Below, piece by piece: positions 1 through 64,000 of a DNA stretch of 64,000 nucleotides. The stretch comes from a virus (taxonomy: Duplodnaviria > Caudoviricetes). Below the pieces are notes generated by a model that did no database searches, was not told the DNA's origin, and worked only from the letters and a program-made list of their open reading frames with translations. The position numbers were made by a program, and so were the translations under genes. The DNA lies in IMG/VR virus record IMGVR_UViG_3300009370_001679, positions 1 through 64,000 of that record; one strand, given 5' to 3'. The stretch's first letter is position 1, and each line of letters begins with the position of its first letter.

Positions 1-1
1 T

Positions 2-1327
2 AGACTTAATAATAATGCTGATGATGCCAGTATGATATATGCAGAGGCTGGTGCAGATGTTAAGTTATACTACAATGGTAGTGCAAAAATGGAGACCACA
101 AACACCGGTATTGATGTGAGTGGTAATCTAGTATTAAATACAGATGCATCCCTGATTAAGTTCGGCGTTGATTCTGAAATTACCCTTACTCATGTACATG
201 ACTCAGGACTAACGTTGAGTCATACGGCTGGCGGGGACAATAAACCTATTTTATTGACGCTAGCCACGGGTGAAACAACGCTTATAGCCGACGAGGTACT
301 GTCTAAAATAGCATTTCAAGCACCATCGGAAGCTTCTGGTGGAGATTCAGTAGAGGTGGCGGCTGCTATACAGGCGGTAGCAGAAGGAGCGTTTAATACA
401 ACTTCTAACGCAACCCGTTTAGAGTTTATGACTGGCTCTAGCGAGGCAGCTACTGCTAAGGTTACGATTACAAGCGATGGTCATATCGTTCCTAGTACTA
501 CCAATACAATTGACTTAGGAACTTCAAGCGTTGAATTTAAAGACGCCTATTTTGACGGTACTGTAACTTCAGATGCTTTTGCTGGACCTCTTACGGGCAA
601 CGTTACGGGCGATGCTTCTGGTAGTTCGGGTAGTTGTACGGGTAACGCCGCCACCTCCACGCTGGCAACCAGTATTACGGTCAGCGCTAACAATACTGCC
701 GATGAAACCGTTTATCCGCTCTTTGTAGACGGGGCGACGGGATCTCAGGGCGCTGAGACTGACACAGGATTAACATATAATCCTAGCACGGGGCTTCTTA
801 CGGCCGCCGGATTTAGTGGGCCGTTGACCGGCAACGTTACGGGCAACGCAAGCGGTACCGCTCTGACTGTTACACAAGCCGCTCAATCAGCAATTACATC
901 AGTAGGAACCCTAACTAGCGTGGTTGTTGCCGATGGGGGAAATATTGGCTCTGCTTCTGATACCGACGCTATGGCCATCTCTTCTGGTGGAAATGTTACT
1001 TTCTCTAAAGCAACCAAGCCCGCCCTTAAAGCCAATTCAGATGGGGCTACAATTACGTTTGATGTAAATGAAGCAAACGTGCATACGGTTACTCTGGGTG
1101 ACAATAGAACGCTCGCCATATCAAATGAAACCGCTGGTCAAAAATTTATACTTAGATTACAGCAAGACGCCACCGGCAGTAGGACAGTCACTTGGTTTAG
1201 TACAATTAAATGGGCTGGAGGTTCTGCTCCCACCTTGACTACTACGGCAAATAAGGCAGATGTAGTTGGATTTCTTGTTACGGGAACAGATACATATGAT
1301 GGATTCGTAGTAGGACAAAATATATAA
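2..1327 (+). CDS. Tail fibre-like protein, 5'-truncated by the window edge
   Basis: Frame is open from base 2 (RLNNNADDASM...); GADVKLYYNGSAKMETTNTG fibre repeat; GPLTGNVTG repeats; C-terminal domain LQQDATGSRTVTW..IKWAGGSAPTLTT typical of phage fibres. Confidence 0.75.
   Translation, partial: RLNNNADDASMIYAEAGADVKLYYNGSAKMETTNTGIDVSGNLVLNTDASLIKFGVDSEITLTHVHDSGLTLSHTAGGDNKPILLTLATGETTLIADEVLSKIAFQAPSEASGGDSVEVAAAIQAVAEGAFNTTSNATRLEFMTGSSEAATAKVTITSDGHIVPSTTNTIDLGTSSVEFKDAYFDGTVTSDAFAGPLTGNVTGDASGSSGSCTGNAATSTLATSITVSANNTADETVYPLFVDGATGSQGAETDTGLTYNPSTGLLTAAGFSGPLTGNVTGNASGTALTVTQAAQSAITSVGTLTSVVVADGGNIGSASDTDAMAISSGGNVTFSKATKPALKANSDGATITFDVNEANVHTVTLGDNRTLAISNETAGQKFILRLQQDATGSRTVTWFSTIKWAGGSAPTLTTTANKADVVGFLVTGTDTYDGFVVGQNI
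578..856 (+). repeat. Internal peptide repeat F[AS]GPLTGNVTG[DN]ASG, two copies (578-622, 812-856)
   Basis: Seen directly in the translation; synonymous codons differ between copies. Confidence 0.7.
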
Positions 1328-1848
1328 TGACACAATATGCAAGACCAGACAGCGATGTTTCTGATGGAAACTGGTATAATTCAGCCGGGAACCAAACCAA
1401 TCTTTATTCATATGTAGATGAAACAAGCGCGAGTGACTCAGACTATATTTATGCTGATGATAATTTTGGTTCTACCGAAACATGCATTCTAGGGCTTGGT
1501 AGCGTGACAGACCCTAGCAGCGCTACTTTACATAAGTTTACCGTTAGAGCTAAGGAGAATAGTGGTTTTGGAGGAGTAGACTTTATAGTAACATTACAGC
1601 AGGGTGGCAGCGATATAGCTACGTCATCGACCCATGCTCCGTCTTCCAGTTTTGCAAACTTCACAACAACACTGAGTGCATCACAAGCTAATTCCATTAC
1701 TGATTATGGTGCTCTTAGATTAAAGATAGAGGCGACTGATAATTTTGGAACAGGGGCTAGAACTTCAGTGTCTCACGCATACTTTGAGTGCCCAGACGCC
1801 AGTGTGGCAGCTGTTAGCAATCCAGCATTTTTATTATTTTTAGATTAA
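1327..1848 (+). CDS. Hypothetical virion-associated beta-rich protein
   Basis: 173-aa ORF translationally coupled (TAATG) to the fibre gene; S/T/D-rich; hydrophobic C-terminal tail PAFLLFLD. Confidence 0.6.
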   Translation: MTQYARPDSDVSDGNWYNSAGNQTNLYSYVDETSASDSDYIYADDNFGSTETCILGLGSVTDPSSATLHKFTVRAKENSGFGGVDFIVTLQQGGSDIATSSTHAPSSSFANFTTTLSASQANSITDYGALRLKIEATDNFGTGARTSVSHAYFECPDASVAAVSNPAFLLFLD

Positions 1849-1851
1849 ACG

Positions 1852-1860
1852 TTGTGTATA
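1852..1860 (+). promoter_or_regulatory. Putative phage late-promoter motif TTGTGTATA
   Basis: Intergenic, ~47 nt before ATG 1907; same motif recurs in four other intergenic gaps. Confidence 0.55.
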
Positions 1861-1906
1861 TAACATTAAGCGATTGGTAACATTTTAACTTAAAAGGGGG
1901 CTATAA

Positions 1907-2467
1907 ATGAGTTTTTCAGCAGCCCCATTTTCGTCGGCACCCTTTTCTTCTGTACCGGTAGTTAGCACAACAACTATTTCAGGGGCTGCCAGTATTTCGG
2001 CATCAGTCGCAGTTTCTGCTGCTGGATCAACCAAGAAAAGCGCAGCTGCATCTATCTCAGGCTCCATAGCAGTTTCTGTTACTGCGAAAGCTAAGAACAC
2101 TGGCGCGACATCTATAACGGCAACAATCTCAGTCACCAAAGCAGAGGCGATGACCAAGAAACTTGGATCTGCCTCTATATCGGGTTCAATTTCCACCGCA
2201 ACAACGGGAACCGTCAAAAGGTTTGCCGCCTCTAGCCTGACCGCTAGTGCAACCATATCTGCTGCTGGTACCGTCTCCGATAACATCCTTGGCGCAGCTT
2301 CATTGCTTACTAGCTCTAGCATTTCGGTTGCTGGAAAAATAAGTCAATTCCCAGATACCGAAGAGTTTATTGTGTATATCAATACGGATATAGGCAAGAT
2401 TGCGTCTATTAATACAGCAAAAAATGTGGACGCTAGCATAGAAACATTAAGAATATTTGAGGGGTAA
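1907..2467 (+). CDS. Ser/Ala/Thr-rich repetitive structural protein
   Basis: N-terminal FSAAPFSSAPFSS; repeated GAASIS/A-type beta strands; AAGGGGG SD upstream. Confidence 0.6.
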   Translation: MSFSAAPFSSAPFSSVPVVSTTTISGAASISASVAVSAAGSTKKSAAASISGSIAVSVTAKAKNTGATSITATISVTKAEAMTKKLGSASISGSISTATTGTVKRFAASSLTASATISAAGTVSDNILGAASLLTSSSISVAGKISQFPDTEEFIVYINTDIGKIASINTAKNVDASIETLRIFEG

Positions 2468-2469
2468 CT

Positions 2470-2778
2470 ATGGCATCTAACGAAATACATGTTAACGATA
2501 TAGGGACTACTTTCCAACTAACGTTCAAAGACGACGGCTCTGTTGTTGATATTAGCTCTGCCACTATTACTATAATGCTTCAGGGGCCCGACGATGCGAC
2601 ACTATCAAAAACTGGCGTTCTTGTTAATACTGGTACTGATGGAAAAGCTAAATATGTAACAGTTTCTGGAGACTTATCTTCCCCGGGAACTTGGAAACTT
2701 CAGGGAAAACTCGTGATTGGGGCTACCACCTATTTTAGTGATGTCCATACTTTTATGGTTCATAAGAATTTAGTATAA
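2470..2778 (+). CDS. BppU N-terminal-like (baseplate upper/adaptor) Ig-fold protein
   Basis: Pattern D.GT..QLT..DDG..VDIS.AT.....G...Y.....DL...GTW..Q resembles BppU_N domains. Confidence 0.55.
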   Translation: MASNEIHVNDIGTTFQLTFKDDGSVVDISSATITIMLQGPDDATLSKTGVLVNTGTDGKAKYVTVSGDLSSPGTWKLQGKLVIGATTYFSDVHTFMVHKNLV

Positions 2779-2790
2779 AGGGATAAGCAT

Positions 2791-3852
2791 ATGGCCAATG
2801 TAGCAAAAACGATAGGCACAACAGGGCGAGACTATAGCACTATAGCTGCTTGGGAATCTGATTTGTCCGACACCAGTATTTATGCGTCTGGAGCTGATGC
2901 AGAGGGAGATTGTTATGATGACAGTGATTTTACTGAAAATGTATCTATCACTGGAACGTTTGATCTTTCAAGCATAACCCTGACAGCTGACCCATCTGCT
3001 AGACACGACGGAACAATTGGATCGGGAGTCGTTATTAAACCCTCAAGCCCAACTTCTTATGTTATTAATGTCCATGAAAGCAACACTACCATTTCTTGGT
3101 TAGAAATAAACGGAAATGATAGCGGTGCATACGGCGTGAAATTTAACACGGGGCTCTCTAGTATTTTTGTTCAGAACTGTTTAATGCATAACTTTGGAAG
3201 CACATCTGACGCTTCTACAGATGTTTACGTTATGAGAAATCTTAGCCCTACGAATTTTACTAATAATTTTATTTTTAATAACACTAGCGGGTCAAGCGCA
3301 GATCTTTTTGTTCATCATTCTTCTACTTCGGTGGCGTCTTATGCGTACAACAATACATATTATCATAACAACGTGGGAGACAATAGCTCAAACAACGGGT
3401 ATATATTTTATGGTACTTTAAACAATGCGGGCTCTGTAGCTAAGAACCTAGTGATATTAAGATATGATAATAACTACTGGGACGCTAAACATGGTAGTGC
3501 TACTTTAGACTATTGGGGTGCGGTTGGGGCTATAACTGGAGTAAGCAATGTCACAACAGATACATACGCCAACTCTTTTATTGACACCTCTACTAGCGAT
3601 CCTGATTTACACTTAAAGACTGGCTGTAATTTTATAGGGGCGGCTGTAGATTTAGGGACAACACCCACAAATGTAGAAATAGATATTAATGCTAACAATA
3701 GGGATTCTGCTGGAGTTACGTGGGACTTAGGTGCTCATGAATTCGAGCTTCCCATTGCTTCCACAGGGAAAAAGATAAAAGCGAATACGAGATTTCACCT
3801 TTTTCATGGCGTGGAAGGTTTTGGGGCCTTTTCTACCGAGTTTAACTTTTAA
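2791..3852 (+). CDS. Parallel beta-helix (pectin lyase-like) virion protein
   Basis: DYSTIAAW N-terminal cap, Asn-rich NNxxxNN ladders, DLHL and DIN..NR.....WDLGAHE C-terminal motif typical of beta-helix proteins. Confidence 0.6.
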   Translation: MANVAKTIGTTGRDYSTIAAWESDLSDTSIYASGADAEGDCYDDSDFTENVSITGTFDLSSITLTADPSARHDGTIGSGVVIKPSSPTSYVINVHESNTTISWLEINGNDSGAYGVKFNTGLSSIFVQNCLMHNFGSTSDASTDVYVMRNLSPTNFTNNFIFNNTSGSSADLFVHHSSTSVASYAYNNTYYHNNVGDNSSNNGYIFYGTLNNAGSVAKNLVILRYDNNYWDAKHGSATLDYWGAVGAITGVSNVTTDTYANSFIDTSTSDPDLHLKTGCNFIGAAVDLGTTPTNVEIDINANNRDSAGVTWDLGAHEFELPIASTGKKIKANTRFHLFHGVEGFGAFSTEFNF

Positions 3853-3868
3853 TATTATTTATAGGACA

Positions 3869-3879
3869 TTTTGTGTATA
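3869..3879 (+). promoter_or_regulatory. Putative late-promoter motif TTTTGTGTATA
   Basis: Intergenic, ~40 nt before ATG 3918. Confidence 0.6.
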
Positions 3880-3917
3880 GTTAGATAGTATTAACTTTAT
3901 TTAGAAAGGAAATTATA

Positions 3918-4427
3918 ATGGCTTGGACAACAGATTTGGTTCTTTTTGTCAGAACGCTAATTGGAGATTTAGATAGCTCCAAATATGCGGACTCTAGACT
4001 AGAGCAGATTATAGCTGTAGCCGCCTATAAGGTGTACGATCAAGCTGATTTTAATTATACATACGTAGTAGATATTGCAACAAAAGAAATTACCCCAGAT
4101 CCAGTAGATAACAAAGATACGGATTTCACTGTGCTTACAGCTTATCAGGCTGCCTGTATTATCTTGGGGAGCGAAGTAAAGACAGAATCGGCAAACTCCC
4201 TATCTTTAAGAGATGGCCCTTCTGCTATTGATCTTAGGGGTGTATCAACAGCCCTGAATAGTTTATATCAAGATCTTTCTACAAAATTTGAAGAGTTAAT
4301 GAATACTTATAAAACAACTAACAGCATACACGGTCAGGCAGTTCTTGGTCCTTATAGTCCCGGAAGCGCTGGTATCGGAAATTCTTACGGGTACGGTGGT
4401 CGATCAGGCTCTGTATTTGGAAATTAA
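3918..4427 (+). CDS. Putative head-tail adaptor/neck protein
   Basis: VRTLIGD...Y.DSRL start resembles head-tail connector proteins; first gene of the neck block; AAGGA SD. Confidence 0.5.
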   Translation: MAWTTDLVLFVRTLIGDLDSSKYADSRLEQIIAVAAYKVYDQADFNYTYVVDIATKEITPDPVDNKDTDFTVLTAYQAACIILGSEVKTESANSLSLRDGPSAIDLRGVSTALNSLYQDLSTKFEELMNTYKTTNSIHGQAVLGPYSPGSAGIGNSYGYGGRSGSVFGN

Positions 4428-4443
4428 TAAAAGGAGATAAATA

Positions 4444-4671
4444 ATGGCTATAGACGTAGCACAAAAAGCTAAAACTGGTGATGATCAGCCGAATGGTGGA
4501 GAAGGTATTGTTGGTGTCGCAGGAGCTAAAGGCTTAACTGCCGCCAATAAAATTGATTCCAATCATTCTGTTTCTGCTGGAAAATCAGCATCTTTAATTG
4601 ACCAACCAATAGACGTAATGTATTCAAATCTCAAAGATAGATTTGATGATTATAATACTTATAGCGCATAA
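4444..4671 (+). CDS. Small hypothetical protein
   Basis: 75-aa ORF with AAGGAG SD, in operon context. Confidence 0.6.
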   Translation: MAIDVAQKAKTGDDQPNGGEGIVGVAGAKGLTAANKIDSNHSVSAGKSASLIDQPIDVMYSNLKDRFDDYNTYSA

Positions 4672-4682
4672 GGAGAACTAAT

Positions 4683-4976
4683 ATGGCAGCCGTACCAAAT
4701 TTTTTAACCGGCAGAAAAAGCAGTATCGGCACAACTGCTCTGCAACTAACAACGACTAGCCATGTATCGCGTGGTGTTCAAATTATAGCTGACTCTACTA
4801 ACGCAGTTAAGATTTATGTAGGTCTTTCTACGGTTACTACTGATGCCGCAGATGGAACCGATGGGTTCCCATTAGCTGCCGGAGAAAGTATTGTGATTCC
4901 GGTTAGTGATCCCAGTTTAGTGTATGTTAGAGCCCCAAGTGGAACTAGTTCAAAAGTATTCTTTATAGCGGTATAA
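4683..4976 (+). CDS. Small beta-sandwich structural protein (hypothetical)
   Basis: 97 aa, AAGGAG SD; IYVG...GFPL.AGES motif common in phage decoration-like proteins. Confidence 0.55.
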   Translation: MAAVPNFLTGRKSSIGTTALQLTTTSHVSRGVQIIADSTNAVKIYVGLSTVTTDAADGTDGFPLAAGESIVIPVSDPSLVYVRAPSGTSSKVFFIAV

Positions 4977-4979
4977 AAT

Positions 4980-5492
4980 ATGCCTATAGTAATCCCTACA
5001 GGCGTTTTTAACGTCTATAATGAGGCGGTCACTCTTTTTGAGAGGGTCGCCACATTGGTATATCCAGAAAAAAAAGAGCAGTGCCCTAACTGTTATTTGG
5101 ATACTCTAGGTACTCGCACGCGATCTGTTAGCGTATACAAGACTGGTGGTCCTTATCCTTTTGGCAGAGGTATGCCGTGCCCTTACTGTGATGGGAAGGG
5201 ATACAAGGCTATTGAAGTTGAAGAGGACGTGAATATTAGAATATACTGGGAACCTCGCCAATGGAAAGATATTGGCATGTCTATAAATTTACCAGAGGGC
5301 TCAATACAGGTAATATCAAAAATGACAGACTTACCAAAGCTAGATAAGGCTAAATATCTAATACCTAAGTCTTATGGGGATATAAGTAATTACCACACGA
5401 TGCAGTTTACTAAGGCTAGTGCCGCTTATCCTCAGGGGTTTAAGCAAAACCCAGAGAAGTACGCCGTTACCTTTTGGACAAGGAATGGATAA
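4980..5492 (+). CDS. Putative head-closure/neck protein with a Zn-finger insertion
   Basis: Position in neck block; CPNC and CPYCDGKG motifs. Confidence 0.45.
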   Translation: MPIVIPTGVFNVYNEAVTLFERVATLVYPEKKEQCPNCYLDTLGTRTRSVSVYKTGGPYPFGRGMPCPYCDGKGYKAIEVEEDVNIRIYWEPRQWKDIGMSINLPEGSIQVISKMTDLPKLDKAKYLIPKSYGDISNYHTMQFTKASAAYPQGFKQNPEKYAVTFWTRNG

Positions 5493-5494
5493 CA

Positions 5495-6115
5495 ATGGCT
5501 AACATTAAACTAATACAGAGTGTCGCCCAAATAGAGAAAGAGATTATGCAAGCTCTTATTAAAGAGGTTAATTATGTCTTTAGAAACTCTATGGGTAAAA
5601 TGCTATCGCCAATAAGAAGGATCGTTTCGTCTGCAATAGAATCAAGTCCAGTGATATCATCGCTAAATGGAGGCGTTCTTAGAGCTGACTTTGGTATCCC
5701 TAAAGGCAAAGACGTCACAAGCGCGATTGTTGCGTCTGTTGCAAATTCCACAGTCATTAGTATGAAAAGATTTTCAGTCGCAGGTAAAAAGATTTCGGGC
5801 GGCCTCTTTGTATATGTACAGCCTTCTAGCTTTGCTAATTTATTATCTCTATCAGTCGGAGAGGTTATTACAGAAAAGGGAACACGATTACCTTGGCTAG
5901 ACTGGTTGCTTAATCTGGGAGATCAGGTCATTATTGCTGATTTTGGGGTTGAATATACAAACGCCGGAAGAAGTGGTGCTGGTCACATGACATCGCAGGC
6001 GAGGCCCTTTAAGGTTAATACTAGTTTCTCTGGAACTACCGGAAATAACTTTATTACCAGAGCGCTAGATAGCCATGTGGGCGAAATCGCTAAGGTTATA
6101 GAGAGGAGTATATAA
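5495..6115 (+). CDS. Putative tail-completion/neck protein
   Basis: Likely start at ATG 5495 rather than TTG 5474; C-terminal GT..NNFITRA resembles tail-completion proteins; position. Confidence 0.45.
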   Translation: MANIKLIQSVAQIEKEIMQALIKEVNYVFRNSMGKMLSPIRRIVSSAIESSPVISSLNGGVLRADFGIPKGKDVTSAIVASVANSTVISMKRFSVAGKKISGGLFVYVQPSSFANLLSLSVGEVITEKGTRLPWLDWLLNLGDQVIIADFGVEYTNAGRSGAGHMTSQARPFKVNTSFSGTTGNNFITRALDSHVGEIAKVIERSI

Positions 6116-7107
6116 TGGCAGAAAACGAACAATATAAACATCTAAATGCAATTGCAAACACACAAGATGCCAATCTGTCAAATACCCTTCTAGAAAACTT
6201 TATATCTTTTTATGATTGGGGCTTTACTGATGTCGGCGCCTTCTATAATATAGAAATCCCTCAGTCTGGCATCTATGGTGGAGATAGACATAAGCTCCGT
6301 GCTATTGATGATCCTAATTATACAGATGGTCAGGCATGGGAAGCTTATCGTTCTAACTGGGTCTGGGAAACAGGAGTGTTGAACTCAGAGCAGCCTATAC
6401 GTATTTCTGGCGTTTTTGTTGGGGGTACGTTTAGGGCTACCGGCAACGTAGAACAGCCCTATCACATAAATTATCCAGACGGTAGAGTTATTTTTGATAC
6501 TGCTATTTCTACCAGTACTGAAGTTAAACTAGAATATGCACATAAATGGGTTAATGTTATTCCGGCAGAGGGTGTGCCTTGGTTTAGGCAAATTCAGCAA
6601 GGCTCTTTTAGGTCTGATAATGGAACATTTACACAGTTTGGCTCTGGAGACTGGGCACAGTTAGGTCAAACCAGAGTTCAGCTACCCGCTATTGCTGTAG
6701 AGATAGACCCTACAAAATCATTACAGGGCTATCAATTAGGTGGTGGACAGTTAATAAATTCAGACGTAGTTTTCTATGTTGTTGCAGAAAATCACTGGGA
6801 ATGTAGCAATTTAATGGATCAAATAGCCTATCAAAACGATAGAAATATTTGGTTGTTTGATACAAATAAAATAGCTATATCTGGGGTATATCCCTTTGAT
6901 TACAGGGGAGAGCTTAATGAGCACGCCCTACCTAGCGGTCTTTACCCTCAGTTAGTAGATGATGCTCCAAACCCAGACGACACCTCTTATAATTTTAGGT
7001 ACAGAAGATGCTTTATAAGCGACACAAGAGCGCAACCTATAACAGAAGTATCACCAGATCTATACATGGGAACAGTTCGATGTTCCACGCAAGTTAAAGC
7101 AATATAG
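6115..7107 (+). CDS. Putative tail terminator-like protein
   Basis: Directly upstream of the tail tube gene; LPAIAVE motif; inserted Y.INYPDGRVIF beta domain. Confidence 0.45.
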   Translation: MAENEQYKHLNAIANTQDANLSNTLLENFISFYDWGFTDVGAFYNIEIPQSGIYGGDRHKLRAIDDPNYTDGQAWEAYRSNWVWETGVLNSEQPIRISGVFVGGTFRATGNVEQPYHINYPDGRVIFDTAISTSTEVKLEYAHKWVNVIPAEGVPWFRQIQQGSFRSDNGTFTQFGSGDWAQLGQTRVQLPAIAVEIDPTKSLQGYQLGGGQLINSDVVFYVVAENHWECSNLMDQIAYQNDRNIWLFDTNKIAISGVYPFDYRGELNEHALPSGLYPQLVDDAPNPDDTSYNFRYRRCFISDTRAQPITEVSPDLYMGTVRCSTQVKAI

Positions 7108-7122
7108 CTCATTTTTTATGTT

Positions 7123-7133
7123 TTTTGTGTATA
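7123..7133 (+). promoter_or_regulatory. Putative late-promoter motif TTTTGTGTATA
   Basis: Intergenic, ~60 nt before the tail tube ATG. Confidence 0.6.
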
Positions 7134-7191
7134 TATTTATAACCAAGCCAGAGGTGGATAGTTATACATATATGTTAACAAGGAGACAATT

Positions 7192-8220
7192 ATGGCGCTG
7201 AATAATAGAATTTTCTATGCGTGTCAAGCAGTCGCAATCTGTAAAGAGGGTCATACCCCTTTAGCGGGATTGGGTGCAAACGCTGCGATGATAAAAGGTG
7301 TCCAGTCGGTTGGTATCACGAGTAACTTTACTCTTGACCAAGCGTTCGAGTTGGGCCAAATTGAAATCTACGAGAACTCGGAAGAAATTGCCGACATCGA
7401 AGTTACAATTGAAAAAGTTATTGACGGGGAGAAGCTTATTTATGGAGCGGCTTGTGGTAATAGTGTCAAAACTGACATGGTTGCAGCGGGCAAAAACAAA
7501 TGTGATATCTACTTAGGTATCTATACAGACGCAGATTCTACAACGGATAGTGATGCACCACTTCAAGTTGTAATGTGTTCTGGTATGTTTATTAGCTCTG
7601 TTTCTTACACTTATCCCTCTGATGGTAATGCTACAGAATCATGTTCCTTTGTTGGAAATGATAAATTCTGGACAGACAATACCGCCGGTGTTGTGCCAAA
7701 TCCAAAAACTAGTTACGGTTCTCCGGCAAGTGGTTTTGATGGTACTGACACTCCAGCATCTGGTCTTGTAAGAAGAACAAATGTTGATGTTGAAAACTGT
7801 ACCCTTCCTACAGCCGTGAAGTCACAATCTTCAGGTGCCGGTGGAAAGAGTCAGGGTCATCATATCGTAAGTATGAGTGCAAGTACTGACTTTGGTCGTG
7901 AAAGCATCATGGAACTCGGTAAATTTGGTCCTTATCACAGATACGCAGGCTTCCCAGTTGAAGTAACTAGCGAATTTGAGGTAACGGCAGCTAGTGGTGA
8001 CTTGGTTAATGTTTCAGGTAGTCATCCTAACCTTCCCGCCGTTGGCGAGCAGATTACACTCAAAGATGATGCCGGTACGGTTATTGACTTAGGTGCTAAG
8101 AACAAGCTATCTTCGGTTTCTTACTCTGGTGGTGACACTGGTGGTGGAAACGCAACAGTTACTTATTCTTACTCGACTTTCAATACGTTCAACATCAATG
8201 GTGGTGGAACTTACTGGTAG
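7192..8220 (+). CDS. Major tail tube protein (putative)
   Basis: 342 aa, beta-rich; GVQSVG...F.LDQAFELGQ and a second ESIMELG copy; strong AAGGAG SD; own promoter motif; canonical position before chaperones and tape measure. Confidence 0.65.
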   Translation: MALNNRIFYACQAVAICKEGHTPLAGLGANAAMIKGVQSVGITSNFTLDQAFELGQIEIYENSEEIADIEVTIEKVIDGEKLIYGAACGNSVKTDMVAAGKNKCDIYLGIYTDADSTTDSDAPLQVVMCSGMFISSVSYTYPSDGNATESCSFVGNDKFWTDNTAGVVPNPKTSYGSPASGFDGTDTPASGLVRRTNVDVENCTLPTAVKSQSSGAGGKSQGHHIVSMSASTDFGRESIMELGKFGPYHRYAGFPVEVTSEFEVTAASGDLVNVSGSHPNLPAVGEQITLKDDAGTVIDLGAKNKLSSVSYSGGDTGGGNATVTYSYSTFNTFNINGGGTYW

Positions 8221-8227
8221 TAGATAA

Positions 8228-8284
8228 TTCGCGATAGTCGCTAGCACACAATTCGGGACGTGTGCAGCGGCAAGCGAAAAAAAA
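8228..8284 (+). other. Long imperfect RNA hairpin followed by A8
   Basis: TTCGC/GCGAA, GTCGCT/AGCGGC and GCACAC/GTGTGC stems, directly after the tube stop codon. Confidence 0.55.
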
Positions 8285-8313
8285 GACGTTGGAATGGATT
8301 AAGGAAGGTTTAG

Positions 8314-9363
8314 ATGTCAAACATAGATATCGAAAAAGCTTTATATAGAATTATACAAGGTCGCTTGCGCTATAAGGTGCGAGACGGCCTTGTTCTATAT
8401 ATACATGAGCCTACACCAGAGATAATCTATGAGTCTTATGATGTTTATGATGAAGCTTACGAAAAGGCCTACTGGAGAGGTGTCTACGTCAAAGAAGAAG
8501 TCCTCCCCATACTCTTAGAAAATAATTACTGGAGCCCTTTAGACGACAAAGAGGCAGAAAAAGTTCAGAAGCAGATTGAAGATAAAAAGCTAGAAGCCTT
8601 TAAGCAGTTCGTCCACAAGAAGCAGCTCGCCGCCATTAAGAGGGAGATATTCTACCTAGAGAAAAAATGGCAAAAGCTATATCTAAAAAAGAATTCGCTA
8701 GACCATATAACGTGTGCGGGGTGCGCAGACCTAACTAGAAACCAATGGCTTATTGGCAAGACGACAAGATTTCCCGATGGAGCTCTCTATGATTGGAAAG
8801 AAGCCTCTATTCCCAGCGCTACGAACTATAGAGCCTCTAACGCTATTTCACAAGAGATGTATAGGTCTGTCGCTAGGTCTGATACTTGGCGAGGAATGTG
8901 GGGTGCGGGCAAGGGAACAGAAATATTTGGAGTGCCCTTTTCTAGAATTACGCAAGAACAAGCCAGACTTTGTATGTATGCTAGAATGTATGACAACGTG
9001 GCGGAAAGTCCAGAAGCCCCCACAGAGGAAATAATAGCGGATGATATTTGTCTTGATGGGTGGTTCATAGATCAGAAGAAAAAACAAGATAAGCAGAAAA
9101 AGCAAAACCAAGTTGACGGGATGATCTCGAATGATAAGATTAGAAATTCCGGAGAGGTATTTGTTATGGCTCAAGACAACGAAGACGCCCAACAAATATA
9201 TGACCTTAATGATGGGATGGCCAGAAGCACGGTAAAACAGAGACAAGCACAGATAGAAGGGCAAGAGGATCTGATGAAGTTCCAAGAGCTTGCAGACGTT
9301 AAACAAGACATATCAATACAAAGACAACAACAGTTTAGTCAATCACTTAAAAATAGGAGATAA
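8314..9363 (+). CDS. Tail assembly chaperone-like protein (paralog of 9730-10734)
   Basis: Between tube and tape measure; N-terminal region aligns without gaps to the 334-aa ORF. Confidence 0.5.
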   Translation: MSNIDIEKALYRIIQGRLRYKVRDGLVLYIHEPTPEIIYESYDVYDEAYEKAYWRGVYVKEEVLPILLENNYWSPLDDKEAEKVQKQIEDKKLEAFKQFVHKKQLAAIKREIFYLEKKWQKLYLKKNSLDHITCAGCADLTRNQWLIGKTTRFPDGALYDWKEASIPSATNYRASNAISQEMYRSVARSDTWRGMWGAGKGTEIFGVPFSRITQEQARLCMYARMYDNVAESPEAPTEEIIADDICLDGWFIDQKKKQDKQKKQNQVDGMISNDKIRNSGEVFVMAQDNEDAQQIYDLNDGMARSTVKQRQAQIEGQEDLMKFQELADVKQDISIQRQQQFSQSLKNRR

Positions 9364-9374
9364 AGGAATGAAAA

Positions 9375-9737
9375 ATGGATGATTACAATGCTTTACTGAA
9401 GCAGTCTCTTGATCTAAAAGGCAAGAGACAGGAAAAGTATAAAGAGCTATCGAAGGATAGACTGTATAAAATAGCTAAGAAAAAAATACAGACAACTATG
9501 ATCGGCGCTTTAGATACGATAGAGAAGAGCTTTGGTTTTTTGTGGGAATCTGATGAAGAATTAACTAATGAGCAAGTTCAACTTAAAGCTATTTTTGAAG
9601 ATGCTCGATCACAAATTCTAGATCGGGGAAATACCCAAATGAGAAACCTAGAGGCGGAAATGACGCAGTACGACATTTCTTGGAACAGACACACAATTAA
9701 TTTACCAGTAATAGAAAGAGGAGAAGATAATGAGTGA
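9375..9737 (+). CDS. Hypothetical helical protein in the tail assembly region
   Basis: 120 aa, AAGGA SD, overlaps next gene. Confidence 0.6.
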   Translation: MDDYNALLKQSLDLKGKRQEKYKELSKDRLYKIAKKKIQTTMIGALDTIEKSFGFLWESDEELTNEQVQLKAIFEDARSQILDRGNTQMRNLEAEMTQYDISWNRHTINLPVIERGEDNE

Positions 9738-10734
9738 CAAGAAGGATAAAGATTTTGTAGAGGTTAACGCTAAAGACAAGAACGACAATGACGTTACTGT
9801 CTGGGTTAAAAGACCTTCTACGGCAGAGTATAAGGATTCTCAGATTGAGTATAATAAGGCTTTTCGCGAAGCGTTAGAAGGCGGAGCTATTCTTAAGAAA
9901 AAGCTTGGCGAATACATGAGGTCTCAGGGGCTTTGGGATGATGCTAAAGATTCTGAAGAAAAGAGACTTCTTGCGGCAGTAGCAAAAGAAGAGGGCAAGC
10001 TCAAAAAGGGTGGTATCCCTCTTGAAGATGCTAAACAGATCGCGCTTGACTTGAGAAAGACTCGCGCTAAATTTAGAACCCTAATCGCGGAGAGAACTTT
10101 GTTGGACTCTAATACCGTTGAGGGCCAATCTGACAATGCTCGCTTTAATGCTCTAGTAACACTCTGTGTTTTGGATACAGACAAGGTTACGCCAGTGTTT
10201 GAAGACTTGGCTCAGTATGATAAAAAGGGTGACGAGCCTTGGGCCATTGAAGCCGCTAGTGAGTTAGCTTCTTTGATTTATGAGTTAGATCCTAATTATG
10301 ATAATACTCTTGAAGAAAACAAATTCCTCAAGAATTATAACTTTGCTAATAAAGAAAATGAGCTGATTAATTCTGACGGGCATGCAATTTTTCTAGATCA
10401 GGAAACAGGCAAAGAACACCTGATCGAAACAGAAGGTATGCGATTTGTTGCTTATCGCACAGAAGAAGGTTATCAAAAGCAGGATGAAGAAGATAGATAT
10501 TTCGTTAATAAAGACGGAGTTGAAATTGATGAAGATGGTAATCCTGTTGTAGATGATTTTGTTCCATTCTTGGACGATTCTGGTAAGCCTATCCCTGTGC
10601 CTATTAGCGCAGAAGAGGCAGAAAAAGCTGCGGAAGAAGCCGAAACCGCTGAAGAAGAGGCTGAGACAGCTGAGGGCGAAGAAACCACACCAAAAAAGCG
10701 TGGTAGACCAAAAAAGACTGAAGAAGTTACATAA
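9730..10734 (+). CDS. Tail assembly chaperone-like protein with acidic tail and AT-hook-like end
   Basis: Last gene before tape measure; GAGGAG SD; AEEAET repeats then KKRGRPKK. Confidence 0.5.
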   Translation: MSDKKDKDFVEVNAKDKNDNDVTVWVKRPSTAEYKDSQIEYNKAFREALEGGAILKKKLGEYMRSQGLWDDAKDSEEKRLLAAVAKEEGKLKKGGIPLEDAKQIALDLRKTRAKFRTLIAERTLLDSNTVEGQSDNARFNALVTLCVLDTDKVTPVFEDLAQYDKKGDEPWAIEAASELASLIYELDPNYDNTLEENKFLKNYNFANKENELINSDGHAIFLDQETGKEHLIETEGMRFVAYRTEEGYQKQDEEDRYFVNKDGVEIDEDGNPVVDDFVPFLDDSGKPIPVPISAEEAEKAAEEAETAEEEAETAEGEETTPKKRGRPKKTEEVT

Positions 10735-10745
10735 TTTTGTGTATA
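10735..10745 (+). promoter_or_regulatory. Putative late-promoter motif TTTTGTGTATA
   Basis: Begins right after the 10734 stop codon. Confidence 0.55.
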
Positions 10746-10762
10746 TAGACGTGGACAGTCTT

Positions 10763-10812
10763 AAAGGGGTAGCAAACGATACATATGTGTATTTCGAGCT
10801 GCCCCTTTTTTT
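10763..10812 (+). terminator. Intrinsic terminator/attenuator hairpin upstream of the tape measure gene
   Basis: AAAGGGGTAGC pairs with GCTGCCCCTTT, ending in a T7 run. Confidence 0.6.
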
Positions 10813-10839
10813 ATATCAAGCAGAGCATGAGAGGAGAAT

Positions 10840-13800
10840 ATGGCATCTAAATTCAATTTAACAGCGCAGTTGAGCTTGGCGCCTCCTACAAATGTTCCTC
10901 AGATAGTTAGACAGGTTAACCAGCAACTTCAGGGCATTTCGATGAACATTAACCCTGTTGTTAATGCCAAATCTCTTAACCAAGCAAATCAGGCTGTTCA
11001 GAGGGTTGGAGTAAGTGCAAAGGTTACTTCCAAAAATCTAAATACTGCTGCCGGTTCGGCAAGCAGCTTGGGTTCTGCGTTAGGTGCGGCGGCTAGAAGG
11101 TTCGCCTCTATTACGTTGGCTACGGGTTTCTTCTTAGCCTTGACTAGAGCTCTAGGTTCTGCTGTTGGTAGGGCTATCGAGTTTGAGAAAGAGATGTTGA
11201 AAATTTCTCAGGTTACTGGTAAATCGGTGCGGTCACTTAGGGATCTCAGTAATGAGGTAACAAGACTGTCTGGTAATCTAGGTGTATCCTCCGAAGAATT
11301 ATTAAATGCTGCGAGAACTTTATCTCAGGCAGGTTTTGCTGCCGACAAGGTAACTGGGGCGCTGAAGGTTTTAGCTCAGACTGATTTAGCTGCTACGTTT
11401 GATAACATTAAAGACACGACAGAAGGCGCTATAGCTATTCTTAGTCAGTTTAGAAAAGAAGTTCGGGCGGCGGGCGGAGAAGTTCAGTTCTTAGAAATGG
11501 CTATGGACTCCATTAACGCAGTCTCTAAGAGTTTTGCTGTCGAGTCTGCCGACCTTATCTCTGTGGTCAGAAGGACTGGTGGTGTATTCGAGGCTGCCGG
11601 TGGTAAGCTAAATGAATTGATTGCCTTGTTTACATCTGTTCGTGCGACAACCCGTGAAACCGCTGATACTATTGCCACTGGTTTTAGAACTATCTTTACT
11701 CGTATCCAGAGGTCTGAAACTATTGATAGCCTTAGAGAGCTAGGTATTGTTCTCCAAGACACAGAGGGTAAATTTGTTGGTCCAATGGAGGCTATAGCAA
11801 GACTCTCTGCTGGATTACAGGCTCTTGATCCGAGAGACTTTAGGTTTAATGAAATCGTAGAACAGCTTGGTGGATTCCGCCAAATTGGTAAGGTTATCCC
11901 TCTTATTAAACAGTATACCACGTCTACTGAGGCCTTAGCGGTAGCGAATAACGCGATGGGTTCTACCGCTAGAGATGCAGGTATTGCTCAACAGGGTCTT
12001 GGCAACCAGTTTGCACAGCTGAAAGAAAAGTTTGATGCCACTGTTCGTTCTTTGGCTGATAGTGATACATTTCAAACCCTAGCCACATCGGCAATTAAAA
12101 TGGCTGAAGCCATATTGAGAATTGTTGATGCTCTTGAGCCATTGCTTCCTATGTTGACTGCTCTGGCGGCATTTAAGTTAGGTCAAATTGCAATTCCGGC
12201 GTTTGGTAAATTTGCCGGTATTGGCGCAAATGCGGGTGGTAAAATACACGGCTTCGCTGGTGGTGGTATGGTTCCCGGTCGAGGAAATAGAGATACAGTT
12301 CCGGCGATGTTAGAGCCCGGTGAGTTCGTTATGCGCAAATCCGCAGTCAAGAAAATTGGCGCGAACAATATGGCGGAGATGAATGCTAAAGGGTATGCTT
12401 CTGGGGGTCAGGTTTATGAGCAGAATTATGGCGCGGCGATTCTGACGCCCACATCCTCTAAAGGTGACTGGAGCGGAGGATATACACAGATCTCGGAAGA
12501 GCAATCAGTTCCTATTGGGGGCTATAAGCTTGGAGACTCTAAAGGCAGAACCGCGCTTGAGGCATCATGGAATATAGTAAGAAACCGAATGCGATCAACC
12601 CCAGAGGAGCTTACGTTTAAGGAGTTTGAGCCATTTGCTATGAAGGAACTGGCCAAGCAAACTCCCATGATAGCGAAGTCTAGTCCAAACCAAGGTGTCT
12701 ATCAAGCTTTTGAGCAGGGTATACAAGACGGTATAATAGAGGGAACAAGACTTGCTGCCGTTAACGTGTCTAAACAGATACCGGGCACGACAGTTAGCAC
12801 ACCTGAGTCCGGGTCTCAAATCGAGAGCTTTATGGCATCTATTAATCAGGGCGCTAAAGGTAATATGTTTGAGCAGGTAATGGATGCTTTCGGAGAGCCT
12901 TTTGATCAGAGAGAGCCAGATCCGACAAAACCATTTGACTATATGCCGGGACAGTTTGGCCCTCTGAGGAAGGGGTTTAGTAATATTCTTGCTAAGGCCC
13001 AGCATATAGAAGCAAAAGCCTCTCAGACGAAAGCAGCGCCAGCCAAGATGGGACCCAAAGTGCTTGCGCAAAGAGCTCGCTATGCTCCTAACGATCAAAA
13101 CTTTCTAGGCAACGTGCAGGAGAAACTTATTCCACTATTAGCCAAAAAGCGGGACCAAGAGGTTCCAGCGGGCGCGATTCCGAAAAAAGGAAAAGGTACA
13201 AAAAAACCGAGTGGAGGGGTAATGCACACCATGCCCTCCACTGCGGGGCTAGCCAACTCTCATTTTGGTGGCAAGATAGGATATTACGCTAAGGGAGGCA
13301 AGACCGATACTGTTCCCGCAATGCTTACGCCCGGTGAGTTTGTACTGAAGAAAAGCGCCGCTCAGGGTATAGGTTATTCCAACCTTCATAGAATGAATCA
13401 ATCTAATGGTGTTAATGGATATGCCGCCGGTGGTATTGTTACTGGGACAAGAGGGTTTTACGGGAATGGAGTGCCCGGTGGAGGCGCGTCTATAGGAACT
13501 ATTCCCGGCATAGAAAGCGCATCTAAAGGCTTTACACAACTTGCTAAAAGTATAGGGGATCTTGTTGGACAGCTGATAAGAGCTGGCGAATCTATTACAT
13601 TGGGCGCAAATTCAGCGTCTGAAAAGCTGGTTCAGGGTGCAAATGTACTTGGGCCGGAACTCAGTCAGGCAGGTCAGGCATTTATAGGTTTGCCCGCAAC
13701 GATTTTGAACCTGTTGGATGATGGAGCAGTTCAGCTCGGAACTGGCCTAGCAGACGCCGCCAAAGGAATAGGCTCTATAGACAATATAATGATAAAAGCC

Positions 13801-16800
13801 CTTACAGCATCATTAGCCCCTTTCACAGCAGCTATGGCAGATGCTTCCAAGGGAATTAGCGCTGTTGACAACATAATGAACACCACTATGACAGGAGCAA
13901 TGGCACCACTCAAAACATCACTGTCATTGCTTGATGGAGAATTTAAGAAGTTTGGTAAAGAGCTAATGCTTAAGCTCAAATATTTTGATATTTTAAAGAA
14001 AGCCAATACTGATCTAGTTACCGTTATGAACGATCTCGGCAAGAAGCTTATAGAAAAGGGTGATGATTTTGACATATTGAAACCGCCTATTGCCACTGTC
14101 GAGCAGGCACTTATTAGGGTTTCTAATTACCTGAACAACTTTTATCAGATCTTTACGCCACTTGCGGGGGCTGTGCGGCAACTTTCTGTCGCCATGCAGA
14201 ATCAGGCGGCAACAATAACTGCAAGCGGTGCAGGAGTTGCGGCAGGAGCGGGCGGTGCGGCACTACAGGGGCCCATGACTCAGCTAGCCGCGAACATGTC
14301 TATGGCAGCCAAAAGAATGAGCAATATTGCAGTCATTGGTGCTAGCCTTCAGCAGGCGATGGCTAATTTGGTTACGTCCCTTAATTCGGGTAAAGGTAGT
14401 ATAAATAATATAACTATTAATTCCGCAGCCACAGCTCAGGAATTAGCCGAGCTAAAGGCTGAACTAGCAAAGGCCCAAGCTAGAATATTAGAGCTGGAAA
14501 CTGCCGCAGCGCAAGCCTCCACCCAAATGAAAAAGACTGGCGCTAGTGGTGGCGCAGCCGCCGGAGGCATGATGATGGGTGGTGGTGGTGGTGGCCAAAT
14601 GGGGAACAACCTGATGATGGCGGGCATGGCGGCGGGAATGGTTGCCCAGAGTATGGACGGACTGAACGACAAAACAAAAACTTTCGTGACAGATATTACT
14701 ATGATTGGTATGATGTTGGGAATGGTTGCAATGTCCTTTGCTCCTATGTTAAAGGGCCTGTTTATGGTGGCTGGATCTTCGACCACAGCCGCTGCGGCAC
14801 TTTCCGCACAGACTGCGGCGACAGCTGTTGAAGTTGCGGCATCTGAAGCGGCGACTTTAGCAGATATGCAGAAGGCAGGTGCCGGATTCGCCGCATCCGC
14901 GATAGATGCACAGAAAACGGTTGCCGGTGGTGCTGCTACCATAGCCGATAGACTCAAAGCCCTTGCTGCCGCCGATGCGGCGAAGGCAGATAAAATGAAA
15001 GCCGGTGCCGCCATGCTGGCAGGCGGAATTATGGTAGGTCTTGCGATAGCCGCCACTTATGTTATAATGAGAAGTAAGGCGCTTGGTGAACAGGCGAAAA
15101 AGCTAACCGAGGAATATCAAGATTCTATAAAAGAGTTGCAGGAGGGTGGCGCAGGTACGAATCTCGCAGACGCTCAGGCTAAAGTTAGAGCTGCCCTTCA
15201 GAAAGAGGCAGAAGCCGCTGGGGCTACATTCAGTGGGTTCGTTTCTGCTATTGCGGCGACTATTGTAGTTATCGCCGCTGCGGTCGGTCTGTTTTTCGCG
15301 GGGATTGCCACGGGCGGTCTGGCTTGGGCGGCTGCGGCAGCCATTTTTATTGCGGCAGCTGGAGTTGCTGGAGCGGAAATGGGGGCGGCGTTTGCAACGG
15401 CTGAGGAGGCGATAGGGGCGTCTACTGACGCTTTAGTAGCATCAACGTTCTATGCCGCCACAGCTCTGAACGGACTTACTGCGGCAAACCAAGCTATGGA
15501 ACTTGAGCAGCTTAGCGGCGTTGCGTTAATGGAGAGACAAGGACAGGCTTTTGACGACTTCTATGCTTCTTCTCTCCAAGCCGCCGGAGCTATGGCGTCT
15601 TTTCAGGGGATGGAAGCTGGTATGGATCAGGAGTTCAGGGGTGAGATGGAGGACTCAGACGTCTTTGAGGCCGTCAAGGATGGTGGGATTGATGCAATGA
15701 AGGAGTTAAGTCAGGCATGGTTTAAAATGGCTTCCGACATGAAGAACGGCATGAATGGCGCTGTAGACGAAATGATCGAAGGTGGCGCGTCTATCAGAGA
15801 CGCGATGGATAGCGCCGAAATACAGGGTCAGCTTAAAAAATACGGAGCTGCTGTCGAGATGGCTACACGACTCCAGATGATGATGAGTGGACTCCAAAAA
15901 CAACAAGCCAAACAAGAGTTGGGGCTTGCTGGCATGACAGATGAAGAAATGTCTCGGGCTCAGCGCCTTCAGGTGATGGCGAGGGAAAAAGAGCTTATAG
16001 ATAAGGCGTCCGCTGACACAGCCAAGAAAGCGTCAGATGCTCAAGAAAAATCAATGAACGACAGGCTAGAGGCTGACGCAAAAGCGAAAAAGGCTGCGGC
16101 AGAAAAGCTCGCTGCGGACATAGCTCTCGCAAAACAGGCATATCGATCTGCTTTAGCGTTAAGCACGTTTGAGGTTGCCATGGTTGGGCTGAGCGGCGCG
16201 ATGAGTATGGCAGATATGGAATTTGGGGCCCTTACTGGCAGTATAAAACAGTTTAAATCAGTTAACGATAAGCTGATTGCCACCTTAGCCTCTGGAAACG
16301 TTTCTCCCGAAGCTGAACAAGCAGCAATGGCTACGGCTGGCCAATTTGGACTAGAGAGGGAGACAGTCGCTCTTATTCAAAAAATGAAAGATAACGAAAA
16401 AATACGAAAAGTATTGACCGAAAAGGGGATGGAGGCATTTAGTGGAACGCTTGAGGAGAGCGCAGCAAATTTAAGGTTTGATGAATTCATGAGAGATCAG
16501 GGTATTGATCTGTCTGGACTTGACGCTGACATAAGAGCAGAAATTATGAATATGCTAGAGGATGGGCTTCAGCCGGGCGAGATTGAAGAAATCATGAATA
16601 AAATCAATGGCGCCAATGAAGAGCAGATAAAGGTGCTTGCGGAACTAGCCAAAGCACAGAATGATTACGTTGGCGCCCTGTTTAAATTTGGTGGTGAGGT
16701 AGTAAAGCTCAATGAACTATATGCTAAGGCTATTAGTAATGTAATTAGCGTCCAGCTAAAGGGAGCAGAGCGCCTAGCTAAGGCTCAGGGAAGAGATATG

Positions 16801-19800
16801 ACCGTGGGAGATGTTAGGGCGGCAGAAGAAGCTAAAAGAAGAGCTCCATTACAGGCAAGAGGTCTTGTTGGAGGTGGAGTCGGCGCTACACAAATACAGC
16901 TAGAAAGAAACAGACAGAAGGCTAGGGATCTGGCCGATAGAGTTAAGGCAGAGGCTGAGGGCGGTCAAGACGCAGAAACAATAACCAAGCTACAAAACGA
17001 ACAAAAAGACCTAGCCTCTGAGACCAACGCTCTTACGGCGAACCTTAAGAAACTTTCAGATCAGTCTAAGTTGGCCGCCGCCATTATGGGCGAGATAGAT
17101 AAAGAAAAGGGAAAACGGGAGACAATAAGAGGTTTAATCTCCGAGTTTACCTTTGCTAGTAATCAGGGCCGGAAGGATATGGATAGGAATTTCATGGCTC
17201 TCCAGAGGGTGATGGAGACTGGGAGCTTGAATAGTATTCCGGACGAGATGAGGTCTGCTGTTGGAGGGTTATTAGGCACCCTTGAGAATATAGCGATTGG
17301 GCCACAAGGTCAAACGGGTGGAGAAATCAAGAAGATGCTAGAGATGCAGATGGCTAACCAGCTTAAGATTAGAGCTACTGGTAGGCCGCTTACTGCGGAA
17401 GAGATGCAGAGAATATTTGATAAAACAACAAAAGAAGAGAAACTTATAGATGACCTAAAAGCTCTTAATGCCGAAGAGGTTGCGGCGGCGACGGCTCTCG
17501 CTGATCATCAAGCAGATAAGATTGACGACTTGTTGGTGGGAATTGAGAGACTCATTGCAACCCTAGAGGCTGCGCAAGCGAATGCTGGTAATGCGGCACA
17601 AGGTGCGATGCAGCAGATGCAAAACCCTATGCATGGAGGGTTAATTCAGGGATTCGCAGAGGGCGGAACAGCTTCTTCGTCTGCAACTTCTTTAGCCGCT
17701 GGGACTTCTGGAGTAAGCTCTTCGGCAAAAGCGGCAAGTTACACATCAAGCGGTAAAAATATGTTCCAGCCGCGAGGCACAGACACTGTTCCTGCTATGC
17801 TTACCCCGGGTGAGTTTGTTATGCAGAAGAGCGCAGTGGACAGCATTGGTGTAGCAACCCTAAGCGCTATGAATAAAGGTGAGAAGCCTATCTATAGGCA
17901 GGGGGGTGGTCCTGTTTCAACGAGCTGGATGAACTTTAACCAAGAGGATCTTACTCTGGGTGCCACTATGATGGGTGGAAGCATAACAGGGATAATTAAC
18001 GATGTTATAAAAGGTATAACAGAAACCGTCGCCAATGTCGGAGCCTTGAAATTTAGTGATTTTAAGGGTCTTACCGGTTCGGATGTAATAGCAGAAGATA
18101 CAGGATACAGGCTTGATGGCTGGGACGATTTTGTCATGAGTGGCGGTAAAAGTATGTCTGTTAGCGGCGGCTCTTTACATAGGGCTGCTCTTAAAAGACA
18201 AAGAACAAGGTCTGCACTCGAAGAATGGTTTGAGATACGTGCTTGGGGTCCGCGCATAGGTAATCCTGCGGTAGCGGCAGCAATGCTGGAAGACCTCTAT
18301 AAGAGAAAAGATTACATGCAAGCCATTCGTGCTCATAGGTTCTTTTATAATAAAAAATATCCAGACGGAGGAAGCATAGGAAACAATAAAAATAGTGGAG
18401 CCTTTGATTATTGGAATATGTCAGCGGCGGTAGGGGCAGACGCTATAAATGATGCGTTAGCAGCAAGCGAGGAAGCAGCGCGGTATCTTACTACCAACCA
18501 AACAGAAGGAGAGGTTGGCGCGGTTCAAAGCATATCGTTTGCTGAGGATATAAGGAAAAGGTATGCTGGGGGGCCCGCAAGGGGCGTGGCGGCAGGTCTT
18601 GCTGAAGATCCGAACACTGCGGTAACATTGGCAGAGGCTAGCAATTACCGGAGTGTTCAGAAGACGCTGCCTGAGCTTAGAAGAGTCTACCAAGAATATA
18701 GGACAAATGGTCAAAATATATGGGGATCAAATAAAAACATATTGTATTCAGGTGAAGACAAAGGAGCCAAGAATAGCATGGGCATGCCTTACCCCCTTAA
18801 AACAGAAGGGTCCTCGCCAAAACTTTTTGTCCCAGATCCTAGTTTGGCCTCGCAGAAACTGAAGAACCCGGGCGATCCACAGTATGCGTGGATGAGTGGC
18901 CCTAACTTTAGAACGAGTAAGTCTGTTCTCGGGACGGACAACGAGGCAGCGTACTACGAGTCGCTATTGGACGATAGCAAATTTGCTATAGTGGGAAATA
19001 GGATGGCGGAGATAAGCGGTATCGTTCGGTCCGCCACAAAATCGGCATCTTCTGCTTATGGTAGCTTTTTGCACAACAATTTATTTACCGATGAGATGGC
19101 GGGAATGCTTAAAGAGTTTTATACAGATCCAAATGCAGCGACCGCAGAAAATCAGGTAAATCAAATAGCTGAAAAATTACAGAGGGCCTCAAATTCGGGT
19201 GCATGGCAAGGGGGAGACCCCAATGCGATCTTAGCTGCTGTGGTATTTAACCAACTAAGCAAGTTGCCGGGCATTAGTGATGCTATAGAGAACACGACTG
19301 GGTTTAACCAAGGACCTGCTGTTGGCAGTGAGACGGCAGATAAATTTGCAGGGGCACTTGGTTATGTTCCTTGGCGATTAGATGATCCATCTTTGATGAA
19401 TAAAAACATTATAAAAGCTGTTGAGGATAGACGGAATGATGCGGGGCGGAGAATGATGGGGGCAGGCTTGATAACTGCGGATTGGGGTGCGGAGTTTAAA
19501 GCTCTTTGGAAGGGCGAGGACGATAAAACCATTTCGGCAAGTTTCGTTGCGGATAAAATGACTGCTCTTCTTCGTGAGATAGAAGGGCCCGGCGGAAATG
19601 ACATAATGGGAGCGGGTCTTTTAGGTGCCATCCAACAACAACAAGCAGACGCTGCCGCCGACGCAGCAGCACAAGAAGCCGCCGCTGTGGAAGAGGTTGA
19701 AGGTAGGGTCGTGCCAAATCTAGATGTTTTCTATGGCGGTGATGCTCAAAAAGCACAGGCTTTACTGACGGCTCTTGGAGAATATCCGGGTCGCGACAAA

Positions 19801-21567
19801 GCACCAAAAGGTATATATCGAATGCCAGCATACTCAGGATTACGCGGAGAGAAGGGTGTCATTGATGAAAAAACGGGCAACCCAAGGCGAATCTTCGCCA
19901 TAACAGATATCAAGCGTAATAAAGATCATTTTGATGCAATGTTCCCGTTCTTTAAGGAACTCAGTAACGAGATTTTGGGTATGGCAGGACAGGGCTATAT
20001 TACGTCAGCTTCTACGGATGGAGGTGTTGGGTTTAATCCACAGAAAATGGCAGACCTTGGCGGAGCAATAGGTGGGGCGAGTAGGGATGCTCTAGCGCGT
20101 TGGTCAACGCTGGAGGATGTATCCAGTTGGTATGGTAAAGACGGACTCCCAGATAGAGAAGCAGAGAAGATGATTGGCCTGTTTTGGAATTTTAAAAAGG
20201 TAAACACAGCTCTTAAAAAGATGCAGGGAAATGCACGAACAGCAATGCGAATGGCTGAGGAGCAAAATAACGGAATGTGGGCTAGATCTGGCCTGTTTGG
20301 TGGCGATGTCAAAAATTATCCAGACTGGCTGAAACCCGCACAAAGAAATCAACCAAACCAACAACCAAACCAACAACCAAACCAACCCCAGCAGATTCCC
20401 CAACAAAACGCACAAGGCCAACAATTCGCAACGGGTGGCCCAGTAGGAATAGACTGGTCTCCAAGAGGAACTGACACCGTTCCCGCGATGCTAACACCCG
20501 GCGAGTTTGTTATGAGAAAATCCGCCGTAGACAAGTACGGCATAGGCTTTATGGCTGCTATTAATGAAGGCAGAGGAGGTTCTGGAGGATATATGCACGA
20601 AGGTGGTGTTGCTAGTGTTTCACAGTTTGGAGATGTCGCTACTGCCCCCAAAGCAGATCCTGCCATAGCCAAGATTGAGAAAACCGGAACTGCGACATGG
20701 GATAAGATGACCAAAATGGACAATGGTATGCAAGCCCCTATGTCAGACATTAGCGCCATTAAAGCTACTACCTTAGCAACAAACGAAACTACCGCAGGTA
20801 TGTCGAATTCATTCCCCACTCTGAATGACTTATTGCAAGGTATGAGAAGTAAGATAGCTGATATATGGGACAATGTTGGGGGGCCTGCTCCTGCCGCAGC
20901 TTATGCACCAGCCGATATCGATGTCACCGCGATAGTTGCTGAGCTGAAAGTGCTCGCCCAGAGCGCTATTAAAAATCGGAATCAAAACTTTACGAATGTC
21001 ACCGGACTCGCCAATATGCTGATGGAATTGCATCCGCTTCAACTGATGGCGATGCCCAACTTTTTCGCCACAGGAGGTATGGCTAGAGGAACCGACACTG
21101 TTCCCGCAATGTTAACTCCCGGCGAATTTGTAATGAAGAAAAGCGCTGTTGATAAGTATGGCGTAGGCTTTATGAGAAGCCTTAATAATGGTGCCTCTCC
21201 TACATCAAGGTCAAGAGGTGTACAATACCTTCACGATGGAGGTTCTGCGGTGGGTGGTGGCGGAGGCCTCTTTGCAGGGGTCGGAGATATTGTTTCTTCA
21301 ATTAGTGACTCTTTATCCGCCTTTACGCAAGCTTTTAGCTTATTTAGTGGGCTTTCTAGCATGCTAAGCAATACAATTAATAGTATGGCAGACATGAATA
21401 TAACCCATAATATTAACATTAATGGAAGTTTAGCTATTCCCGGATTCTCACAAGAGGACATTGATGGTATAATTGCGAACATATCAAATGGGGTTACTCG
21501 TGGAGTAGACGAGAAAATAAAGCAAGCTTTTGCAAAGCGAGATACAGACAACGAGAACAGAACATAA
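10840..21567 (+). CDS. Tail tape measure protein, 3575 aa, multi-module
   Basis: N-terminal TP901-type tape-measure core (FEKEM..ISQVTG, LSQAGF, FAVES.DL, TRE...IATG.RTI..RI); long Ala/Gly/Met-rich helices; hydrophobic segments; DTVPAMLxPGEFV modules; GAGGAG SD. Confidence 0.9.
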   Translation: MASKFNLTAQLSLAPPTNVPQIVRQVNQQLQGISMNINPVVNAKSLNQANQAVQRVGVSAKVTSKNLNTAAGSASSLGSALGAAARRFASITLATGFFLALTRALGSAVGRAIEFEKEMLKISQVTGKSVRSLRDLSNEVTRLSGNLGVSSEELLNAARTLSQAGFAADKVTGALKVLAQTDLAATFDNIKDTTEGAIAILSQFRKEVRAAGGEVQFLEMAMDSINAVSKSFAVESADLISVVRRTGGVFEAAGGKLNELIALFTSVRATTRETADTIATGFRTIFTRIQRSETIDSLRELGIVLQDTEGKFVGPMEAIARLSAGLQALDPRDFRFNEIVEQLGGFRQIGKVIPLIKQYTTSTEALAVANNAMGSTARDAGIAQQGLGNQFAQLKEKFDATVRSLADSDTFQTLATSAIKMAEAILRIVDALEPLLPMLTALAAFKLGQIAIPAFGKFAGIGANAGGKIHGFAGGGMVPGRGNRDTVPAMLEPGEFVMRKSAVKKIGANNMAEMNAKGYASGGQVYEQNYGAAILTPTSSKGDWSGGYTQISEEQSVPIGGYKLGDSKGRTALEASWNIVRNRMRSTPEELTFKEFEPFAMKELAKQTPMIAKSSPNQGVYQAFEQGIQDGIIEGTRLAAVNVSKQIPGTTVSTPESGSQIESFMASINQGAKGNMFEQVMDAFGEPFDQREPDPTKPFDYMPGQFGPLRKGFSNILAKAQHIEAKASQTKAAPAKMGPKVLAQRARYAPNDQNFLGNVQEKLIPLLAKKRDQEVPAGAIPKKGKGTKKPSGGVMHTMPSTAGLANSHFGGKIGYYAKGGKTDTVPAMLTPGEFVLKKSAAQGIGYSNLHRMNQSNGVNGYAAGGIVTGTRGFYGNGVPGGGASIGTIPGIESASKGFTQLAKSIGDLVGQLIRAGESITLGANSASEKLVQGANVLGPELSQAGQAFIGLPATILNLLDDGAVQLGTGLADAAKGIGSIDNIMIKALTASLAPFTAAMADASKGISAVDNIMNTTMTGAMAPLKTSLSLLDGEFKKFGKELMLKLKYFDILKKANTDLVTVMNDLGKKLIEKGDDFDILKPPIATVEQALIRVSNYLNNFYQIFTPLAGAVRQLSVAMQNQAATITASGAGVAAGAGGAALQGPMTQLAANMSMAAKRMSNIAVIGASLQQAMANLVTSLNSGKGSINNITINSAATAQELAELKAELAKAQARILELETAAAQASTQMKKTGASGGAAAGGMMMGGGGGGQMGNNLMMAGMAAGMVAQSMDGLNDKTKTFVTDITMIGMMLGMVAMSFAPMLKGLFMVAGSSTTAAAALSAQTAATAVEVAASEAATLADMQKAGAGFAASAIDAQKTVAGGAATIADRLKALAAADAAKADKMKAGAAMLAGGIMVGLAIAATYVIMRSKALGEQAKKLTEEYQDSIKELQEGGAGTNLADAQAKVRAALQKEAEAAGATFSGFVSAIAATIVVIAAAVGLFFAGIATGGLAWAAAAAIFIAAAGVAGAEMGAAFATAEEAIGASTDALVASTFYAATALNGLTAANQAMELEQLSGVALMERQGQAFDDFYASSLQAAGAMASFQGMEAGMDQEFRGEMEDSDVFEAVKDGGIDAMKELSQAWFKMASDMKNGMNGAVDEMIEGGASIRDAMDSAEIQGQLKKYGAAVEMATRLQMMMSGLQKQQAKQELGLAGMTDEEMSRAQRLQVMAREKELIDKASADTAKKASDAQEKSMNDRLEADAKAKKAAAEKLAADIALAKQAYRSALALSTFEVAMVGLSGAMSMADMEFGALTGSIKQFKSVNDKLIATLASGNVSPEAEQAAMATAGQFGLERETVALIQKMKDNEKIRKVLTEKGMEAFSGTLEESAANLRFDEFMRDQGIDLSGLDADIRAEIMNMLEDGLQPGEIEEIMNKINGANEEQIKVLAELAKAQNDYVGALFKFGGEVVKLNELYAKAISNVISVQLKGAERLAKAQGRDMTVGDVRAAEEAKRRAPLQARGLVGGGVGATQIQLERNRQKARDLADRVKAEAEGGQDAETITKLQNEQKDLASETNALTANLKKLSDQSKLAAAIMGEIDKEKGKRETIRGLISEFTFASNQGRKDMDRNFMALQRVMETGSLNSIPDEMRSAVGGLLGTLENIAIGPQGQTGGEIKKMLEMQMANQLKIRATGRPLTAEEMQRIFDKTTKEEKLIDDLKALNAEEVAAATALADHQADKIDDLLVGIERLIATLEAAQANAGNAAQGAMQQMQNPMHGGLIQGFAEGGTASSSATSLAAGTSGVSSSAKAASYTSSGKNMFQPRGTDTVPAMLTPGEFVMQKSAVDSIGVATLSAMNKGEKPIYRQGGGPVSTSWMNFNQEDLTLGATMMGGSITGIINDVIKGITETVANVGALKFSDFKGLTGSDVIAEDTGYRLDGWDDFVMSGGKSMSVSGGSLHRAALKRQRTRSALEEWFEIRAWGPRIGNPAVAAAMLEDLYKRKDYMQAIRAHRFFYNKKYPDGGSIGNNKNSGAFDYWNMSAAVGADAINDALAASEEAARYLTTNQTEGEVGAVQSISFAEDIRKRYAGGPARGVAAGLAEDPNTAVTLAEASNYRSVQKTLPELRRVYQEYRTNGQNIWGSNKNILYSGEDKGAKNSMGMPYPLKTEGSSPKLFVPDPSLASQKLKNPGDPQYAWMSGPNFRTSKSVLGTDNEAAYYESLLDDSKFAIVGNRMAEISGIVRSATKSASSAYGSFLHNNLFTDEMAGMLKEFYTDPNAATAENQVNQIAEKLQRASNSGAWQGGDPNAILAAVVFNQLSKLPGISDAIENTTGFNQGPAVGSETADKFAGALGYVPWRLDDPSLMNKNIIKAVEDRRNDAGRRMMGAGLITADWGAEFKALWKGEDDKTISASFVADKMTALLREIEGPGGNDIMGAGLLGAIQQQQADAAADAAAQEAAAVEEVEGRVVPNLDVFYGGDAQKAQALLTALGEYPGRDKAPKGIYRMPAYSGLRGEKGVIDEKTGNPRRIFAITDIKRNKDHFDAMFPFFKELSNEILGMAGQGYITSASTDGGVGFNPQKMADLGGAIGGASRDALARWSTLEDVSSWYGKDGLPDREAEKMIGLFWNFKKVNTALKKMQGNARTAMRMAEEQNNGMWARSGLFGGDVKNYPDWLKPAQRNQPNQQPNQQPNQPQQIPQQNAQGQQFATGGPVGIDWSPRGTDTVPAMLTPGEFVMRKSAVDKYGIGFMAAINEGRGGSGGYMHEGGVASVSQFGDVATAPKADPAIAKIEKTGTATWDKMTKMDNGMQAPMSDISAIKATTLATNETTAGMSNSFPTLNDLLQGMRSKIADIWDNVGGPAPAAAYAPADIDVTAIVAELKVLAQSAIKNRNQNFTNVTGLANMLMELHPLQLMAMPNFFATGGMARGTDTVPAMLTPGEFVMKKSAVDKYGVGFMRSLNNGASPTSRSRGVQYLHDGGSAVGGGGGLFAGVGDIVSSISDSLSAFTQAFSLFSGLSSMLSNTINSMADMNITHNININGSLAIPGFSQEDIDGIIANISNGVTRGVDEKIKQAFAKRDTDNENRT
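12292..21150 (+). repeat. Five dispersed copies of DTVPAML[TE]PGEFV[ML]xKSA (starts 12292, 13306, 17782, 20473, 21094)
   Basis: Read directly from the translation and DNA; amino acids nearly invariant, third codon positions diverged. Confidence 0.95.
20350..20385 (+). repeat. Perfect tandem repeat (CAACCAAACCAA)x3 encoding a QPNQ linker
   Basis: Direct sequence inspection. Confidence 0.9.
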
Positions 21568-24500
21568 TGGCAAATATAAAATCCACAAAATCATTACATA
21601 TACAGAATGATCAGACCGATGCTGCGGGTGTATACCAGCGCAATCGGGGTATGGATTTATTTCTAGAAGCTCCCGGCGGAATTCAGCAGTTTACAAACTT
21701 TGACGCCAAGGTTGCGTCTTATAATAACAATGACGCAGAGGTTAGAGCAGGACTCTTTGATAGTCCGTATAGATACCTTGAGCTGGAAAGACAGTATGAT
21801 GGTACCGCCACTATGCCTTTCGAGTATGATAATGGCCAGTACTACCCAAGCGACATAAAGATTCTTGATGATATAGCTGTCGTTTCCTATAAAGAGCATA
21901 GCCAGAGAGTTTATCTTATCAATGAGACTATGAAAACTGGACATGTCATCGTAAAAGTTACATATGATAAGGTGGGCGAAGATGAAGTTTTTAATGATGT
22001 TGACCTTAATAGTGGGTTGGTTTTTGCGAATGTTGGAACTGCGGCTAGAAACTTAACAGAGTTTGCCGGTGCAAGCAATATAGTGGGGAGTAATTCTGGT
22101 GTAGAGTCTGGATATAGTATTAGCCCCACCGGAGATGTCGCTGTAGACTTAGGGATAGGCTGTACTACCACAACATCTGATGAAGATTGCACCGTGTTTG
22201 GTGGTGATACATGGACATGGAGTGGGGGAACATGGGTTCAACAAACATTTACAGGATGTGGAGCATGTTTGGACCCATCGTCCGCGACCAGCTGTGGGTG
22301 TGATTCTATGCCACCAGTCGCTCCCGGCACATACGATGGTGAGGGTGGAACCGGAACATGTGCTGCCAAAACAGAAGTAGTTTGCGACCCATTTGTAGAA
22401 GATGATGATGGTACTGATGTCAAGAAGAGGGTTAATGAGGGGGTTCAAGATTGCGCAGGCCCAACAATGCCCGCAGATGCGCTAGAGAATAAAGAAGGGG
22501 GTATATTCTTTAGTCAGGTAAAGAACAAAAAGGGCGAAATCATTGACGTTCTTCAGGGGCTTGTAGTTGATTTTAGCGAGAAGTCAACACCTAGCGATGC
22601 AACACTGTTAAGTCTTAGGTCAAGGCATGACTCTAATTTGATATGGGTAGATGAGTGCGCCGAGGATACAGTGACTTATTATTATAAGGTTCCCTGCCAA
22701 GTGGTTGATTCTTTTTACTGGCAGATAGGACAGAAGACCCAGTGTGGAAGAGTGGATATCTTTGAGCGTCGTAGCGGGACCATAACAGCTGTTGACGGAA
22801 ATAAGATTACGGTAACAGGCCCCACTGGAGACAGTGAACTGATAATTGATGGTTTTGACACTAATCTACTGAATGACTACGATAGAATTAAAATTGTTTC
22901 GGGGGTAAACGAAACCCCAAAAGATCACGTCCATCCTATTAACGGAATCAAATATGTTAAACGAACAGCTAATGGTGATACTGAATATTATATATATGAT
23001 GATGAAAACTTAACACAGGAAACAGACACCTCCTCTCTTAAAAGCACCGATGGTTTACTATGGGCTTTTCATCCCGATGACTCTGACTTTGGGGTTTGGA
23101 GATATAAGACCACATTATTTTCCCCTAACGGTCTCAATGGAGACGGAGTGACGGGTCGCGGAAGAACACCCTACGTAAATCAGGGCGGCGTAGGCCAAAT
23201 AGCAGGCTACACAGGAGGGTATTACAGTGGGGGAAATGACACCGATATTCGCAACGCTTTAGATTTAATGGCGTGGGGATATAGGTTTGGTCAAGCAATA
23301 GATATTATAAAACAGCCCGGCACTGATTATTACTGGCTTGCTATTAGTGAGTTGGGGAATATAGCTAATTCAGATAGTGGAATGGATTATTTTGGGCGGG
23401 TTCAAGGGTCTCAGAATAGTCTCGCTCTCTCAAAATCGGTTTTAATAACTGATAAAGATGGCAACCCCGTTTTAGATGAAAATGGTCTTCGTCAAACAGA
23501 GATGCGGGGCATTTCTCTAGATGAAGCAATTGAATTCGGTCTAGACCCTAAACTTCCCGGACTGGCTAGCATGTTTATAAATCACATTACTGGTAAATAT
23601 GATGAGCAAATCGATTGGAACCACACAGAACACTATTCTTACGGCGGGGTAGAGCAAGACCAGAGCAACAGGGCTTCGGGTAAAATCACCTCTATTTTGT
23701 CTCCCTATGGGTACCAAGTTCTAAAACCTAAACATTTAGGGTATGGAAGGGTTTGGCTTTATAAGATAAACATGAATAGTGCTGACTCTGCTATTTCCTC
23801 AATAGGAACCGCTGAGGAGATTAACGCAGCTACAAGAAATGGTCACATTTCAGAGCCACCATTATGCATGGGTGATTACATTGCTGGTTTAACGGATGTC
23901 GATTTTCCTACCAATGTTGAGGGATTGGATGGCTATGGTTATTCCATCTTTTCAAAGTTGGGGTATTTGTACTGGTTTAGAGCGTGGATTTCTAACCTTA
24001 AATCTGGAACGGTTGGAGGTTTTAGTGGGCATGCTAAGGCGCACCACAGGGGGTCGTTTGATAAATGGAACTATAATTCTGGATATCCCAAGAAGTGGGC
24101 GCCTTCATGGTCTTCCGACGAAGAAGACACAGATGAATATGGAAATCCGGGCGGGTTTGATTCGGGTATGGATATTGATCTGCCCGGCGGCGGAACGATG
24201 GGCGGCATGATGGGTGATATGGGCGGTGGTGGTGATGGTGATGGTGGTGATGGTGGTGATGGCGAAACCAAGACCATCGGCCGTGGTGGCGTTACAAACC
24301 TGTTCTTTATTGAATCGCAGAGGTTCGTCAATGAGCTAGTTATGTATAAAGGCGAGTTCGGTTCGGTATTTGGCACGGCCAATGTTAATTTTTTTCCAGA
24401 TGATATACTACAATTTTTTAGGACTAACGAGACTCCGTATGCCCCCTATGCAACATCTGCTGATATCCTAACTAACGGTTTTAAGTTCGCTGACGGGTTT

Positions 24501-27500
24501 GGTTTTAATATATGCATGAAGGTTGACGACGTTACAAACGGAAGTAAGCCAATAATAGCTATTTCAAATACCGCATTCCCATATCTACCCCCTGTTAGTA
24601 GATCTACAGACGGTGCTCTTGATTCATTGCAGAAATATTTAGACAGGCTTAAAAGAAAGGGGTATGAAGACGCAAACACTCAGGACTTTATAGACAGGCA
24701 CACTAAGACGAATGAGTTTATTATAGATTTTCTTAGCGATGGAAGTGGAGAAGCTATAGATCTTGGTAGCCTTTCTAGAAATGGCTCAATTTTTATACAT
24801 AATTGCAACCAACAGGTAAACACTCAGGAGTTAGATCATACACTGAGAGTCTCTCGACGCGACTTTCATCTCCCCGAAGACCCTCGAAAGGGTTGGTGGA
24901 GCGGGAAGGATACCCTGTATAACAAATATTTTTATGAGTACAATTATTGGTATGGGAATCCCCCATCGATGATGTTTAGGGATGGATCGCTTCTTGTTGG
25001 CACAGATGAGGGACGCATTAAAGTATTTAAAGAGGGGTCTCTATCAACACACAGATGTAAGCGCACAAAGCCAGATTCATACTATACTTTACATAGTAAA
25101 TTTATTACCATTGGTGATGTCGATTACCTTCTGCCAAAGCCGGGGTATGCTGGAACATTCGCCGGTGATCCTAAACAGCCCGTAGAATCTTCAGGATATA
25201 GGTATTTTACCGACGAAGATAAAAAACACATGAGAAAAGGCGCATTTTCAAATAGGGGAATGGTCGGCGATAGTGGTACCTTCGAGGGGGGTGTGGATTA
25301 TCTCGATACGTGGGTATGGAACGCAAGCTCTAAATCACCACAGATATATAATATTGAGGGTGGTCGTGAGTGGAGAGTAACTAATCGTCAACCGATATCC
25401 CAGTTTATACCCATGATAGTGGAAGATGATAAACCGGCAGATTTCGTTTCTGTTTATCGTAACTATTCCCACTACTATATCAATCCTACTAGCGATATTC
25501 TCACAACCCCCATTATGCCAGTATTGGGAGATAACACATCTGGGCAATCAGCAACAAGTCCTTATGCCATAAGTAACCAGACAGATCCAAGGGTTCAAGA
25601 CAAAGACCAAAGAAATATATTGCTTGGTCAGCCTTTTGGGTATACATTTAGGTGTGATAATAGACTTCTTATAGTTCATGGAGCTTCTTATACTAATGAG
25701 TTTGATACTGTAGGTAATGATATAGCCCATAGGTTATATCTATACGAGGTGAATAAGAATGGGTTTTTTGACTTCTTTCAGAAGATAACTCCAGCGACCA
25801 GTAATTTGGCCAACGGGACTATCCCTAAAGATGGTGTTCAGAATGTTCGCCGTAGAGTTGATTATGGGTCAACCACAAAGGACACTCCAGAGGAATCTAC
25901 ACCAGAATATGTCAATGTCTTTCCCGAAGGAGCTATGACTTTTGAGGAGAAGAACGAAGAAAGCAGGACAATAGCATACCTAATGACAAATATGTATGAT
26001 GCCCTATCTGGGATGTTGGTATTGATGACCCCTTACGGGAAGGCGGTATTTGACGATAGTGGGGCAGCCAAGAGCTATGAATTTGTCGGCGACCAGAGGA
26101 GCGTTCAGATATCCCCCTATTTCTCATTTACAGAAGAGTTTAATGCAAAAAATCCATATAACCTTAACAATATGTACTCATATCGTGAGGGTCTTGGCAT
26201 TGATTACCCTGCAAATATTTATGATATAAATGATGAACATGGCGGTTTGTGCGCTTTCTATAACATAGAAACTAACTCATCACAATACAACTCAATTAGA
26301 ATATTAAAAAGTGTAAAATTTACAGTTGATGTAGCAGAAAATGTTACCATTAAGGGTGCGGATGACACTGACGTTACTCAAGTTTTGCCGATTTTAACAT
26401 TCTATAAAGACGACCCTAGAAAGACAATAACACAAACGGGAGTTACTGATGTGATAGGGGGCGGAACCAAGCTGCCTTATGGGCCTAATTCGGCGAACAA
26501 TCCTAACTCGCCACACAATCCTCTCTACGCTGATGGACTTCAAGATAGCGCAGCCCTAATAAAATATCCTACTTATGCCAGAACCAGTGTGGCTGGAGAT
26601 CAGGGTTGGCGCGGAACAGTAATTATAGATGGGCCCGAAATATCTGTTTTTGCTGCAAATGGATCATTAATTAAGGGTTCTAGTGACAACAAGACTATTC
26701 TTTATAATGATGGAAATGGATATACAGATGGGTCTTACAGTCAAACGTTTGATGATGTAAACAAGGCTAGCTTTGATTCTAGAGCTCAGGTTGAAAGCAC
26801 TTTAGTTGTAGGTCTGATGTCTCACAATACTCAAACTTCAGACTTTGACGGAACCTATAGAACGAAGTGGGTAGCTGGGGACGAGGATACTGGAACATGG
26901 GGTCAAGAACTTAACTATATTCCATACAGTAAGCCATTTGATATTTCCTCCAACGTGCACTCATTTATAAATAAAGCTAAAATATCATCTGTTGAGTTTA
27001 CTTATAAGGACTATGATCTTGGAGATTTAAGGAGGTTTCGGTGTGCGACTTTCAGAGAGAGTCAACACGGCCCCCTAACCAAACCTTTTGCTGATGGCTT
27101 CAGGCAGCCGGGCACTGAAGGGTTTTTAAGAATGGGAAAATCTAAAACCCCTGCGTTTTTTGATACAGAGGGCATAGTTCTTAGTGGGACAAATAGTGAA
27201 TCTATACAGATAATAGAATCTGTTAGTTATGATTATTGGGGCCCTAACTATATTCAATACGTTTCGGACCCGATTAGTCATGCTTCAGATATTCAAAAAC
27301 CAGAGTTCTTGAGTCTCTCAATATTTTCTGCACCCCAAAGCTCTGAAAGCTTTAATATGTCAACATCTGGCCATATTGCCTCTAGTGGATTGATTCCTAC
27401 TTATATAGGTGGTGTTGCGAGTCATTCTGAGAGTATGCCTCTTAAAATCGGATCTACTCCAGTTGTGAATTATTTAGGGCTATCCCTTCCTGTGCCATTT

Positions 27501-30500
27501 GGGTTTAAGTGTGACGGAATGTCTCTGTTTACCCCAACAGCGTTTGGTACAAGCATAGCTAGCGGCATGTCGGCTCAATTTCCGGGCGGAACTGGTGTAG
27601 ATAAAGGCATGGCATTATCTATAGGTATGCCGCATAACAGCGGTGGAATGAAGCTTGCAATGGGTCAGGCAGCTTTGGGTAGTGGCAATATGAATGTTGC
27701 AATGTCTGGAGTGTATGGCTCTTACAATAGTATACCATGCATAGAGGGTAATCTATACCTCAACGCTACCTATGTCAATAACGGCAATATGCCTTTAAAC
27801 TTAGGTAGGCTTTCAGACAGCGGAAATATGCCACTATATATGAGAACACCAGATCCGGCTTCTGGGGTGGTGAATTTGGCTATTAATACAGAGCCATTTA
27901 ATAGTAATAATGCTTCATACCCCTCTGGGCTTCATCTTCGTCAAAAGGGGTTTGCAGAAAAGACAGCAAATACAAACTTGTATATTGGCGAGCAGGCCAG
28001 CGAAGCTTCTGCACCTTTATTCTTAATGCAACCACACAGGATTCCGTTTATAGACCCGCAATCTCCGGCGACCTATGAGGGAGACGACACATCTCAAATA
28101 CCAACACTTTACGTTTCTGGAGCCGCTGTTCCTACTGCTAATAGTTTAGATGATAATTTTCATCATCAAAAACAGATGGTTCAGGAAAATTCACAGTTTG
28201 ACTATAGCTCTAACGCAGAGACTATTATTTCTTACAATAGCTCGAACTCTCTGTCTAGAAACACTTTAAGCCCGAGCAACACGGCAGACTATGGGGTAAA
28301 AAGAATATCCAAAGTCGGAAGCAGTCTGGAGAATTACAATGGGTTGGGTACAAACTCTTTCTATAACAATGAAATGTCTAGGCAGGCAATAGATTCAAAT
28401 GGAACATATTTAGCGGTTGGTACGAATTCTAGTGTTCTATCCGACGATCCATCTTTGCAGATTTTCGACGTTTTAAATGAAAGCTCTGTCAGGTTAGCGT
28501 ATACATACACTGAGTTTGAGGAAGACCTTTTAGATTTGGGAATCTCTGATGCTGGTCAGATTATGTTCTATTATAAGGATGTTAAGGTCTCACCAGAAAA
28601 TAAAATAGCCGTTTCTATAAGAGCTCAGTTTGATCAACATGTTTCTGATATGATATTCATATTAGAGGAACAAGCGTTCGATAGGATATCAACAACAAAA
28701 ACTGATTTTGATGAGTGCGCAATAAAACCTCAAAAACGACTTAGTGTTAGCGTTGAATCTTTTGAGAGGTGGAAAATCACATCAGTATTTACTTCTAGCT
28801 CTTGGAAAGAAACGACCAGTGCAGATAAGATTCTGAATAGGGTTATGGGCGAGTCTATATCTTGGAAGGGCGAAGATTTATACTACGGAAAACAAAGCAC
28901 GCGGTTTGCCAATGTTTACGCTAGGTATGAATCGGATGATTATGCAACAGAAAACAAAGCGTTTGGGTTTGGTGACACGAGCGATGCTACGAACTACAAC
29001 AAAAATATAAACAACATACCGACAGGAACAAAGACTGGGTTTGGAGCAAAAATTCAGCTTGCGGGAGACTTCGCTTTTGTTGGTGCTCCATTGCTCGACC
29101 CATATATTGCAAACAATAATCTTTCTGCTGTTAATGCCGCATCGCCAGATGGAGCTGTTTATATATTCAAATATGATAGCGGATGGTCGTATGTTGATGC
29201 AATTTATAGTGGTGGATTAATATCTTCTGCTATTGCAGGGGTGGATAGCTGTGCTTATGATGCAAAACTGTTTGGGTATGATTTAGATTATGATTCCACA
29301 TCCGGATACCTATCTGTGGGCGAACCAATGTCTAACACGGTATATCAGTTTAATATTAGCTCTACGGGAACGCCTTCGCTATTGAATTCTTACTCTAGTA
29401 CAGACAGCAAGTTTGGAACTTTTGTTAATTCTGTATCGGCAGGACTGATAACAAATACAAAGTCTAAAATACAAGATGTAGTATACTCTCAAGATTTTGA
29501 GTTCTCAACAGAAGAAATAGAATCCGAAATCCAGCAATATGTGCCCGGCGTCAATGTTATAAACAGCGTTTCTCACGAGATAGTGTCAGTCCAGAGGGCC
29601 ACCCTTACTGGCAAAGAAAAGCTGTTGGTGGCGCGAGATTTTGAGGTCAATTACGGCGCTGGGAGGGTCAAGAAAATACAAAAGATATCACTCTTGAACC
29701 TGCACGATATAAACGGCACGCTGTATATCTCTGGCCCGGGACCTGTTTCTGATTCACTAAACCTAAGTATGCCCATTCCTTCAGGAGGAGCTACTGGAGA
29801 CTTAGGTATAACATTCGGGTCAATCGGGACTGGCGTTGCGATGCCGTTACATCTAAGTAATTACATTGGTAGCGGGGAAGCTCCGCTACATATGAGAGGG
29901 CCATTGGAAATCCCAGTGCCCCTCTATATGAGCGCCGACTATACAGATACCACATCAGAGACTTCGCTAGTTACGGAGGGGCCAGTTTATGCTAGCGGCA
30001 CTTCTGACCTTAGCATTGAGGGTAAAACCGCTCGGGCCCTATCTTCCTCAATGTTTGTTCTTGGGGGAACAGAGGCGGGTGGAGGAATGGCGCAAATGGG
30101 AGTGTCTATGAGGATTGCTCAGGTTGACCTTTATCCTACATCTGGCCAGCAAGATGTTCTAATTGCCGGAATCGGAGACGGAATCGGAAGCGCTACGGCT
30201 ACCCCTTCTCTTTATCTTGGTGCTGGAGATTATGGGCCTGCTAGCGGCACAAGCCTTCTAAGAATGGAAGGGCCTCCATCAGCAACCGTTAGCGCCTCCA
30301 AAGGCTTGGCAATCATTACAGATCCCGCGTCGGGAGTGTTTGAGACCGTAGCCACCCTGATGATACCTAACACTCAAACCACAGACGTGAATGGTAGAAT
30401 ACTTAAAGCATCAGAGTCGTTATACTTGAGTTCTACTGCTCCAAATTCTGGAAACATGAACTTGGTTGTATGGAGAGAGGGTATTGGTGGCGGAAAAGAG

Positions 30501-30671
30501 CTGGATGCAAACACCAGCCTGATGTTAACTAGCATTACATCGACATCAGACATAAATGTGTATATGTCAGGGGGATATATATCTACAGGCACAGCAAGTC
30601 TTGCAATTCCATCCGGTATATCGTTACCTAGTGGAAATCCAGAGTTGTTCATAAGAGGTTATAGCGAGTAA
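21567..30671 (+). CDS. Giant tail tip/fibre protein (3034 aa) with FG-GAP-like propeller repeats and beta-strand shaft repeats
   Basis: GFGAKIQLAGDFAFVGAP..DGAVYIF and LFGYDL..LSVGEP repeats; many ~15-aa [PSN]L[YF][IM]xG repeats; coupled to the tape measure stop. Confidence 0.65.
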   Translation: MANIKSTKSLHIQNDQTDAAGVYQRNRGMDLFLEAPGGIQQFTNFDAKVASYNNNDAEVRAGLFDSPYRYLELERQYDGTATMPFEYDNGQYYPSDIKILDDIAVVSYKEHSQRVYLINETMKTGHVIVKVTYDKVGEDEVFNDVDLNSGLVFANVGTAARNLTEFAGASNIVGSNSGVESGYSISPTGDVAVDLGIGCTTTTSDEDCTVFGGDTWTWSGGTWVQQTFTGCGACLDPSSATSCGCDSMPPVAPGTYDGEGGTGTCAAKTEVVCDPFVEDDDGTDVKKRVNEGVQDCAGPTMPADALENKEGGIFFSQVKNKKGEIIDVLQGLVVDFSEKSTPSDATLLSLRSRHDSNLIWVDECAEDTVTYYYKVPCQVVDSFYWQIGQKTQCGRVDIFERRSGTITAVDGNKITVTGPTGDSELIIDGFDTNLLNDYDRIKIVSGVNETPKDHVHPINGIKYVKRTANGDTEYYIYDDENLTQETDTSSLKSTDGLLWAFHPDDSDFGVWRYKTTLFSPNGLNGDGVTGRGRTPYVNQGGVGQIAGYTGGYYSGGNDTDIRNALDLMAWGYRFGQAIDIIKQPGTDYYWLAISELGNIANSDSGMDYFGRVQGSQNSLALSKSVLITDKDGNPVLDENGLRQTEMRGISLDEAIEFGLDPKLPGLASMFINHITGKYDEQIDWNHTEHYSYGGVEQDQSNRASGKITSILSPYGYQVLKPKHLGYGRVWLYKINMNSADSAISSIGTAEEINAATRNGHISEPPLCMGDYIAGLTDVDFPTNVEGLDGYGYSIFSKLGYLYWFRAWISNLKSGTVGGFSGHAKAHHRGSFDKWNYNSGYPKKWAPSWSSDEEDTDEYGNPGGFDSGMDIDLPGGGTMGGMMGDMGGGGDGDGGDGGDGETKTIGRGGVTNLFFIESQRFVNELVMYKGEFGSVFGTANVNFFPDDILQFFRTNETPYAPYATSADILTNGFKFADGFGFNICMKVDDVTNGSKPIIAISNTAFPYLPPVSRSTDGALDSLQKYLDRLKRKGYEDANTQDFIDRHTKTNEFIIDFLSDGSGEAIDLGSLSRNGSIFIHNCNQQVNTQELDHTLRVSRRDFHLPEDPRKGWWSGKDTLYNKYFYEYNYWYGNPPSMMFRDGSLLVGTDEGRIKVFKEGSLSTHRCKRTKPDSYYTLHSKFITIGDVDYLLPKPGYAGTFAGDPKQPVESSGYRYFTDEDKKHMRKGAFSNRGMVGDSGTFEGGVDYLDTWVWNASSKSPQIYNIEGGREWRVTNRQPISQFIPMIVEDDKPADFVSVYRNYSHYYINPTSDILTTPIMPVLGDNTSGQSATSPYAISNQTDPRVQDKDQRNILLGQPFGYTFRCDNRLLIVHGASYTNEFDTVGNDIAHRLYLYEVNKNGFFDFFQKITPATSNLANGTIPKDGVQNVRRRVDYGSTTKDTPEESTPEYVNVFPEGAMTFEEKNEESRTIAYLMTNMYDALSGMLVLMTPYGKAVFDDSGAAKSYEFVGDQRSVQISPYFSFTEEFNAKNPYNLNNMYSYREGLGIDYPANIYDINDEHGGLCAFYNIETNSSQYNSIRILKSVKFTVDVAENVTIKGADDTDVTQVLPILTFYKDDPRKTITQTGVTDVIGGGTKLPYGPNSANNPNSPHNPLYADGLQDSAALIKYPTYARTSVAGDQGWRGTVIIDGPEISVFAANGSLIKGSSDNKTILYNDGNGYTDGSYSQTFDDVNKASFDSRAQVESTLVVGLMSHNTQTSDFDGTYRTKWVAGDEDTGTWGQELNYIPYSKPFDISSNVHSFINKAKISSVEFTYKDYDLGDLRRFRCATFRESQHGPLTKPFADGFRQPGTEGFLRMGKSKTPAFFDTEGIVLSGTNSESIQIIESVSYDYWGPNYIQYVSDPISHASDIQKPEFLSLSIFSAPQSSESFNMSTSGHIASSGLIPTYIGGVASHSESMPLKIGSTPVVNYLGLSLPVPFGFKCDGMSLFTPTAFGTSIASGMSAQFPGGTGVDKGMALSIGMPHNSGGMKLAMGQAALGSGNMNVAMSGVYGSYNSIPCIEGNLYLNATYVNNGNMPLNLGRLSDSGNMPLYMRTPDPASGVVNLAINTEPFNSNNASYPSGLHLRQKGFAEKTANTNLYIGEQASEASAPLFLMQPHRIPFIDPQSPATYEGDDTSQIPTLYVSGAAVPTANSLDDNFHHQKQMVQENSQFDYSSNAETIISYNSSNSLSRNTLSPSNTADYGVKRISKVGSSLENYNGLGTNSFYNNEMSRQAIDSNGTYLAVGTNSSVLSDDPSLQIFDVLNESSVRLAYTYTEFEEDLLDLGISDAGQIMFYYKDVKVSPENKIAVSIRAQFDQHVSDMIFILEEQAFDRISTTKTDFDECAIKPQKRLSVSVESFERWKITSVFTSSSWKETTSADKILNRVMGESISWKGEDLYYGKQSTRFANVYARYESDDYATENKAFGFGDTSDATNYNKNINNIPTGTKTGFGAKIQLAGDFAFVGAPLLDPYIANNNLSAVNAASPDGAVYIFKYDSGWSYVDAIYSGGLISSAIAGVDSCAYDAKLFGYDLDYDSTSGYLSVGEPMSNTVYQFNISSTGTPSLLNSYSSTDSKFGTFVNSVSAGLITNTKSKIQDVVYSQDFEFSTEEIESEIQQYVPGVNVINSVSHEIVSVQRATLTGKEKLLVARDFEVNYGAGRVKKIQKISLLNLHDINGTLYISGPGPVSDSLNLSMPIPSGGATGDLGITFGSIGTGVAMPLHLSNYIGSGEAPLHMRGPLEIPVPLYMSADYTDTTSETSLVTEGPVYASGTSDLSIEGKTARALSSSMFVLGGTEAGGGMAQMGVSMRIAQVDLYPTSGQQDVLIAGIGDGIGSATATPSLYLGAGDYGPASGTSLLRMEGPPSATVSASKGLAIITDPASGVFETVATLMIPNTQTTDVNGRILKASESLYLSSTAPNSGNMNLVVWREGIGGGKELDANTSLMLTSITSTSDINVYMSGGYISTGTASLAIPSGISLPSGNPELFIRGYSE
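24223..24263 (+). repeat. GGT/GAT low-complexity repeat encoding GGGGDGDGGDGGDG
   Basis: Direct inspection. Confidence 0.75.
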
Positions 30672-30682
30672 GGAGTTAATTT

Positions 30683-32158
30683 ATGGCGGTTACATTTAAT
30701 CCAGTTGGGGGAGACTCAATCACAATCGGCGGTACAGCCGCTACGGGGCCTTTTCCTAAATATTCAGTTTCTACCGAAAGGGTAGAGGCGTCGGACGGCA
30801 CCCTTATAGATATGATATACAGCATATCTGTAACTGGTCAGGTTATAGCTAGTGGAGACATGACAACTGCTGGTGCCAGACAGGATAGTTTACATGCTGC
30901 AATGATAGCTAAATTAGCAGCTATGGAAAACGAGGTTCCCGTTGGAACTCTGGAGATTGTTGCTTATGGTGGGCTTTCTAATGTTTTGCAGTTTAATGAC
31001 GCAACACTCACAGGTATAAGCTTTGGCGAGCAAGATGATGAAACCGCCGGAACCCAAGTTGGGGATTATACTTTTGAGTTCACCGCCCACAAAAGAAGTT
31101 CTACTAAAACTGGTAGTTCGTACAGCCTAGTTAGCGCGGAAGAGAGTTGGGATATATCTGAGAACGCTGAGCGATATTATGTAAGTAATGATTTCACCAA
31201 CCTCCCCAGCAAGACTTATACTATAACCCATACAGTAAGCGCAACCGGATATAACAAAATCACAGACACTACCTTCAATGATTCTGGATGGGCTCAAGCT
31301 AAAGATTGGGTTCTCAGTAGGTTGGTTACTACTCCCGCAACAACCATTGAAACAAATGTCGCCGGTAAAGAAAGGTTCACTGATTTTCAGGGGATCTACA
31401 TGGGCGAAAGCTCTGGCGACTTTATTGATCTAAGCACCGATAGCGCATACAACCATAGTCGAGTAGCGCAGTCAGACCTTCCCGGCGGCTCATATTCTGT
31501 CACAGAGACATGGTATATATCTAAACTCGCGGTCACGCATGATTTTGATATGTCGCTAGATACGGGAGAAGACGGAATAACCAATGTTACAGTTAATGGT
31601 AGCATACAGGGGCTTAACACATCTTCTTTTGCTACAAGATCTGAAGATAAAATTACACAGGCGGAGGGCGTTCTTGATAATTGTTTAACTCAGGCTTATG
31701 GGTTAGCAAATACCTTTTATCAAGCAACTATTACGTCTGCTACACCTCTTAGTACCTCAGAAATGTCTAAAAGTGTATCTAAAAATAGAACAACTGGTGT
31801 TATAACCTATAGTTTAAGCTATAATGATAATGAGTTAGAGTCAGATGATACAATAACTGAAAGTCTTCAAATTTCAGACGATAACGAAGATCGGTCAAAC
31901 AATGTTGTTGCCATAATACAAATTATAGGTAAAACTGATGGCCCTATTTTTCAGAACATGGGAACAACCACTGAAAGGAAAAGGAGTGCAAGCTTGGAAT
32001 GGACAATGAAAAGAGCTAATAGGAGCAGTAAGCCCTCTGCGGATGCTCTCGCTGCTGTTAATGCGTATAAACCTACAGGAGCGTATCAGCTGAGTAAGTC
32101 AGAAAGTTGGACACCCTCAACTGGCGGATATTCTTTATCAATAGAATGGACATATTAG
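30683..32158 (+). CDS. Putative distal tail/baseplate protein
   Basis: 491 aa, beta-rich with repeated ESW/ETW strands; AAGGAG SD; position after tape measure block. Confidence 0.45.
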   Translation: MAVTFNPVGGDSITIGGTAATGPFPKYSVSTERVEASDGTLIDMIYSISVTGQVIASGDMTTAGARQDSLHAAMIAKLAAMENEVPVGTLEIVAYGGLSNVLQFNDATLTGISFGEQDDETAGTQVGDYTFEFTAHKRSSTKTGSSYSLVSAEESWDISENAERYYVSNDFTNLPSKTYTITHTVSATGYNKITDTTFNDSGWAQAKDWVLSRLVTTPATTIETNVAGKERFTDFQGIYMGESSGDFIDLSTDSAYNHSRVAQSDLPGGSYSVTETWYISKLAVTHDFDMSLDTGEDGITNVTVNGSIQGLNTSSFATRSEDKITQAEGVLDNCLTQAYGLANTFYQATITSATPLSTSEMSKSVSKNRTTGVITYSLSYNDNELESDDTITESLQISDDNEDRSNNVVAIIQIIGKTDGPIFQNMGTTTERKRSASLEWTMKRANRSSKPSADALAAVNAYKPTGAYQLSKSESWTPSTGGYSLSIEWTY

Positions 32159-32159
32159 C

Positions 32160-35100
32160 ATGGTACAATTAACAGAGCCTTTAAAAATGTTCGGCGTATA
32201 TGTCGAATCTTTTACGTCGTCGGTTGGATATGGTGCGGAATCCAGCACTATGCAGATGACCCTCGTAGAAGATCCAGACGATAACATTACAATAAAGCAC
32301 TCTCTTGATGGTGGAGCTACATTTGTAGATGGGTTTCCAGAGGTTGGCACAGTGTGCCAGTTTGCTTTTGAGGGGTTTGAGTTTGTAGGCATATTCCAGA
32401 GGTATAACTATTCTGAGTCTACTGGTGGTAGAAAGTATGACGTAACTTTTGAGTCTCCATCTAAAATTCTTGATGGCGTACAGGTTATATTGAGTGGGTT
32501 TGAGGGTACTGGATTTTGGGATAAACCATTTTACCCTTCTACTGACTGGAATTTCACTAGCCAACTTAACAATGTTTATAACCCCTTTGGTATTAAAGAA
32601 AACTACACTTGGGGAGGAACGTTTGGCTATTCTGATTATAACTCAGCTGGCTTTCCTGTTGTAGACGACCCAAACCAAACAGGGTTGGCGGCTAAGGGTC
32701 TCCTCACCATGATAGAGGAGATATCTCAGTCTAAGTATACTTACGACAATCCAAACGGAGCCGCGATACATACTTCAGTTAACTCTAGCGGTGAAGAACT
32801 GATAGGTGGGCCTATATGTTATGGCGACAGTAAATTTGTCATAGACTTTGGAAATCTAAAAACTATTGTGCCGGATTTCTTTAGGCTAAAAGGGCCCACC
32901 AAAAGTATAAATGCTATACTTCAAGAGTGCTGTGAATTGATTGTTCATGATTATGTTACGATCATAGACCCTGTATATACCCAACAGCAAACAGGATACA
33001 GTACTGGTACCACCACTGGTTTTGCTCCCGGTGTTCCGCAGGGTCAATACAAAAAGGTTATTAGAAATGGTGTGGTTCCAATTCAATATGATGTAGATGG
33101 GAACGTTACAGGGCCGGTAATATCTTTTAAGTATTTAGATAAGTCTGAGCAGCCCAGACCGGGCGTTGTCGCAGACCTTGTTGCGGCGGCAAAACAAAAC
33201 GATACTCTTATTTCTGCTAATAATGGTCAGGAATATGCTGATGTCGTTACACAAAAAATGATTATTGGAGATCAAGCTACTCGCGTATGGGAAGCGGGTA
33301 TGGAATATCTTATTCCCGCATATGGAAAAGATCTTAACGGTAACTGGCTATTAGGAACGGGGTTTGGCGATCAAGATTTCGCTCCAGTGGCGCTCGCTAA
33401 TGGTGCAGTGTATCAGGCTCGTATTCAGGAGTTTAGGTCTGCAATGTCGGGGTTTGAGCAGTGGCAATTATATCATGAGCTAGGGGGATTTTATGGGTAT
33501 AGCAATGTGGGCAACCCTCTTTACGGTTCAATAGCTATGGGTACTTCGGCAGCTATTACCGGCTTTCTCCAAAACAGGATGCCGGGCCCAGCTTTGATGG
33601 CTGGCTTTAATGGAGATTGGCATAGAAGGGTGGCAATGGAGGGGAGGGGGGGCATTGAAGGTTCGGGTCGCAGTATGCAAAAAGAGATATTTGACGCGGT
33701 TTTAAATACGGCTACAAACTATTGGGGCAAGACTTACTTTGTATTGCTTCCCGTAGAGCCGGGCGGCTATGATAACAATATTAGATATAAGAATGCATTT
33801 GAAACAGAAGCAGCTTGGGAAATAACTGATGCTGGTTGGGACCCTGATTTTCGTGTTAAAGACATAAGTATGTATAATGATGAGGGCGCACTAAAAGCTT
33901 GCGCCGGATATTATCCCTCTATTTCATCAGGCAGAGCAAGTGCAGCCAAGATGAAAGATTTTGGGAATATAGAAAAAACTGTACCTTATACACTTCCCGG
34001 ATCTACCACGCTAGTAGGGTCAGAGATAAAGGTTGATAAGCAGATCTACTGGATGAATAATCCATACCATCAGAATAATAATAATCCATATGATGATGTA
34101 AGTGCTATGGTACATATAGAGTGTCCACAAGTATGGGAATTTGACCCTAATGCAAGCGAAAAGGCCGCTTTAGATTCCACGATGAACCTCGGGGCATTCT
34201 CGGCTGCATTCCAAGGCGCTCCCGGGTTTATCGGAAAAGTCGATGTACAGGGTAAGCAATTCACTCAGGAGGTGGAAGATGATGATGGCAATAAGTTTAC
34301 GATACCATACAACACATCTAGTTATTCAACATTTGAAAACGAGATGATGGCAATGAGATATGCGCCAAGGGCTGTTAGGCCTTTTAAGGTTTCAATTCCT
34401 CAAAAGAGCAATCGCTATAGCTGGGGTCCTTGGTATAGGTTTAGCACTAAAATAGGTAAGGCTGAGGTAGAACAAAACAGTCAGTTAAAACCTGAAACAT
34501 TTGGAAGTAGAGCGCTTTTAGATAAAGCCGGTGCGGCTTTAACTTATGCTGGAACTGCTGATTTATATGCTTCTGAGTCTGGGTCTGTTGATTTAGCCGA
34601 ATTCCCACAATATAATATCGCAGATAGGTTTAATACAAATGGCCCATATATTACAAAGATGGATGTCTCCGTTGGTACGGGTGGGATTACTACAAAATAT
34701 CAGTTCTCTACATGGACTAGGAATTTTGGTAAGATAGCTAAGTATAATATTGACCGAATAGCGAAGATAAACAAAGATAGAATTAAGGCCCAGAAAGAGG
34801 GAACTGTCGCTCAGTTTAGCACTAATCAAAAGAGCTCTGCAAATGCATTACAGCAGCATGCCAATGTCCTTAATCCCATAGATACAAACTTCATGAGTGG
34901 ACTTCAGGTTCCTGCTCTTCCCGCTGGCGGCGCTAACTCCAATTCGCTTGGGTCAACTGTTATGTCTATGTCTACAAAAAATGCGGCGTCTTTACATTGG
35001 TCTTCTGGTCGAGGTGTTAGCTTTCACGGAAAGAATGCGCCCAGTTATAACTTTAGCTTTGGATGTACTCCCGAGCAGCTATTCTCTCCGGTCGGCATAA

Positions 35101-35942
35101 GAAAAGCACCCACCGAGGGAAAAGATCCGCAAGGCAATCCAGACATTCTACCTTACGTTTGGGAGCCGACTAAGGGGGAAAATATAGATGAAGATGCCGA
35201 TACGTCTGGTGGAGCAGATCATTTTTATAACCAGCACGTATCTCCTACTTCCAGAGATTTAGACCCATATGCTTTGAGTAGGGATGATCCAAATATGCCT
35301 GCGAGAATGAAAGAATTCGTTAAGCTTGATTTTGGGGCAGTTCTGATGGATGACTTTGATTGGCTAATTGGTAAGAGTCCCCTTACGGGCGAAACAAACA
35401 ACATGCATCTATCTTTCAATGGTAATACTGTTCCCAGCGATGTTGACGAGGTGAGGACATTTGGTTTGCGTGGCCCACTACTACTGTCTGGATGGGGTTA
35501 TGACGTTATGGGGCATCCTGTTCCCGGAAAGAAAGATGGTAATTTTGAACCAGTTAATCCCGCAGAAAATAGAGCGAGCTGGAAAACCGGCCCTGTTGAT
35601 TTAAAATGGGACGATGAGCGTCAGGTTTGGGCTGGTGGACTTCAGTTTGTAGAGGGGATTCTTGAAACCATAATTAATCCAGCAGAGGACCCCATTGATA
35701 AGCCAGACACTACGGGCACAATGAAAGTATATAGACGTACTAATAAGGGTGCGGAGATGGAATGGAGCGAGGAAGACGAGCATGGAGAGTATGGAATTAT
35801 AACCCTTACAAACCGCGATGCTTCTTTGTCTGTTGATCCTGATGCTGCCGCATATAAGATATATGTAATGGCGGTGAGGATTAACCAAGAGTGGCGTGTG
35901 GTTTATGTAAGTTGCGATAACTTTGAAGCGCCGGAGGAATAA
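32160..35942 (+). CDS. Putative baseplate hub/tail tip protein (1260 aa)
   Basis: N-terminal F.SSVG.G.ESST..MTLVED and later GPYIT.MDVSVG..GITT.Y.F resemble hub-type tail tip proteins; position. Confidence 0.45.
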   Translation: MVQLTEPLKMFGVYVESFTSSVGYGAESSTMQMTLVEDPDDNITIKHSLDGGATFVDGFPEVGTVCQFAFEGFEFVGIFQRYNYSESTGGRKYDVTFESPSKILDGVQVILSGFEGTGFWDKPFYPSTDWNFTSQLNNVYNPFGIKENYTWGGTFGYSDYNSAGFPVVDDPNQTGLAAKGLLTMIEEISQSKYTYDNPNGAAIHTSVNSSGEELIGGPICYGDSKFVIDFGNLKTIVPDFFRLKGPTKSINAILQECCELIVHDYVTIIDPVYTQQQTGYSTGTTTGFAPGVPQGQYKKVIRNGVVPIQYDVDGNVTGPVISFKYLDKSEQPRPGVVADLVAAAKQNDTLISANNGQEYADVVTQKMIIGDQATRVWEAGMEYLIPAYGKDLNGNWLLGTGFGDQDFAPVALANGAVYQARIQEFRSAMSGFEQWQLYHELGGFYGYSNVGNPLYGSIAMGTSAAITGFLQNRMPGPALMAGFNGDWHRRVAMEGRGGIEGSGRSMQKEIFDAVLNTATNYWGKTYFVLLPVEPGGYDNNIRYKNAFETEAAWEITDAGWDPDFRVKDISMYNDEGALKACAGYYPSISSGRASAAKMKDFGNIEKTVPYTLPGSTTLVGSEIKVDKQIYWMNNPYHQNNNNPYDDVSAMVHIECPQVWEFDPNASEKAALDSTMNLGAFSAAFQGAPGFIGKVDVQGKQFTQEVEDDDGNKFTIPYNTSSYSTFENEMMAMRYAPRAVRPFKVSIPQKSNRYSWGPWYRFSTKIGKAEVEQNSQLKPETFGSRALLDKAGAALTYAGTADLYASESGSVDLAEFPQYNIADRFNTNGPYITKMDVSVGTGGITTKYQFSTWTRNFGKIAKYNIDRIAKINKDRIKAQKEGTVAQFSTNQKSSANALQQHANVLNPIDTNFMSGLQVPALPAGGANSNSLGSTVMSMSTKNAASLHWSSGRGVSFHGKNAPSYNFSFGCTPEQLFSPVGIRKAPTEGKDPQGNPDILPYVWEPTKGENIDEDADTSGGADHFYNQHVSPTSRDLDPYALSRDDPNMPARMKEFVKLDFGAVLMDDFDWLIGKSPLTGETNNMHLSFNGNTVPSDVDEVRTFGLRGPLLLSGWGYDVMGHPVPGKKDGNFEPVNPAENRASWKTGPVDLKWDDERQVWAGGLQFVEGILETIINPAEDPIDKPDTTGTMKVYRRTNKGAEMEWSEEDEHGEYGIITLTNRDASLSVDPDAAAYKIYVMAVRINQEWRVVYVSCDNFEAPEE

Positions 35943-35945
35943 ATC

Positions 35946-38042
35946 ATGGGAAGACCAGCATGTAGCTCCTGCTGTAAGGTTCAACCGTTTGTACCCACGA
36001 AGAAAAAGGGGTGCCGCAAGGAGGATTTTAAGGTCTATTATAAATATGGGGCGGGCGGATGGAAGACATCTAATGAATATGCCGCCTATTTAGCGAGAGG
36101 AGGTAAGAATTCTGGCTTTAAGAGCTTGCAAGAAATAAAGTATGTCTCTAGTAAATCTGATTATGGTGAGTATGCGTCGGAGCTAAACTGCTGGAACTTT
36201 CCTAAGGCTTTCTTTGAGGAAGGCAAGACTATAGATGAGATTGATGAAGAGTTTCAAGCTGGAAACCCAAATTACGGTGTTCATATTCCGAAATTTTGGG
36301 TTATTACACTTGGTGATGATGATGAAAAAAAGATAGTGGTGACTAAACAGCTTTCTGGTAAAAAGAACTATGCATATTTTAGCGTAAGCGGCCTAGACAA
36401 GCAATATTTTCCTAGTGGACATAATTGGTATAGCTGGGAAGACTGGCCTAAATACTTTCCTAGAGATTATTGGACTCAACCGGAGCCTAGCGATTTCTCA
36501 TATGAAGCCACGACTTACGTGGCGGTTTGGACTACTGATATACACTATAGGGGCAAACAAATATTCTACGGTTCTAAATGCATACCTTATAAAAAAGAAT
36601 ATCGGCTCTACAACTTCGGTAGCCCTACCACCGCAGAGGTCTACACTCAGAATATACTAAGGTTTCTTGGCTCGCCCATCTACGAGCTTGATCCCTATGC
36701 TAATTTTAACTATTGCCTTACATTTCCGTTTTTTGCGTTCGATAGCAGTACCAACAGTACTGTACGATTAAACGGCAATACGCATTATTTTCATGCTGGC
36801 GAGGATTGTAATGTTGTTGGACCTCCAGATGGAACAATAGAGGATAACGATATAGAGTTTTATCATGCAGATAAAGAACTATTCACCAAAATAAGTGTAG
36901 AGTCTAAAGACTTCATAGTGTTTAACCCATACTCTGAAGGGGAGGAGCTCGGGAGAGAGGTAACAGATGACGAGCTTGCGGAATACAAAGGAGACACGCT
37001 AAAAGAGCAGGAAGAACTTGTTGACACCCCATTCTTTCAATATGTCGATAATAAAATACGTCTTGAGTCAGACCTACCTCAATATATAATAGCAGAGGAT
37101 GAGCCTCTGGAGGGGATGGTGGAATTCCCAGAGGGTTGGCCCAGAATTGATGGAGAGCCCGGTAAATCAGTTGAAACATTTAAAGAGTATATGGAGAAGG
37201 GTAGAGAGGAAGTTATTTTTGTGTCGTTTAGGACGAAGAGAGGTGCTGATGCATCTGGGATAGATATTGAAGAAGGTATGGAGGTCTATCATCCTGTGGG
37301 GTCTGACGACAAATATACTATTACCGACATAATAGAGTGGGGGCCAGACACTAAGCCCACCAAGGTCAAGCTTAGCAACGGCAGCGTAGTTAATGTGTCA
37401 GAGATTGAGTTGCTACAAGACGCGCTTTATTACGCCATGAATGAGCGTACATATTATTTACAGTTGATATATCTGAAATCTTTAGGCGGAGATTTTTATA
37501 ATCCATTCAAATATAGGGTTACGCAGATTGACTTTACCAACCCAGATATTGACATAGACTGTGTAGAAGATGAAGTTGCAGGGCAGCCAAAAATGGGCGG
37601 AGACGAAAACCCGACCTATATAACGATAACGCAGGACTATTCGTGGGGCAAGGTAGACAAAGATAAAAAGGAAAAAGGCTCATATTTGAGGCTATCTGAA
37701 GGAAACCCTATAACTCTAGATCTTGACGATCCGGTTCCAATGAGCCTAAAGGATGATATTGTCCTTACCAGTTCGGCCGAGTTTAGGTATAACCCAAAGA
37801 GCAGTGACAACAATATTTTTGCTAGTTTTGATAAGCTATATCCAGCAGAAGACTCTTGGACTATAAATTTTCCTGAAACAACTGGTGAGACGCAAGATTT
37901 TTTATTCAATATAGATGACGGCAGCGAGGTAGTATGGTTCACCAACAAACAGCTACCTAAAAGCGGGTATTTCTTTGGCAATTTTGTCAATTTAACATTT
38001 TACTTACAGGAAATAGACGAATGGAAAAACGAGCAGATATAG
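35946..38042 (+). CDS. Hypothetical tail-associated protein with N-terminal PACSSCC
   Basis: 698 aa, GGAGG SD, aromatic/acidic composition. Confidence 0.55.
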   Translation: MGRPACSSCCKVQPFVPTKKKGCRKEDFKVYYKYGAGGWKTSNEYAAYLARGGKNSGFKSLQEIKYVSSKSDYGEYASELNCWNFPKAFFEEGKTIDEIDEEFQAGNPNYGVHIPKFWVITLGDDDEKKIVVTKQLSGKKNYAYFSVSGLDKQYFPSGHNWYSWEDWPKYFPRDYWTQPEPSDFSYEATTYVAVWTTDIHYRGKQIFYGSKCIPYKKEYRLYNFGSPTTAEVYTQNILRFLGSPIYELDPYANFNYCLTFPFFAFDSSTNSTVRLNGNTHYFHAGEDCNVVGPPDGTIEDNDIEFYHADKELFTKISVESKDFIVFNPYSEGEELGREVTDDELAEYKGDTLKEQEELVDTPFFQYVDNKIRLESDLPQYIIAEDEPLEGMVEFPEGWPRIDGEPGKSVETFKEYMEKGREEVIFVSFRTKRGADASGIDIEEGMEVYHPVGSDDKYTITDIIEWGPDTKPTKVKLSNGSVVNVSEIELLQDALYYAMNERTYYLQLIYLKSLGGDFYNPFKYRVTQIDFTNPDIDIDCVEDEVAGQPKMGGDENPTYITITQDYSWGKVDKDKKEKGSYLRLSEGNPITLDLDDPVPMSLKDDIVLTSSAEFRYNPKSSDNNIFASFDKLYPAEDSWTINFPETTGETQDFLFNIDDGSEVVWFTNKQLPKSGYFFGNFVNLTFYLQEIDEWKNEQI

Positions 38043-39766
38043 GCATTAGGGGGCAAGATTTTTTTGGTCATTGCCCACAGTGTGGTACCTCATGTGAAGA
38101 TGAAATAATTAGTCTTGCAAACAAGTTTTGTGAAGGCTTTGTTGCCGAAGCAGGCGATGAAAGTAACAACATCTGGTATGAGATCGTAGAAGAACCCGTG
38201 GGTTGTAACCGAGATAACGGAGACTATTGGGCGTGGACGTACTTTGGCCACATATGTGCTGACCCGTTTCATAATGATCCGTGTGAGAATAGACCGAATA
38301 CTTATGGTAGTCTATTCGAGGGCTGGACGACTTATGACCCTCGGGGAGTTTGGACTCCAATGATTCTTGGGGGAGGGCTAGATGAGGGAGATGGATACAC
38401 AGGTCTCGGCAAAGGCCAATTTCAGTCCAATCAGCGATGGAAATTAACAAATAACTGTAATTATGACTCCTATACAGGCTGCGGCAAGCCTGTCAGCACC
38501 ACAATACCGGGACAATATGGTTCACCCACGTTTGCTGGCAGTATAACGGTAGAAGAATATCACAATGGAAAAAGACAGGTAGAGCTAGGTACATGCTACC
38601 CTCTAGACCCGAGGTGTTCCGAAACAGTATTAGACGCGGATGGAAATCCTGTTACTAGAGGCGGCACAACAATACTAGGAAAAGTATATGACGTATTTAA
38701 CATACAAAATCAATTTGATATCTTTCCCGTCTGTGGTGAGATGGAGGTGCAGGACAGTGGCGATTATTATTATGAGTTTGAGCGCGCCGGAACATTCCAA
38801 TCCCTTGATTCGACTAACGAGCTCTTCTTTCTGCTTCTGAAGTCGGTTTGTTCAGACACATCTATTTCTGAACGGTCTCAACACCCCCATATAGTTGGAA
38901 CCAATAGCCGGAGCAGCGGTAACTTTTGGATCAATCGTGGCGAAAATAGAAGTAGGCAGTTTGATAACCATGAAGAAGTTAAGAAAATCGGGCTCCGCAG
39001 GGAAATCTCTGTAGCAAAGCTTGGCAGCATAACGGAAGTCTATACTTGTGAGGAGTGTGAATATAATAATGACTGGCCCCATGAAGAAACTCAAGAATGC
39101 GTTAATATAATAACTAAGTATAGAGTGTCTCCAGTCTCTGGGTCGTTATTGTACGGCGCCACGTATGACACACTTGAGGAGGCTTTTGATGATCTGAAAT
39201 CGGAAGGAGGCATCCCCTTTTTTGGGTCGTCCAGCTACTTGTCGGGGATGGGTAAAGCTGCTTATAAATATTTAGGTCGAGAGGTAGGTTCCGGATTATT
39301 ATGTGACTCTCAGGTTCTGGCATATGGGAAAACAACGGTTACGCCGTTAAGTCTTCCATCCGACCCACAGCCCGCCGAACCATCCAGTAGCTGGAACAGG
39401 TATTTATATAGCAATCCGGGCCTACCAGAAGACCTTGAGTCTACATTAGGTCGAGAGGTCCGTATTTCATACGGAATCGGTGCCGTCCTACAGGGTCTAA
39501 ATGGAGCCATCAACCTAAACGGTTTCAATGTGTCTACAAATGACGACGCTTTTGATCTTAGTTCTACAGAAAAGTATTATCCTGTTAGTGGCTATTCTCT
39601 AATAGGGGTAGAATTTTATCAAGCGCACCTTTCTTATAACAGCGATGGTGCGGCTATAAATAAAGAGTGGCCTCTTGAGTTTACACGAATATACCAAAAA
39701 CAGCTTGACTTCAACGGCAAAACAATAGACATTCCACCAATGACAACCACTATAACTTTAAAATAA
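38021..39766 (+). CDS. Cys-rich hypothetical tail-associated protein
   Basis: 581 aa, N-terminal CPQCGTSC and many further Cys; start uncertain (22-nt overlap with previous gene). Confidence 0.55.
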   Translation: MEKRADIGIRGQDFFGHCPQCGTSCEDEIISLANKFCEGFVAEAGDESNNIWYEIVEEPVGCNRDNGDYWAWTYFGHICADPFHNDPCENRPNTYGSLFEGWTTYDPRGVWTPMILGGGLDEGDGYTGLGKGQFQSNQRWKLTNNCNYDSYTGCGKPVSTTIPGQYGSPTFAGSITVEEYHNGKRQVELGTCYPLDPRCSETVLDADGNPVTRGGTTILGKVYDVFNIQNQFDIFPVCGEMEVQDSGDYYYEFERAGTFQSLDSTNELFFLLLKSVCSDTSISERSQHPHIVGTNSRSSGNFWINRGENRSRQFDNHEEVKKIGLRREISVAKLGSITEVYTCEECEYNNDWPHEETQECVNIITKYRVSPVSGSLLYGATYDTLEEAFDDLKSEGGIPFFGSSSYLSGMGKAAYKYLGREVGSGLLCDSQVLAYGKTTVTPLSLPSDPQPAEPSSSWNRYLYSNPGLPEDLESTLGREVRISYGIGAVLQGLNGAINLNGFNVSTNDDAFDLSSTEKYYPVSGYSLIGVEFYQAHLSYNSDGAAINKEWPLEFTRIYQKQLDFNGKTIDIPPMTTTITLK

Positions 39767-39776
39767 GGAATTGAAC

Positions 39777-40178
39777 ATGCGAACATGCAAAGAGTGCTCA
39801 GCGAGATTAGTGTGTCATGGTAGCTGTATATGTGCGACCTGTGGGATTCTAAATATGTCTGAGCCACCAATAGAAACGGAACCACCGACAGAACCCGCAG
39901 AGGAGCAAAAAATGCCTTCTGTATTTAAGCAGGCGAAAAACTTTGCTACGTCGGCGGCAAAGCATGTGATGAATAGAGGGCAAAACGTACCTGAGAACTT
40001 AAAAAACGCCCGATTAGAGATATGTAGTGGTTGCGATAAGCTCTCTGGAGATAGATGCTCTGAGTGTGGATGTGTGGTATCAATAAAGGCTGCGTGGGCC
40101 TCAGAAGAGTGTCCAATAGGGAAATGGGAGCGATACGAGCAAACTAGAGGAAAGTGTGGAGGATGTGGAGGAAAATAA
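39777..40178 (+). CDS. Small Cys-rich metal-binding protein
   Basis: CKEC, CICATC, RLEICSGC..CSECGC.V..K......CPIGKW, CGGCGG; ATG 39777 is 7 nt after AAGGA. Confidence 0.6.
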   Translation: MRTCKECSARLVCHGSCICATCGILNMSEPPIETEPPTEPAEEQKMPSVFKQAKNFATSAAKHVMNRGQNVPENLKNARLEICSGCDKLSGDRCSECGCVVSIKAAWASEECPIGKWERYEQTRGKCGGCGGK

Positions 40179-40204
40179 CTTAAAATTTAACTTAAAACTA
40201 GGCA

Positions 40205-40215
40205 TTTTGTGTATT
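40205..40215 (+). promoter_or_regulatory. Putative late-promoter motif TTTTGTGTATT
   Basis: Intergenic; shares CATTTTGTGTAT with the 3867 site; ~45 nt before ATG 40259. Confidence 0.55.
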
Positions 40216-40258
40216 ACATTATATAGGTGCCCTTAGATGCAAAAAAGGAGATATTATA

Positions 40259-41197
40259 ATGGCAGAAATCACATTTGGTATAGGAACACAGCAAAATATT
40301 GTTGGTTCTGGTTTAGGATTTTACGGTGCCACGTTTGGCTCATCGGTCCAAATCGGATCGTTCCAAGACTCAACATACGTAACTAATGCCGCTGGAACAG
40401 CACAAGGCCCAGCAGCTACGAACATAAAATTTAGTACACCGGGCTCTGGTGAGCCTAGTACAGTAGGGTCAGGTATTCCCCTGACTAAGATGAATTCTGG
40501 AAACAGAACTTTCCATGTTAACTTTGACCACAGCTCTGATGTCAATGTGCAAAACTGTCAGCTAAGAATATATGATAGAACAGACACTAACTTCCCAGCC
40601 TCTGGTGTTGTAACCAAAGTAGCAGAAATTGTTAACTTTGATGGTAAAACAACGGCAGCTTGGACGTCAAGCAACGGCTCTGATAATGTTGCTTATAATA
40701 GTAATTGCTATGGTTCTGGAGACATGTTTTGGTGGGGAGCTCCTTGGCCAGATGCAGGTACATGGCGAGCTGCACAAAACTATTACGATAACTCTTCTGG
40801 CGTTAGATTCCGGAACTTTACCCAGACTGAAGCAACAGCTGGTAATGGTAATGGCGACGAAAGACTTGGTGTAGTAACTGGTGACACTGAAACTGTCGGA
40901 GGTACTGGAGTAGTGGTTCCACTCTTCAATTCTCCCGGTAGTGGTGGGCACTTTGTTAACTCTATTAATACAGATGTTTCCGCCGTACAGCCCAAATGGT
41001 TGCAATACTACGACAGTACGAACAGAGATACCGCAGCTGGCGGAACACCAAATCTCGGAACAAAAACCACGACCAATACTTTTGGCGGAACTGGCTTAGC
41101 AAAAAGACATACTTGGTATGCTGCTCTTTCTGCATCTCCTCTTAGTATCGGTTCTAAGACGCAATATGGACTGTATGTATCTCTAGAGTACCTATAA
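40259..41197 (+). CDS. Hypothetical structural protein (Gly/Thr/Ser-rich)
   Basis: 312 aa, AAGGAG SD, own promoter motif, last gene of the + arm. Confidence 0.6.
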   Translation: MAEITFGIGTQQNIVGSGLGFYGATFGSSVQIGSFQDSTYVTNAAGTAQGPAATNIKFSTPGSGEPSTVGSGIPLTKMNSGNRTFHVNFDHSSDVNVQNCQLRIYDRTDTNFPASGVVTKVAEIVNFDGKTTAAWTSSNGSDNVAYNSNCYGSGDMFWWGAPWPDAGTWRAAQNYYDNSSGVRFRNFTQTEATAGNGNGDERLGVVTGDTETVGGTGVVVPLFNSPGSGGHFVNSINTDVSAVQPKWLQYYDSTNRDTAAGGTPNLGTKTTTNTFGGTGLAKRHTWYAALSASPLSIGSKTQYGLYVSLEYL

Positions 41198-41221
41198 AGC
41201 TTGAGCCTTTTGGTCCATTAT

Positions 41222-41253
41222 AAAGCCCTTCACTCGCGTGTGGGGCTTTTTTT
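41222..41253 (+). terminator. Intrinsic terminator of the + arm
   Basis: AAAGCCC-TTCAC/GTG-TGGGGCTTT imperfect hairpin ending in a T7 run. Confidence 0.8.
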
Positions 41254-41259
41254 ATGCAC

Positions 41260-41295
41260 AAAAAAACCCCGCCCAAGAATTAACTTGAGCGAGGT
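41260..41295 (-). terminator. Intrinsic terminator of the - arm
   Basis: On minus strand CCTCGCTCAAG-TTAATT-CTTGGGCGGGG followed by T7. Confidence 0.8.
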
Positions 41296-41316
41296 AGCCC
41301 TAACCGGAGCTTCCCT

Positions 41317-41646
41317 TTATTCAAGGGATTTGGTCTTAGGATTCCACTTCTGCCAACCGCCATTATCGATCCAGTTGCCATCAGCATCTTTTCTTCGGGG
41401 GAATAAACCACCGCCCTGCTTGTTTGCACCAAACTGAAGTTTAGCATTACAGTCCATACATCGCAGCTCGTAGTACTCGTTACCTTCATTTTCTCTTACG
41501 ACAAAACGTAGGTTTTCAGAACCACACTTCCCACAGGCAGATTCGCCGAATACTTCCTGAAAGACAGCAATCTGTTTCCAGACGTCTCGTACTGTCTCAC
41601 CATCAAATTCTACGCTCAGCTTGCTTAAATTATAGTTTACCTTCAT
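41317..41646 (-). CDS. Zn-ribbon hypothetical protein
   Basis: CGKC...CMDC; likely start MKVNY at 41646 after GGAG. Confidence 0.6.
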   Translation of the reverse strand: MKVNYNLSKLSVEFDGETVRDVWKQIAVFQEVFGESACGKCGSENLRFVVRENEGNEYYELRCMDCNAKLQFGANKQGGGLFPRRKDADGNWIDNGGWQKWNPKTKSLE

Positions 41647-41648
41647 CT

Positions 41649-42422
41649 TTATGATCTCCAATTCTTGTTATAGCCCAGTATGTTTTCAGGTATAACTTGC
41701 TGTTTAGTTTGATACTTGTTAAGGACTCCGAGCATTGCGGCAGCTTTGGTTTTCTCCACTATCTCAATTGACTCATAATCGCCCTCTCCAGAATTTACAA
41801 ACTTCATGACATTGATATCTAGTTGTCTACACTTGTTATCAATAAAATTAATTTGTGAAGAGCTTACAATAGCGCCTTCATCCCATTCCCCATCGGTGGG
41901 GTTATCCTTTTGTACACTTTGTTGAACAATAGATACAATATCTTTTCTTGCCAATTCCTCAGCAGCTAAACATCGCACCTTTAATGCTTTTCTAAGTGCC
42001 CTTCCTTCTGCTCGCGTACTCGCTGTGGCAACAGGGTGTGCACAGAATAAATCATCTGTGTTCCCATGCCATACGTCTGCAACTTCCTTAAAAACCCTTA
42101 GCTCTCCAGAGTTCATCCAGTTGAAAACAACCTTATAAACTACCGTAGCTCTTCCGGGCCCATTTCCGTCCATAGCTGGAAAAACCTGATCGGGGCCAGA
42201 CTCAATTACGTCACCAAGCAATAGCTCAGATACACGTCTTAGTCCAGCACAAATAGGGTTTTTGTCTATCAGCTCATTCCTTTGAAAATGTGACATCACA
42301 TAATCGCTCCAACCTTCACTACCGTAAGCTACTGCGTCTGAATCCGTTTCCTCTTCTGGAATCAAAACATCTTCGGTAATACTATCAACATCAAATAATT
42401 CTGTTTCAACTTGCTCTGGCAT
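41649..42422 (-). CDS. Putative single-strand annealing/recombination protein (Rad52/Sak-like)
   Basis: ATASTRAEGRALRKAL..AAEEL helix motif and C-terminal SSSQINFI; likely start MPEQ at 42422. Confidence 0.45.
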   Translation of the reverse strand: MPEQVETELFDVDSITEDVLIPEEETDSDAVAYGSEGWSDYVMSHFQRNELIDKNPICAGLRRVSELLLGDVIESGPDQVFPAMDGNGPGRATVVYKVVFNWMNSGELRVFKEVADVWHGNTDDLFCAHPVATASTRAEGRALRKALKVRCLAAEELARKDIVSIVQQSVQKDNPTDGEWDEGAIVSSSQINFIDNKCRQLDINVMKFVNSGEGDYESIEIVEKTKAAAMLGVLNKYQTKQQVIPENILGYNKNWRS

Positions 42423-42423
42423 A

Positions 42424-43194
42424 TCAACAAATCTCCAATTCAATAAGTCTTTTGTTCTTAGATGGGAATTTTTTCTCTACTTGCTGAAGAACAGGTTCAA
42501 CAAGTTCCCACAACCTTCTACCAACCGAACGGGTGAACGTAGGGCATAGGTACTTTACTCTAATTACACAATAGCCTCTTTTGACAAGAACGCCATTCTT
42601 AATTATATCGTGTTTTACATAACCCCGTAACATCTTTTCTCCAAAAACTGGCTCAAAGTGTTGGGGCCCATCTACCTCTATTATAGTCGAAAGCTCGGGC
42701 AAAAACAAGTCCATTTCATATTTTGTACCTTCTATTAGGTCTTTTTTATGAAGGATAACTTCCCTGCCTGATGCGTGAATTTTTTCATAAAGGAGTCTTT
42801 CGGGCTTTGAACCTTCCTTGATTGTTAGCAATAAAGCTTTAGCCGCCTTACTGCGTAACTCCTCCTTGTCGTGATCAGACATGTTTTCCCATTGCTCTTT
42901 AGCAAGGGCAGATCTGCGTTTACGTTCTTTTTTTGGCAAGTCCGCCCACGCCTTTTCCAGACTGATACTAATTTTATCTTTAACCTTTTCGGTTCTAGTC
43001 TTTCCCTTTGTTGGGTGGGAATGTCTACCAGACTTTAAAGCCTCTTTTTGAGCCTCGCTTTTGCTGCGTAACTCAACACCATTAGATATTAACACTCTGC
43101 GTATTTTATTGGGATACGTGTCAAAGTTATCTGCAATGGCTTTCGTGCTTAGGTTATTTTTTGTATACATTTCTATTACTGTTTTTACGTCCAT
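42424..43194 (-). CDS. HTH + NUMOD3 + Vsr/DUF559-like endonuclease
   Basis: N-terminal HTH (STKAIA..F.TYPNKIRR), HPTKGKTRTEKVKDKIS (NUMOD3-like), EMDLFL....IIEVDGPQH. Confidence 0.65.
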   Translation of the reverse strand: MDVKTVIEMYTKNNLSTKAIADNFDTYPNKIRRVLISNGVELRSKSEAQKEALKSGRHSHPTKGKTRTEKVKDKISISLEKAWADLPKKERKRRSALAKEQWENMSDHDKEELRSKAAKALLLTIKEGSKPERLLYEKIHASGREVILHKKDLIEGTKYEMDLFLPELSTIIEVDGPQHFEPVFGEKMLRGYVKHDIIKNGVLVKRGYCVIRVKYLCPTFTRSVGRRLWELVEPVLQQVEKKFPSKNKRLIELEIC

Positions 43195-43646
43195 AGTATT
43201 TTCTCCATTTTCTCCATGTCCCAGTCATCAACGACACCTGCGACTTTTTTGTTAGAGTAGTTTTCAAACAGCTCCTTGTGGGAGTAGCTTCTAGTTATTA
43301 TATTAAGTTCCGGGTTTCTTACAACAGATGAAACATAGTTAAAGTCCATCGGCTTCCTTAACCATTCTAAGTCCCATAGATATAGGAATTTCTTGGCATT
43401 GTTCTTTGTCTTTATCATCATGTTCGCACAATCAACACTTGTCGCAATCGCGACCCCATCAAATTTAGCATAATAAGAAATATTCATACATGCGAAAAAT
43501 GGTGTTATTGGAGCCGCACTTAATGTGCTATAAAAACACATAGGTGAACAGTCCGTATTCTCCTTCATTTTATTAAAAGCCTTTATAAGGTAATAAGACT
43601 CTTGTGAGGTTGACAGTGTTTCAATTATCGCCGCTATCTTTTTCAT
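43185..43646 (-). CDS. Glycosyltransferase-like single-domain protein
   Basis: IATS...KKFLYLWDLEW...IITRS resembles the N-terminal half of GT-B enzymes. Confidence 0.4.
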   Translation of the reverse strand: MKKIAAIIETLSTSQESYYLIKAFNKMKENTDCSPMCFYSTLSAAPITPFFACMNISYYAKFDGVAIATSVDCANMMIKTKNNAKKFLYLWDLEWLRKPMDFNYVSSVVRNPELNIITRSYSHKELFENYSNKKVAGVVDDWDMEKMEKILWT

Positions 43647-44404
43647 GCTAGTATTTTGTTCTTCCAGTAAGAGAATGACAATTTATTAAGTTTATATTCT
43701 TTGGTTTGCATATCCTTGTATTCTTTTTTAAGTCTATCCTCTGTGACCTCATTCCAGTCCTCGATAAACAACACGGGCAAACCTTCTAGGCACTCATGAG
43801 TTATGTATTTTTTAACAATAGGAATACACCCAAGATACAGAGCCTCCCATATTCTGTGTGTATCTATCCCGTTTCCTCTTGGGCACAGGCAAAAAGCATA
43901 CTCTCGCAAGTGATTGACATATCTTTCAAAATTTTGTCCGTTTATAGATAGCCCATAGTCTGCAAAAACTGTCCCTAAATGCAATTTGTGCAATAAATCG
44001 TGCCTCTCTTCATGTGTCGATGGGTTAAACTGGGTAAAAGCCCGCACCTTTCTATTGCCTAAAAGTGGGGCGTTTTTCATTATATTTCTTTTTTGAGGGT
44101 GCCAGTGGTTATTCTCTAATCCAATGGGCAGAGGGTGGACTCTAGGGTGCTTAAAACCGAGGTTTTGAGCATACCAAACAACTAAATTATCGGGCACTTT
44201 ACACTCTTTTATCTCTACATCACTATTATGTGTCAATAGCTTAAACTGATTGTCTGGATGCTTGAGAATAAAATCCAATACCTCTTCATGATTATCAGAG
44301 GCTGTGTACATTAAAGACACGCTTTTTTTGGGAATTTTTTCACCAAATTTAAAATCACATGTATTTTTAAACTTTTCTCCATCTACCTCATCTACAGGGT
44401 ACAT
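43643..44404 (-). CDS. Exostosin (GT47)-like glycosyltransferase
   Basis: FCLCPRGNGIDTHRIWEALYLGCIPIV. Confidence 0.7.
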   Translation of the reverse strand: MYPVDEVDGEKFKNTCDFKFGEKIPKKSVSLMYTASDNHEEVLDFILKHPDNQFKLLTHNSDVEIKECKVPDNLVVWYAQNLGFKHPRVHPLPIGLENNHWHPQKRNIMKNAPLLGNRKVRAFTQFNPSTHEERHDLLHKLHLGTVFADYGLSINGQNFERYVNHLREYAFCLCPRGNGIDTHRIWEALYLGCIPIVKKYITHECLEGLPVLFIEDWNEVTEDRLKKEYKDMQTKEYKLNKLSFSYWKNKILA

Positions 44405-45075
44405 TCATACACTCCTGCTGTGCTTAACTGGCTGCATAGATATGGGTTAGTGTGCCAAACCTTTAAGTTGTTTTCTTTAAAGTGATAGTTGAGTTCCCAA
44501 TCAATAGAAGTGCATATTGTGGTGAATGTGCCGAGAACCTTCTCTGCCGCACCTTTTGTTAGAGCATAGGAAGATGTGCAGTTCGTGGCGGGATGGTCAA
44601 CGAGCAATAGGTTTCTATAAGACCCGCAAACTCTATCGGCAACAAGGCTATGGTCAAAACCCCCACCAAAGAACAGGGCGTCATGGGGAACCCCTTCTGC
44701 TGTATGTAGAGAGTTAATAATATCTTTTTTGGTTCCGTGAAACACAACATCGTCTTCCAAAAAGACTGCATTATCATAATCAGAAGATACCAAGTCTTCC
44801 ATACATTTTATATGTTTTATACATAAGGATATATGCCCCATCGTTGGCCCTTTATACCCATCATAATCGACCTCCTCATACATACCTAAAGTTCTCTCTT
44901 TAAAGAGATCTAAATCAGTGGTACAATATGTGTCGATGACGGCTTCTGATAATTCATTTTTATCATAGTCAGTATACCATGTGGCCTCAATTTCCATCTC
45001 CTCTAGAATAGGCTCTAGCCTAGCTCGCCGCTCAACGTTCTTTTTGTAGTGCATAACATAAAATTTTGTCTTCAT
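44392..45075 (-). CDS. GT25 family glycosyltransferase
   Basis: YVMH.....ERR, SL..KH, VFLEDDV, Y..TK.AA.KVL, ID. Confidence 0.75.
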   Translation of the reverse strand: MKTKFYVMHYKKNVERRARLEPILEEMEIEATWYTDYDKNELSEAVIDTYCTTDLDLFKERTLGMYEEVDYDGYKGPTMGHISLCIKHIKCMEDLVSSDYDNAVFLEDDVVFHGTKKDIINSLHTAEGVPHDALFFGGGFDHSLVADRVCGSYRNLLLVDHPATNCTSSYALTKGAAEKVLGTFTTICTSIDWELNYHFKENNLKVWHTNPYLCSQLSTAGVYECTL

Positions 45076-46233
45076 TTATACCATCCTGTTGATTATAGAA
45101 CAAATTCTCTTAATGTCTTTATACCTTAGGTCTTGGTGATTGGGAATATACATTCCATATTTTTCCACAATGTTCGCATTGACCATTGGCTCTTCCCCAT
45201 AGAGGTTGACCCATGCTGGCTGAAGACCCATGCTACCAGCTACAAGAGGGCGACACTCAATTTTTTTATTGTTTAACTCCCTGTAAACTTCTTGCTTATT
45301 TTCCAAGATAAGAGGAAAACCCATGTTAGATATAACCTCTTGAGTTCTCTCCGGCTTTGGAAACCAGATTTTTTGATTTAAGTTATTATAATAGTCGTAA
45401 TAGTTTTCCTCGCGCGTTCTTGATATATGGTTTATTTTAGGTATCTGGTTAAGACCTATGAAAGCTTGTAGGTCTGTTGCCCTCAAGTTGAATCCTGCGT
45501 AGTAAAATTTATATAGCGAATCAAAGTCGTCCACTCCATATTTCTGTCTATATTTTTCTTTAGAGTCTTGGCTTAGGTCTCTATCCCAACCGTGACTTCT
45601 AATCATCTTTACAACGTCCGCAAAATCGCTATTATCGGTACAAACCATCCCTCCCTCAATAGTTGAGATATGATGGCCAAAGTAAAACGAAAATGAGCTA
45701 GCGAAACCAAACGTGCCAAGCATCTTGCCGGACGTTCTAGATCCTAAGCTTTCGCAGGTATCTTCAATTACCAGTATGTCATTCTGGTTGCATATTTTGA
45801 TAATCTTCTCTATAGAGGAGTCAAGTCCTAATACATGTACGAGCATAACTGCGGCAGGCTGCTCTTTAATTATAATCTCCGATAGATGATCGACATCCAG
45901 CCCTAAGTTTTTCATATTGCAGTCACAGAGTATCGGGTCTAAACCAAACTGTATAGCAGGAAAGATAGTTGTTGACCAAGAAACCTGCGGAACTACTATC
46001 TTGGAGTTTCTAAGAAGCCCCATCTGCTTGAGGGCGGACACTATTAAAAGGTTTGCCGAAGAACCAGAATTACAATATATGGAATGTTTACACCCTAGAT
46101 ATTCGGAGAATTTTTCCTCGAACTCTACTGTCTTAGCCCCTTTTGTTAATTGAGGCATTTTTCTTAGCCAGCCGATAAGAGAGTTTATATCCCTTTCGTC
46201 TATAATGTCTGAACATAGTTTAATTGGTTTCAT
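45076..46233 (-). CDS. colD: PLP-dependent DegT-family enzyme, ColD-like GDP-4-keto-6-deoxymannose 3-dehydratase
   Basis: NSGSSANL, EDTCESLG, SFYFGHHISTIEGG (His in place of the Schiff-base Lys), RSHGWDR; no Fe-S Cys cluster of the RfbH type. Confidence 0.7.
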   Translation of the reverse strand: MKPIKLCSDIIDERDINSLIGWLRKMPQLTKGAKTVEFEEKFSEYLGCKHSIYCNSGSSANLLIVSALKQMGLLRNSKIVVPQVSWSTTIFPAIQFGLDPILCDCNMKNLGLDVDHLSEIIIKEQPAAVMLVHVLGLDSSIEKIIKICNQNDILVIEDTCESLGSRTSGKMLGTFGFASSFSFYFGHHISTIEGGMVCTDNSDFADVVKMIRSHGWDRDLSQDSKEKYRQKYGVDDFDSLYKFYYAGFNLRATDLQAFIGLNQIPKINHISRTREENYYDYYNNLNQKIWFPKPERTQEVISNMGFPLILENKQEVYRELNNKKIECRPLVAGSMGLQPAWVNLYGEEPMVNANIVEKYGMYIPNHQDLRYKDIKRICSIINRMV

Positions 46234-47156
46234 AGCTCTAGCACCGTTTTGAATTTCTCCAATAGGAACTCTGGGTTAGCACAGTCGGGAATTTTGTTGT
46301 CTGGAAAGCATGACTGACTCTGAATCTCTTGGAACAGGTCAGGTTTATTATATATACCAAGAACGGCCTCGTTTAGTTCATCTATATTGTTAAATCTTCT
46401 AGCATGAATGAAGGCGCCCTCATTAAATTCTTCACCCACATCTGGACAGCCCCAATATATTGGTATTACCCCTTTAGATAGTGGATGTATTAGTTTTTCA
46501 GTTATCCACCCGTCAGCCTCACCATTATCAAAACATAGGTTAAACTTAAAGTCATTAATATACTCTAGCTTGTCTTTTTCATCTCCTCCTATGGAGGGCA
46601 TATTTGTAAAGGCTCGACCTCTACTTTCTACCAAAAGGCCGTTCTCTACGCCGAACCCTATAAACTCAGGGTACACTTCGGCTCTCAGCGCCATATCGTT
46701 ATTTGTTAATACACAGCAGAACTTTTTCTTTTCCGTGTAGTCGGGAGGATTTAGCAACAACTCTGGTGAAACAAGAAAGGCTTGGTTCCTTCCTTGAACA
46801 TATTGGTTTCCAAACCAGTCTACATACATAGCCCATAGTGGTATTCGCACGTTTCTATTATCGTCAAACTTGCAGGACGAAAAAGAGAAATCGCAGCTAC
46901 TGTAGTCTGGGTCTCCCGTTCTATCAATTGACTCTACGAGCCAGTGGATAATCTTAGCTCGCCCCTTCATTCCATCCGTTAGGCTTGCTGCCGACGGAGA
47001 CTGATGATCTGGCGGAGAGCTCTGGCAAACGATAATGTCTGGATTGTTTTCATCAACAATAACATTATATTCTAATGACAGGGTGTTGGTGATTATATTG
47101 TCATGCTTAAAGAAGCCGCCCCACATGTTTTTAAAATCTATTTTTATCTGCTTCAT
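46230..47156 (-). CDS. GT10 alpha-1,3/4-fucosyltransferase-like glycosyltransferase
   Basis: FKFNLCFDN...GWITEK......G.IPIYWG motif; KKKFC; RIPLW. Confidence 0.8.
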   Translation of the reverse strand: MKQIKIDFKNMWGGFFKHDNIITNTLSLEYNVIVDENNPDIIVCQSSPPDHQSPSAASLTDGMKGRAKIIHWLVESIDRTGDPDYSSCDFSFSSCKFDDNRNVRIPLWAMYVDWFGNQYVQGRNQAFLVSPELLLNPPDYTEKKKFCCVLTNNDMALRAEVYPEFIGFGVENGLLVESRGRAFTNMPSIGGDEKDKLEYINDFKFNLCFDNGEADGWITEKLIHPLSKGVIPIYWGCPDVGEEFNEGAFIHARRFNNIDELNEAVLGIYNKPDLFQEIQSQSCFPDNKIPDCANPEFLLEKFKTVLEL

Positions 47157-47977
47157 TTTTCAATCCTTTTAAACATATATTCCGCAAGCCTTTCTGGAGA
47201 ACAAAAGTGTTCGTACCACAGCTTGGCGGCATTAGAATGGTATTCCAACACCTCTTCTTCTCTTCCTAAGATGAAGTCTACTGTTCTAGTCAGCTCTGCC
47301 CATCCAGCGTCCATTGGGAACGCCGGAGCTGCGTTATACATTGGGGTTTGTGGCATCCCCACATTTATTACTATACACCCCGCGCACATAGCTTCAAAAA
47401 ATCTAAAACTTTCCTTGCTACCTGAGCCAATGGGCACCAACGCTATCTTGGTATCATTCATCACATCGCAGTAGCTGTCTATAGCGTCTCCGTTATTCCA
47501 GCCCTCATACCACAAGACATGACTATTGTAATTTGGTCGCTCGCCATGTAATCTGTCTACAGCCTGTCTAAAGTTCACCCTAGTATAGGGGTCAAACTGG
47601 CCCATCCAAGACCAGTCTCTTGTTCTTTTTGTTATCGGAATATCCTGACTAGCAAACCCTTCGAGGCAACCTAAGGGCAATGGGCTAACTCTATTTATGT
47701 TCTTTACCGATGTCTGATCTGTGGGTGTTCCCATAGGTGCGTACTGCTTGAATATGTGCACATACGAGTCATCCTGTGTTTGGTCAGGAACATTGTGTGC
47801 CTCATCTGATGTAGATATTAATATTTTTGGATACTTTGTTTCTTTCGGCATCTCATGATTCCATACCTGCAAGATAAAAGAATAATCATTTTTCAGCTTC
47901 TTGGATAGTATCTCGACAGCCTCTTGATACACATAGCTGTCCGGATTTTGTTCAATAAGGTTAATTATTTCAGACAT
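47153..47977 (-). CDS. Exostosin-like GT-B glycosyltransferase
   Basis: KIALVPIG....ESFRFFEAMCAGCIVI. Confidence 0.6.
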   Translation of the reverse strand: MSEIINLIEQNPDSYVYQEAVEILSKKLKNDYSFILQVWNHEMPKETKYPKILISTSDEAHNVPDQTQDDSYVHIFKQYAPMGTPTDQTSVKNINRVSPLPLGCLEGFASQDIPITKRTRDWSWMGQFDPYTRVNFRQAVDRLHGERPNYNSHVLWYEGWNNGDAIDSYCDVMNDTKIALVPIGSGSKESFRFFEAMCAGCIVINVGMPQTPMYNAAPAFPMDAGWAELTRTVDFILGREEEVLEYHSNAAKLWYEHFCSPERLAEYMFKRIEK

Positions 47978-48833
47978 CTATAAAACCCTCCAAGTTTTTA
48001 CTATGTACATGTAGATTAAAAATTGGGTGTTTCATTCCATCTGACCCAATGGCATATGGCTTATCTGTAAACTCTGCCCCTATTTTATTATTTCTAAGTA
48101 GCGCGCCTATCATATGTTTAGGGTCTGTAAACCCAGATTCATGCCCGTTATTTGTACCGCCTAGATATTGACCATAGGAGCCGGGATCAAACACGAAGTC
48201 CTTTTCTCCAATTTCAGGTACTGTCTTGAAGGCTTCAAACATCTCACACTTGTGAGCCACATGCAGGAGCGACATTTCGCTTACGTGATCAAATCCAAAC
48301 TTGTTTATCAGTACCTGCTCCCCAAGAGCCAGCACTTCGTTTAAAAACTTGCATAGATAAACAATGAGCACAGGCATTGGGATGTGGACAAAAGCAAACG
48401 TAACTTGATCGACCGACATTGGTGTAAGGCTTATCCTATTAGACTGTGGAACGCCGTCAAGGTCGTGGTATAAAAGAACGTCATTTTCAAAGTGAAAGAC
48501 ATCGTACAGTCTATTCTTGTCTATATACTCGCTGAGATAGTATATTCTTTCACAGGTTCTATGCCAGAACAGCTCAGGGCTAGGATGGGTCGTGTTAGGC
48601 GTTCCGTGTCTTTTAAACCAGCATAGATTGTTAAACTCTTTAAGGGTGGTGCCATCCTTTAGTGAGTCCTGAGGGACCCAGTTTACATCAATATCTTTAA
48701 AAAATGGCTGGTCATCTTTACATATAAAATCTATAGTAACGTCAGGATTTGTCTTGCGAGCTTGCGCTAGTGAAATTTGTGTATATGCCGGTAATTCTCC
48801 GCCATCTGAAATAAATGTGTTAACTATTCTCAT
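47970..48833 (-). CDS. Putative GT-A glycosyltransferase
   Basis: FW..T.ER, FHFENDVLLY (DxD-like), FDPGSYGQYLGG, NLHVHSK. Confidence 0.45.
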   Translation of the reverse strand: MRIVNTFISDGGELPAYTQISLAQARKTNPDVTIDFICKDDQPFFKDIDVNWVPQDSLKDGTTLKEFNNLCWFKRHGTPNTTHPSPELFWHRTCERIYYLSEYIDKNRLYDVFHFENDVLLYHDLDGVPQSNRISLTPMSVDQVTFAFVHIPMPVLIVYLCKFLNEVLALGEQVLINKFGFDHVSEMSLLHVAHKCEMFEAFKTVPEIGEKDFVFDPGSYGQYLGGTNNGHESGFTDPKHMIGALLRNNKIGAEFTDKPYAIGSDGMKHPIFNLHVHSKNLEGFIDV

Positions 48834-48834
48834 C

Positions 48835-49611
48835 CTAAAATATACTCCCTTCTTTAGGTTCTATTTTCTTGCTAGAGTCTCTGAAGTATGAGTGTTCAAG
48901 CTTTCCGTCAATAGCCTCCACATACCAATTGTATTTTAATATCTCTTTCGTGGTACTCTCCCGCCTCTCGTCCTCGATAGCAGAAAATATTTTATGTTCA
49001 TCGTTAGCATATTTAAACTGTAGGTTATTCTTTTCGATCTCTTCGTCTGCTATAAAAATCGCATCTACTCCTGATGCCGCCACTAAAGTGTACCCCATCC
49101 AGTTCAATAGATCTTTTGCTGCCGTTATGCTGCAACCATAGCGGCTGTCGCCAGACCAGACCCAATCTTTTCGGTGGATTTGTATTATAGTGCGAGGAGG
49201 AGGGATTTCCGGATTAAACTCTATGGATACCACTCTAGGTTTAAATTTTTCCAAATCCACGCTTCCAGCTACCCAGAAATCCTCTCCATCAATATCTATG
49301 GATAAAAAATCAAATACTCTCGGAACCTTGTACTTTTCTAGCAGCTCATTTATGTTTTCTGCGGAAACAAACTCATTTTTTAGATCATAAATAGCCTCTG
49401 GGTTTTCTGTGCCGTCCATTAGTAAGCCGTCAAACCCTAGAGTTTTTCTTAGGTAGATAGAGTTACCCCGTCCTGTATCTGTGCCATTTGATCCAAACTC
49501 AACAAAATACTTGTTGGTAACACCTATTAGTTCAAAAATTTTCTCCAAAATACCATCTTGGTAAAATTGTGAAAAAACACGCTTCTCAAAATTAAATAAA
49601 TTTATTTCCAT
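48835..49611 (-). CDS. FkbM-like SAM-dependent methyltransferase
   Basis: FSQ..QDG, FVEFG, DFLSIDIDG.D..V, PRVVSIEFN. Confidence 0.7.
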   Translation of the reverse strand: MEINLFNFEKRVFSQFYQDGILEKIFELIGVTNKYFVEFGSNGTDTGRGNSIYLRKTLGFDGLLMDGTENPEAIYDLKNEFVSAENINELLEKYKVPRVFDFLSIDIDGEDFWVAGSVDLEKFKPRVVSIEFNPEIPPPRTIIQIHRKDWVWSGDSRYGCSITAAKDLLNWMGYTLVAASGVDAIFIADEEIEKNNLQFKYANDEHKIFSAIEDERRESTTKEILKYNWYVEAIDGKLEHSYFRDSSKKIEPKEGSIF

Positions 49612-49612
49612 G

Positions 49613-50335
49613 CTATGTCCAGCTATGAATTGTAAAAAGGTCTACGTCTTCAGTTCTATTTTCGTCAACTATTTGTTTTATCTCTTCTCCAGACCAAGGT
49701 TCGTTACTGTACCTTCCGTACATTTTGGTTTTAGTGAGCTGTGAGCCATAAAGATTCGGGTGGTTTTTTGTGATATAATTACCATAGGTCTCAAATTCTG
49801 ACAGGAGGCAGTCATCAGACATAAGTGCATTAATAGCAAGAACCAAATGATCTTTGTTTGGTATCATTTCTGCGCATATATTTTTATCAAAAACCATGAA
49901 GTCGTTAATAAATGTATGGTCAACCTGCCTGCTTAACCCAAAATAAAGCTCCATAAAGTTAAAGTATGGCTCATGGTGTTGATCTCTATCGCTAACAAAA
50001 AAGTTTGGTTTGCCGTCTTTAAATATATCAATAGGCCTGTTGAATATGAGGTCAGAATCTACACATAGATAAAGGTCGTTTTCCGTAAAGTCTTGAAACA
50101 GTTTGACAAGCTGTTGGTATATCCAGTTAGACCGCCTGTATTTTATAGTGGCTTTATTTATTTGGACTGCATCTTCGTCCTTGATGCCCGTGGCAATACT
50201 TCCCCCTAGACCATCTGGAGTTATTACATATATGTTTTCTGGTGATGGGTTAAGATGTTCTAAGCATGAATTTAAACAAAACTGTAGCTTTACATAATCT
50301 TTAGGGTGTGATGGTATTATAAGATCGTATTTCAT
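49613..50335 (-). CDS. Putative GT-A/nucleotide-diphospho-sugar transferase (DUF6492-like)
   Basis: WIYQQLVKL, YLCVDSD, SEFETYG; likely start MKYDL at 50335. Confidence 0.55.
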   Translation of the reverse strand: MKYDLIIPSHPKDYVKLQFCLNSCLEHLNPSPENIYVITPDGLGGSIATGIKDEDAVQINKATIKYRRSNWIYQQLVKLFQDFTENDLYLCVDSDLIFNRPIDIFKDGKPNFFVSDRDQHHEPYFNFMELYFGLSRQVDHTFINDFMVFDKNICAEMIPNKDHLVLAINALMSDDCLLSEFETYGNYITKNHPNLYGSQLTKTKMYGRYSNEPWSGEEIKQIVDENRTEDVDLFTIHSWT

Positions 50336-51204
50336 TCTAACCCCTTTAATATATCTATCTCTTGGTGAGGACAAGCAATATTGCCAAACGGAATCTTTGA
50401 GAGGGATAATCTTTTTCCCTGCTTGAAATATTTACATAGCTCTTCCGAGGAATACGAATAGGTGTCGCCATTTCTGTTTTGTATGGTTTCTTGAACTCTG
50501 TTATTTGGGCTATTCACAACGCAACTCTCTCTTGGGGCCGCCATCATCGGTGGAAGATCAAAGAAGAACCTTTGTAGCTTTCCTTCAAACTCATTGGGTG
50601 TTTGCTGCCAAGGGTTTTTTGTGTTGTATTTATTTAGGACGTCTAATTCTTCACAGTATGGCTCTAGCGTACTCCTCTCAAATATATGGCCGTCTACAGA
50701 AAGGGGGTACGCCCAATAGCCTCCTACAGGGATTGCTGTACGATTCCATATTATGAACTGACCCTTTCCTCTTGACCCTACCTGAGTAGGCATAGCGTCC
50801 TGCCTCATGATTCCATCTCCGTAGTCTCTAAGTGTCGTATTTTTACCCAACCTAAGGGAGATGCACGAATAGAGAGACTCATTACTAAACAGGGTATCAA
50901 TATCGTCAATATTGAATTCAACATACCTATATATTACGTCGTCATCCGTGAAAAAAGAAATATATTTAGATTTCGCGGAAGAAACTAAAGACCTAATATC
51001 TTCAAATATTGAAGACTTCTGTTTTACAAAATCTACCGCTGGATGCTCGACAGATAGTTGCGTATAGGTATCCTCATGGTCTTCGCTGGATGTAGCATAT
51101 AACACAATAACCTTAGAGCAGCACCTCCAGTTTTTGTTAATACTTTTGAGCGTAAGGTCAAGCTGTAGGGCTCTATCTTTACTAAATACTATCGAGGTAA
51201 GCAT
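50332..51204 (-). CDS. GT2-like glycosyltransferase
   Basis: IVFSKDRALQL..L.S, FFTDDDV, YPLSVDGHIF; likely start 51204 after GAGGAG. Confidence 0.55.
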   Translation of the reverse strand: MLTSIVFSKDRALQLDLTLKSINKNWRCCSKVIVLYATSSEDHEDTYTQLSVEHPAVDFVKQKSSIFEDIRSLVSSAKSKYISFFTDDDVIYRYVEFNIDDIDTLFSNESLYSCISLRLGKNTTLRDYGDGIMRQDAMPTQVGSRGKGQFIIWNRTAIPVGGYWAYPLSVDGHIFERSTLEPYCEELDVLNKYNTKNPWQQTPNEFEGKLQRFFFDLPPMMAAPRESCVVNSPNNRVQETIQNRNGDTYSYSSEELCKYFKQGKRLSLSKIPFGNIACPHQEIDILKGLE

Positions 51205-52168
51205 CAAACTCCTCTGCATTGGTCTTGAACCATTCTATAGTTTTCTCTAGCCCCTCGTATAGGCCCACAGTAGGGCTGTATCCAAGCCATTCTTTTGCTC
51301 GGTTAATGCTCAAGCACCTTCTAGGCTGACCATCAGGGTATTCAGAGTTAAATCTTATTTTACCGTCATAGCCCATAATTTCAGCAATAGAAAGGGCTAG
51401 ATGTTTTATCATCACCTCTCCCCCTGTCCCAATGTTGATAGGTTCTGCGGATACGTCTTTCTCCAAAGACAGCCTAATAGCTTCTGCGCAGTCATCTATA
51501 TAGAGAAACTCTCGGCTTGCCTTGCCTGTTCCCCAAATCTCCACAGCATCTTCTTTTTTGTAAAAACTCTTATTGTTTTTAACGTCACGCATTGCCTTAT
51601 GGAACTTAAGTATCAGGGCGGGTATAACATGACTGCTAGCAGGATCAAAATTGTCTTCCGGCCCGTACATATTTACCGGAATCAGGTTAACACCATTGAA
51701 GTCATACTGCTCTTTGTATGACATTATTAATTGCATCAGGCTTTTCTTTGCCACTCCATAAGGGGCGTTTGTTTCTTCTGGGTATCCGTTCCATATATCT
51801 TCTTCTTTAAATGGGACAGGAGTAAACTTTGGGTATGAGCACACCGTTCCAACCATGATAAACTTTTCAACAGAGCCTAGCTTTCTGCACGCCTCAATTA
51901 GGTTAGCCCCCATAATGAGATTATTATACATATATAATCCCGGATTTGCTTTATTGGCTCCAATACCTCCGACGGTAGCGGCTAGGTGAACAACAGCAAC
52001 GGGCTTAGCATACCCTAGTAAGTCATCGACCTCTGATGCTATTGTTAAATCATAACTACTACCTACGGCGACAATGTTTTTATATCCGTTTTCTTTAAGG
52101 TTTCGATATACGGCTTTACCTAAAAACCCAGTACCTCCAGTAACTAAAACTGATTTTTTCTTAAACAT
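51182..52168 (-). CDS. fcl: GDP-L-fucose synthase / GDP-colitose synthase (epimerase-reductase)
   Basis: TGGTGFLG, HLAA.VGGI.AN, GTVCSYPK, YGVAK, NMYGP.DNF, SHVIPAL, WGTG.ASREFLY, DGQPRR. Confidence 0.88.
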   Translation of the reverse strand: MFKKKSVLVTGGTGFLGKAVYRNLKENGYKNIVAVGSSYDLTIASEVDDLLGYAKPVAVVHLAATVGGIGANKANPGLYMYNNLIMGANLIEACRKLGSVEKFIMVGTVCSYPKFTPVPFKEEDIWNGYPEETNAPYGVAKKSLMQLIMSYKEQYDFNGVNLIPVNMYGPEDNFDPASSHVIPALILKFHKAMRDVKNNKSFYKKEDAVEIWGTGKASREFLYIDDCAEAIRLSLEKDVSAEPINIGTGGEVMIKHLALSIAEIMGYDGKIRFNSEYPDGQPRRCLSINRAKEWLGYSPTVGLYEGLEKTIEWFKTNAEEFDAYLDSI

Positions 52169-53207
52169 CTATATGCTCCTTGGCTTGATTCCAGCCTTTT
52201 ATAATATTTTGAGCTTCCTGTTCATATCCGAAATAGCCTAGTATTTGAGCAACTCGGTGGAAGCTAGTATGGTTGTCCAAAATGAACTTCCTGCCTGTGA
52301 TTGCAATTTCTTTTCTCTCTTCCTCATGAGACAGATAATAATCAATCTTCTCTTTAAAGTCGTCTGGTGAATCAGCAAAAACAACACCGTTGCCATTGAA
52401 GATTTTACTTATCCCTTCTATATTATCAGAGATACAGAACCCTCCAGCACATAATATTTTGAAGCATCTCTCATTAATATCAAACCCGAATTCGTGGGCG
52501 TGGGGCTCGCTTAGGTTTGGGCAAATTTTTGCAGAGATAAATAAATCTTTGGCTTTTTCATCTGCTAAATATCCGCAGTATTGGTTGGCGTTAGGCCAAG
52601 GTTGATTTCCAAATATTTTGACATTATATCTACCAGTGGGATACAGTAGGGGGGTAAGGTACTTATCTATAATAATACCTTTATATGGCCAGTACCCGCC
52701 AAGAAAACCTATGTCGCAAGAAAGAGCTTCGTCAAACGCCGGAGTAACATACTCATGTACATTTGCGCACATTATGAGCGATTTAGCGTCAACACCTATC
52801 GACTTGAACTTTGAGTGCGTTTGGTCTACGGCATACTGGCTATAATGGATATGTACAAAGTCTGGCTTGCCCGTCTCGTCTTTAAGTTTCTTTAGTATGT
52901 CTTTTTCTTTCTCTGAGGAATACAGGACATTAAATCTAGGGTCTGCCTCAAAGTCTCCCCAATCTCCGGCTCTTAGCCCGACTTTTAAGTGAGGTCTTTC
53001 GTATATACATTTAATTAGGGGCGAATCTAAATTGTAAGACTGTCCTAAGAAAATATCTGGCTCGAAAGTATCAAACGCATCAAAGGCTGAAACCTCTTTG
53101 CAATGCCAAAAAGAAGCCTCAATTCCACACTCATTAAATGCCCTTAACCAAGACTGTCTCTGAAAGTAATGGGCATGCAGTCCATCGCTAGCAATTAAAA
53201 TTTTCAT
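52161..53207 (-). CDS. CgeB-like GT-B glycosyltransferase
   Basis: DIGFLG, KICPNL, INERCFKI..AGGF.ISD, HTS.HRV. Confidence 0.65.
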   Translation of the reverse strand: MKILIASDGLHAHYFQRQSWLRAFNECGIEASFWHCKEVSAFDAFDTFEPDIFLGQSYNLDSPLIKCIYERPHLKVGLRAGDWGDFEADPRFNVLYSSEKEKDILKKLKDETGKPDFVHIHYSQYAVDQTHSKFKSIGVDAKSLIMCANVHEYVTPAFDEALSCDIGFLGGYWPYKGIIIDKYLTPLLYPTGRYNVKIFGNQPWPNANQYCGYLADEKAKDLFISAKICPNLSEPHAHEFGFDINERCFKILCAGGFCISDNIEGISKIFNGNGVVFADSPDDFKEKIDYYLSHEEERKEIAITGRKFILDNHTSFHRVAQILGYFGYEQEAQNIIKGWNQAKEHIDV

Positions 53208-53898
53208 TCTTTATATCCTTCATGCAGTCTATTTCAACGATAGACATGTTGTCTGGCTCGTAAACCTTTATAGTTCCGCCTCTACTTATTATAGAGTTAA
53301 TAACCTCAAAAGCCAACAGTGTTTTTGTTTCATTGGCTGCTTTTGAGCAAATTTGCCGCAGTATAGCAAACTCTTTTCCCGTCAAGAAAGCGATCTGGCA
53401 CCACTTGGTGTCTAGTCCGTAGGATAATATGCTTGCCTTGTCGTTGACAACAGTAACCCCAACCTCTTTCTCTCTCATCTTATTCTTGTTATCTACAACG
53501 ATAAATGACCTAGAAAAGTCTGCTGAGTTGATGGTTTTAATATCAAAATATAAATCCCCATGAAAGAACAAAACACTATTACTGGTTATGTTGTTTACTA
53601 TTAGCCTTAGGGTTTCAAAAGGCCCAGTCGTATCGTGTAGTTGGTTTTCTACAAACCTGACTTCGCCGGGAAATTTTTTAAGTATTCTGTTCGCTTCTAC
53701 CCCTATACCAACCACAATCTCTGGCTCATGAAAAACCGAATTCACTGTATCCAACTGGTGTTGCAATAAAAACTTTGGCCCCACTTTAAGTAAGGCTCTA
53801 GGCTCATGGGACTTTATCCTACTGCCTGTTCCGGCAGATAAAATGCCGACACTGGTATTAAGAGGTTCCTTTTTTATTTTTTGTGTAAATCTACTCAT
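53188..53898 (-). CDS. NTP transferase (LicC/sugar nucleotidyltransferase-like)
   Basis: ILSAGTGSR....PRALL, HGDL, EID...D. Confidence 0.65.
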   Translation of the reverse strand: MSRFTQKIKKEPLNTSVGILSAGTGSRIKSHEPRALLKVGPKFLLQHQLDTVNSVFHEPEIVVGIGVEANRILKKFPGEVRFVENQLHDTTGPFETLRLIVNNITSNSVLFFHGDLYFDIKTINSADFSRSFIVVDNKNKMREKEVGVTVVNDKASILSYGLDTKWCQIAFLTGKEFAILRQICSKAANETKTLLAFEVINSIISRGGTIKVYEPDNMSIVEIDCMKDIKNENFNC

Positions 53899-54694
53899 CT
53901 CTAGAGTTTATCTTCTCCATATTTTCTACAAATATACCCTGTGTCATTCTCATGGATTGGTTCTGCCCTGTTTCTCTAACGAAAGATAGGGGCTGTGGAA
54001 CATGAACCATCATGCAAATTCTTGAGAGTCTAAGCCATAAGTCGTAATCCTCTGTGCATCCAATAAAGCCCTGAGATGCTGGGCCATGTAAATTACTATC
54101 ATAAAATTCCTTTTTTTCTGGTAGCAGTATTTCTTGTAAACATCTTTTCTTTATAACTCCAGCGCTATGAACTATACACTGTTGATGTAACCCCCTTAGA
54201 GAGTATGGGTGTTTATATTCGTATTTCTTATAATCGTTACCATCATAAGTTTTATGTATAACATAGTCAGAGTACGTGACTCCAATATCTTCATACTCCA
54301 TAAGTTTTTCAACCTGTATAGATATTTTATTATAAGCATACATATCATCAGCATCTAGTATAGCAAAAACATCAGCCCACTCCCAAGCTTCCCAGATGGC
54401 AACGTTTCTTGCGGTGCTAGCCCCAGAATTATCAATTCTAAAAGCCGTTAATCCGTCCATCTCTCTGTGCTCAATTGGCCCCTCATAGTAAGGAGTACTT
54501 AGGGTCTTTTTTGATATTGCGTTTGCTGCAAACGTAGATATCTTTTCCCAAGAGTCATCAGAAGATCCGTCATCTAAAACAAAAACTCTGAGCTCTCCCT
54601 TGTAGTCTTGGTCTAAAGCGCTATGTATAGCCTCCAAGACAAATTCTCCATAATTGTAGTTGCTGATTATGACAGCAACTTTAGGCAGTACCAT
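53891..54694 (-). CDS. GT2 family glycosyltransferase
   Basis: VIISNYN, DDGSSD, N.GAS.ARN, LDADD, EDYDLWLR; likely start MVLPK at 54694 after AAGGAG. Confidence 0.88.
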   Translation of the reverse strand: MVLPKVAVIISNYNYGEFVLEAIHSALDQDYKGELRVFVLDDGSSDDSWEKISTFAANAISKKTLSTPYYEGPIEHREMDGLTAFRIDNSGASTARNVAIWEAWEWADVFAILDADDMYAYNKISIQVEKLMEYEDIGVTYSDYVIHKTYDGNDYKKYEYKHPYSLRGLHQQCIVHSAGVIKKRCLQEILLPEKKEFYDSNLHGPASQGFIGCTEDYDLWLRLSRICMMVHVPQPLSFVRETGQNQSMRMTQGIFVENMEKINSRDE

Positions 54695-55490
54695 TGATGA
54701 ACTCCTTCCACTCGCAAACATTGTCGGGATTGTCAGAGGCCATAAGCTCAACCTTTTCAATAAAGTTAATTCTAACCTTCTCTTTAGTTTTAGGGTCTAC
54801 CAACCCCTTATTGCCATCAAGAAACTTATATACGGCTGACTGGAATATCATACCGTTCATTTTTTCGTATGGTTTCACAAGCACTAAACGCTTCATATCT
54901 ATATTCATTCTGTCGTCTATCTTTTCAAATAGGTTTTCAGGTATATCCTCCCCAGAAGTTGTTACAAAAACCCAGCCATTCTTAGCATGTCTAAACGCTT
55001 CACCCACTAGAAATAAGTCCATCTGACCAACGAGGCTCAGCACAATATGGTACTCGGTTTCTTCAAAGTCAAATTCGGTAGCAAGCAGAGCCTGTATCTC
55101 TTCGTTGTATTCAACGCCCGGATTAATAATGACTATGTATCGAGGCGCGCCACGGGTTTGGTTTTTAATTTGCTTTATTGTATACTTAAGGTCTTCTATG
55201 GCGTTATCAGAGCCGGTATCTAGAAACACAAACATCCCAATACGTGGAAAAACCTCACTAAGAACTGTTTGTCTTAAATTCTTCTTCTCTTCTTTAGACA
55301 GAACCTTCTTCCACTCTTTAGGTCTATAGGTATTACAAAATCTATCGAAAACAAACTCAAACTTGCCTCCTTCAGTTTTTCCAGCCTTTTCCGGATTTAG
55401 CAACTCCACTCTATTTAGCTTGCAGCCGATTTGCTTTTTATTTCTATACTCGGCAAATACGCAGCCTTTGCAATGTGTCTCAACCCTCAT
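54681..55490 (-). CDS. Hypothetical protein: N-terminal Cys cluster plus degenerate GT-A-like domain
   Basis: HCKGC...GC...FC; DL..TI.QI..Q......IVI, AKNGW pattern without DxD. Confidence 0.45.
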   Translation of the reverse strand: MRVETHCKGCVFAEYRNKKQIGCKLNRVELLNPEKAGKTEGGKFEFVFDRFCNTYRPKEWKKVLSKEEKKNLRQTVLSEVFPRIGMFVFLDTGSDNAIEDLKYTIKQIKNQTRGAPRYIVIINPGVEYNEEIQALLATEFDFEETEYHIVLSLVGQMDLFLVGEAFRHAKNGWVFVTTSGEDIPENLFEKIDDRMNIDMKRLVLVKPYEKMNGMIFQSAVYKFLDGNKGLVDPKTKEKVRINFIEKVELMASDNPDNVCEWKEFINGTA

Positions 55491-55917
55491 TATTGCTTCT
55501 CCTTGCTGTTATGATTGATTGCATAGTTTCACTACTGATAAATTGCTCTTCTATCCTTAGTCCCAGTTCCTCCAGCCTATCTGCTATGGTCTCTATATTT
55601 AGGACAGAGGCTATCGAACCAGATGTATCAAACAGTAAGTCATTTATGTCTTGAACGCCCATTCCCATCTTGTTGTAATGGTGGCATATCATGTCTATAT
55701 CTTTTTCATAAATAATTATCCTGCCGTTAATCCTAAGTTTTGACACAACCTTATTCAGTACTGGGCCAAGTTCAATATATGGAAAAGAGGTGAGCATTGA
55801 GTCTATAATGATTTCTATGGCTTCTGAATCATCGACAAAAAGATCAATTGATGATATATCGCTCACCCATATATGATTTGACTCAGAGGGTTTCCTGTTA
55901 GACAATATGATTTTCAT
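55480..55917 (-). CDS. Truncated/degenerate methyltransferase-like protein
   Basis: DDSEA.EI and SKLR..G.III resemble the C-terminal half of class I methyltransferases; no GxGxG. Confidence 0.4.
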   Translation of the reverse strand: MKIILSNRKPSESNHIWVSDISSIDLFVDDSEAIEIIIDSMLTSFPYIELGPVLNKVVSKLRINGRIIIYEKDIDMICHHYNKMGMGVQDINDLLFDTSGSIASVLNIETIADRLEELGLRIEEQFISSETMQSIITARRSNNEG

Positions 55918-55919
55918 GT

Positions 55920-56942
55920 TTATTTCCTGTAATTTTGTATAACGTTAAAAAATTGTTTATTCCAACTCTCAACAAATCGGTCTAGATTGAACTCATTTAT
56001 AATTGTGGCTTTTGCGTTGTCTCCCAATCTTCTGGCTTCGTCAGGATTGTTAAGGAGATACTCGCAATGACTCCTAAGCTCATCTTTTGTGTTGCCGAGA
56101 AGACCGTTTTCTCCGTCCTGTATAATTTCGGGTATCATACAGTTGTTGGTGCTAACTATAGCGCACCCGCAAGCCATAGCCTCCATTAATACTGTTGGTA
56201 CGGGAGAGTGAATAGATGTGTTCAGAAAGATAGAAGACTTCTTATACTCTTCTCTTAAGACCTCAAGACTGGAAGCGGGTTCAGATAATCCGGGACTGCT
56301 GCCAAGAACTTTTATGGGAAGTTGATCGGGAGAGTTAAATCCAACTGTTTGTTGCCATAGGTTCCAGCCACAGCACCAGTCCCTGTTTGGCCAATCGTTG
56401 ACTACAGATATACAGACATTTTCGCGGTCATATGAATCGCCACCGCTCCAGAAATCAGTATCTATTCCATGTTCAATAAAAGAAGTAGTGTTGGATAAAT
56501 TTTTCCCCCATTCCTCCATATTGTATCGAGATATAAAGCTGTCATGATCGACCTCAATAGCATTAAAGCTAGCAATCTGTGAACTAACATCAAACCGAAT
56601 ATCTGGTAAAACATGTGTGTGTCGCAAGATAGGTATATTGAAAAGCTGTTGAATTTGTTTGGCGGTCATAATTCTTTCGCAGCTTGTGTGGCAAAGAATT
56701 AAATCAAAGTTAATATGCCAAGGCACGATATCAATCTCTTGATAGTTTGTGGGAATTAAGCCATAGTCTGTATTCCATGTTTTTCCATGATTCATAGAAT
56801 AGAAATTATGTCCTGTTTTGCATAGACCCTGTTCGTATCTTTCGTGCGTACAAAATGTCAATATATTAAGCGCATCTCCTTCGCTTAAGGTAGACCTTCT
56901 CATCATAGACCTTACAGACTGTTGGCTCGCGGTACTACTCAT
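55920..56942 (-). CDS. GT4 family glycosyltransferase
   Basis: HGIDTDF, FLNTS..SP.P..LMEAMACGCAIV, IPEII.DGENG. Confidence 0.85.
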   Translation of the reverse strand: MSSTASQQSVRSMMRRSTLSEGDALNILTFCTHERYEQGLCKTGHNFYSMNHGKTWNTDYGLIPTNYQEIDIVPWHINFDLILCHTSCERIMTAKQIQQLFNIPILRHTHVLPDIRFDVSSQIASFNAIEVDHDSFISRYNMEEWGKNLSNTTSFIEHGIDTDFWSGGDSYDRENVCISVVNDWPNRDWCCGWNLWQQTVGFNSPDQLPIKVLGSSPGLSEPASSLEVLREEYKKSSIFLNTSIHSPVPTVLMEAMACGCAIVSTNNCMIPEIIQDGENGLLGNTKDELRSHCEYLLNNPDEARRLGDNAKATIINEFNLDRFVESWNKQFFNVIQNYRK

Positions 56943-58041
56943 ATAACAACTCCTTTAGTTTTTTGCCAATACACTTTATATCGTATTCTCTAGCCTTAGC
57001 CATAGAATCATCTTTTTTGGCATTGTATTCTTTTGGGTTATTCTTGTAAGTCTCATAAGCCACCCTCATTATAGAGCATAGCGACTCCAAGTCTGGCTCC
57101 ATCCATCTGGTAAGCGATGTATACACACTGTCCATCGAGTCTGTTGCCATGTAGCATGGGGCTGGAGACGATGGAACTTTCCACCCCACACAGAAATCAT
57201 CCATACCAGTATTAGCTGTATGTATAACAGGTATGCCCATAGCCATAGACTCTAGTGCCGGTATGCACCAAGCCTCTCCAAAACTAGGCATAACAAAACA
57301 GTCGCACTTATCCATCAGTGAGTGTAGGTGCCTACTTTCCAGATGCCCTGTTATAGCAATTTCTTTTCTGTAGTTCTTTCTTATTTTAAGCGCTCGTCTT
57401 ACATTGCCTGAAAGGGTGTCGAAATATTTAAGCGTCTCATCGTGACTATATCCCGGCTTACTCAGCTTCAAGAATAGGTTAACAGGTTCTGACGGGTGAA
57501 ACTCTGTATGAAAAGCCCGTAACAAAGTTTCAATATTTTTTCTCTTGACCATCTCCCCGACAAAGCAGAAGTTAAAACACCCACTAAACTCCCCTACGTT
57601 TGCGCAGTCTTCTATGTTTTGATAATCTTCCATAGGTAGACATAGCGGTGCTAACTTAACGGGGATTGTTACTCCGCTTTTCTGGGAGGCTGTTATCATC
57701 TGATTGTTAGGAACCCACGCTTCGTCAAGCAAGTTTATATGTTTGTGCCACATAGTCTCTGAAAAAGTCGCTGTTTCAGTATAGAAGATACCTATGTTTT
57801 TGAATCTTGAGTTGTAAGAGTATAGCGGCGGAAGTGTGTGTTGAATACAAACATCTACGCCCTGTTCGCTCTGCCCCTCTAACTCCGCAATTCTTTGGTT
57901 GCTAGTATTGTGCGAGTCATTAAAGGTGATAGCTCTAGGCACAACATTTACTCCAGCAGAATCTAAAGCCAATATATTATTGAAGCAAGCGTTTCCCCAC
58001 CCCGTTCTGTCGTTATAGTTTCCTATATAGAGAACTTTCAT
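56935..58041 (-). CDS. GT4 family glycosyltransferase
   Basis: FVG....RKN..TL..AF, DCFVMPSFGEAWCIPALESMAMG.PVI. Confidence 0.85.
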   Translation of the reverse strand: MKVLYIGNYNDRTGWGNACFNNILALDSAGVNVVPRAITFNDSHNTSNQRIAELEGQSEQGVDVCIQHTLPPLYSYNSRFKNIGIFYTETATFSETMWHKHINLLDEAWVPNNQMITASQKSGVTIPVKLAPLCLPMEDYQNIEDCANVGEFSGCFNFCFVGEMVKRKNIETLLRAFHTEFHPSEPVNLFLKLSKPGYSHDETLKYFDTLSGNVRRALKIRKNYRKEIAITGHLESRHLHSLMDKCDCFVMPSFGEAWCIPALESMAMGIPVIHTANTGMDDFCVGWKVPSSPAPCYMATDSMDSVYTSLTRWMEPDLESLCSIMRVAYETYKNNPKEYNAKKDDSMAKAREYDIKCIGKKLKELLYE

Positions 58042-59690
58042 CGTTGCCCTCCTTGGATTTTATTAGCCCTAATTTTTTCCCACTCGTTGTGCATCTCTCT
58101 CATTTTGGCCATATGGGTATATGCCAAGTTGACATCAAACTTACCCCAATTTCTTATGTTGTTGTTGAGGTGTGATTCATTGAAATAGAAATCAACATTT
58201 GTACTACTAGCGGTACACTTATACGTAATATCCCTCAGTGTTCTTTTCCACATATGGTTGCCAATCCAGTCTGGTCTTCGTAGAACATGACTAAAGAGGA
58301 AATCTACCTGCTCTTTGATGCTAAGGTTTGGCGGGATTTCAGTAGCGGATGGTAATATTCTTGGAGCGGAAAGCCATGTCTCGGCGTGATTTCTAACTGG
58401 CGTCTTCTCAAAATAATCTGCCCATTTGCTCGCAGTATCATCCCAGCTATATCGAGAAAGCGTGCTCTGCCTCATGTTATAGCCCGCCTGTTTACGTTTT
58501 TCATCGCTGGTATTGTAGAGGTCAGTAATATGCTGTAGCGCTACTTTGTTATCTGGGATAGCCCTATTACACCCCGTCTCACATTCCATTTGAAGGTAGC
58601 TTACCGGAACCTTGAAAGCCCCAATATTGTCTGCGACAGACTGCATAGCGGAATAGTCAACGGTAATGACGGGAACTCCCGACTGAGACGCTTCTAGTTG
58701 GGGCATGCCAAACCCTTCACTATTTGCATATTGTATATATACATCAAACAGGCTGTATATTTGCGCAAGTTCATCTCTTTCTATTTTATTGTTTATGCCA
58801 ACAAGCTCTCTTGTAAAGTTTGCGCACTGATAGCAATGATTAATAACATCATTAAAAAATGAGGCATTAATATGACCGCACTTCTTGCACCTGTATGTAA
58901 ATAAAACCCTATTGGTTAACCCATACTCTTGAAGAAGCTGAGGTATTTCCCAACCAATGTCAGGATAAGATGTGTGGCAATAAAGATATGCATTGGGAGC
59001 ATCGTTAGAGTCCAGAAACTCCCTGAATGTTTTAAACAAATCTGGAAACAGTTTTCTTCGCTGGTTCCTCATTACCGTACCAAGAATAAACGAATCTTCA
59101 GCTAGCCCAAAATTTAATTTATGCGAGATCTTGTCATGAACAATATCAAACTCCTGACTAGCACAGGGAGATGCTATATCTATAAAGTTCAAATCTTGGC
59201 ATTGCCCTAAGAGAACATCTTTGCCGAACTCGGAGTACGCAAACACGGCGTCTGCACTAGCGAAGGTGTCCATCCACTGGTTGTTTTGGGGGGCGGCGTC
59301 TACTGTCGGCATTATGCACCAATTAAAGAAATCTCGAAACGGAGTTCTTTGCTGGAATTCAAACATCCACCAGTCTCGTATGTCTACAACAAAGTCGGGC
59401 ATAAAGTCTAGCAAGACATGATTAAATGTATACTCACCAAATTCATACGATGGCTGTGACTTGTACTCATCCCACTCTGGACTGCCTTTTACGGGCTGGT
59501 TTGGAAATATAGTCCAATTACAGTTCTTGGCCTCTTTATTTGCCCTTGCTTGGTCTACATAACAGGCAAGCTCGGCAACCTCAAATCTAGGGTCTACACT
59601 CAGGCGAGAAAGAACCTCTTTTGTATATACAGAATACCCTGTAGGCAAGAAGTGTCCCTCTGAGCAGAAAAGTATTTTTTTACGTCTCAT
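58038..59690 (-). CDS. GT4 family glycosyltransferase with Zn-ribbon insertion
   Basis: TGY, VMRNQRRK, EGFGMPQLEA..SGVPVI; CKKC..CYQC insert. Confidence 0.85.
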   Translation of the reverse strand: MRRKKILFCSEGHFLPTGYSVYTKEVLSRLSVDPRFEVAELACYVDQARANKEAKNCNWTIFPNQPVKGSPEWDEYKSQPSYEFGEYTFNHVLLDFMPDFVVDIRDWWMFEFQQRTPFRDFFNWCIMPTVDAAPQNNQWMDTFASADAVFAYSEFGKDVLLGQCQDLNFIDIASPCASQEFDIVHDKISHKLNFGLAEDSFILGTVMRNQRRKLFPDLFKTFREFLDSNDAPNAYLYCHTSYPDIGWEIPQLLQEYGLTNRVLFTYRCKKCGHINASFFNDVINHCYQCANFTRELVGINNKIERDELAQIYSLFDVYIQYANSEGFGMPQLEASQSGVPVITVDYSAMQSVADNIGAFKVPVSYLQMECETGCNRAIPDNKVALQHITDLYNTSDEKRKQAGYNMRQSTLSRYSWDDTASKWADYFEKTPVRNHAETWLSAPRILPSATEIPPNLSIKEQVDFLFSHVLRRPDWIGNHMWKRTLRDITYKCTASSTNVDFYFNESHLNNNIRNWGKFDVNLAYTHMAKMREMHNEWEKIRANKIQGGQR

Positions 59691-60159
59691 GTCTTCTTAT
59701 TTTTCCTATTGCTGAGTATAGTAAACTATAGTATTCATTCTTTGAGAGGAAAAGCTCTCCGCAAATATCTTTTCTGGTATATCCTCTCGATTTAAAATCC
59801 AGTATTTTTCTTTCCATCGGTAACAGCTTATTCTTGTACGCGGCTAACAAACTCTGGAACTCCAGCATGTGGTGATCCTCTGTGTATTCAGACGGCGTGG
59901 CTATTTCTAGTTTTGATAGGCTCTGCCAGTCGCTCTCTTTCTTTAGAAATTTTATTAGGTGGTTTCTAACAGAGGAAAACATATAATTCCTGAGTGGGCC
60001 AATTTCAGCGTCATAATTTTTAATTGCCTGTAGGGAGCCCAAAAAAGCAACCTGAAGCAAGTCCTCAAACTCATAAGATTCAGACTGATCATTAAACTTT
60101 GTAACAAGATATATAATTACATCTAGGTTGTCGTCGATGCTCGCTTTAGTTCTGATCAT
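59680..60159 (-). CDS. Small sigma-70 family (region 2 + region 4) RNA polymerase sigma factor
   Basis: EDLLQ.AFLG...AI.NYD......Y....VRN (region 2); L.PMERKI......GYT.KDI..EL (region 4 HTH). Confidence 0.75.
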   Translation of the reverse strand: MIRTKASIDDNLDVIIYLVTKFNDQSESYEFEDLLQVAFLGSLQAIKNYDAEIGPLRNYMFSSVRNHLIKFLKKESDWQSLSKLEIATPSEYTEDHHMLEFQSLLAAYKNKLLPMERKILDFKSRGYTRKDICGELFLSKNEYYSLLYSAIGKIRRHET

Positions 60160-60487
60160 TCGGTCTTTCTTTTTCGTTGAAAATCTTAAAGCTCTGTACT
60201 CTGAAATTTATTTTTTGTTTGTTTTCACCTTGTGAGTTAGTCCATTTTTGCTGCCTAGCAGAGGCGTGGATAGCGATAATCTGGCCCTTTTTACAGATTT
60301 TATGTATGGTTGTTCCTCCACTATCCCAAGCCTCGAACTCAAAAAAATCCACTCGCTTCTTTTTATTACCCTCTTTATCTCTGCGGTATTCCTCAACGGC
60401 AAGAGAAAAGGTTACAAGCTGGGTATTCCCAACATCCCTTATTTCAGGGTCGGCAGTAAACCTTCCCACAAAGTTACAGTTATTCAT
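60146..60487 (-). CDS. ssb: Single-stranded DNA-binding protein
   Basis: MN....VGR.T.DPE.R, FSLAV, DFF..EAW, KG OB-fold signature. Confidence 0.9.
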   Translation of the reverse strand: MNNCNFVGRFTADPEIRDVGNTQLVTFSLAVEEYRRDKEGNKKKRVDFFEFEAWDSGGTTIHKICKKGQIIAIHASARQQKWTNSQGENKQKINFRVQSFKIFNEKERPNDQN

Positions 60488-60519
60488 TTACAATCTCCAA
60501 TAATGTATGTATATAGAAG

Positions 60520-60525
60520 ATTATA
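60520..60525 (-). promoter_or_regulatory. Possible sigma70 -10 box (TATAAT) upstream of ssb
   Basis: Perfect TATAAT in the only sizeable gap of the - arm; -35 match is weak. Confidence 0.35.
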
Positions 60526-60533
60526 GCCTATTA

Positions 60534-62087
60534 TTACGCTTGAGACACTTTGTTAATGACCAAACTTGTATCTTTTTTGCTGGATACTTGACCAAAGGCA
60601 ACAATTGTATTGCCTTCATATAGAATTTCCTTGAATTTGCCATATGTCTCAGGAAATATAACGGCAGAGTCAAGGGTTGCTGTAGAGTCTTCCACCGACA
60701 AGAAAGCCATAATCTGGCCCGGATTTTTACCGTTCTTTGTGGCATATTCTCGCAAGGAGTTTATATGGATTGCTACGTTTACCTTGCCCGTTCTACCGTT
60801 AACTATCTCTTTACATGTACAATTAACCGCCGCACTTTGTATGGCATCAGTTTTGGAGAAGGTTAGCGCCACGCCCATATATTTGTTTTCTGCATCTGCA
60901 ATCCAGTTAGGGTGGTCAGTAAGGTCAAACGGCGGAGACTCGATAATATTTCGGACATCAAACACTTTGATTAGTCTGTTAGAATTTATCTTTAGGTTAT
61001 TTATCATGTTATCTATAGCGGCAATTATAGAATCGTCTGGATTGTAGTTATTAGACAGCCATTCTCTTTCTCTAATGGACAAGTCTCTATAGCTCTTGTA
61101 TTCATAAAGAAGGGCATTTCTATGTTTAGTATTATTTTTACCATTAAAAGCGCCAACAGTAATGAGTGCCTCAATGCATGTCTTGTTTACTTTTAGACCT
61201 AAATTAAATAGAGTGTCTAACCAAGTGAACTCAGCAAAAGTTTTGCCTAGCTTTTCTTCTAGCTCTGGAACCAAATCCAACATCTTCTTGGTTTCAGCCG
61301 TACCAACACCTTTAATGTTTGTAATGCCAAAGTATATATTGCTTTCTGCCGCAGTAAAGGATGGATAGAAGTGCCCTAGTCTGGGAGGTAGGGTCTCTAT
61401 GTCATATAGCTTTGCGTCAGACACAAGCTCTTTGATTTCCACCTGTTGGTCGGGCTTTCTTTCTGAGTGATTGAGGTAAGACTCAAAGAACCTCATCTTT
61501 CTGTGAACCTTACAGTATGCACTTCTGTAGGCGTTAACAGCATAAGAAACAGCATGAGATTTATTAAACGCATAGCGATTAGATTTTTCAATCCAGCCAA
61601 AAATTTCTTCCGCTATCTCTTTATTAAGACCCTCAGTGCTTGTCACTCCAGACAGGAAAGATTTTTTAACCTTTGCCATCAAGCCCGCTTTCTTCTTACC
61701 GATAGCCTTACGGAGGTTGTCCGCTTCTTTTAGATCGAATCCAGCAAGCTGCTGGGCAATTTTCATGGACTGCTCTTGGTATACAAGAACCCCATAGGTT
61801 TCACTAAGGATTGGCTCAAGGCTCGGATGAAGATATTTGACTTCATCAATACCAGCTTTCCTATCTACGTAGTGCTGAGTCATGGACTTGCCCTCAGTAA
61901 AAGCCTTTAGACAGCCGGGCCTAATCAATGAAATAAGAGCCGACAGCTCTTCTATGCTACGAGGCTTAACTCGCCTCGCCCAAGACCTACCAAGTTGAGA
62001 CTCTAGCTGGAATACCCCTTTGGTTCTTCCGTCGCAAATCAAGTCCCACACTTTGTCATCATCAAAATCGTCAATATTAAATATCAT
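60534..62087 (-). CDS. dnaE: DNA polymerase III alpha, C-terminal part (fingers, HhH, OB)
   Basis: GVFQLES, LIRPG, TYGVLVYQEQ.M, AD.LRKAIGKKK, YAFNKSHAVSY, IKGVG, MAFL..ED. Confidence 0.92.
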   Translation of the reverse strand: MIFNIDDFDDDKVWDLICDGRTKGVFQLESQLGRSWARRVKPRSIEELSALISLIRPGCLKAFTEGKSMTQHYVDRKAGIDEVKYLHPSLEPILSETYGVLVYQEQSMKIAQQLAGFDLKEADNLRKAIGKKKAGLMAKVKKSFLSGVTSTEGLNKEIAEEIFGWIEKSNRYAFNKSHAVSYAVNAYRSAYCKVHRKMRFFESYLNHSERKPDQQVEIKELVSDAKLYDIETLPPRLGHFYPSFTAAESNIYFGITNIKGVGTAETKKMLDLVPELEEKLGKTFAEFTWLDTLFNLGLKVNKTCIEALITVGAFNGKNNTKHRNALLYEYKSYRDLSIREREWLSNNYNPDDSIIAAIDNMINNLKINSNRLIKVFDVRNIIESPPFDLTDHPNWIADAENKYMGVALTFSKTDAIQSAAVNCTCKEIVNGRTGKVNVAIHINSLREYATKNGKNPGQIMAFLSVEDSTATLDSAVIFPETYGKFKEILYEGNTIVAFGQVSSKKDTSLVINKVSQA

Positions 62088-62761
62088 TCAACTTCTTCCC
62101 ACCTTGCTGTAAATTCCTTAAATTCCTTTTGTAGCCCTTTTATCGTCTGATTATCAAATATATTTTGAGCGGTTTTAGGTTCTGGATTTTGAATATGGGC
62201 GCCATGAATCCCAGACTTGTCATCAATACAGCTAAAATCATTACCGATTTTTGCTTGAATACCCCGATGAGAACTTATGGAAAAATCTCTTTCTATTAAA
62301 TCTCTACGCTCTTTATCTATGGTGCTATTGAAACGATTCTCTAGCTTTTTAAAAATATAGTCAAAGTTATTCCAAAAGGATTCATACTTAAGAATAACAA
62401 CATCTTTACCATCATCGCGAATAGAGTCAACAAACTCCCAAAAACTACGATGATGGCCTAAACTCTCATGGCAAACAGGCATATGTTCTTCTTGCTTCTT
62501 TTTTGAAATTCTCACAAGAGAAGCCGCTGTATCTATAGGGTTTCTTATAGTGCATATAGCAGGTAACTCTTTGGTGGGAAAATGACTAACCCCCTGAACC
62601 CTACATCCAAATACCCAAATATTATAGTCGATTGGATGGAAGTAGTGAACTTCAGAAAAAACATTTCTTAATATTCTATTTACTAACGTTGACCCGCTAC
62701 GAGAGATTGACCACTGTAAAACCGTTTTCTCTATGATAGGATTAAACGTAGAATTCGCCAT
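62084..62761 (-). CDS. PAPS-dependent sulfotransferase-like protein
   Basis: SISRSGSTL (5'-PSB loop), IRNPID.AAS (3'-PB), LKYE; start uncertain (ATG 62761 or TTG 62779). Confidence 0.6.
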   Translation of the reverse strand: MANSTFNPIIEKTVLQWSISRSGSTLVNRILRNVFSEVHYFHPIDYNIWVFGCRVQGVSHFPTKELPAICTIRNPIDTAASLVRISKKKQEEHMPVCHESLGHHRSFWEFVDSIRDDGKDVVILKYESFWNNFDYIFKKLENRFNSTIDKERRDLIERDFSISSHRGIQAKIGNDFSCIDDKSGIHGAHIQNPEPKTAQNIFDNQTIKGLQKEFKEFTARWEEVE

Positions 62762-63431
62762 TTGCAAATGCTTTCTCAAACTTAGTCTTCTGTGAAATGT
62801 TTCTTTGAAACTTCAGGAACTTAATGAGGATATTTGCCGTATCCTTTACGTCTTGAAGGGCGTCGTGAGCGTTCTCTTTGCTCTCTTCTGGGAATCCCAT
62901 ATACTCTCGCAGGAAGTCCATGCTGATACTCTTAAAGTCTCGATTGTTTTCTGTCCAAGAGAATACCATATCCATCAAGTCGAGCTTGAAGATCGGATTG
63001 AAGATAGACTGCCGACCTCTAGTATCGGTAGTGCCGTACATCTCGCACATTCTCTGAGCAATAGGTAAGTCAAAACCAATAATATTATATCCAGCGGCTA
63101 TAGGTGCAGTATAAGACGAGCCTCTGAAGTTGAACTTATTACAGAAGTCCTCAAACTTTTTCCATACTGTTTTTGGCAATGGGGCTTTAGCAAGAGCTTT
63201 TCTGTTCTTGCCAGTAATCTCTAACGCTTCCTCCTCTAGTGGGTCAACTCCGGCTTCAATAGCTTTCTTATCGTCAATGATAGGTCTAATCTCACTATTA
63301 AAAATTCCGCCCGGCTGAATTGTTAGCTTACGCCCGTGTAGAGCGATAGCCGCAATCTGTGTTGGTTGTGTTGTGAGCGGGTTTCTAGAGCCTGTCTCAA
63401 AGTCAAACACAATTATATCTCTAAAATTCAT
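62742..63431 (-). CDS. DEDDh 3'-5' exonuclease (DnaQ/epsilon-like)
   Basis: FDFETG (ExoI), GYNIIGFD (ExoII), HDALQD (ExoIII). Confidence 0.88.
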   Translation of the reverse strand: MNFRDIIVFDFETGSRNPLTTQPTQIAAIALHGRKLTIQPGGIFNSEIRPIIDDKKAIEAGVDPLEEEALEITGKNRKALAKAPLPKTVWKKFEDFCNKFNFRGSSYTAPIAAGYNIIGFDLPIAQRMCEMYGTTDTRGRQSIFNPIFKLDLMDMVFSWTENNRDFKSISMDFLREYMGFPEESKENAHDALQDVKDTANILIKFLKFQRNISQKTKFEKAFANGEFYV

Positions 63432-63655
63432 TTAAGTGATCCTTTTAATTCAACAAACTTGTTAACAGCTTCATCTATGTCTTTAAAGATTTCGCTATAC
63501 TTACAACGAGGGTTATCTGAGTGTACCTGATAAGCACCAGTAACATACCCTTTATATTGTGGTAGAAAATGTCTCAAATCGCACAAGCTTATGCTTTTAG
63601 ATTCAATGGCGCAGCCAGAAAAAATGACCGACTTGTAATCCCGCTTAATACTCAT
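63428..63655 (-). CDS. Small hypothetical protein
   Basis: 75 aa, AAGGAG SD, coupled to both neighbours. Confidence 0.6.
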   Translation of the reverse strand: MSIKRDYKSVIFSGCAIESKSISLCDLRHFLPQYKGYVTGAYQVHSDNPRCKYSEIFKDIDEAVNKFVELKGSLK

Positions 63656-63657
63656 TC

Positions 63658-64000
63658 TTACTCCTTAATTTCCATGATTTTACTAAGTAGGTCAATACCC
63701 AGTATATCAAATTTAACATGTCCTTGATCTTCTAAATCGCCCATTTCAAAACCGGCGATGAGATTTTTACTTTTATCTTTAACCATAGGACAAACTTTAT
63801 TTAGTTTATTTGCTGATATAATAACTCCAGCAGCGTGTTTCCCTTGAGATTTTATCGTACCTTCAATGTCAATTGCTTGCTGAAAAATTGCTGCGAACGG
63901 GCCAACTAGATCATTATCACTATTTAGCTTACACCACCTATCTAGAACTTCTGGCTGATAAGCAAGTGTCCATCGAATTAGTGAGCCTTCACCGCTTTCC
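63658..64000 (-). CDS. dnaE: DNA polymerase III alpha, upstream part (palm region), truncated by window edge; not in the ORF track
   Basis: Manual translation: ...IEGTIKSQGKHAAGVIIS...CPM...AGFEMGDLEDQGHVKFDILGIDLLSKIMEIKE-stop (TAA at 63658-63660). Confidence 0.9.
   Translation of the reverse strand, partial: ESGEGSLIRWTLAYQPEVLDRWCKLNSDNDLVGPFAAIFQQAIDIEGTIKSQGKHAAGVIISANKLNKVCPMVKDKSKNLIAGFEMGDLEDQGHVKFDILGIDLLSKIMEIKE

What the first reader, a model, noticed from the sequence alone, without database searches (positions are those of the whole stretch)
10840..21567. Tape-measure polyprotein: five copies of a normally single C-terminal module split it into six segments
Seen: the module DTVPAML[TE]PGEFV[ML]xKSA..[IY]G occurs five times (about aa 485, 823, 2315, 3212, 3419). 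Each copy is flanked by aromatic-x-x-GG motifs (upstream GFAGGG, YYAKGG, GFAEGG, FATGG, FFATGG; downstream GYASGG, GYAAGG, YRQGGG, YMHEGG, YLHDGG). The first three also share GG[KL]Ix[GY][FY]AxGG. Codons differ at third positions while residues are conserved, so selection acts on the peptide. Established (from memory, verify): lambda gpH has one related FATGG...GEFV...IG...GYATGG module in the C-terminal part removed during tail maturation. Inference: this protein is a polyprotein cut at several such sites, so the tail lumen carries separate cargo proteins injected with the DNA. That would be an effector-delivery system built on the tape measure.
Basis: partly seen in the sequence, partly recalled or inferred. 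Interest (0 to 1): 0.85.

Follow-up and report, generated by a model that had tools for sequence, protein, structure and literature searches.

The report
Giant tape measure with repeated joints
The tail "ruler" protein of this uncultured phage is a 3,575-residue giant in which a short, very conserved joint, found once in phage lambda's ruler near where that ruler is cut, recurs five times and fences off segments that related phages swap, but nothing yet shows that the joints are cut.

Summary
ORF 10840-21567 (+) encodes a 3,575-aa tape measure protein (TMP; PF10145, 9e-24). It carries exactly five copies of a ~60-70-aa module, [FY]AxGG...DTVPAML[TE]PGEFV...two short helices...[FY]xxxGG. No other copy exists in the 78.6-kb contig.

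The copies are old and under purifying selection. All 120 listed giant relatives hold 2-8 copies, and a profile search found up to 10.

The module is homologous to the single element in lambda gpH (hhalign 94.7%). It coincides with the predicted "hook" of JBD30 gp46 and occurs twice in mycobacteriophage Douge's TMP.

Against the closest relative, five of six DNA homology breakpoints lie at module edges. Cassettes B, D1 and E are replaced while the scaffold stays 82-97% identical. Cassette B folds confidently (pLDDT 85) with invariant E/D/K but no known-fold match.

Lambda's site is unmapped, T5's mapped site aligns only without statistical support, and no protease was found.

Verdict: a new variant of a known kind, a modular, cassette-bearing TMP. 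The polyprotein reading is partly supported.

This scan found the same architecture in eight other genomes.

The parts
10840..21567 (+). Tape measure protein ORF, 3,575 aa (P0001). Its stop overlaps the ATG of the next ORF (21567).
   Evidence: PF10145 9e-24; PHROG TMP families phrog_28, 4211, 1533, 37649, 1272, 167
10840..12234 (+). Segment A (aa 1-465): conserved N-terminal TMP domain. PhageMin_Tail lies at aa 138-342 (nt 11251-11865). A hydrophobic stretch sits just before module 1.
   Evidence: 115 of 120 relatives match at >=50% coverage, median 59% identity; 233 of 248 N-terminal segments fall in one cluster
12235..12420 (+). Module 1 (aa 466-527): GGKIHGFAGGG...DTVPAMLEPGEFV...GYASGG
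   Evidence: the DNA homology block with relative L009 ends at aa 523
12421..13266 (+). Cassette B (aa 528-809): folded alpha/beta domain with invariant GNxFE, PFD and [DE]AK, followed by a Lys-rich linker
   Evidence: alignment A4; AF2 pLDDT 85.2, pTM 0.78; no clear fold match; replaced in the closest relative
13267..13452 (+). Module 2 (aa 810-871): GGKIGYYAKGG...DTVPAMLTPGEFV...GYAAGG
   Evidence: DNA homology with L009 resumes at aa 822
13453..17649 (+). Segment C (aa 872-2270): conserved scaffold. It is Ala/Gly/Met-rich with transmembrane-like stretches at aa 1282-1311, 1386-1411 and 1459-1519 (nt 14683-15396). A charged helical part follows (aa 1701-2270).
   Evidence: composition and hydropathy; 192 of 232 slot-2 segments fall in one cluster; 96% DNA identity to L009
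17650..17931 (+). Module 3 (aa 2271-2364): GGLIQGFAEGG, a Ser-rich spacer, DTVPAMLTPGEFV...YRQGGG
17932..20409 (+). Cassette D (aa 2365-3190): aromatic- and Pro-richer, non-ruler composition. D1 (to about aa 2917) is replaced in the closest relative. D2 is conserved in few relatives.
   Evidence: (D1 3 of 120, D2 11 of 120 relatives); no shorter homologues; no ESM Atlas hit
20410..20625 (+). Module 4 (aa 3191-3262): QFATGG...DTVPAMLTPGEFV...YMHEGG
   Evidence: the homology block with L009 ends at aa 3264
20626..21045 (+). Cassette E (aa 3263-3402): unique to this phage among the proteins examined
   Evidence: 0 of 120 relatives match; singleton cluster
21046..21255 (+). Module 5 (aa 3403-3472): FFATGG...DTVPAMLTPGEFV...YLHDGG. 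This is the copy in the canonical near-C-terminal position.
   Evidence: homology with L009 resumes at aa 3408
21256..21564 (+). Segment F (aa 3473-3575): C-terminal tail. By position it is the counterpart of lambda gpHC's resolved end and of T5 pb2C, which plug the baseplate hub.
   Evidence: 135 of 247 C-terminal segments fall in one cluster, median 117 aa; the positional analogy rests on PMC12617516 and PMC10038345 passages. The role is inferred.

Best explanation
SHOWN: This is the tape measure protein of an uncultured long-tailed phage. It is built as a conserved scaffold plus exchangeable cassettes.
- Scaffold: N-terminal PhageMin_Tail domain, a ~1,400-aa helical/transmembrane segment, and a ~100-aa C-terminal tail.
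- Cassettes: B, D and E.
- Every boundary is marked by one of five copies of a ~60-70-aa joint.
- The joint is the element that ordinary TMPs carry once near the C-terminus (lambda gpH 731-789; JBD30 gp46 1016-1072).
- Each copy is kept by purifying selection, and the joints are where relatives exchange cassettes.

INFERRED mechanism:
1. The joint is a 'hook-and-cut' element: a beta-hairpin (AMLTPGEFV) plus two short helices, flanked by [FY]AxGG motifs.
2. The intact chain serves as the ruler during tail assembly.
3. The chain is then cut at the Gly-Gly motif beside the hooks, either in the finished tail or after extrusion. Precedents are T5 pb2, cut after R1127 in FVPR|AEGG, and lambda gpH, cut in its Gly-rich region.
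4. The lumen would then hold, or release, a C-terminal plug (F), hypervariable passenger pieces (E, D), the membrane-channel piece (C), the folded domain (B) and the N-terminal piece (A). Each piece ends in a hook and leaves the tail C-terminal piece first, ahead of the DNA.

My odds:
- About 0.9 that the joints delimit functionally separate, swappable units.
- About 0.6 that the last joint (M5) is processed as in lambda and T5.
- About 0.4 that three or more joints are cut. The stated confidence refers to this last claim.
For: - TMP identity.
- Five copies and no others in the contig.
- Synonymous divergence with residue conservation.
- Family-wide multiplicity. The 120 relatives hold 2 (1), 3 (12), 4 (77), 5 (17), 6 (12) or 8 (1) copies. 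All 250 proteins examined hold 2-10. The profile census gives 18,755 / 6,038 / 961 cluster representatives at E<=1e-3 / 1e-10 / 1e-30, with up to 10 copies in proteins up to 7,872 aa.
- Core conservation over 1,119 unique instances: D98 T86 V93 P97 A98 M84 L98 T89 P95 G100 E99 F90 V99 (%). The downstream aromatic-x(1-3)-GG motif is present in 1,006 of 1,119.
- Homology to lambda gpH.
- Lambda is cut in the Gly-rich C-terminal region, giving a ~14-kDa gpHC of about residues 690-853. The module lies inside that stretch (PMC12617516).
- My AF2 model of the module shows the two helices.
- In T5, the last 43 residues of pb2* (T1085-R1127) dock between opened hub subunits and pb2C is expelled (PMC10038345). 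Three hhalign runs place the module on exactly that stretch, with its downstream GG motif on R|AEGG.
- RA.GG is invariant in 5 of 5 T5-like TMPs.
- Cassette exchange at the joints.
- Slot 3 and slot 4 are hyperdiverse: 229 segments fall in 111 clusters and 109 segments in 73 clusters.
- Cassette B is a folded domain with invariant E151, D173 and K213 and nearly invariant A198-K199.
- Precedent for enzymes riding on TMPs: the P23-45 virion RNAP (PMC10770324), TM4 and phiCbK.
Against: - No cleavage is shown for this family.
- The T5 link has no statistical support (hhalign probability 0.2%, E 0.24-0.33; HMM no hit).
- The JBD30 cut at 1066 is the authors' speculation.
- Lambda's site is unmapped.
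- No peptidase domain was found in the TMP or in the 18 neighbouring ORFs scanned against Pfam. A protease at the tail tip could not reach joints hundreds of nm up a filled tube, so internal cuts would need autocatalysis or cutting after ejection.
- The module alone folds poorly (pLDDT 59).
- In Douge, a two-module TMP of 1,699 aa matches a 269.6-nm tube and is described as a trimer throughout the tube.
- The phiCbK TMP, with a CHAP domain, runs as the top gel band and its full length predicts the tail.
- The cassettes have no stand-alone relatives, no Pfam domains and no ESM Atlas hit.
- No gene fission at joints was seen in the 14 loci that show the gene.
Confidence: 0.4

Rival explanations
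1. Uncut joints. The modules are docking or hinge 'hooks' of one continuous TMP chain. They act, for example, as successive stops that dock in the opened baseplate hub or fold at the envelope, so the chain is extruded and positioned piecewise. Only the terminal joint, if any, is cut, as in lambda. The cassettes act while tethered, like the enzyme motifs of the TM4, phiCbK or SPbeta TMPs.
For: - The module is a 60-70-aa unit with secondary structure, larger than a protease site.
- In T5 the corresponding stretch is a docking element.
- The Douge and phiCbK data fit intact rulers.
- No protease was found.
- The gene is always a single ORF.
Against: - Each internal copy is under strong purifying selection, with no obvious need for five hub-docking hooks per chain when a trimeric hub offers three crevices.
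- In both TMPs known to be cut (lambda; T5, whose homology to the module is unsupported), the cut lies in or beside the corresponding region.
Confidence: 0.33
2. Assembly punctuation in an ordinary, very long ruler. The modules are sites needed to build an exceptionally long tail, such as chaperone or tube-initiation contacts or oligomer register marks. The variable segments are ruler spacers that diversify under pressure from superinfection-exclusion or host factors that target TMPs.
For: - Tail length tracks the full TMP in Douge and phiCbK.
- The cassettes have no known effector domains.
- From my own recall, not from any call: TMPs are known targets of exclusion proteins (Ltp, HK97 gp15).
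Against: - Cassette B is a compact folded domain with invariant acidic and basic residues, not a spacer.
- B and D have non-ruler composition.
- The same core is nearly identical in T4-like cyanomyophage hub-region proteins whose tails and chaperones differ, which argues against a partner as divergent as chaperones or tube proteins.
Confidence: 0.15
3. Envelope-binding repeats. The module binds a universal host component, such as peptidoglycan in a LysM-like way, a membrane or a periplasmic chaperone. It is multiplied to anchor the extruded TMP across a thick envelope.
For: - The core is extremely conserved across phages of E. coli, Pseudomonas, Mycobacterium, Synechococcus and unknown marine hosts.
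- By eye, the pattern GEFV..K.A...G...L..N loosely recalls LysM.
Against: - Pfam finds no LysM or any other family in the five modules, even at E<=10.
- The predicted order, hairpin then two helices, is not LysM's beta-alpha-alpha-beta.
- There is no structural support.
Confidence: 0.07

Closest known systems
Phage lambda tape measure protein gpH, matured to gpH* plus gpHC
   Same: It carries the same module: FATGG...GEFV...IG...GYATGG at about 731-789 (hhalign 94.7%, E 5.7e-8; PDB profile E 2.6e-4). A hydrophobic stretch precedes the module and a short C-terminal hub-binding tail follows it. The module lies in the Gly-rich region where gpH is cut (PMC12617516).
   Different: Lambda has one copy, 853 aa and no inserted cassettes. 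Its N-terminal family differs (no PF10145 relationship was tested). Lambda's cleavage site and protease are still unknown, so it cannot yet prove what the module does.
Phage T5 pb2 (cut after R1127; pb2* hook docks in the opened hub; pb2C expelled)
   Same: The layout is the same: hydrophobic stretch, then DTTQYLTLGE..., then about 40 residues, then FVPR|AEGG. The alignment falls in the same register as the module in three hhalign runs. RA.GG is invariant in 5 of 5 T5-like TMPs. The 43 residues before the cut form the docking element.
   Different: Homology is not statistically supported (probability 0.2%; no HMM hit). T5 has a single site, and its C-terminal fragment carries a muralytic motif.
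Pseudomonas phage JBD30 gp46 and mycobacteriophage Douge gp16 TMPs
   Same: JBD30 has a diverged module at 1016-1072 (E 1.5e-5). It coincides with the published predicted hook at 1022-1066 and the proposed cut at 1066. Douge has two modules, at 959-1029 and 1412-1471 (E 2.1e-12), so it is a cultured phage with more than one copy.
   Different: They have one or two copies and are 1,158 and 1,699 aa long. In Douge only residues 1658-1699 are resolved, and the full length fits the 269.6-nm tube. No cleavage data were seen for either.
Thermus phage P23-45 gp96 (5,002-aa TMP fused to a virion RNA polymerase); enzyme-bearing TMPs (TM4, phiCbK, T5)
   Same: These are giant or enzyme-carrying TMPs that bring a working protein into the host with the DNA (PMC10770324 abstract and passages).
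   Different: P23-45 gp96 has no detectable module. Its cargo is N-terminal and thought to act while fused. None of these TMPs is described as having repeated joints or swappable cassettes.
Polyvalent proteins of phages and conjugative elements (Iyer et al. 2017, PMC5512222); polymorphic toxins with demarcating motifs
   Same: They are large injected multi-unit proteins with variable units and proposed proteolytic release. Conserved motifs demarcate the exchangeable ends. The polymorphic-toxin comparison is recalled, not taken from any call.
   Different: That paper does not mention tape measures (0 occurrences). Polyvalent proteins are defined by known catalytic domains and embedded zincin-like peptidases, and none was found here.

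Membership tests
Phage tail tape measure protein (TP901-1 / PhageMin_Tail type) | PF10145 PhageMin_Tail domain in the N-terminal part, above Pfam's cut-off | tested here: met
   84.9 bits against a cut-off of 33.2, aa 138-342; six PHROG TMP families
Phage tail tape measure protein (TP901-1 / PhageMin_Tail type) | Long helical region with hydrophobic, transmembrane-like segments | tested here: met
   Segment C is 57-59% AEKQLRM with 0.2-1.2% Pro in its C2 and C3 parts. Kyte-Doolittle windows >=1.6 lie at aa 1282-1311, 1386-1411 and 1459-1519. This is composition only, not a structure.
Phage tail tape measure protein (TP901-1 / PhageMin_Tail type) | Gene sits between the tail tube/chaperone genes and the distal tail/hub genes | tested here: inconclusive
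   The neighbours have no Pfam or PHROG hits. An overlapping ORF pair lies upstream (9730-10734 and 10553-10861) and a 3,034-aa ORF downstream. This fits the expected order but the genes are unidentified.
Phage tail tape measure protein (TP901-1 / PhageMin_Tail type) | Protein length sets tail length | not testable with these tools
   No virion images exist for this uncultured phage.
Lambda gpH-type C-terminal joint | Profile similarity to gpH residues about 731-789 | tested here: met
   hhalign 94.7%, E 5.7e-8, 53 columns; hmmsearch against PDB sequences E 2.6e-4
Lambda gpH-type C-terminal joint | Near-C-terminal position followed by a short hub-binding tail | tested here: met
   M5 ends at aa 3472 and 103 aa follow. 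The median C-terminal tail in 247 proteins is 118 aa. The other four copies are internal, which is the departure from the family norm.
Lambda gpH-type C-terminal joint | Proteolytic cut next to the element during tail maturation | not testable with these tools
   This needs virion mass spectrometry. Lambda's own site is unmapped.
T5 pb2 hook and cleavage site | Detectable sequence homology to pb2 residues 1084-1131 | tested here: inconclusive
   The register is the same in three hhalign runs, but probability is 0.2% and E 0.24-0.33. The HMM gives no hit.
Polyprotein / polyvalent protein | Embedded or adjacent peptidase that releases the units | tested here: not met
   Pfam finds no peptidase in the TMP or in 18 neighbouring ORFs. 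Divergent or host proteases are not excluded.
Polyprotein / polyvalent protein | Units are recognisable independent domains found elsewhere | tested here: not met
   No Pfam domains in the cassettes here or in 4 other giants. No shorter homologues of B or D. These searches have limited sensitivity.
Polyprotein / polyvalent protein | Separate mature products | not testable with these tools
   This needs proteomics.
PD-(D/E)XK nuclease (cassette B) | Conserved E ... (P)D ... (D/E)xK residues | tested here: met
   E151 (GNxFE), D173 (PFD) and K213 are invariant, and A198-K199 ([DE]AK) nearly invariant, in 21 sequences. A loose regex finds the ordered motifs in only 87 of 242 slot-1 cassettes.
PD-(D/E)XK nuclease (cassette B) | Restriction-endonuclease-like fold | tested here: inconclusive
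   The AF2 model has pLDDT 85. Foldseek PDB best E is 0.67. VIA-align wide best Z is 7.3 over 78 residues, against a phage connector chain. BFVD best E is 0.16. No nuclease stands out.
LysM (module) | Match to the Pfam LysM profile | tested here: not met
   No family at all was reported for the five modules at E<=10.

The most novel reading that the evidence does not exclude
A large, undescribed class of giant tape measure proteins (hundreds to thousands of cluster representatives in metagenomes, with up to 10 joints and 7,872 aa) are self-processing polyproteins. The gpH-type joint would be an autocatalytic or assembly-triggered hook-and-cut element. The tail lumen would be a magazine of recombination-swappable passenger proteins fired into the host ahead of the DNA. 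The same element would be the long-sought cleavage determinant of lambda gpH.
Probability: 0.28. Interest if true: 0.85.

Novelty: new variant of a known kind. Interest (0 to 1): 0.62.

Why it matters
TMPs are usually treated as rulers and channel formers. A family in which a conserved joint is multiplied, and fences off cassettes that close relatives swap, suggests the tail lumen can carry a changeable payload. That would be a phage counterpart of polymorphic-toxin logic.

It also gives a concrete, testable candidate for a 50-year-old gap: where and how lambda gpH is cut. PMC12617516 states that the site and the catalyst are unknown.

Mycobacteriophage Douge carries two joints and is cultured and purified, so the cutting hypothesis can be tested directly.

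If the joints are not cut, they are still the most conserved element of these proteins. No solved structure was found by sequence search, and their role is unknown.

Tried and rejected
- **Module structure.** AF2 of module 4 with a 34-row alignment gave pLDDT 59.4 and only two short helices. I ran no fold search on it because the confidence was too low.
- **Module self-association.** Complex prediction with three copies returned 'no answer' (score 0.02 against a mark of 0.42). This is neither for nor against.
- **LysM or any Pfam family in the modules.** None at E<=10.
- **T5 homology.** The HMM gave no hit. hhalign with a single T5 sequence, a five-member T5-family alignment and a broadened module alignment gave probability 0.18-0.25% each time.
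- **P23-45 gp96.** No module.
- **ESM Atlas for cassettes D and B.** No usable hit.
- **Shorter (<1,966 aa) homologues of D and B.** None at E<=1e-3.
- **Whole TMP against PDB sequences.** Only one chance-level row, E 0.44. The cassette-B profile against PDB gave only E 2.1.
- **Fold searches of the cassette-B model.** PDB, VIA wide and BFVD gave no clear match, so the PD-(D/E)XK idea stays open.
- **Pfam and PHROGs on neighbouring ORFs.** Almost nothing came up: a tail-fibre-like C-terminus in ORF 32-1327 and DUF6171 in ORF 39771-40178. I therefore could not name a protease, tube, chaperone or hub gene.
- **Gene fission at joints.** Not seen. Of 16 IMG/VR loci, 6 hold a complete single TMP ORF, 8 hold a TMP ORF cut by the locus end, and 2 show none.
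- **Cultured close relatives.** None in the phage collection. The best N-terminal matches are 21-26% identical.
- **Literature searches for prior description.**
  - 'tape measure protein' + 'polyprotein': 14 papers, 12 listed, none on this by title or abstract.
  - 'tape measure' + 'GEFV': 0 papers.
  - 'tape measure protein' with 'duplications', 'repeated motif' or 'cassettes': nothing relevant among the 15 listed.
  - 'polyvalent proteins' + 'tape measure': 6 papers, none describing this.
  - PMC5512222 holds 0 occurrences of 'tape measure'.
  - PMC3620275 was read in passages and proved irrelevant.
- **Supplements.** These were closed. T5 fig. S5G (cleavage site) and JBD30 Appendix Fig. S8 (hook model) were not seen and may bear on the hook and cleavage claims.
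- **Papers.** All were seen as search listings and found passages only, never in full.


Full report
**1. Observation**

The ORF 10840-21567 (+) is open for 3,575 codons. DTVPAML occurs at residues 485, 823, 2315, 3212 and 3419.

I built an HMM from the copies and ran it on the six-frame translation of the whole 78,605-bp contig, which is the complete assembly held. It finds five hits, all in this ORF, at E 5e-26 to 3e-24. Otherwise it gives only two sub-threshold rows, E 36 and E 1.9.

Over 36 codons the ten copy pairs are 53-83% identical in protein and 55-76% in DNA. Among codons encoding the same residue, 7-16 of 19-30 differ. The copies are therefore old duplications held by selection on the peptide.

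**2. What the gene is**

Pfam gives PhageMin_Tail (PF10145) at aa 138-342, 84.9 bits against a cut-off of 33.2. PHROGs gives six tape-measure families for the N-terminal ~470 aa. It also gives four families that match only through the repeated module, two of them annotated 'unknown function'.

Segment composition:
- Segment C (aa 872-2270) has ruler and channel composition. It is 57-59% AEKQLRM with almost no Pro in its later parts. Transmembrane-like stretches lie at 1282-1311, 1386-1411 and 1459-1519.
- Segments B (528-809) and D (2365-3190) are richer in Pro and aromatic residues.

The neighbouring ORFs are unrecognisable to Pfam and PHROGs. I could not name the tube, chaperone, hub or any protease. 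The phage collection holds no close cultured relative; the best N-terminal matches are 21-26% identical.

**3. The module elsewhere**

*Lambda.* gpH, read from NC_001416, carries FHFATGG...GIVHRGEFVFTKEATSRIGVGNLYRLMRGYATGG. A 34-row module alignment (A2) matches it at hhalign probability 94.7%, E 5.7e-8, and at E 2.6e-4 among all PDB chain sequences.

*Douge.* The same PDB search finds two copies in the 1,699-aa TMP gp16 of mycobacteriophage Douge, at 959-1029 and 1412-1471 (E 2.1e-12). Only residues 1658-1699 of that protein are resolved (PMC13033339 passages).

*JBD30.* gp46 has a diverged copy at 1016-1072 (11.3 bits, E 1.5e-5 in a one-sequence search).

*Cyanomyophages.* In the T4-like phages S-SM2 and S-SCSM1, the gene after the gp26/gp51 hub genes carries one copy. 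Its core, DTVPAMLTPGEFVM, is identical to the window's (64 bits each).

*Census.* A profile of the five window copies was searched against 1.84 billion cluster representatives.
- It hits 18,755 at E<=1e-3, 6,038 at E<=1e-10 and 961 at E<=1e-30.
- The top rows have up to 10 copies in proteins of up to 7,872 aa.
- By my estimate a single canonical copy scores about 1e-10 to 1e-20 in that library. Most holders are therefore single-copy and roughly the 961 are multi-copy. This is an inference, not a count.

No Pfam family covers the module.

**4. The family**

A word-seeded search for proteins of 1,966-6,257 aa found 1,365 relatives at E<=1e-3 among 8,000 scored candidates; 120 were listed.

All 120 hold several modules: 2 copies (1 protein), 3 (12), 4 (77), 5 (17), 6 (12) and 8 (1). 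With the 129 further proteins, all 250 examined hold 2-10 copies: 1, 17, 122, 56, 29, 14, 9, 1 and 1 proteins for 2 to 10 copies.

The layout is conserved. Median lengths are:
- N-terminal segment: 459 aa
- Slot 1: 298 aa
- Slot 2: 1,120 aa
- One to seven further slots
- C-terminal tail after the last module: 118 aa

Over 1,119 unique module instances the core is nearly invariant: D98 T86 V93 P97 A98 M84 L98 T89 P95 G100 E99 F90 V99 (%). The downstream aromatic-x(1-3)-GG motif is present in 1,006 of 1,119 instances. The upstream aromatic-x(1-2)-GG motif is present in 675 of 1,119.

**5. Do the segments between modules vary?**

BLAST of each window segment against the 120 relatives, counting hits with >=50% coverage, gives:

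| Segment | Relatives matching (of 120) |
|---|---|
| A | 115 |
| C3 | 94 |
| Five modules | 106-120 |
| F | 44 |
| C1 | 23 |
| B | 17 |
| C2 | 17 |
| D2 | 8 |
| D1 | 3 |
| E | 0 |

Single-linkage clustering of 1,398 inter-module segments shows the following:

| Position | Result |
|---|---|
| N-terminus | One dominant family, 233 of 248 |
| Slot 1 | One dominant family, 199 of 242 |
| Slot 2 | One dominant family, 192 of 232 |
| Slot 3 | 229 segments in 111 clusters |
| Slot 4 | 109 segments in 73 clusters |

The sharpest evidence comes from the closest relative, P0003, on IMG/VR contig L009. Its protein is 90-99% identical over the scaffold. It has no BLAST similarity in B, low similarity in D1 and none in E.

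At the DNA level the homology blocks run as follows:
- One ends at TMP aa 523, the end of M1.
- The next restarts at aa 822, the core of M2.
- One covers aa 2296-2369, which is M3.
- One restarts at aa 2918, inside D.
- That block ends at aa 3264, just after M4.
- The last restarts at aa 3408, the start of M5.

Five of six breakpoints therefore sit at module edges. The modules are the junctions at which relatives exchange cassettes.

P0003's slot-1 cassette still belongs to the same broad family by iterated search. B is therefore an allelic replacement. D1 and E look like true cassette swaps.

**6. What the cassettes are**

Cassette B was aligned with 20 relatives (A4). E151 (GNxFE), D173 (PFD) and K213 are invariant, and [DE]-A198-K199 is nearly invariant. 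AF2 folds it confidently, with pLDDT 85.2 and pTM 0.78, as an alpha/beta domain. A sibling note of this scan (e1-6243664) proposed a PD-(D/E)XK nuclease.

The residue pattern fits that proposal, but the fold searches do not confirm it:
- Foldseek against PDB: best E 0.67.
- VIA-align wide: best Z 7.3 over 78 residues, against a phage connector chain.
- BFVD: best E 0.16.
- A loose motif census finds the ordered motifs in only 87 of 242 slot-1 cassettes.

Further negative results on the cassettes:
- D and B have no homologues shorter than 1,966 aa.
- They have no ESM Atlas neighbours.
- Pfam sees only PF10145 in this TMP and in four other giants with 7-8 modules.

The cassettes are 'dark'. At least one is a folded, enzyme-like domain, but none is a recognisable effector.

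**7. What the module does**

*Lambda* (PMC12617516 passages):
- gpH loses a ~14-kDa C-terminal piece 'from the glycine-rich region'.
- gpHC spans about residues 690-853, and only 818-849 are resolved.
- The module (731-789) lies inside the unresolved part of gpHC, at or just after the cut.

*T5* (PMC10038345 passages):
- pb2 is cut after R1127.
- After receptor binding, the last 43 residues of pb2* (T1085-R1127) dock in the crevice between opened hub subunits.
- pb2C is expelled.

The T5 sequence reads ...DTTQYLTLGERQ...(about 30 aa)...FVPR|AEGG. RA.GG is invariant in 5 of 5 T5-like TMPs.

Three hhalign runs align the module core to DTTQYLTLGE and its downstream GG motif to R|AEGG. All three have negligible probability, 0.18-0.25%. 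This is a lead, not a demonstrated homology.

*JBD30* (PMC11445458 passages). [quoted passage not shown] That stretch is exactly the diverged module I detect. My own AF2 model of the window's module 4 shows the two helices (KSAVDKY, IGFMAAIN) after an extended stretch, at low confidence (pLDDT 59).

The best-supported reading of the single-copy element is therefore a hook next to the TMP's maturation cut.

**8. Mechanism proposed for the five-copy protein, and its weaknesses**

The proposal is inferred, not shown:
1. The intact chain measures the tail.
2. The chain is then cut beside the hooks.
3. The pieces F, E, D, C, B and A leave the tube in that order ahead of the DNA. The hypervariable pieces go first into the envelope.

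Points in favour:
- Every internal copy is under the same strong selection as the terminal one.
- Both TMPs known to be cut are cut in or beside the corresponding region. For T5 the homology to the module is unsupported.

Points against:
- No cleavage is shown for this family.
- No protease was found.
- A tip-bound protease could not reach joints far up a filled tube, so autocatalysis or cutting after ejection would be required.
- Douge's full 1,699 aa fit its 269.6-nm tube, at 1.59 A per residue.
- phiCbK's CHAP-bearing TMP runs as the top gel band, with a tail matching its full length.
- The gene is one ORF in all 14 IMG/VR loci that show it; 6 are complete, 8 are cut by the locus end, and 2 of the 16 loci show none.

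Tail length scaling does not decide the matter, because lambda also measures first and is cut afterwards.

My odds:
- Cut at three or more joints: about 0.4.
- Uncut docking or hinge hooks: about 0.33.
- Assembly punctuation with diversifying spacers: about 0.15.
- Envelope-binding repeat: about 0.07.

**9. Comparison with what is known, and novelty**

Already known:
- TMP cleavage in lambda and T5.
- Enzyme motifs inside TMPs: TM4, T5 and phiCbK.
- A TMP fused to a virion RNA polymerase in P23-45. That protein has no module.
- The general idea of injected polyvalent proteins (PMC5512222), a paper that does not mention tape measures.

I found no description of a multiplied gpH-type joint or of joint-bounded swappable cassettes in TMPs. 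These searches cover only the open-access library.

I class this as a new variant of a known kind. The scan itself has reported the same architecture in eight other genomes. Their follow-up verdicts match mine: observation confirmed (one only partly), cutting untested.

**10. Verdict**

The 'polyprotein cut at each module' half is plausible but unproven. It is directly testable in Douge and in lambda.

Noticed in passing
window 21567-30671 (+): A 3,034-aa ORF starts on the TMP's stop codon (overlapping ATGA). It has no Pfam or PHROG hit and holds no module copy. ORFs of 491, 1,260, 698 and 581 aa follow, equally unrecognised. These are presumably the distal tail, hub and fibre genes.
   Followed up: partly
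window 9730-10734 and 10553-10861 (+): Just upstream of the TMP, a 334-aa ORF is overlapped at its 3' end by a 102-aa ORF in another frame that runs into the TMP start. This is the position where tail assembly chaperones with a programmed frameshift usually lie. No slippery site was looked for.
   Followed up: no
window 12421-13266 (TMP aa 528-809): The slot-1 cassette is a confidently folded alpha/beta domain (pLDDT 85) with invariant GNxFE, PFD and [DE]AK. It has no match in PDB or BFVD, so it may be a new fold or a very divergent nuclease-like domain carried by most members of this TMP family.
   Followed up: yes
L003 4963-7263 (S-SM2 SSM2_012) and L004 3207-6059 (S-SCSM1_213): In these T4-like cyanomyophages, the gene after the gp26/gp51 hub genes is annotated 'transmembrane protein' in one and 'lysozyme' in the other. 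Each carries one module mid-protein, with the core DTVPAMLTPGEFVM identical to the window's. The element therefore crosses tail morphotypes, and these genes are probably mis-annotated TMP-like proteins.
   Followed up: partly
L009 (IMG/VR contig of 105,810 bp) against window 1828-12408: A viral contig 27 kb longer than this 78.6-kb assembly shares 92.5% DNA identity over 10.6 kb upstream of and into the TMP. The window's genome may therefore be incomplete.
   Followed up: no
window 1-10734 (+): Ten upstream ORFs of 169-431 aa, presumed head and tail genes, have no Pfam hit. Only one has a PHROG hit, a tail-fibre-like C-terminus in ORF 32-1327. This is a very divergent structural module.
   Followed up: partly
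window 14001-16000: GC rises to 0.52 against 0.38-0.47 elsewhere. This coincides with the Ala/Gly/Met-rich transmembrane part of the TMP, so it is a composition effect of the protein rather than foreign DNA.
   Followed up: no
window 39771-40178 (+): A 135-aa ORF matches DUF6171 (E 1.3e-7) at the end of the rightward structural arm.
   Followed up: no
P0083, P0079, P0108, P0097, P0211 (slot 1): Some relatives have slot-1 cassettes of 430-505 aa. An extra N-terminal part carries a second E...D...ExK-like pattern (for example GLAFE...RIDA...EIKS) and an internal GGLIQKFAxGG motif without the DTVPAML core. This suggests decayed or partial joints inside cassettes.
   Followed up: no
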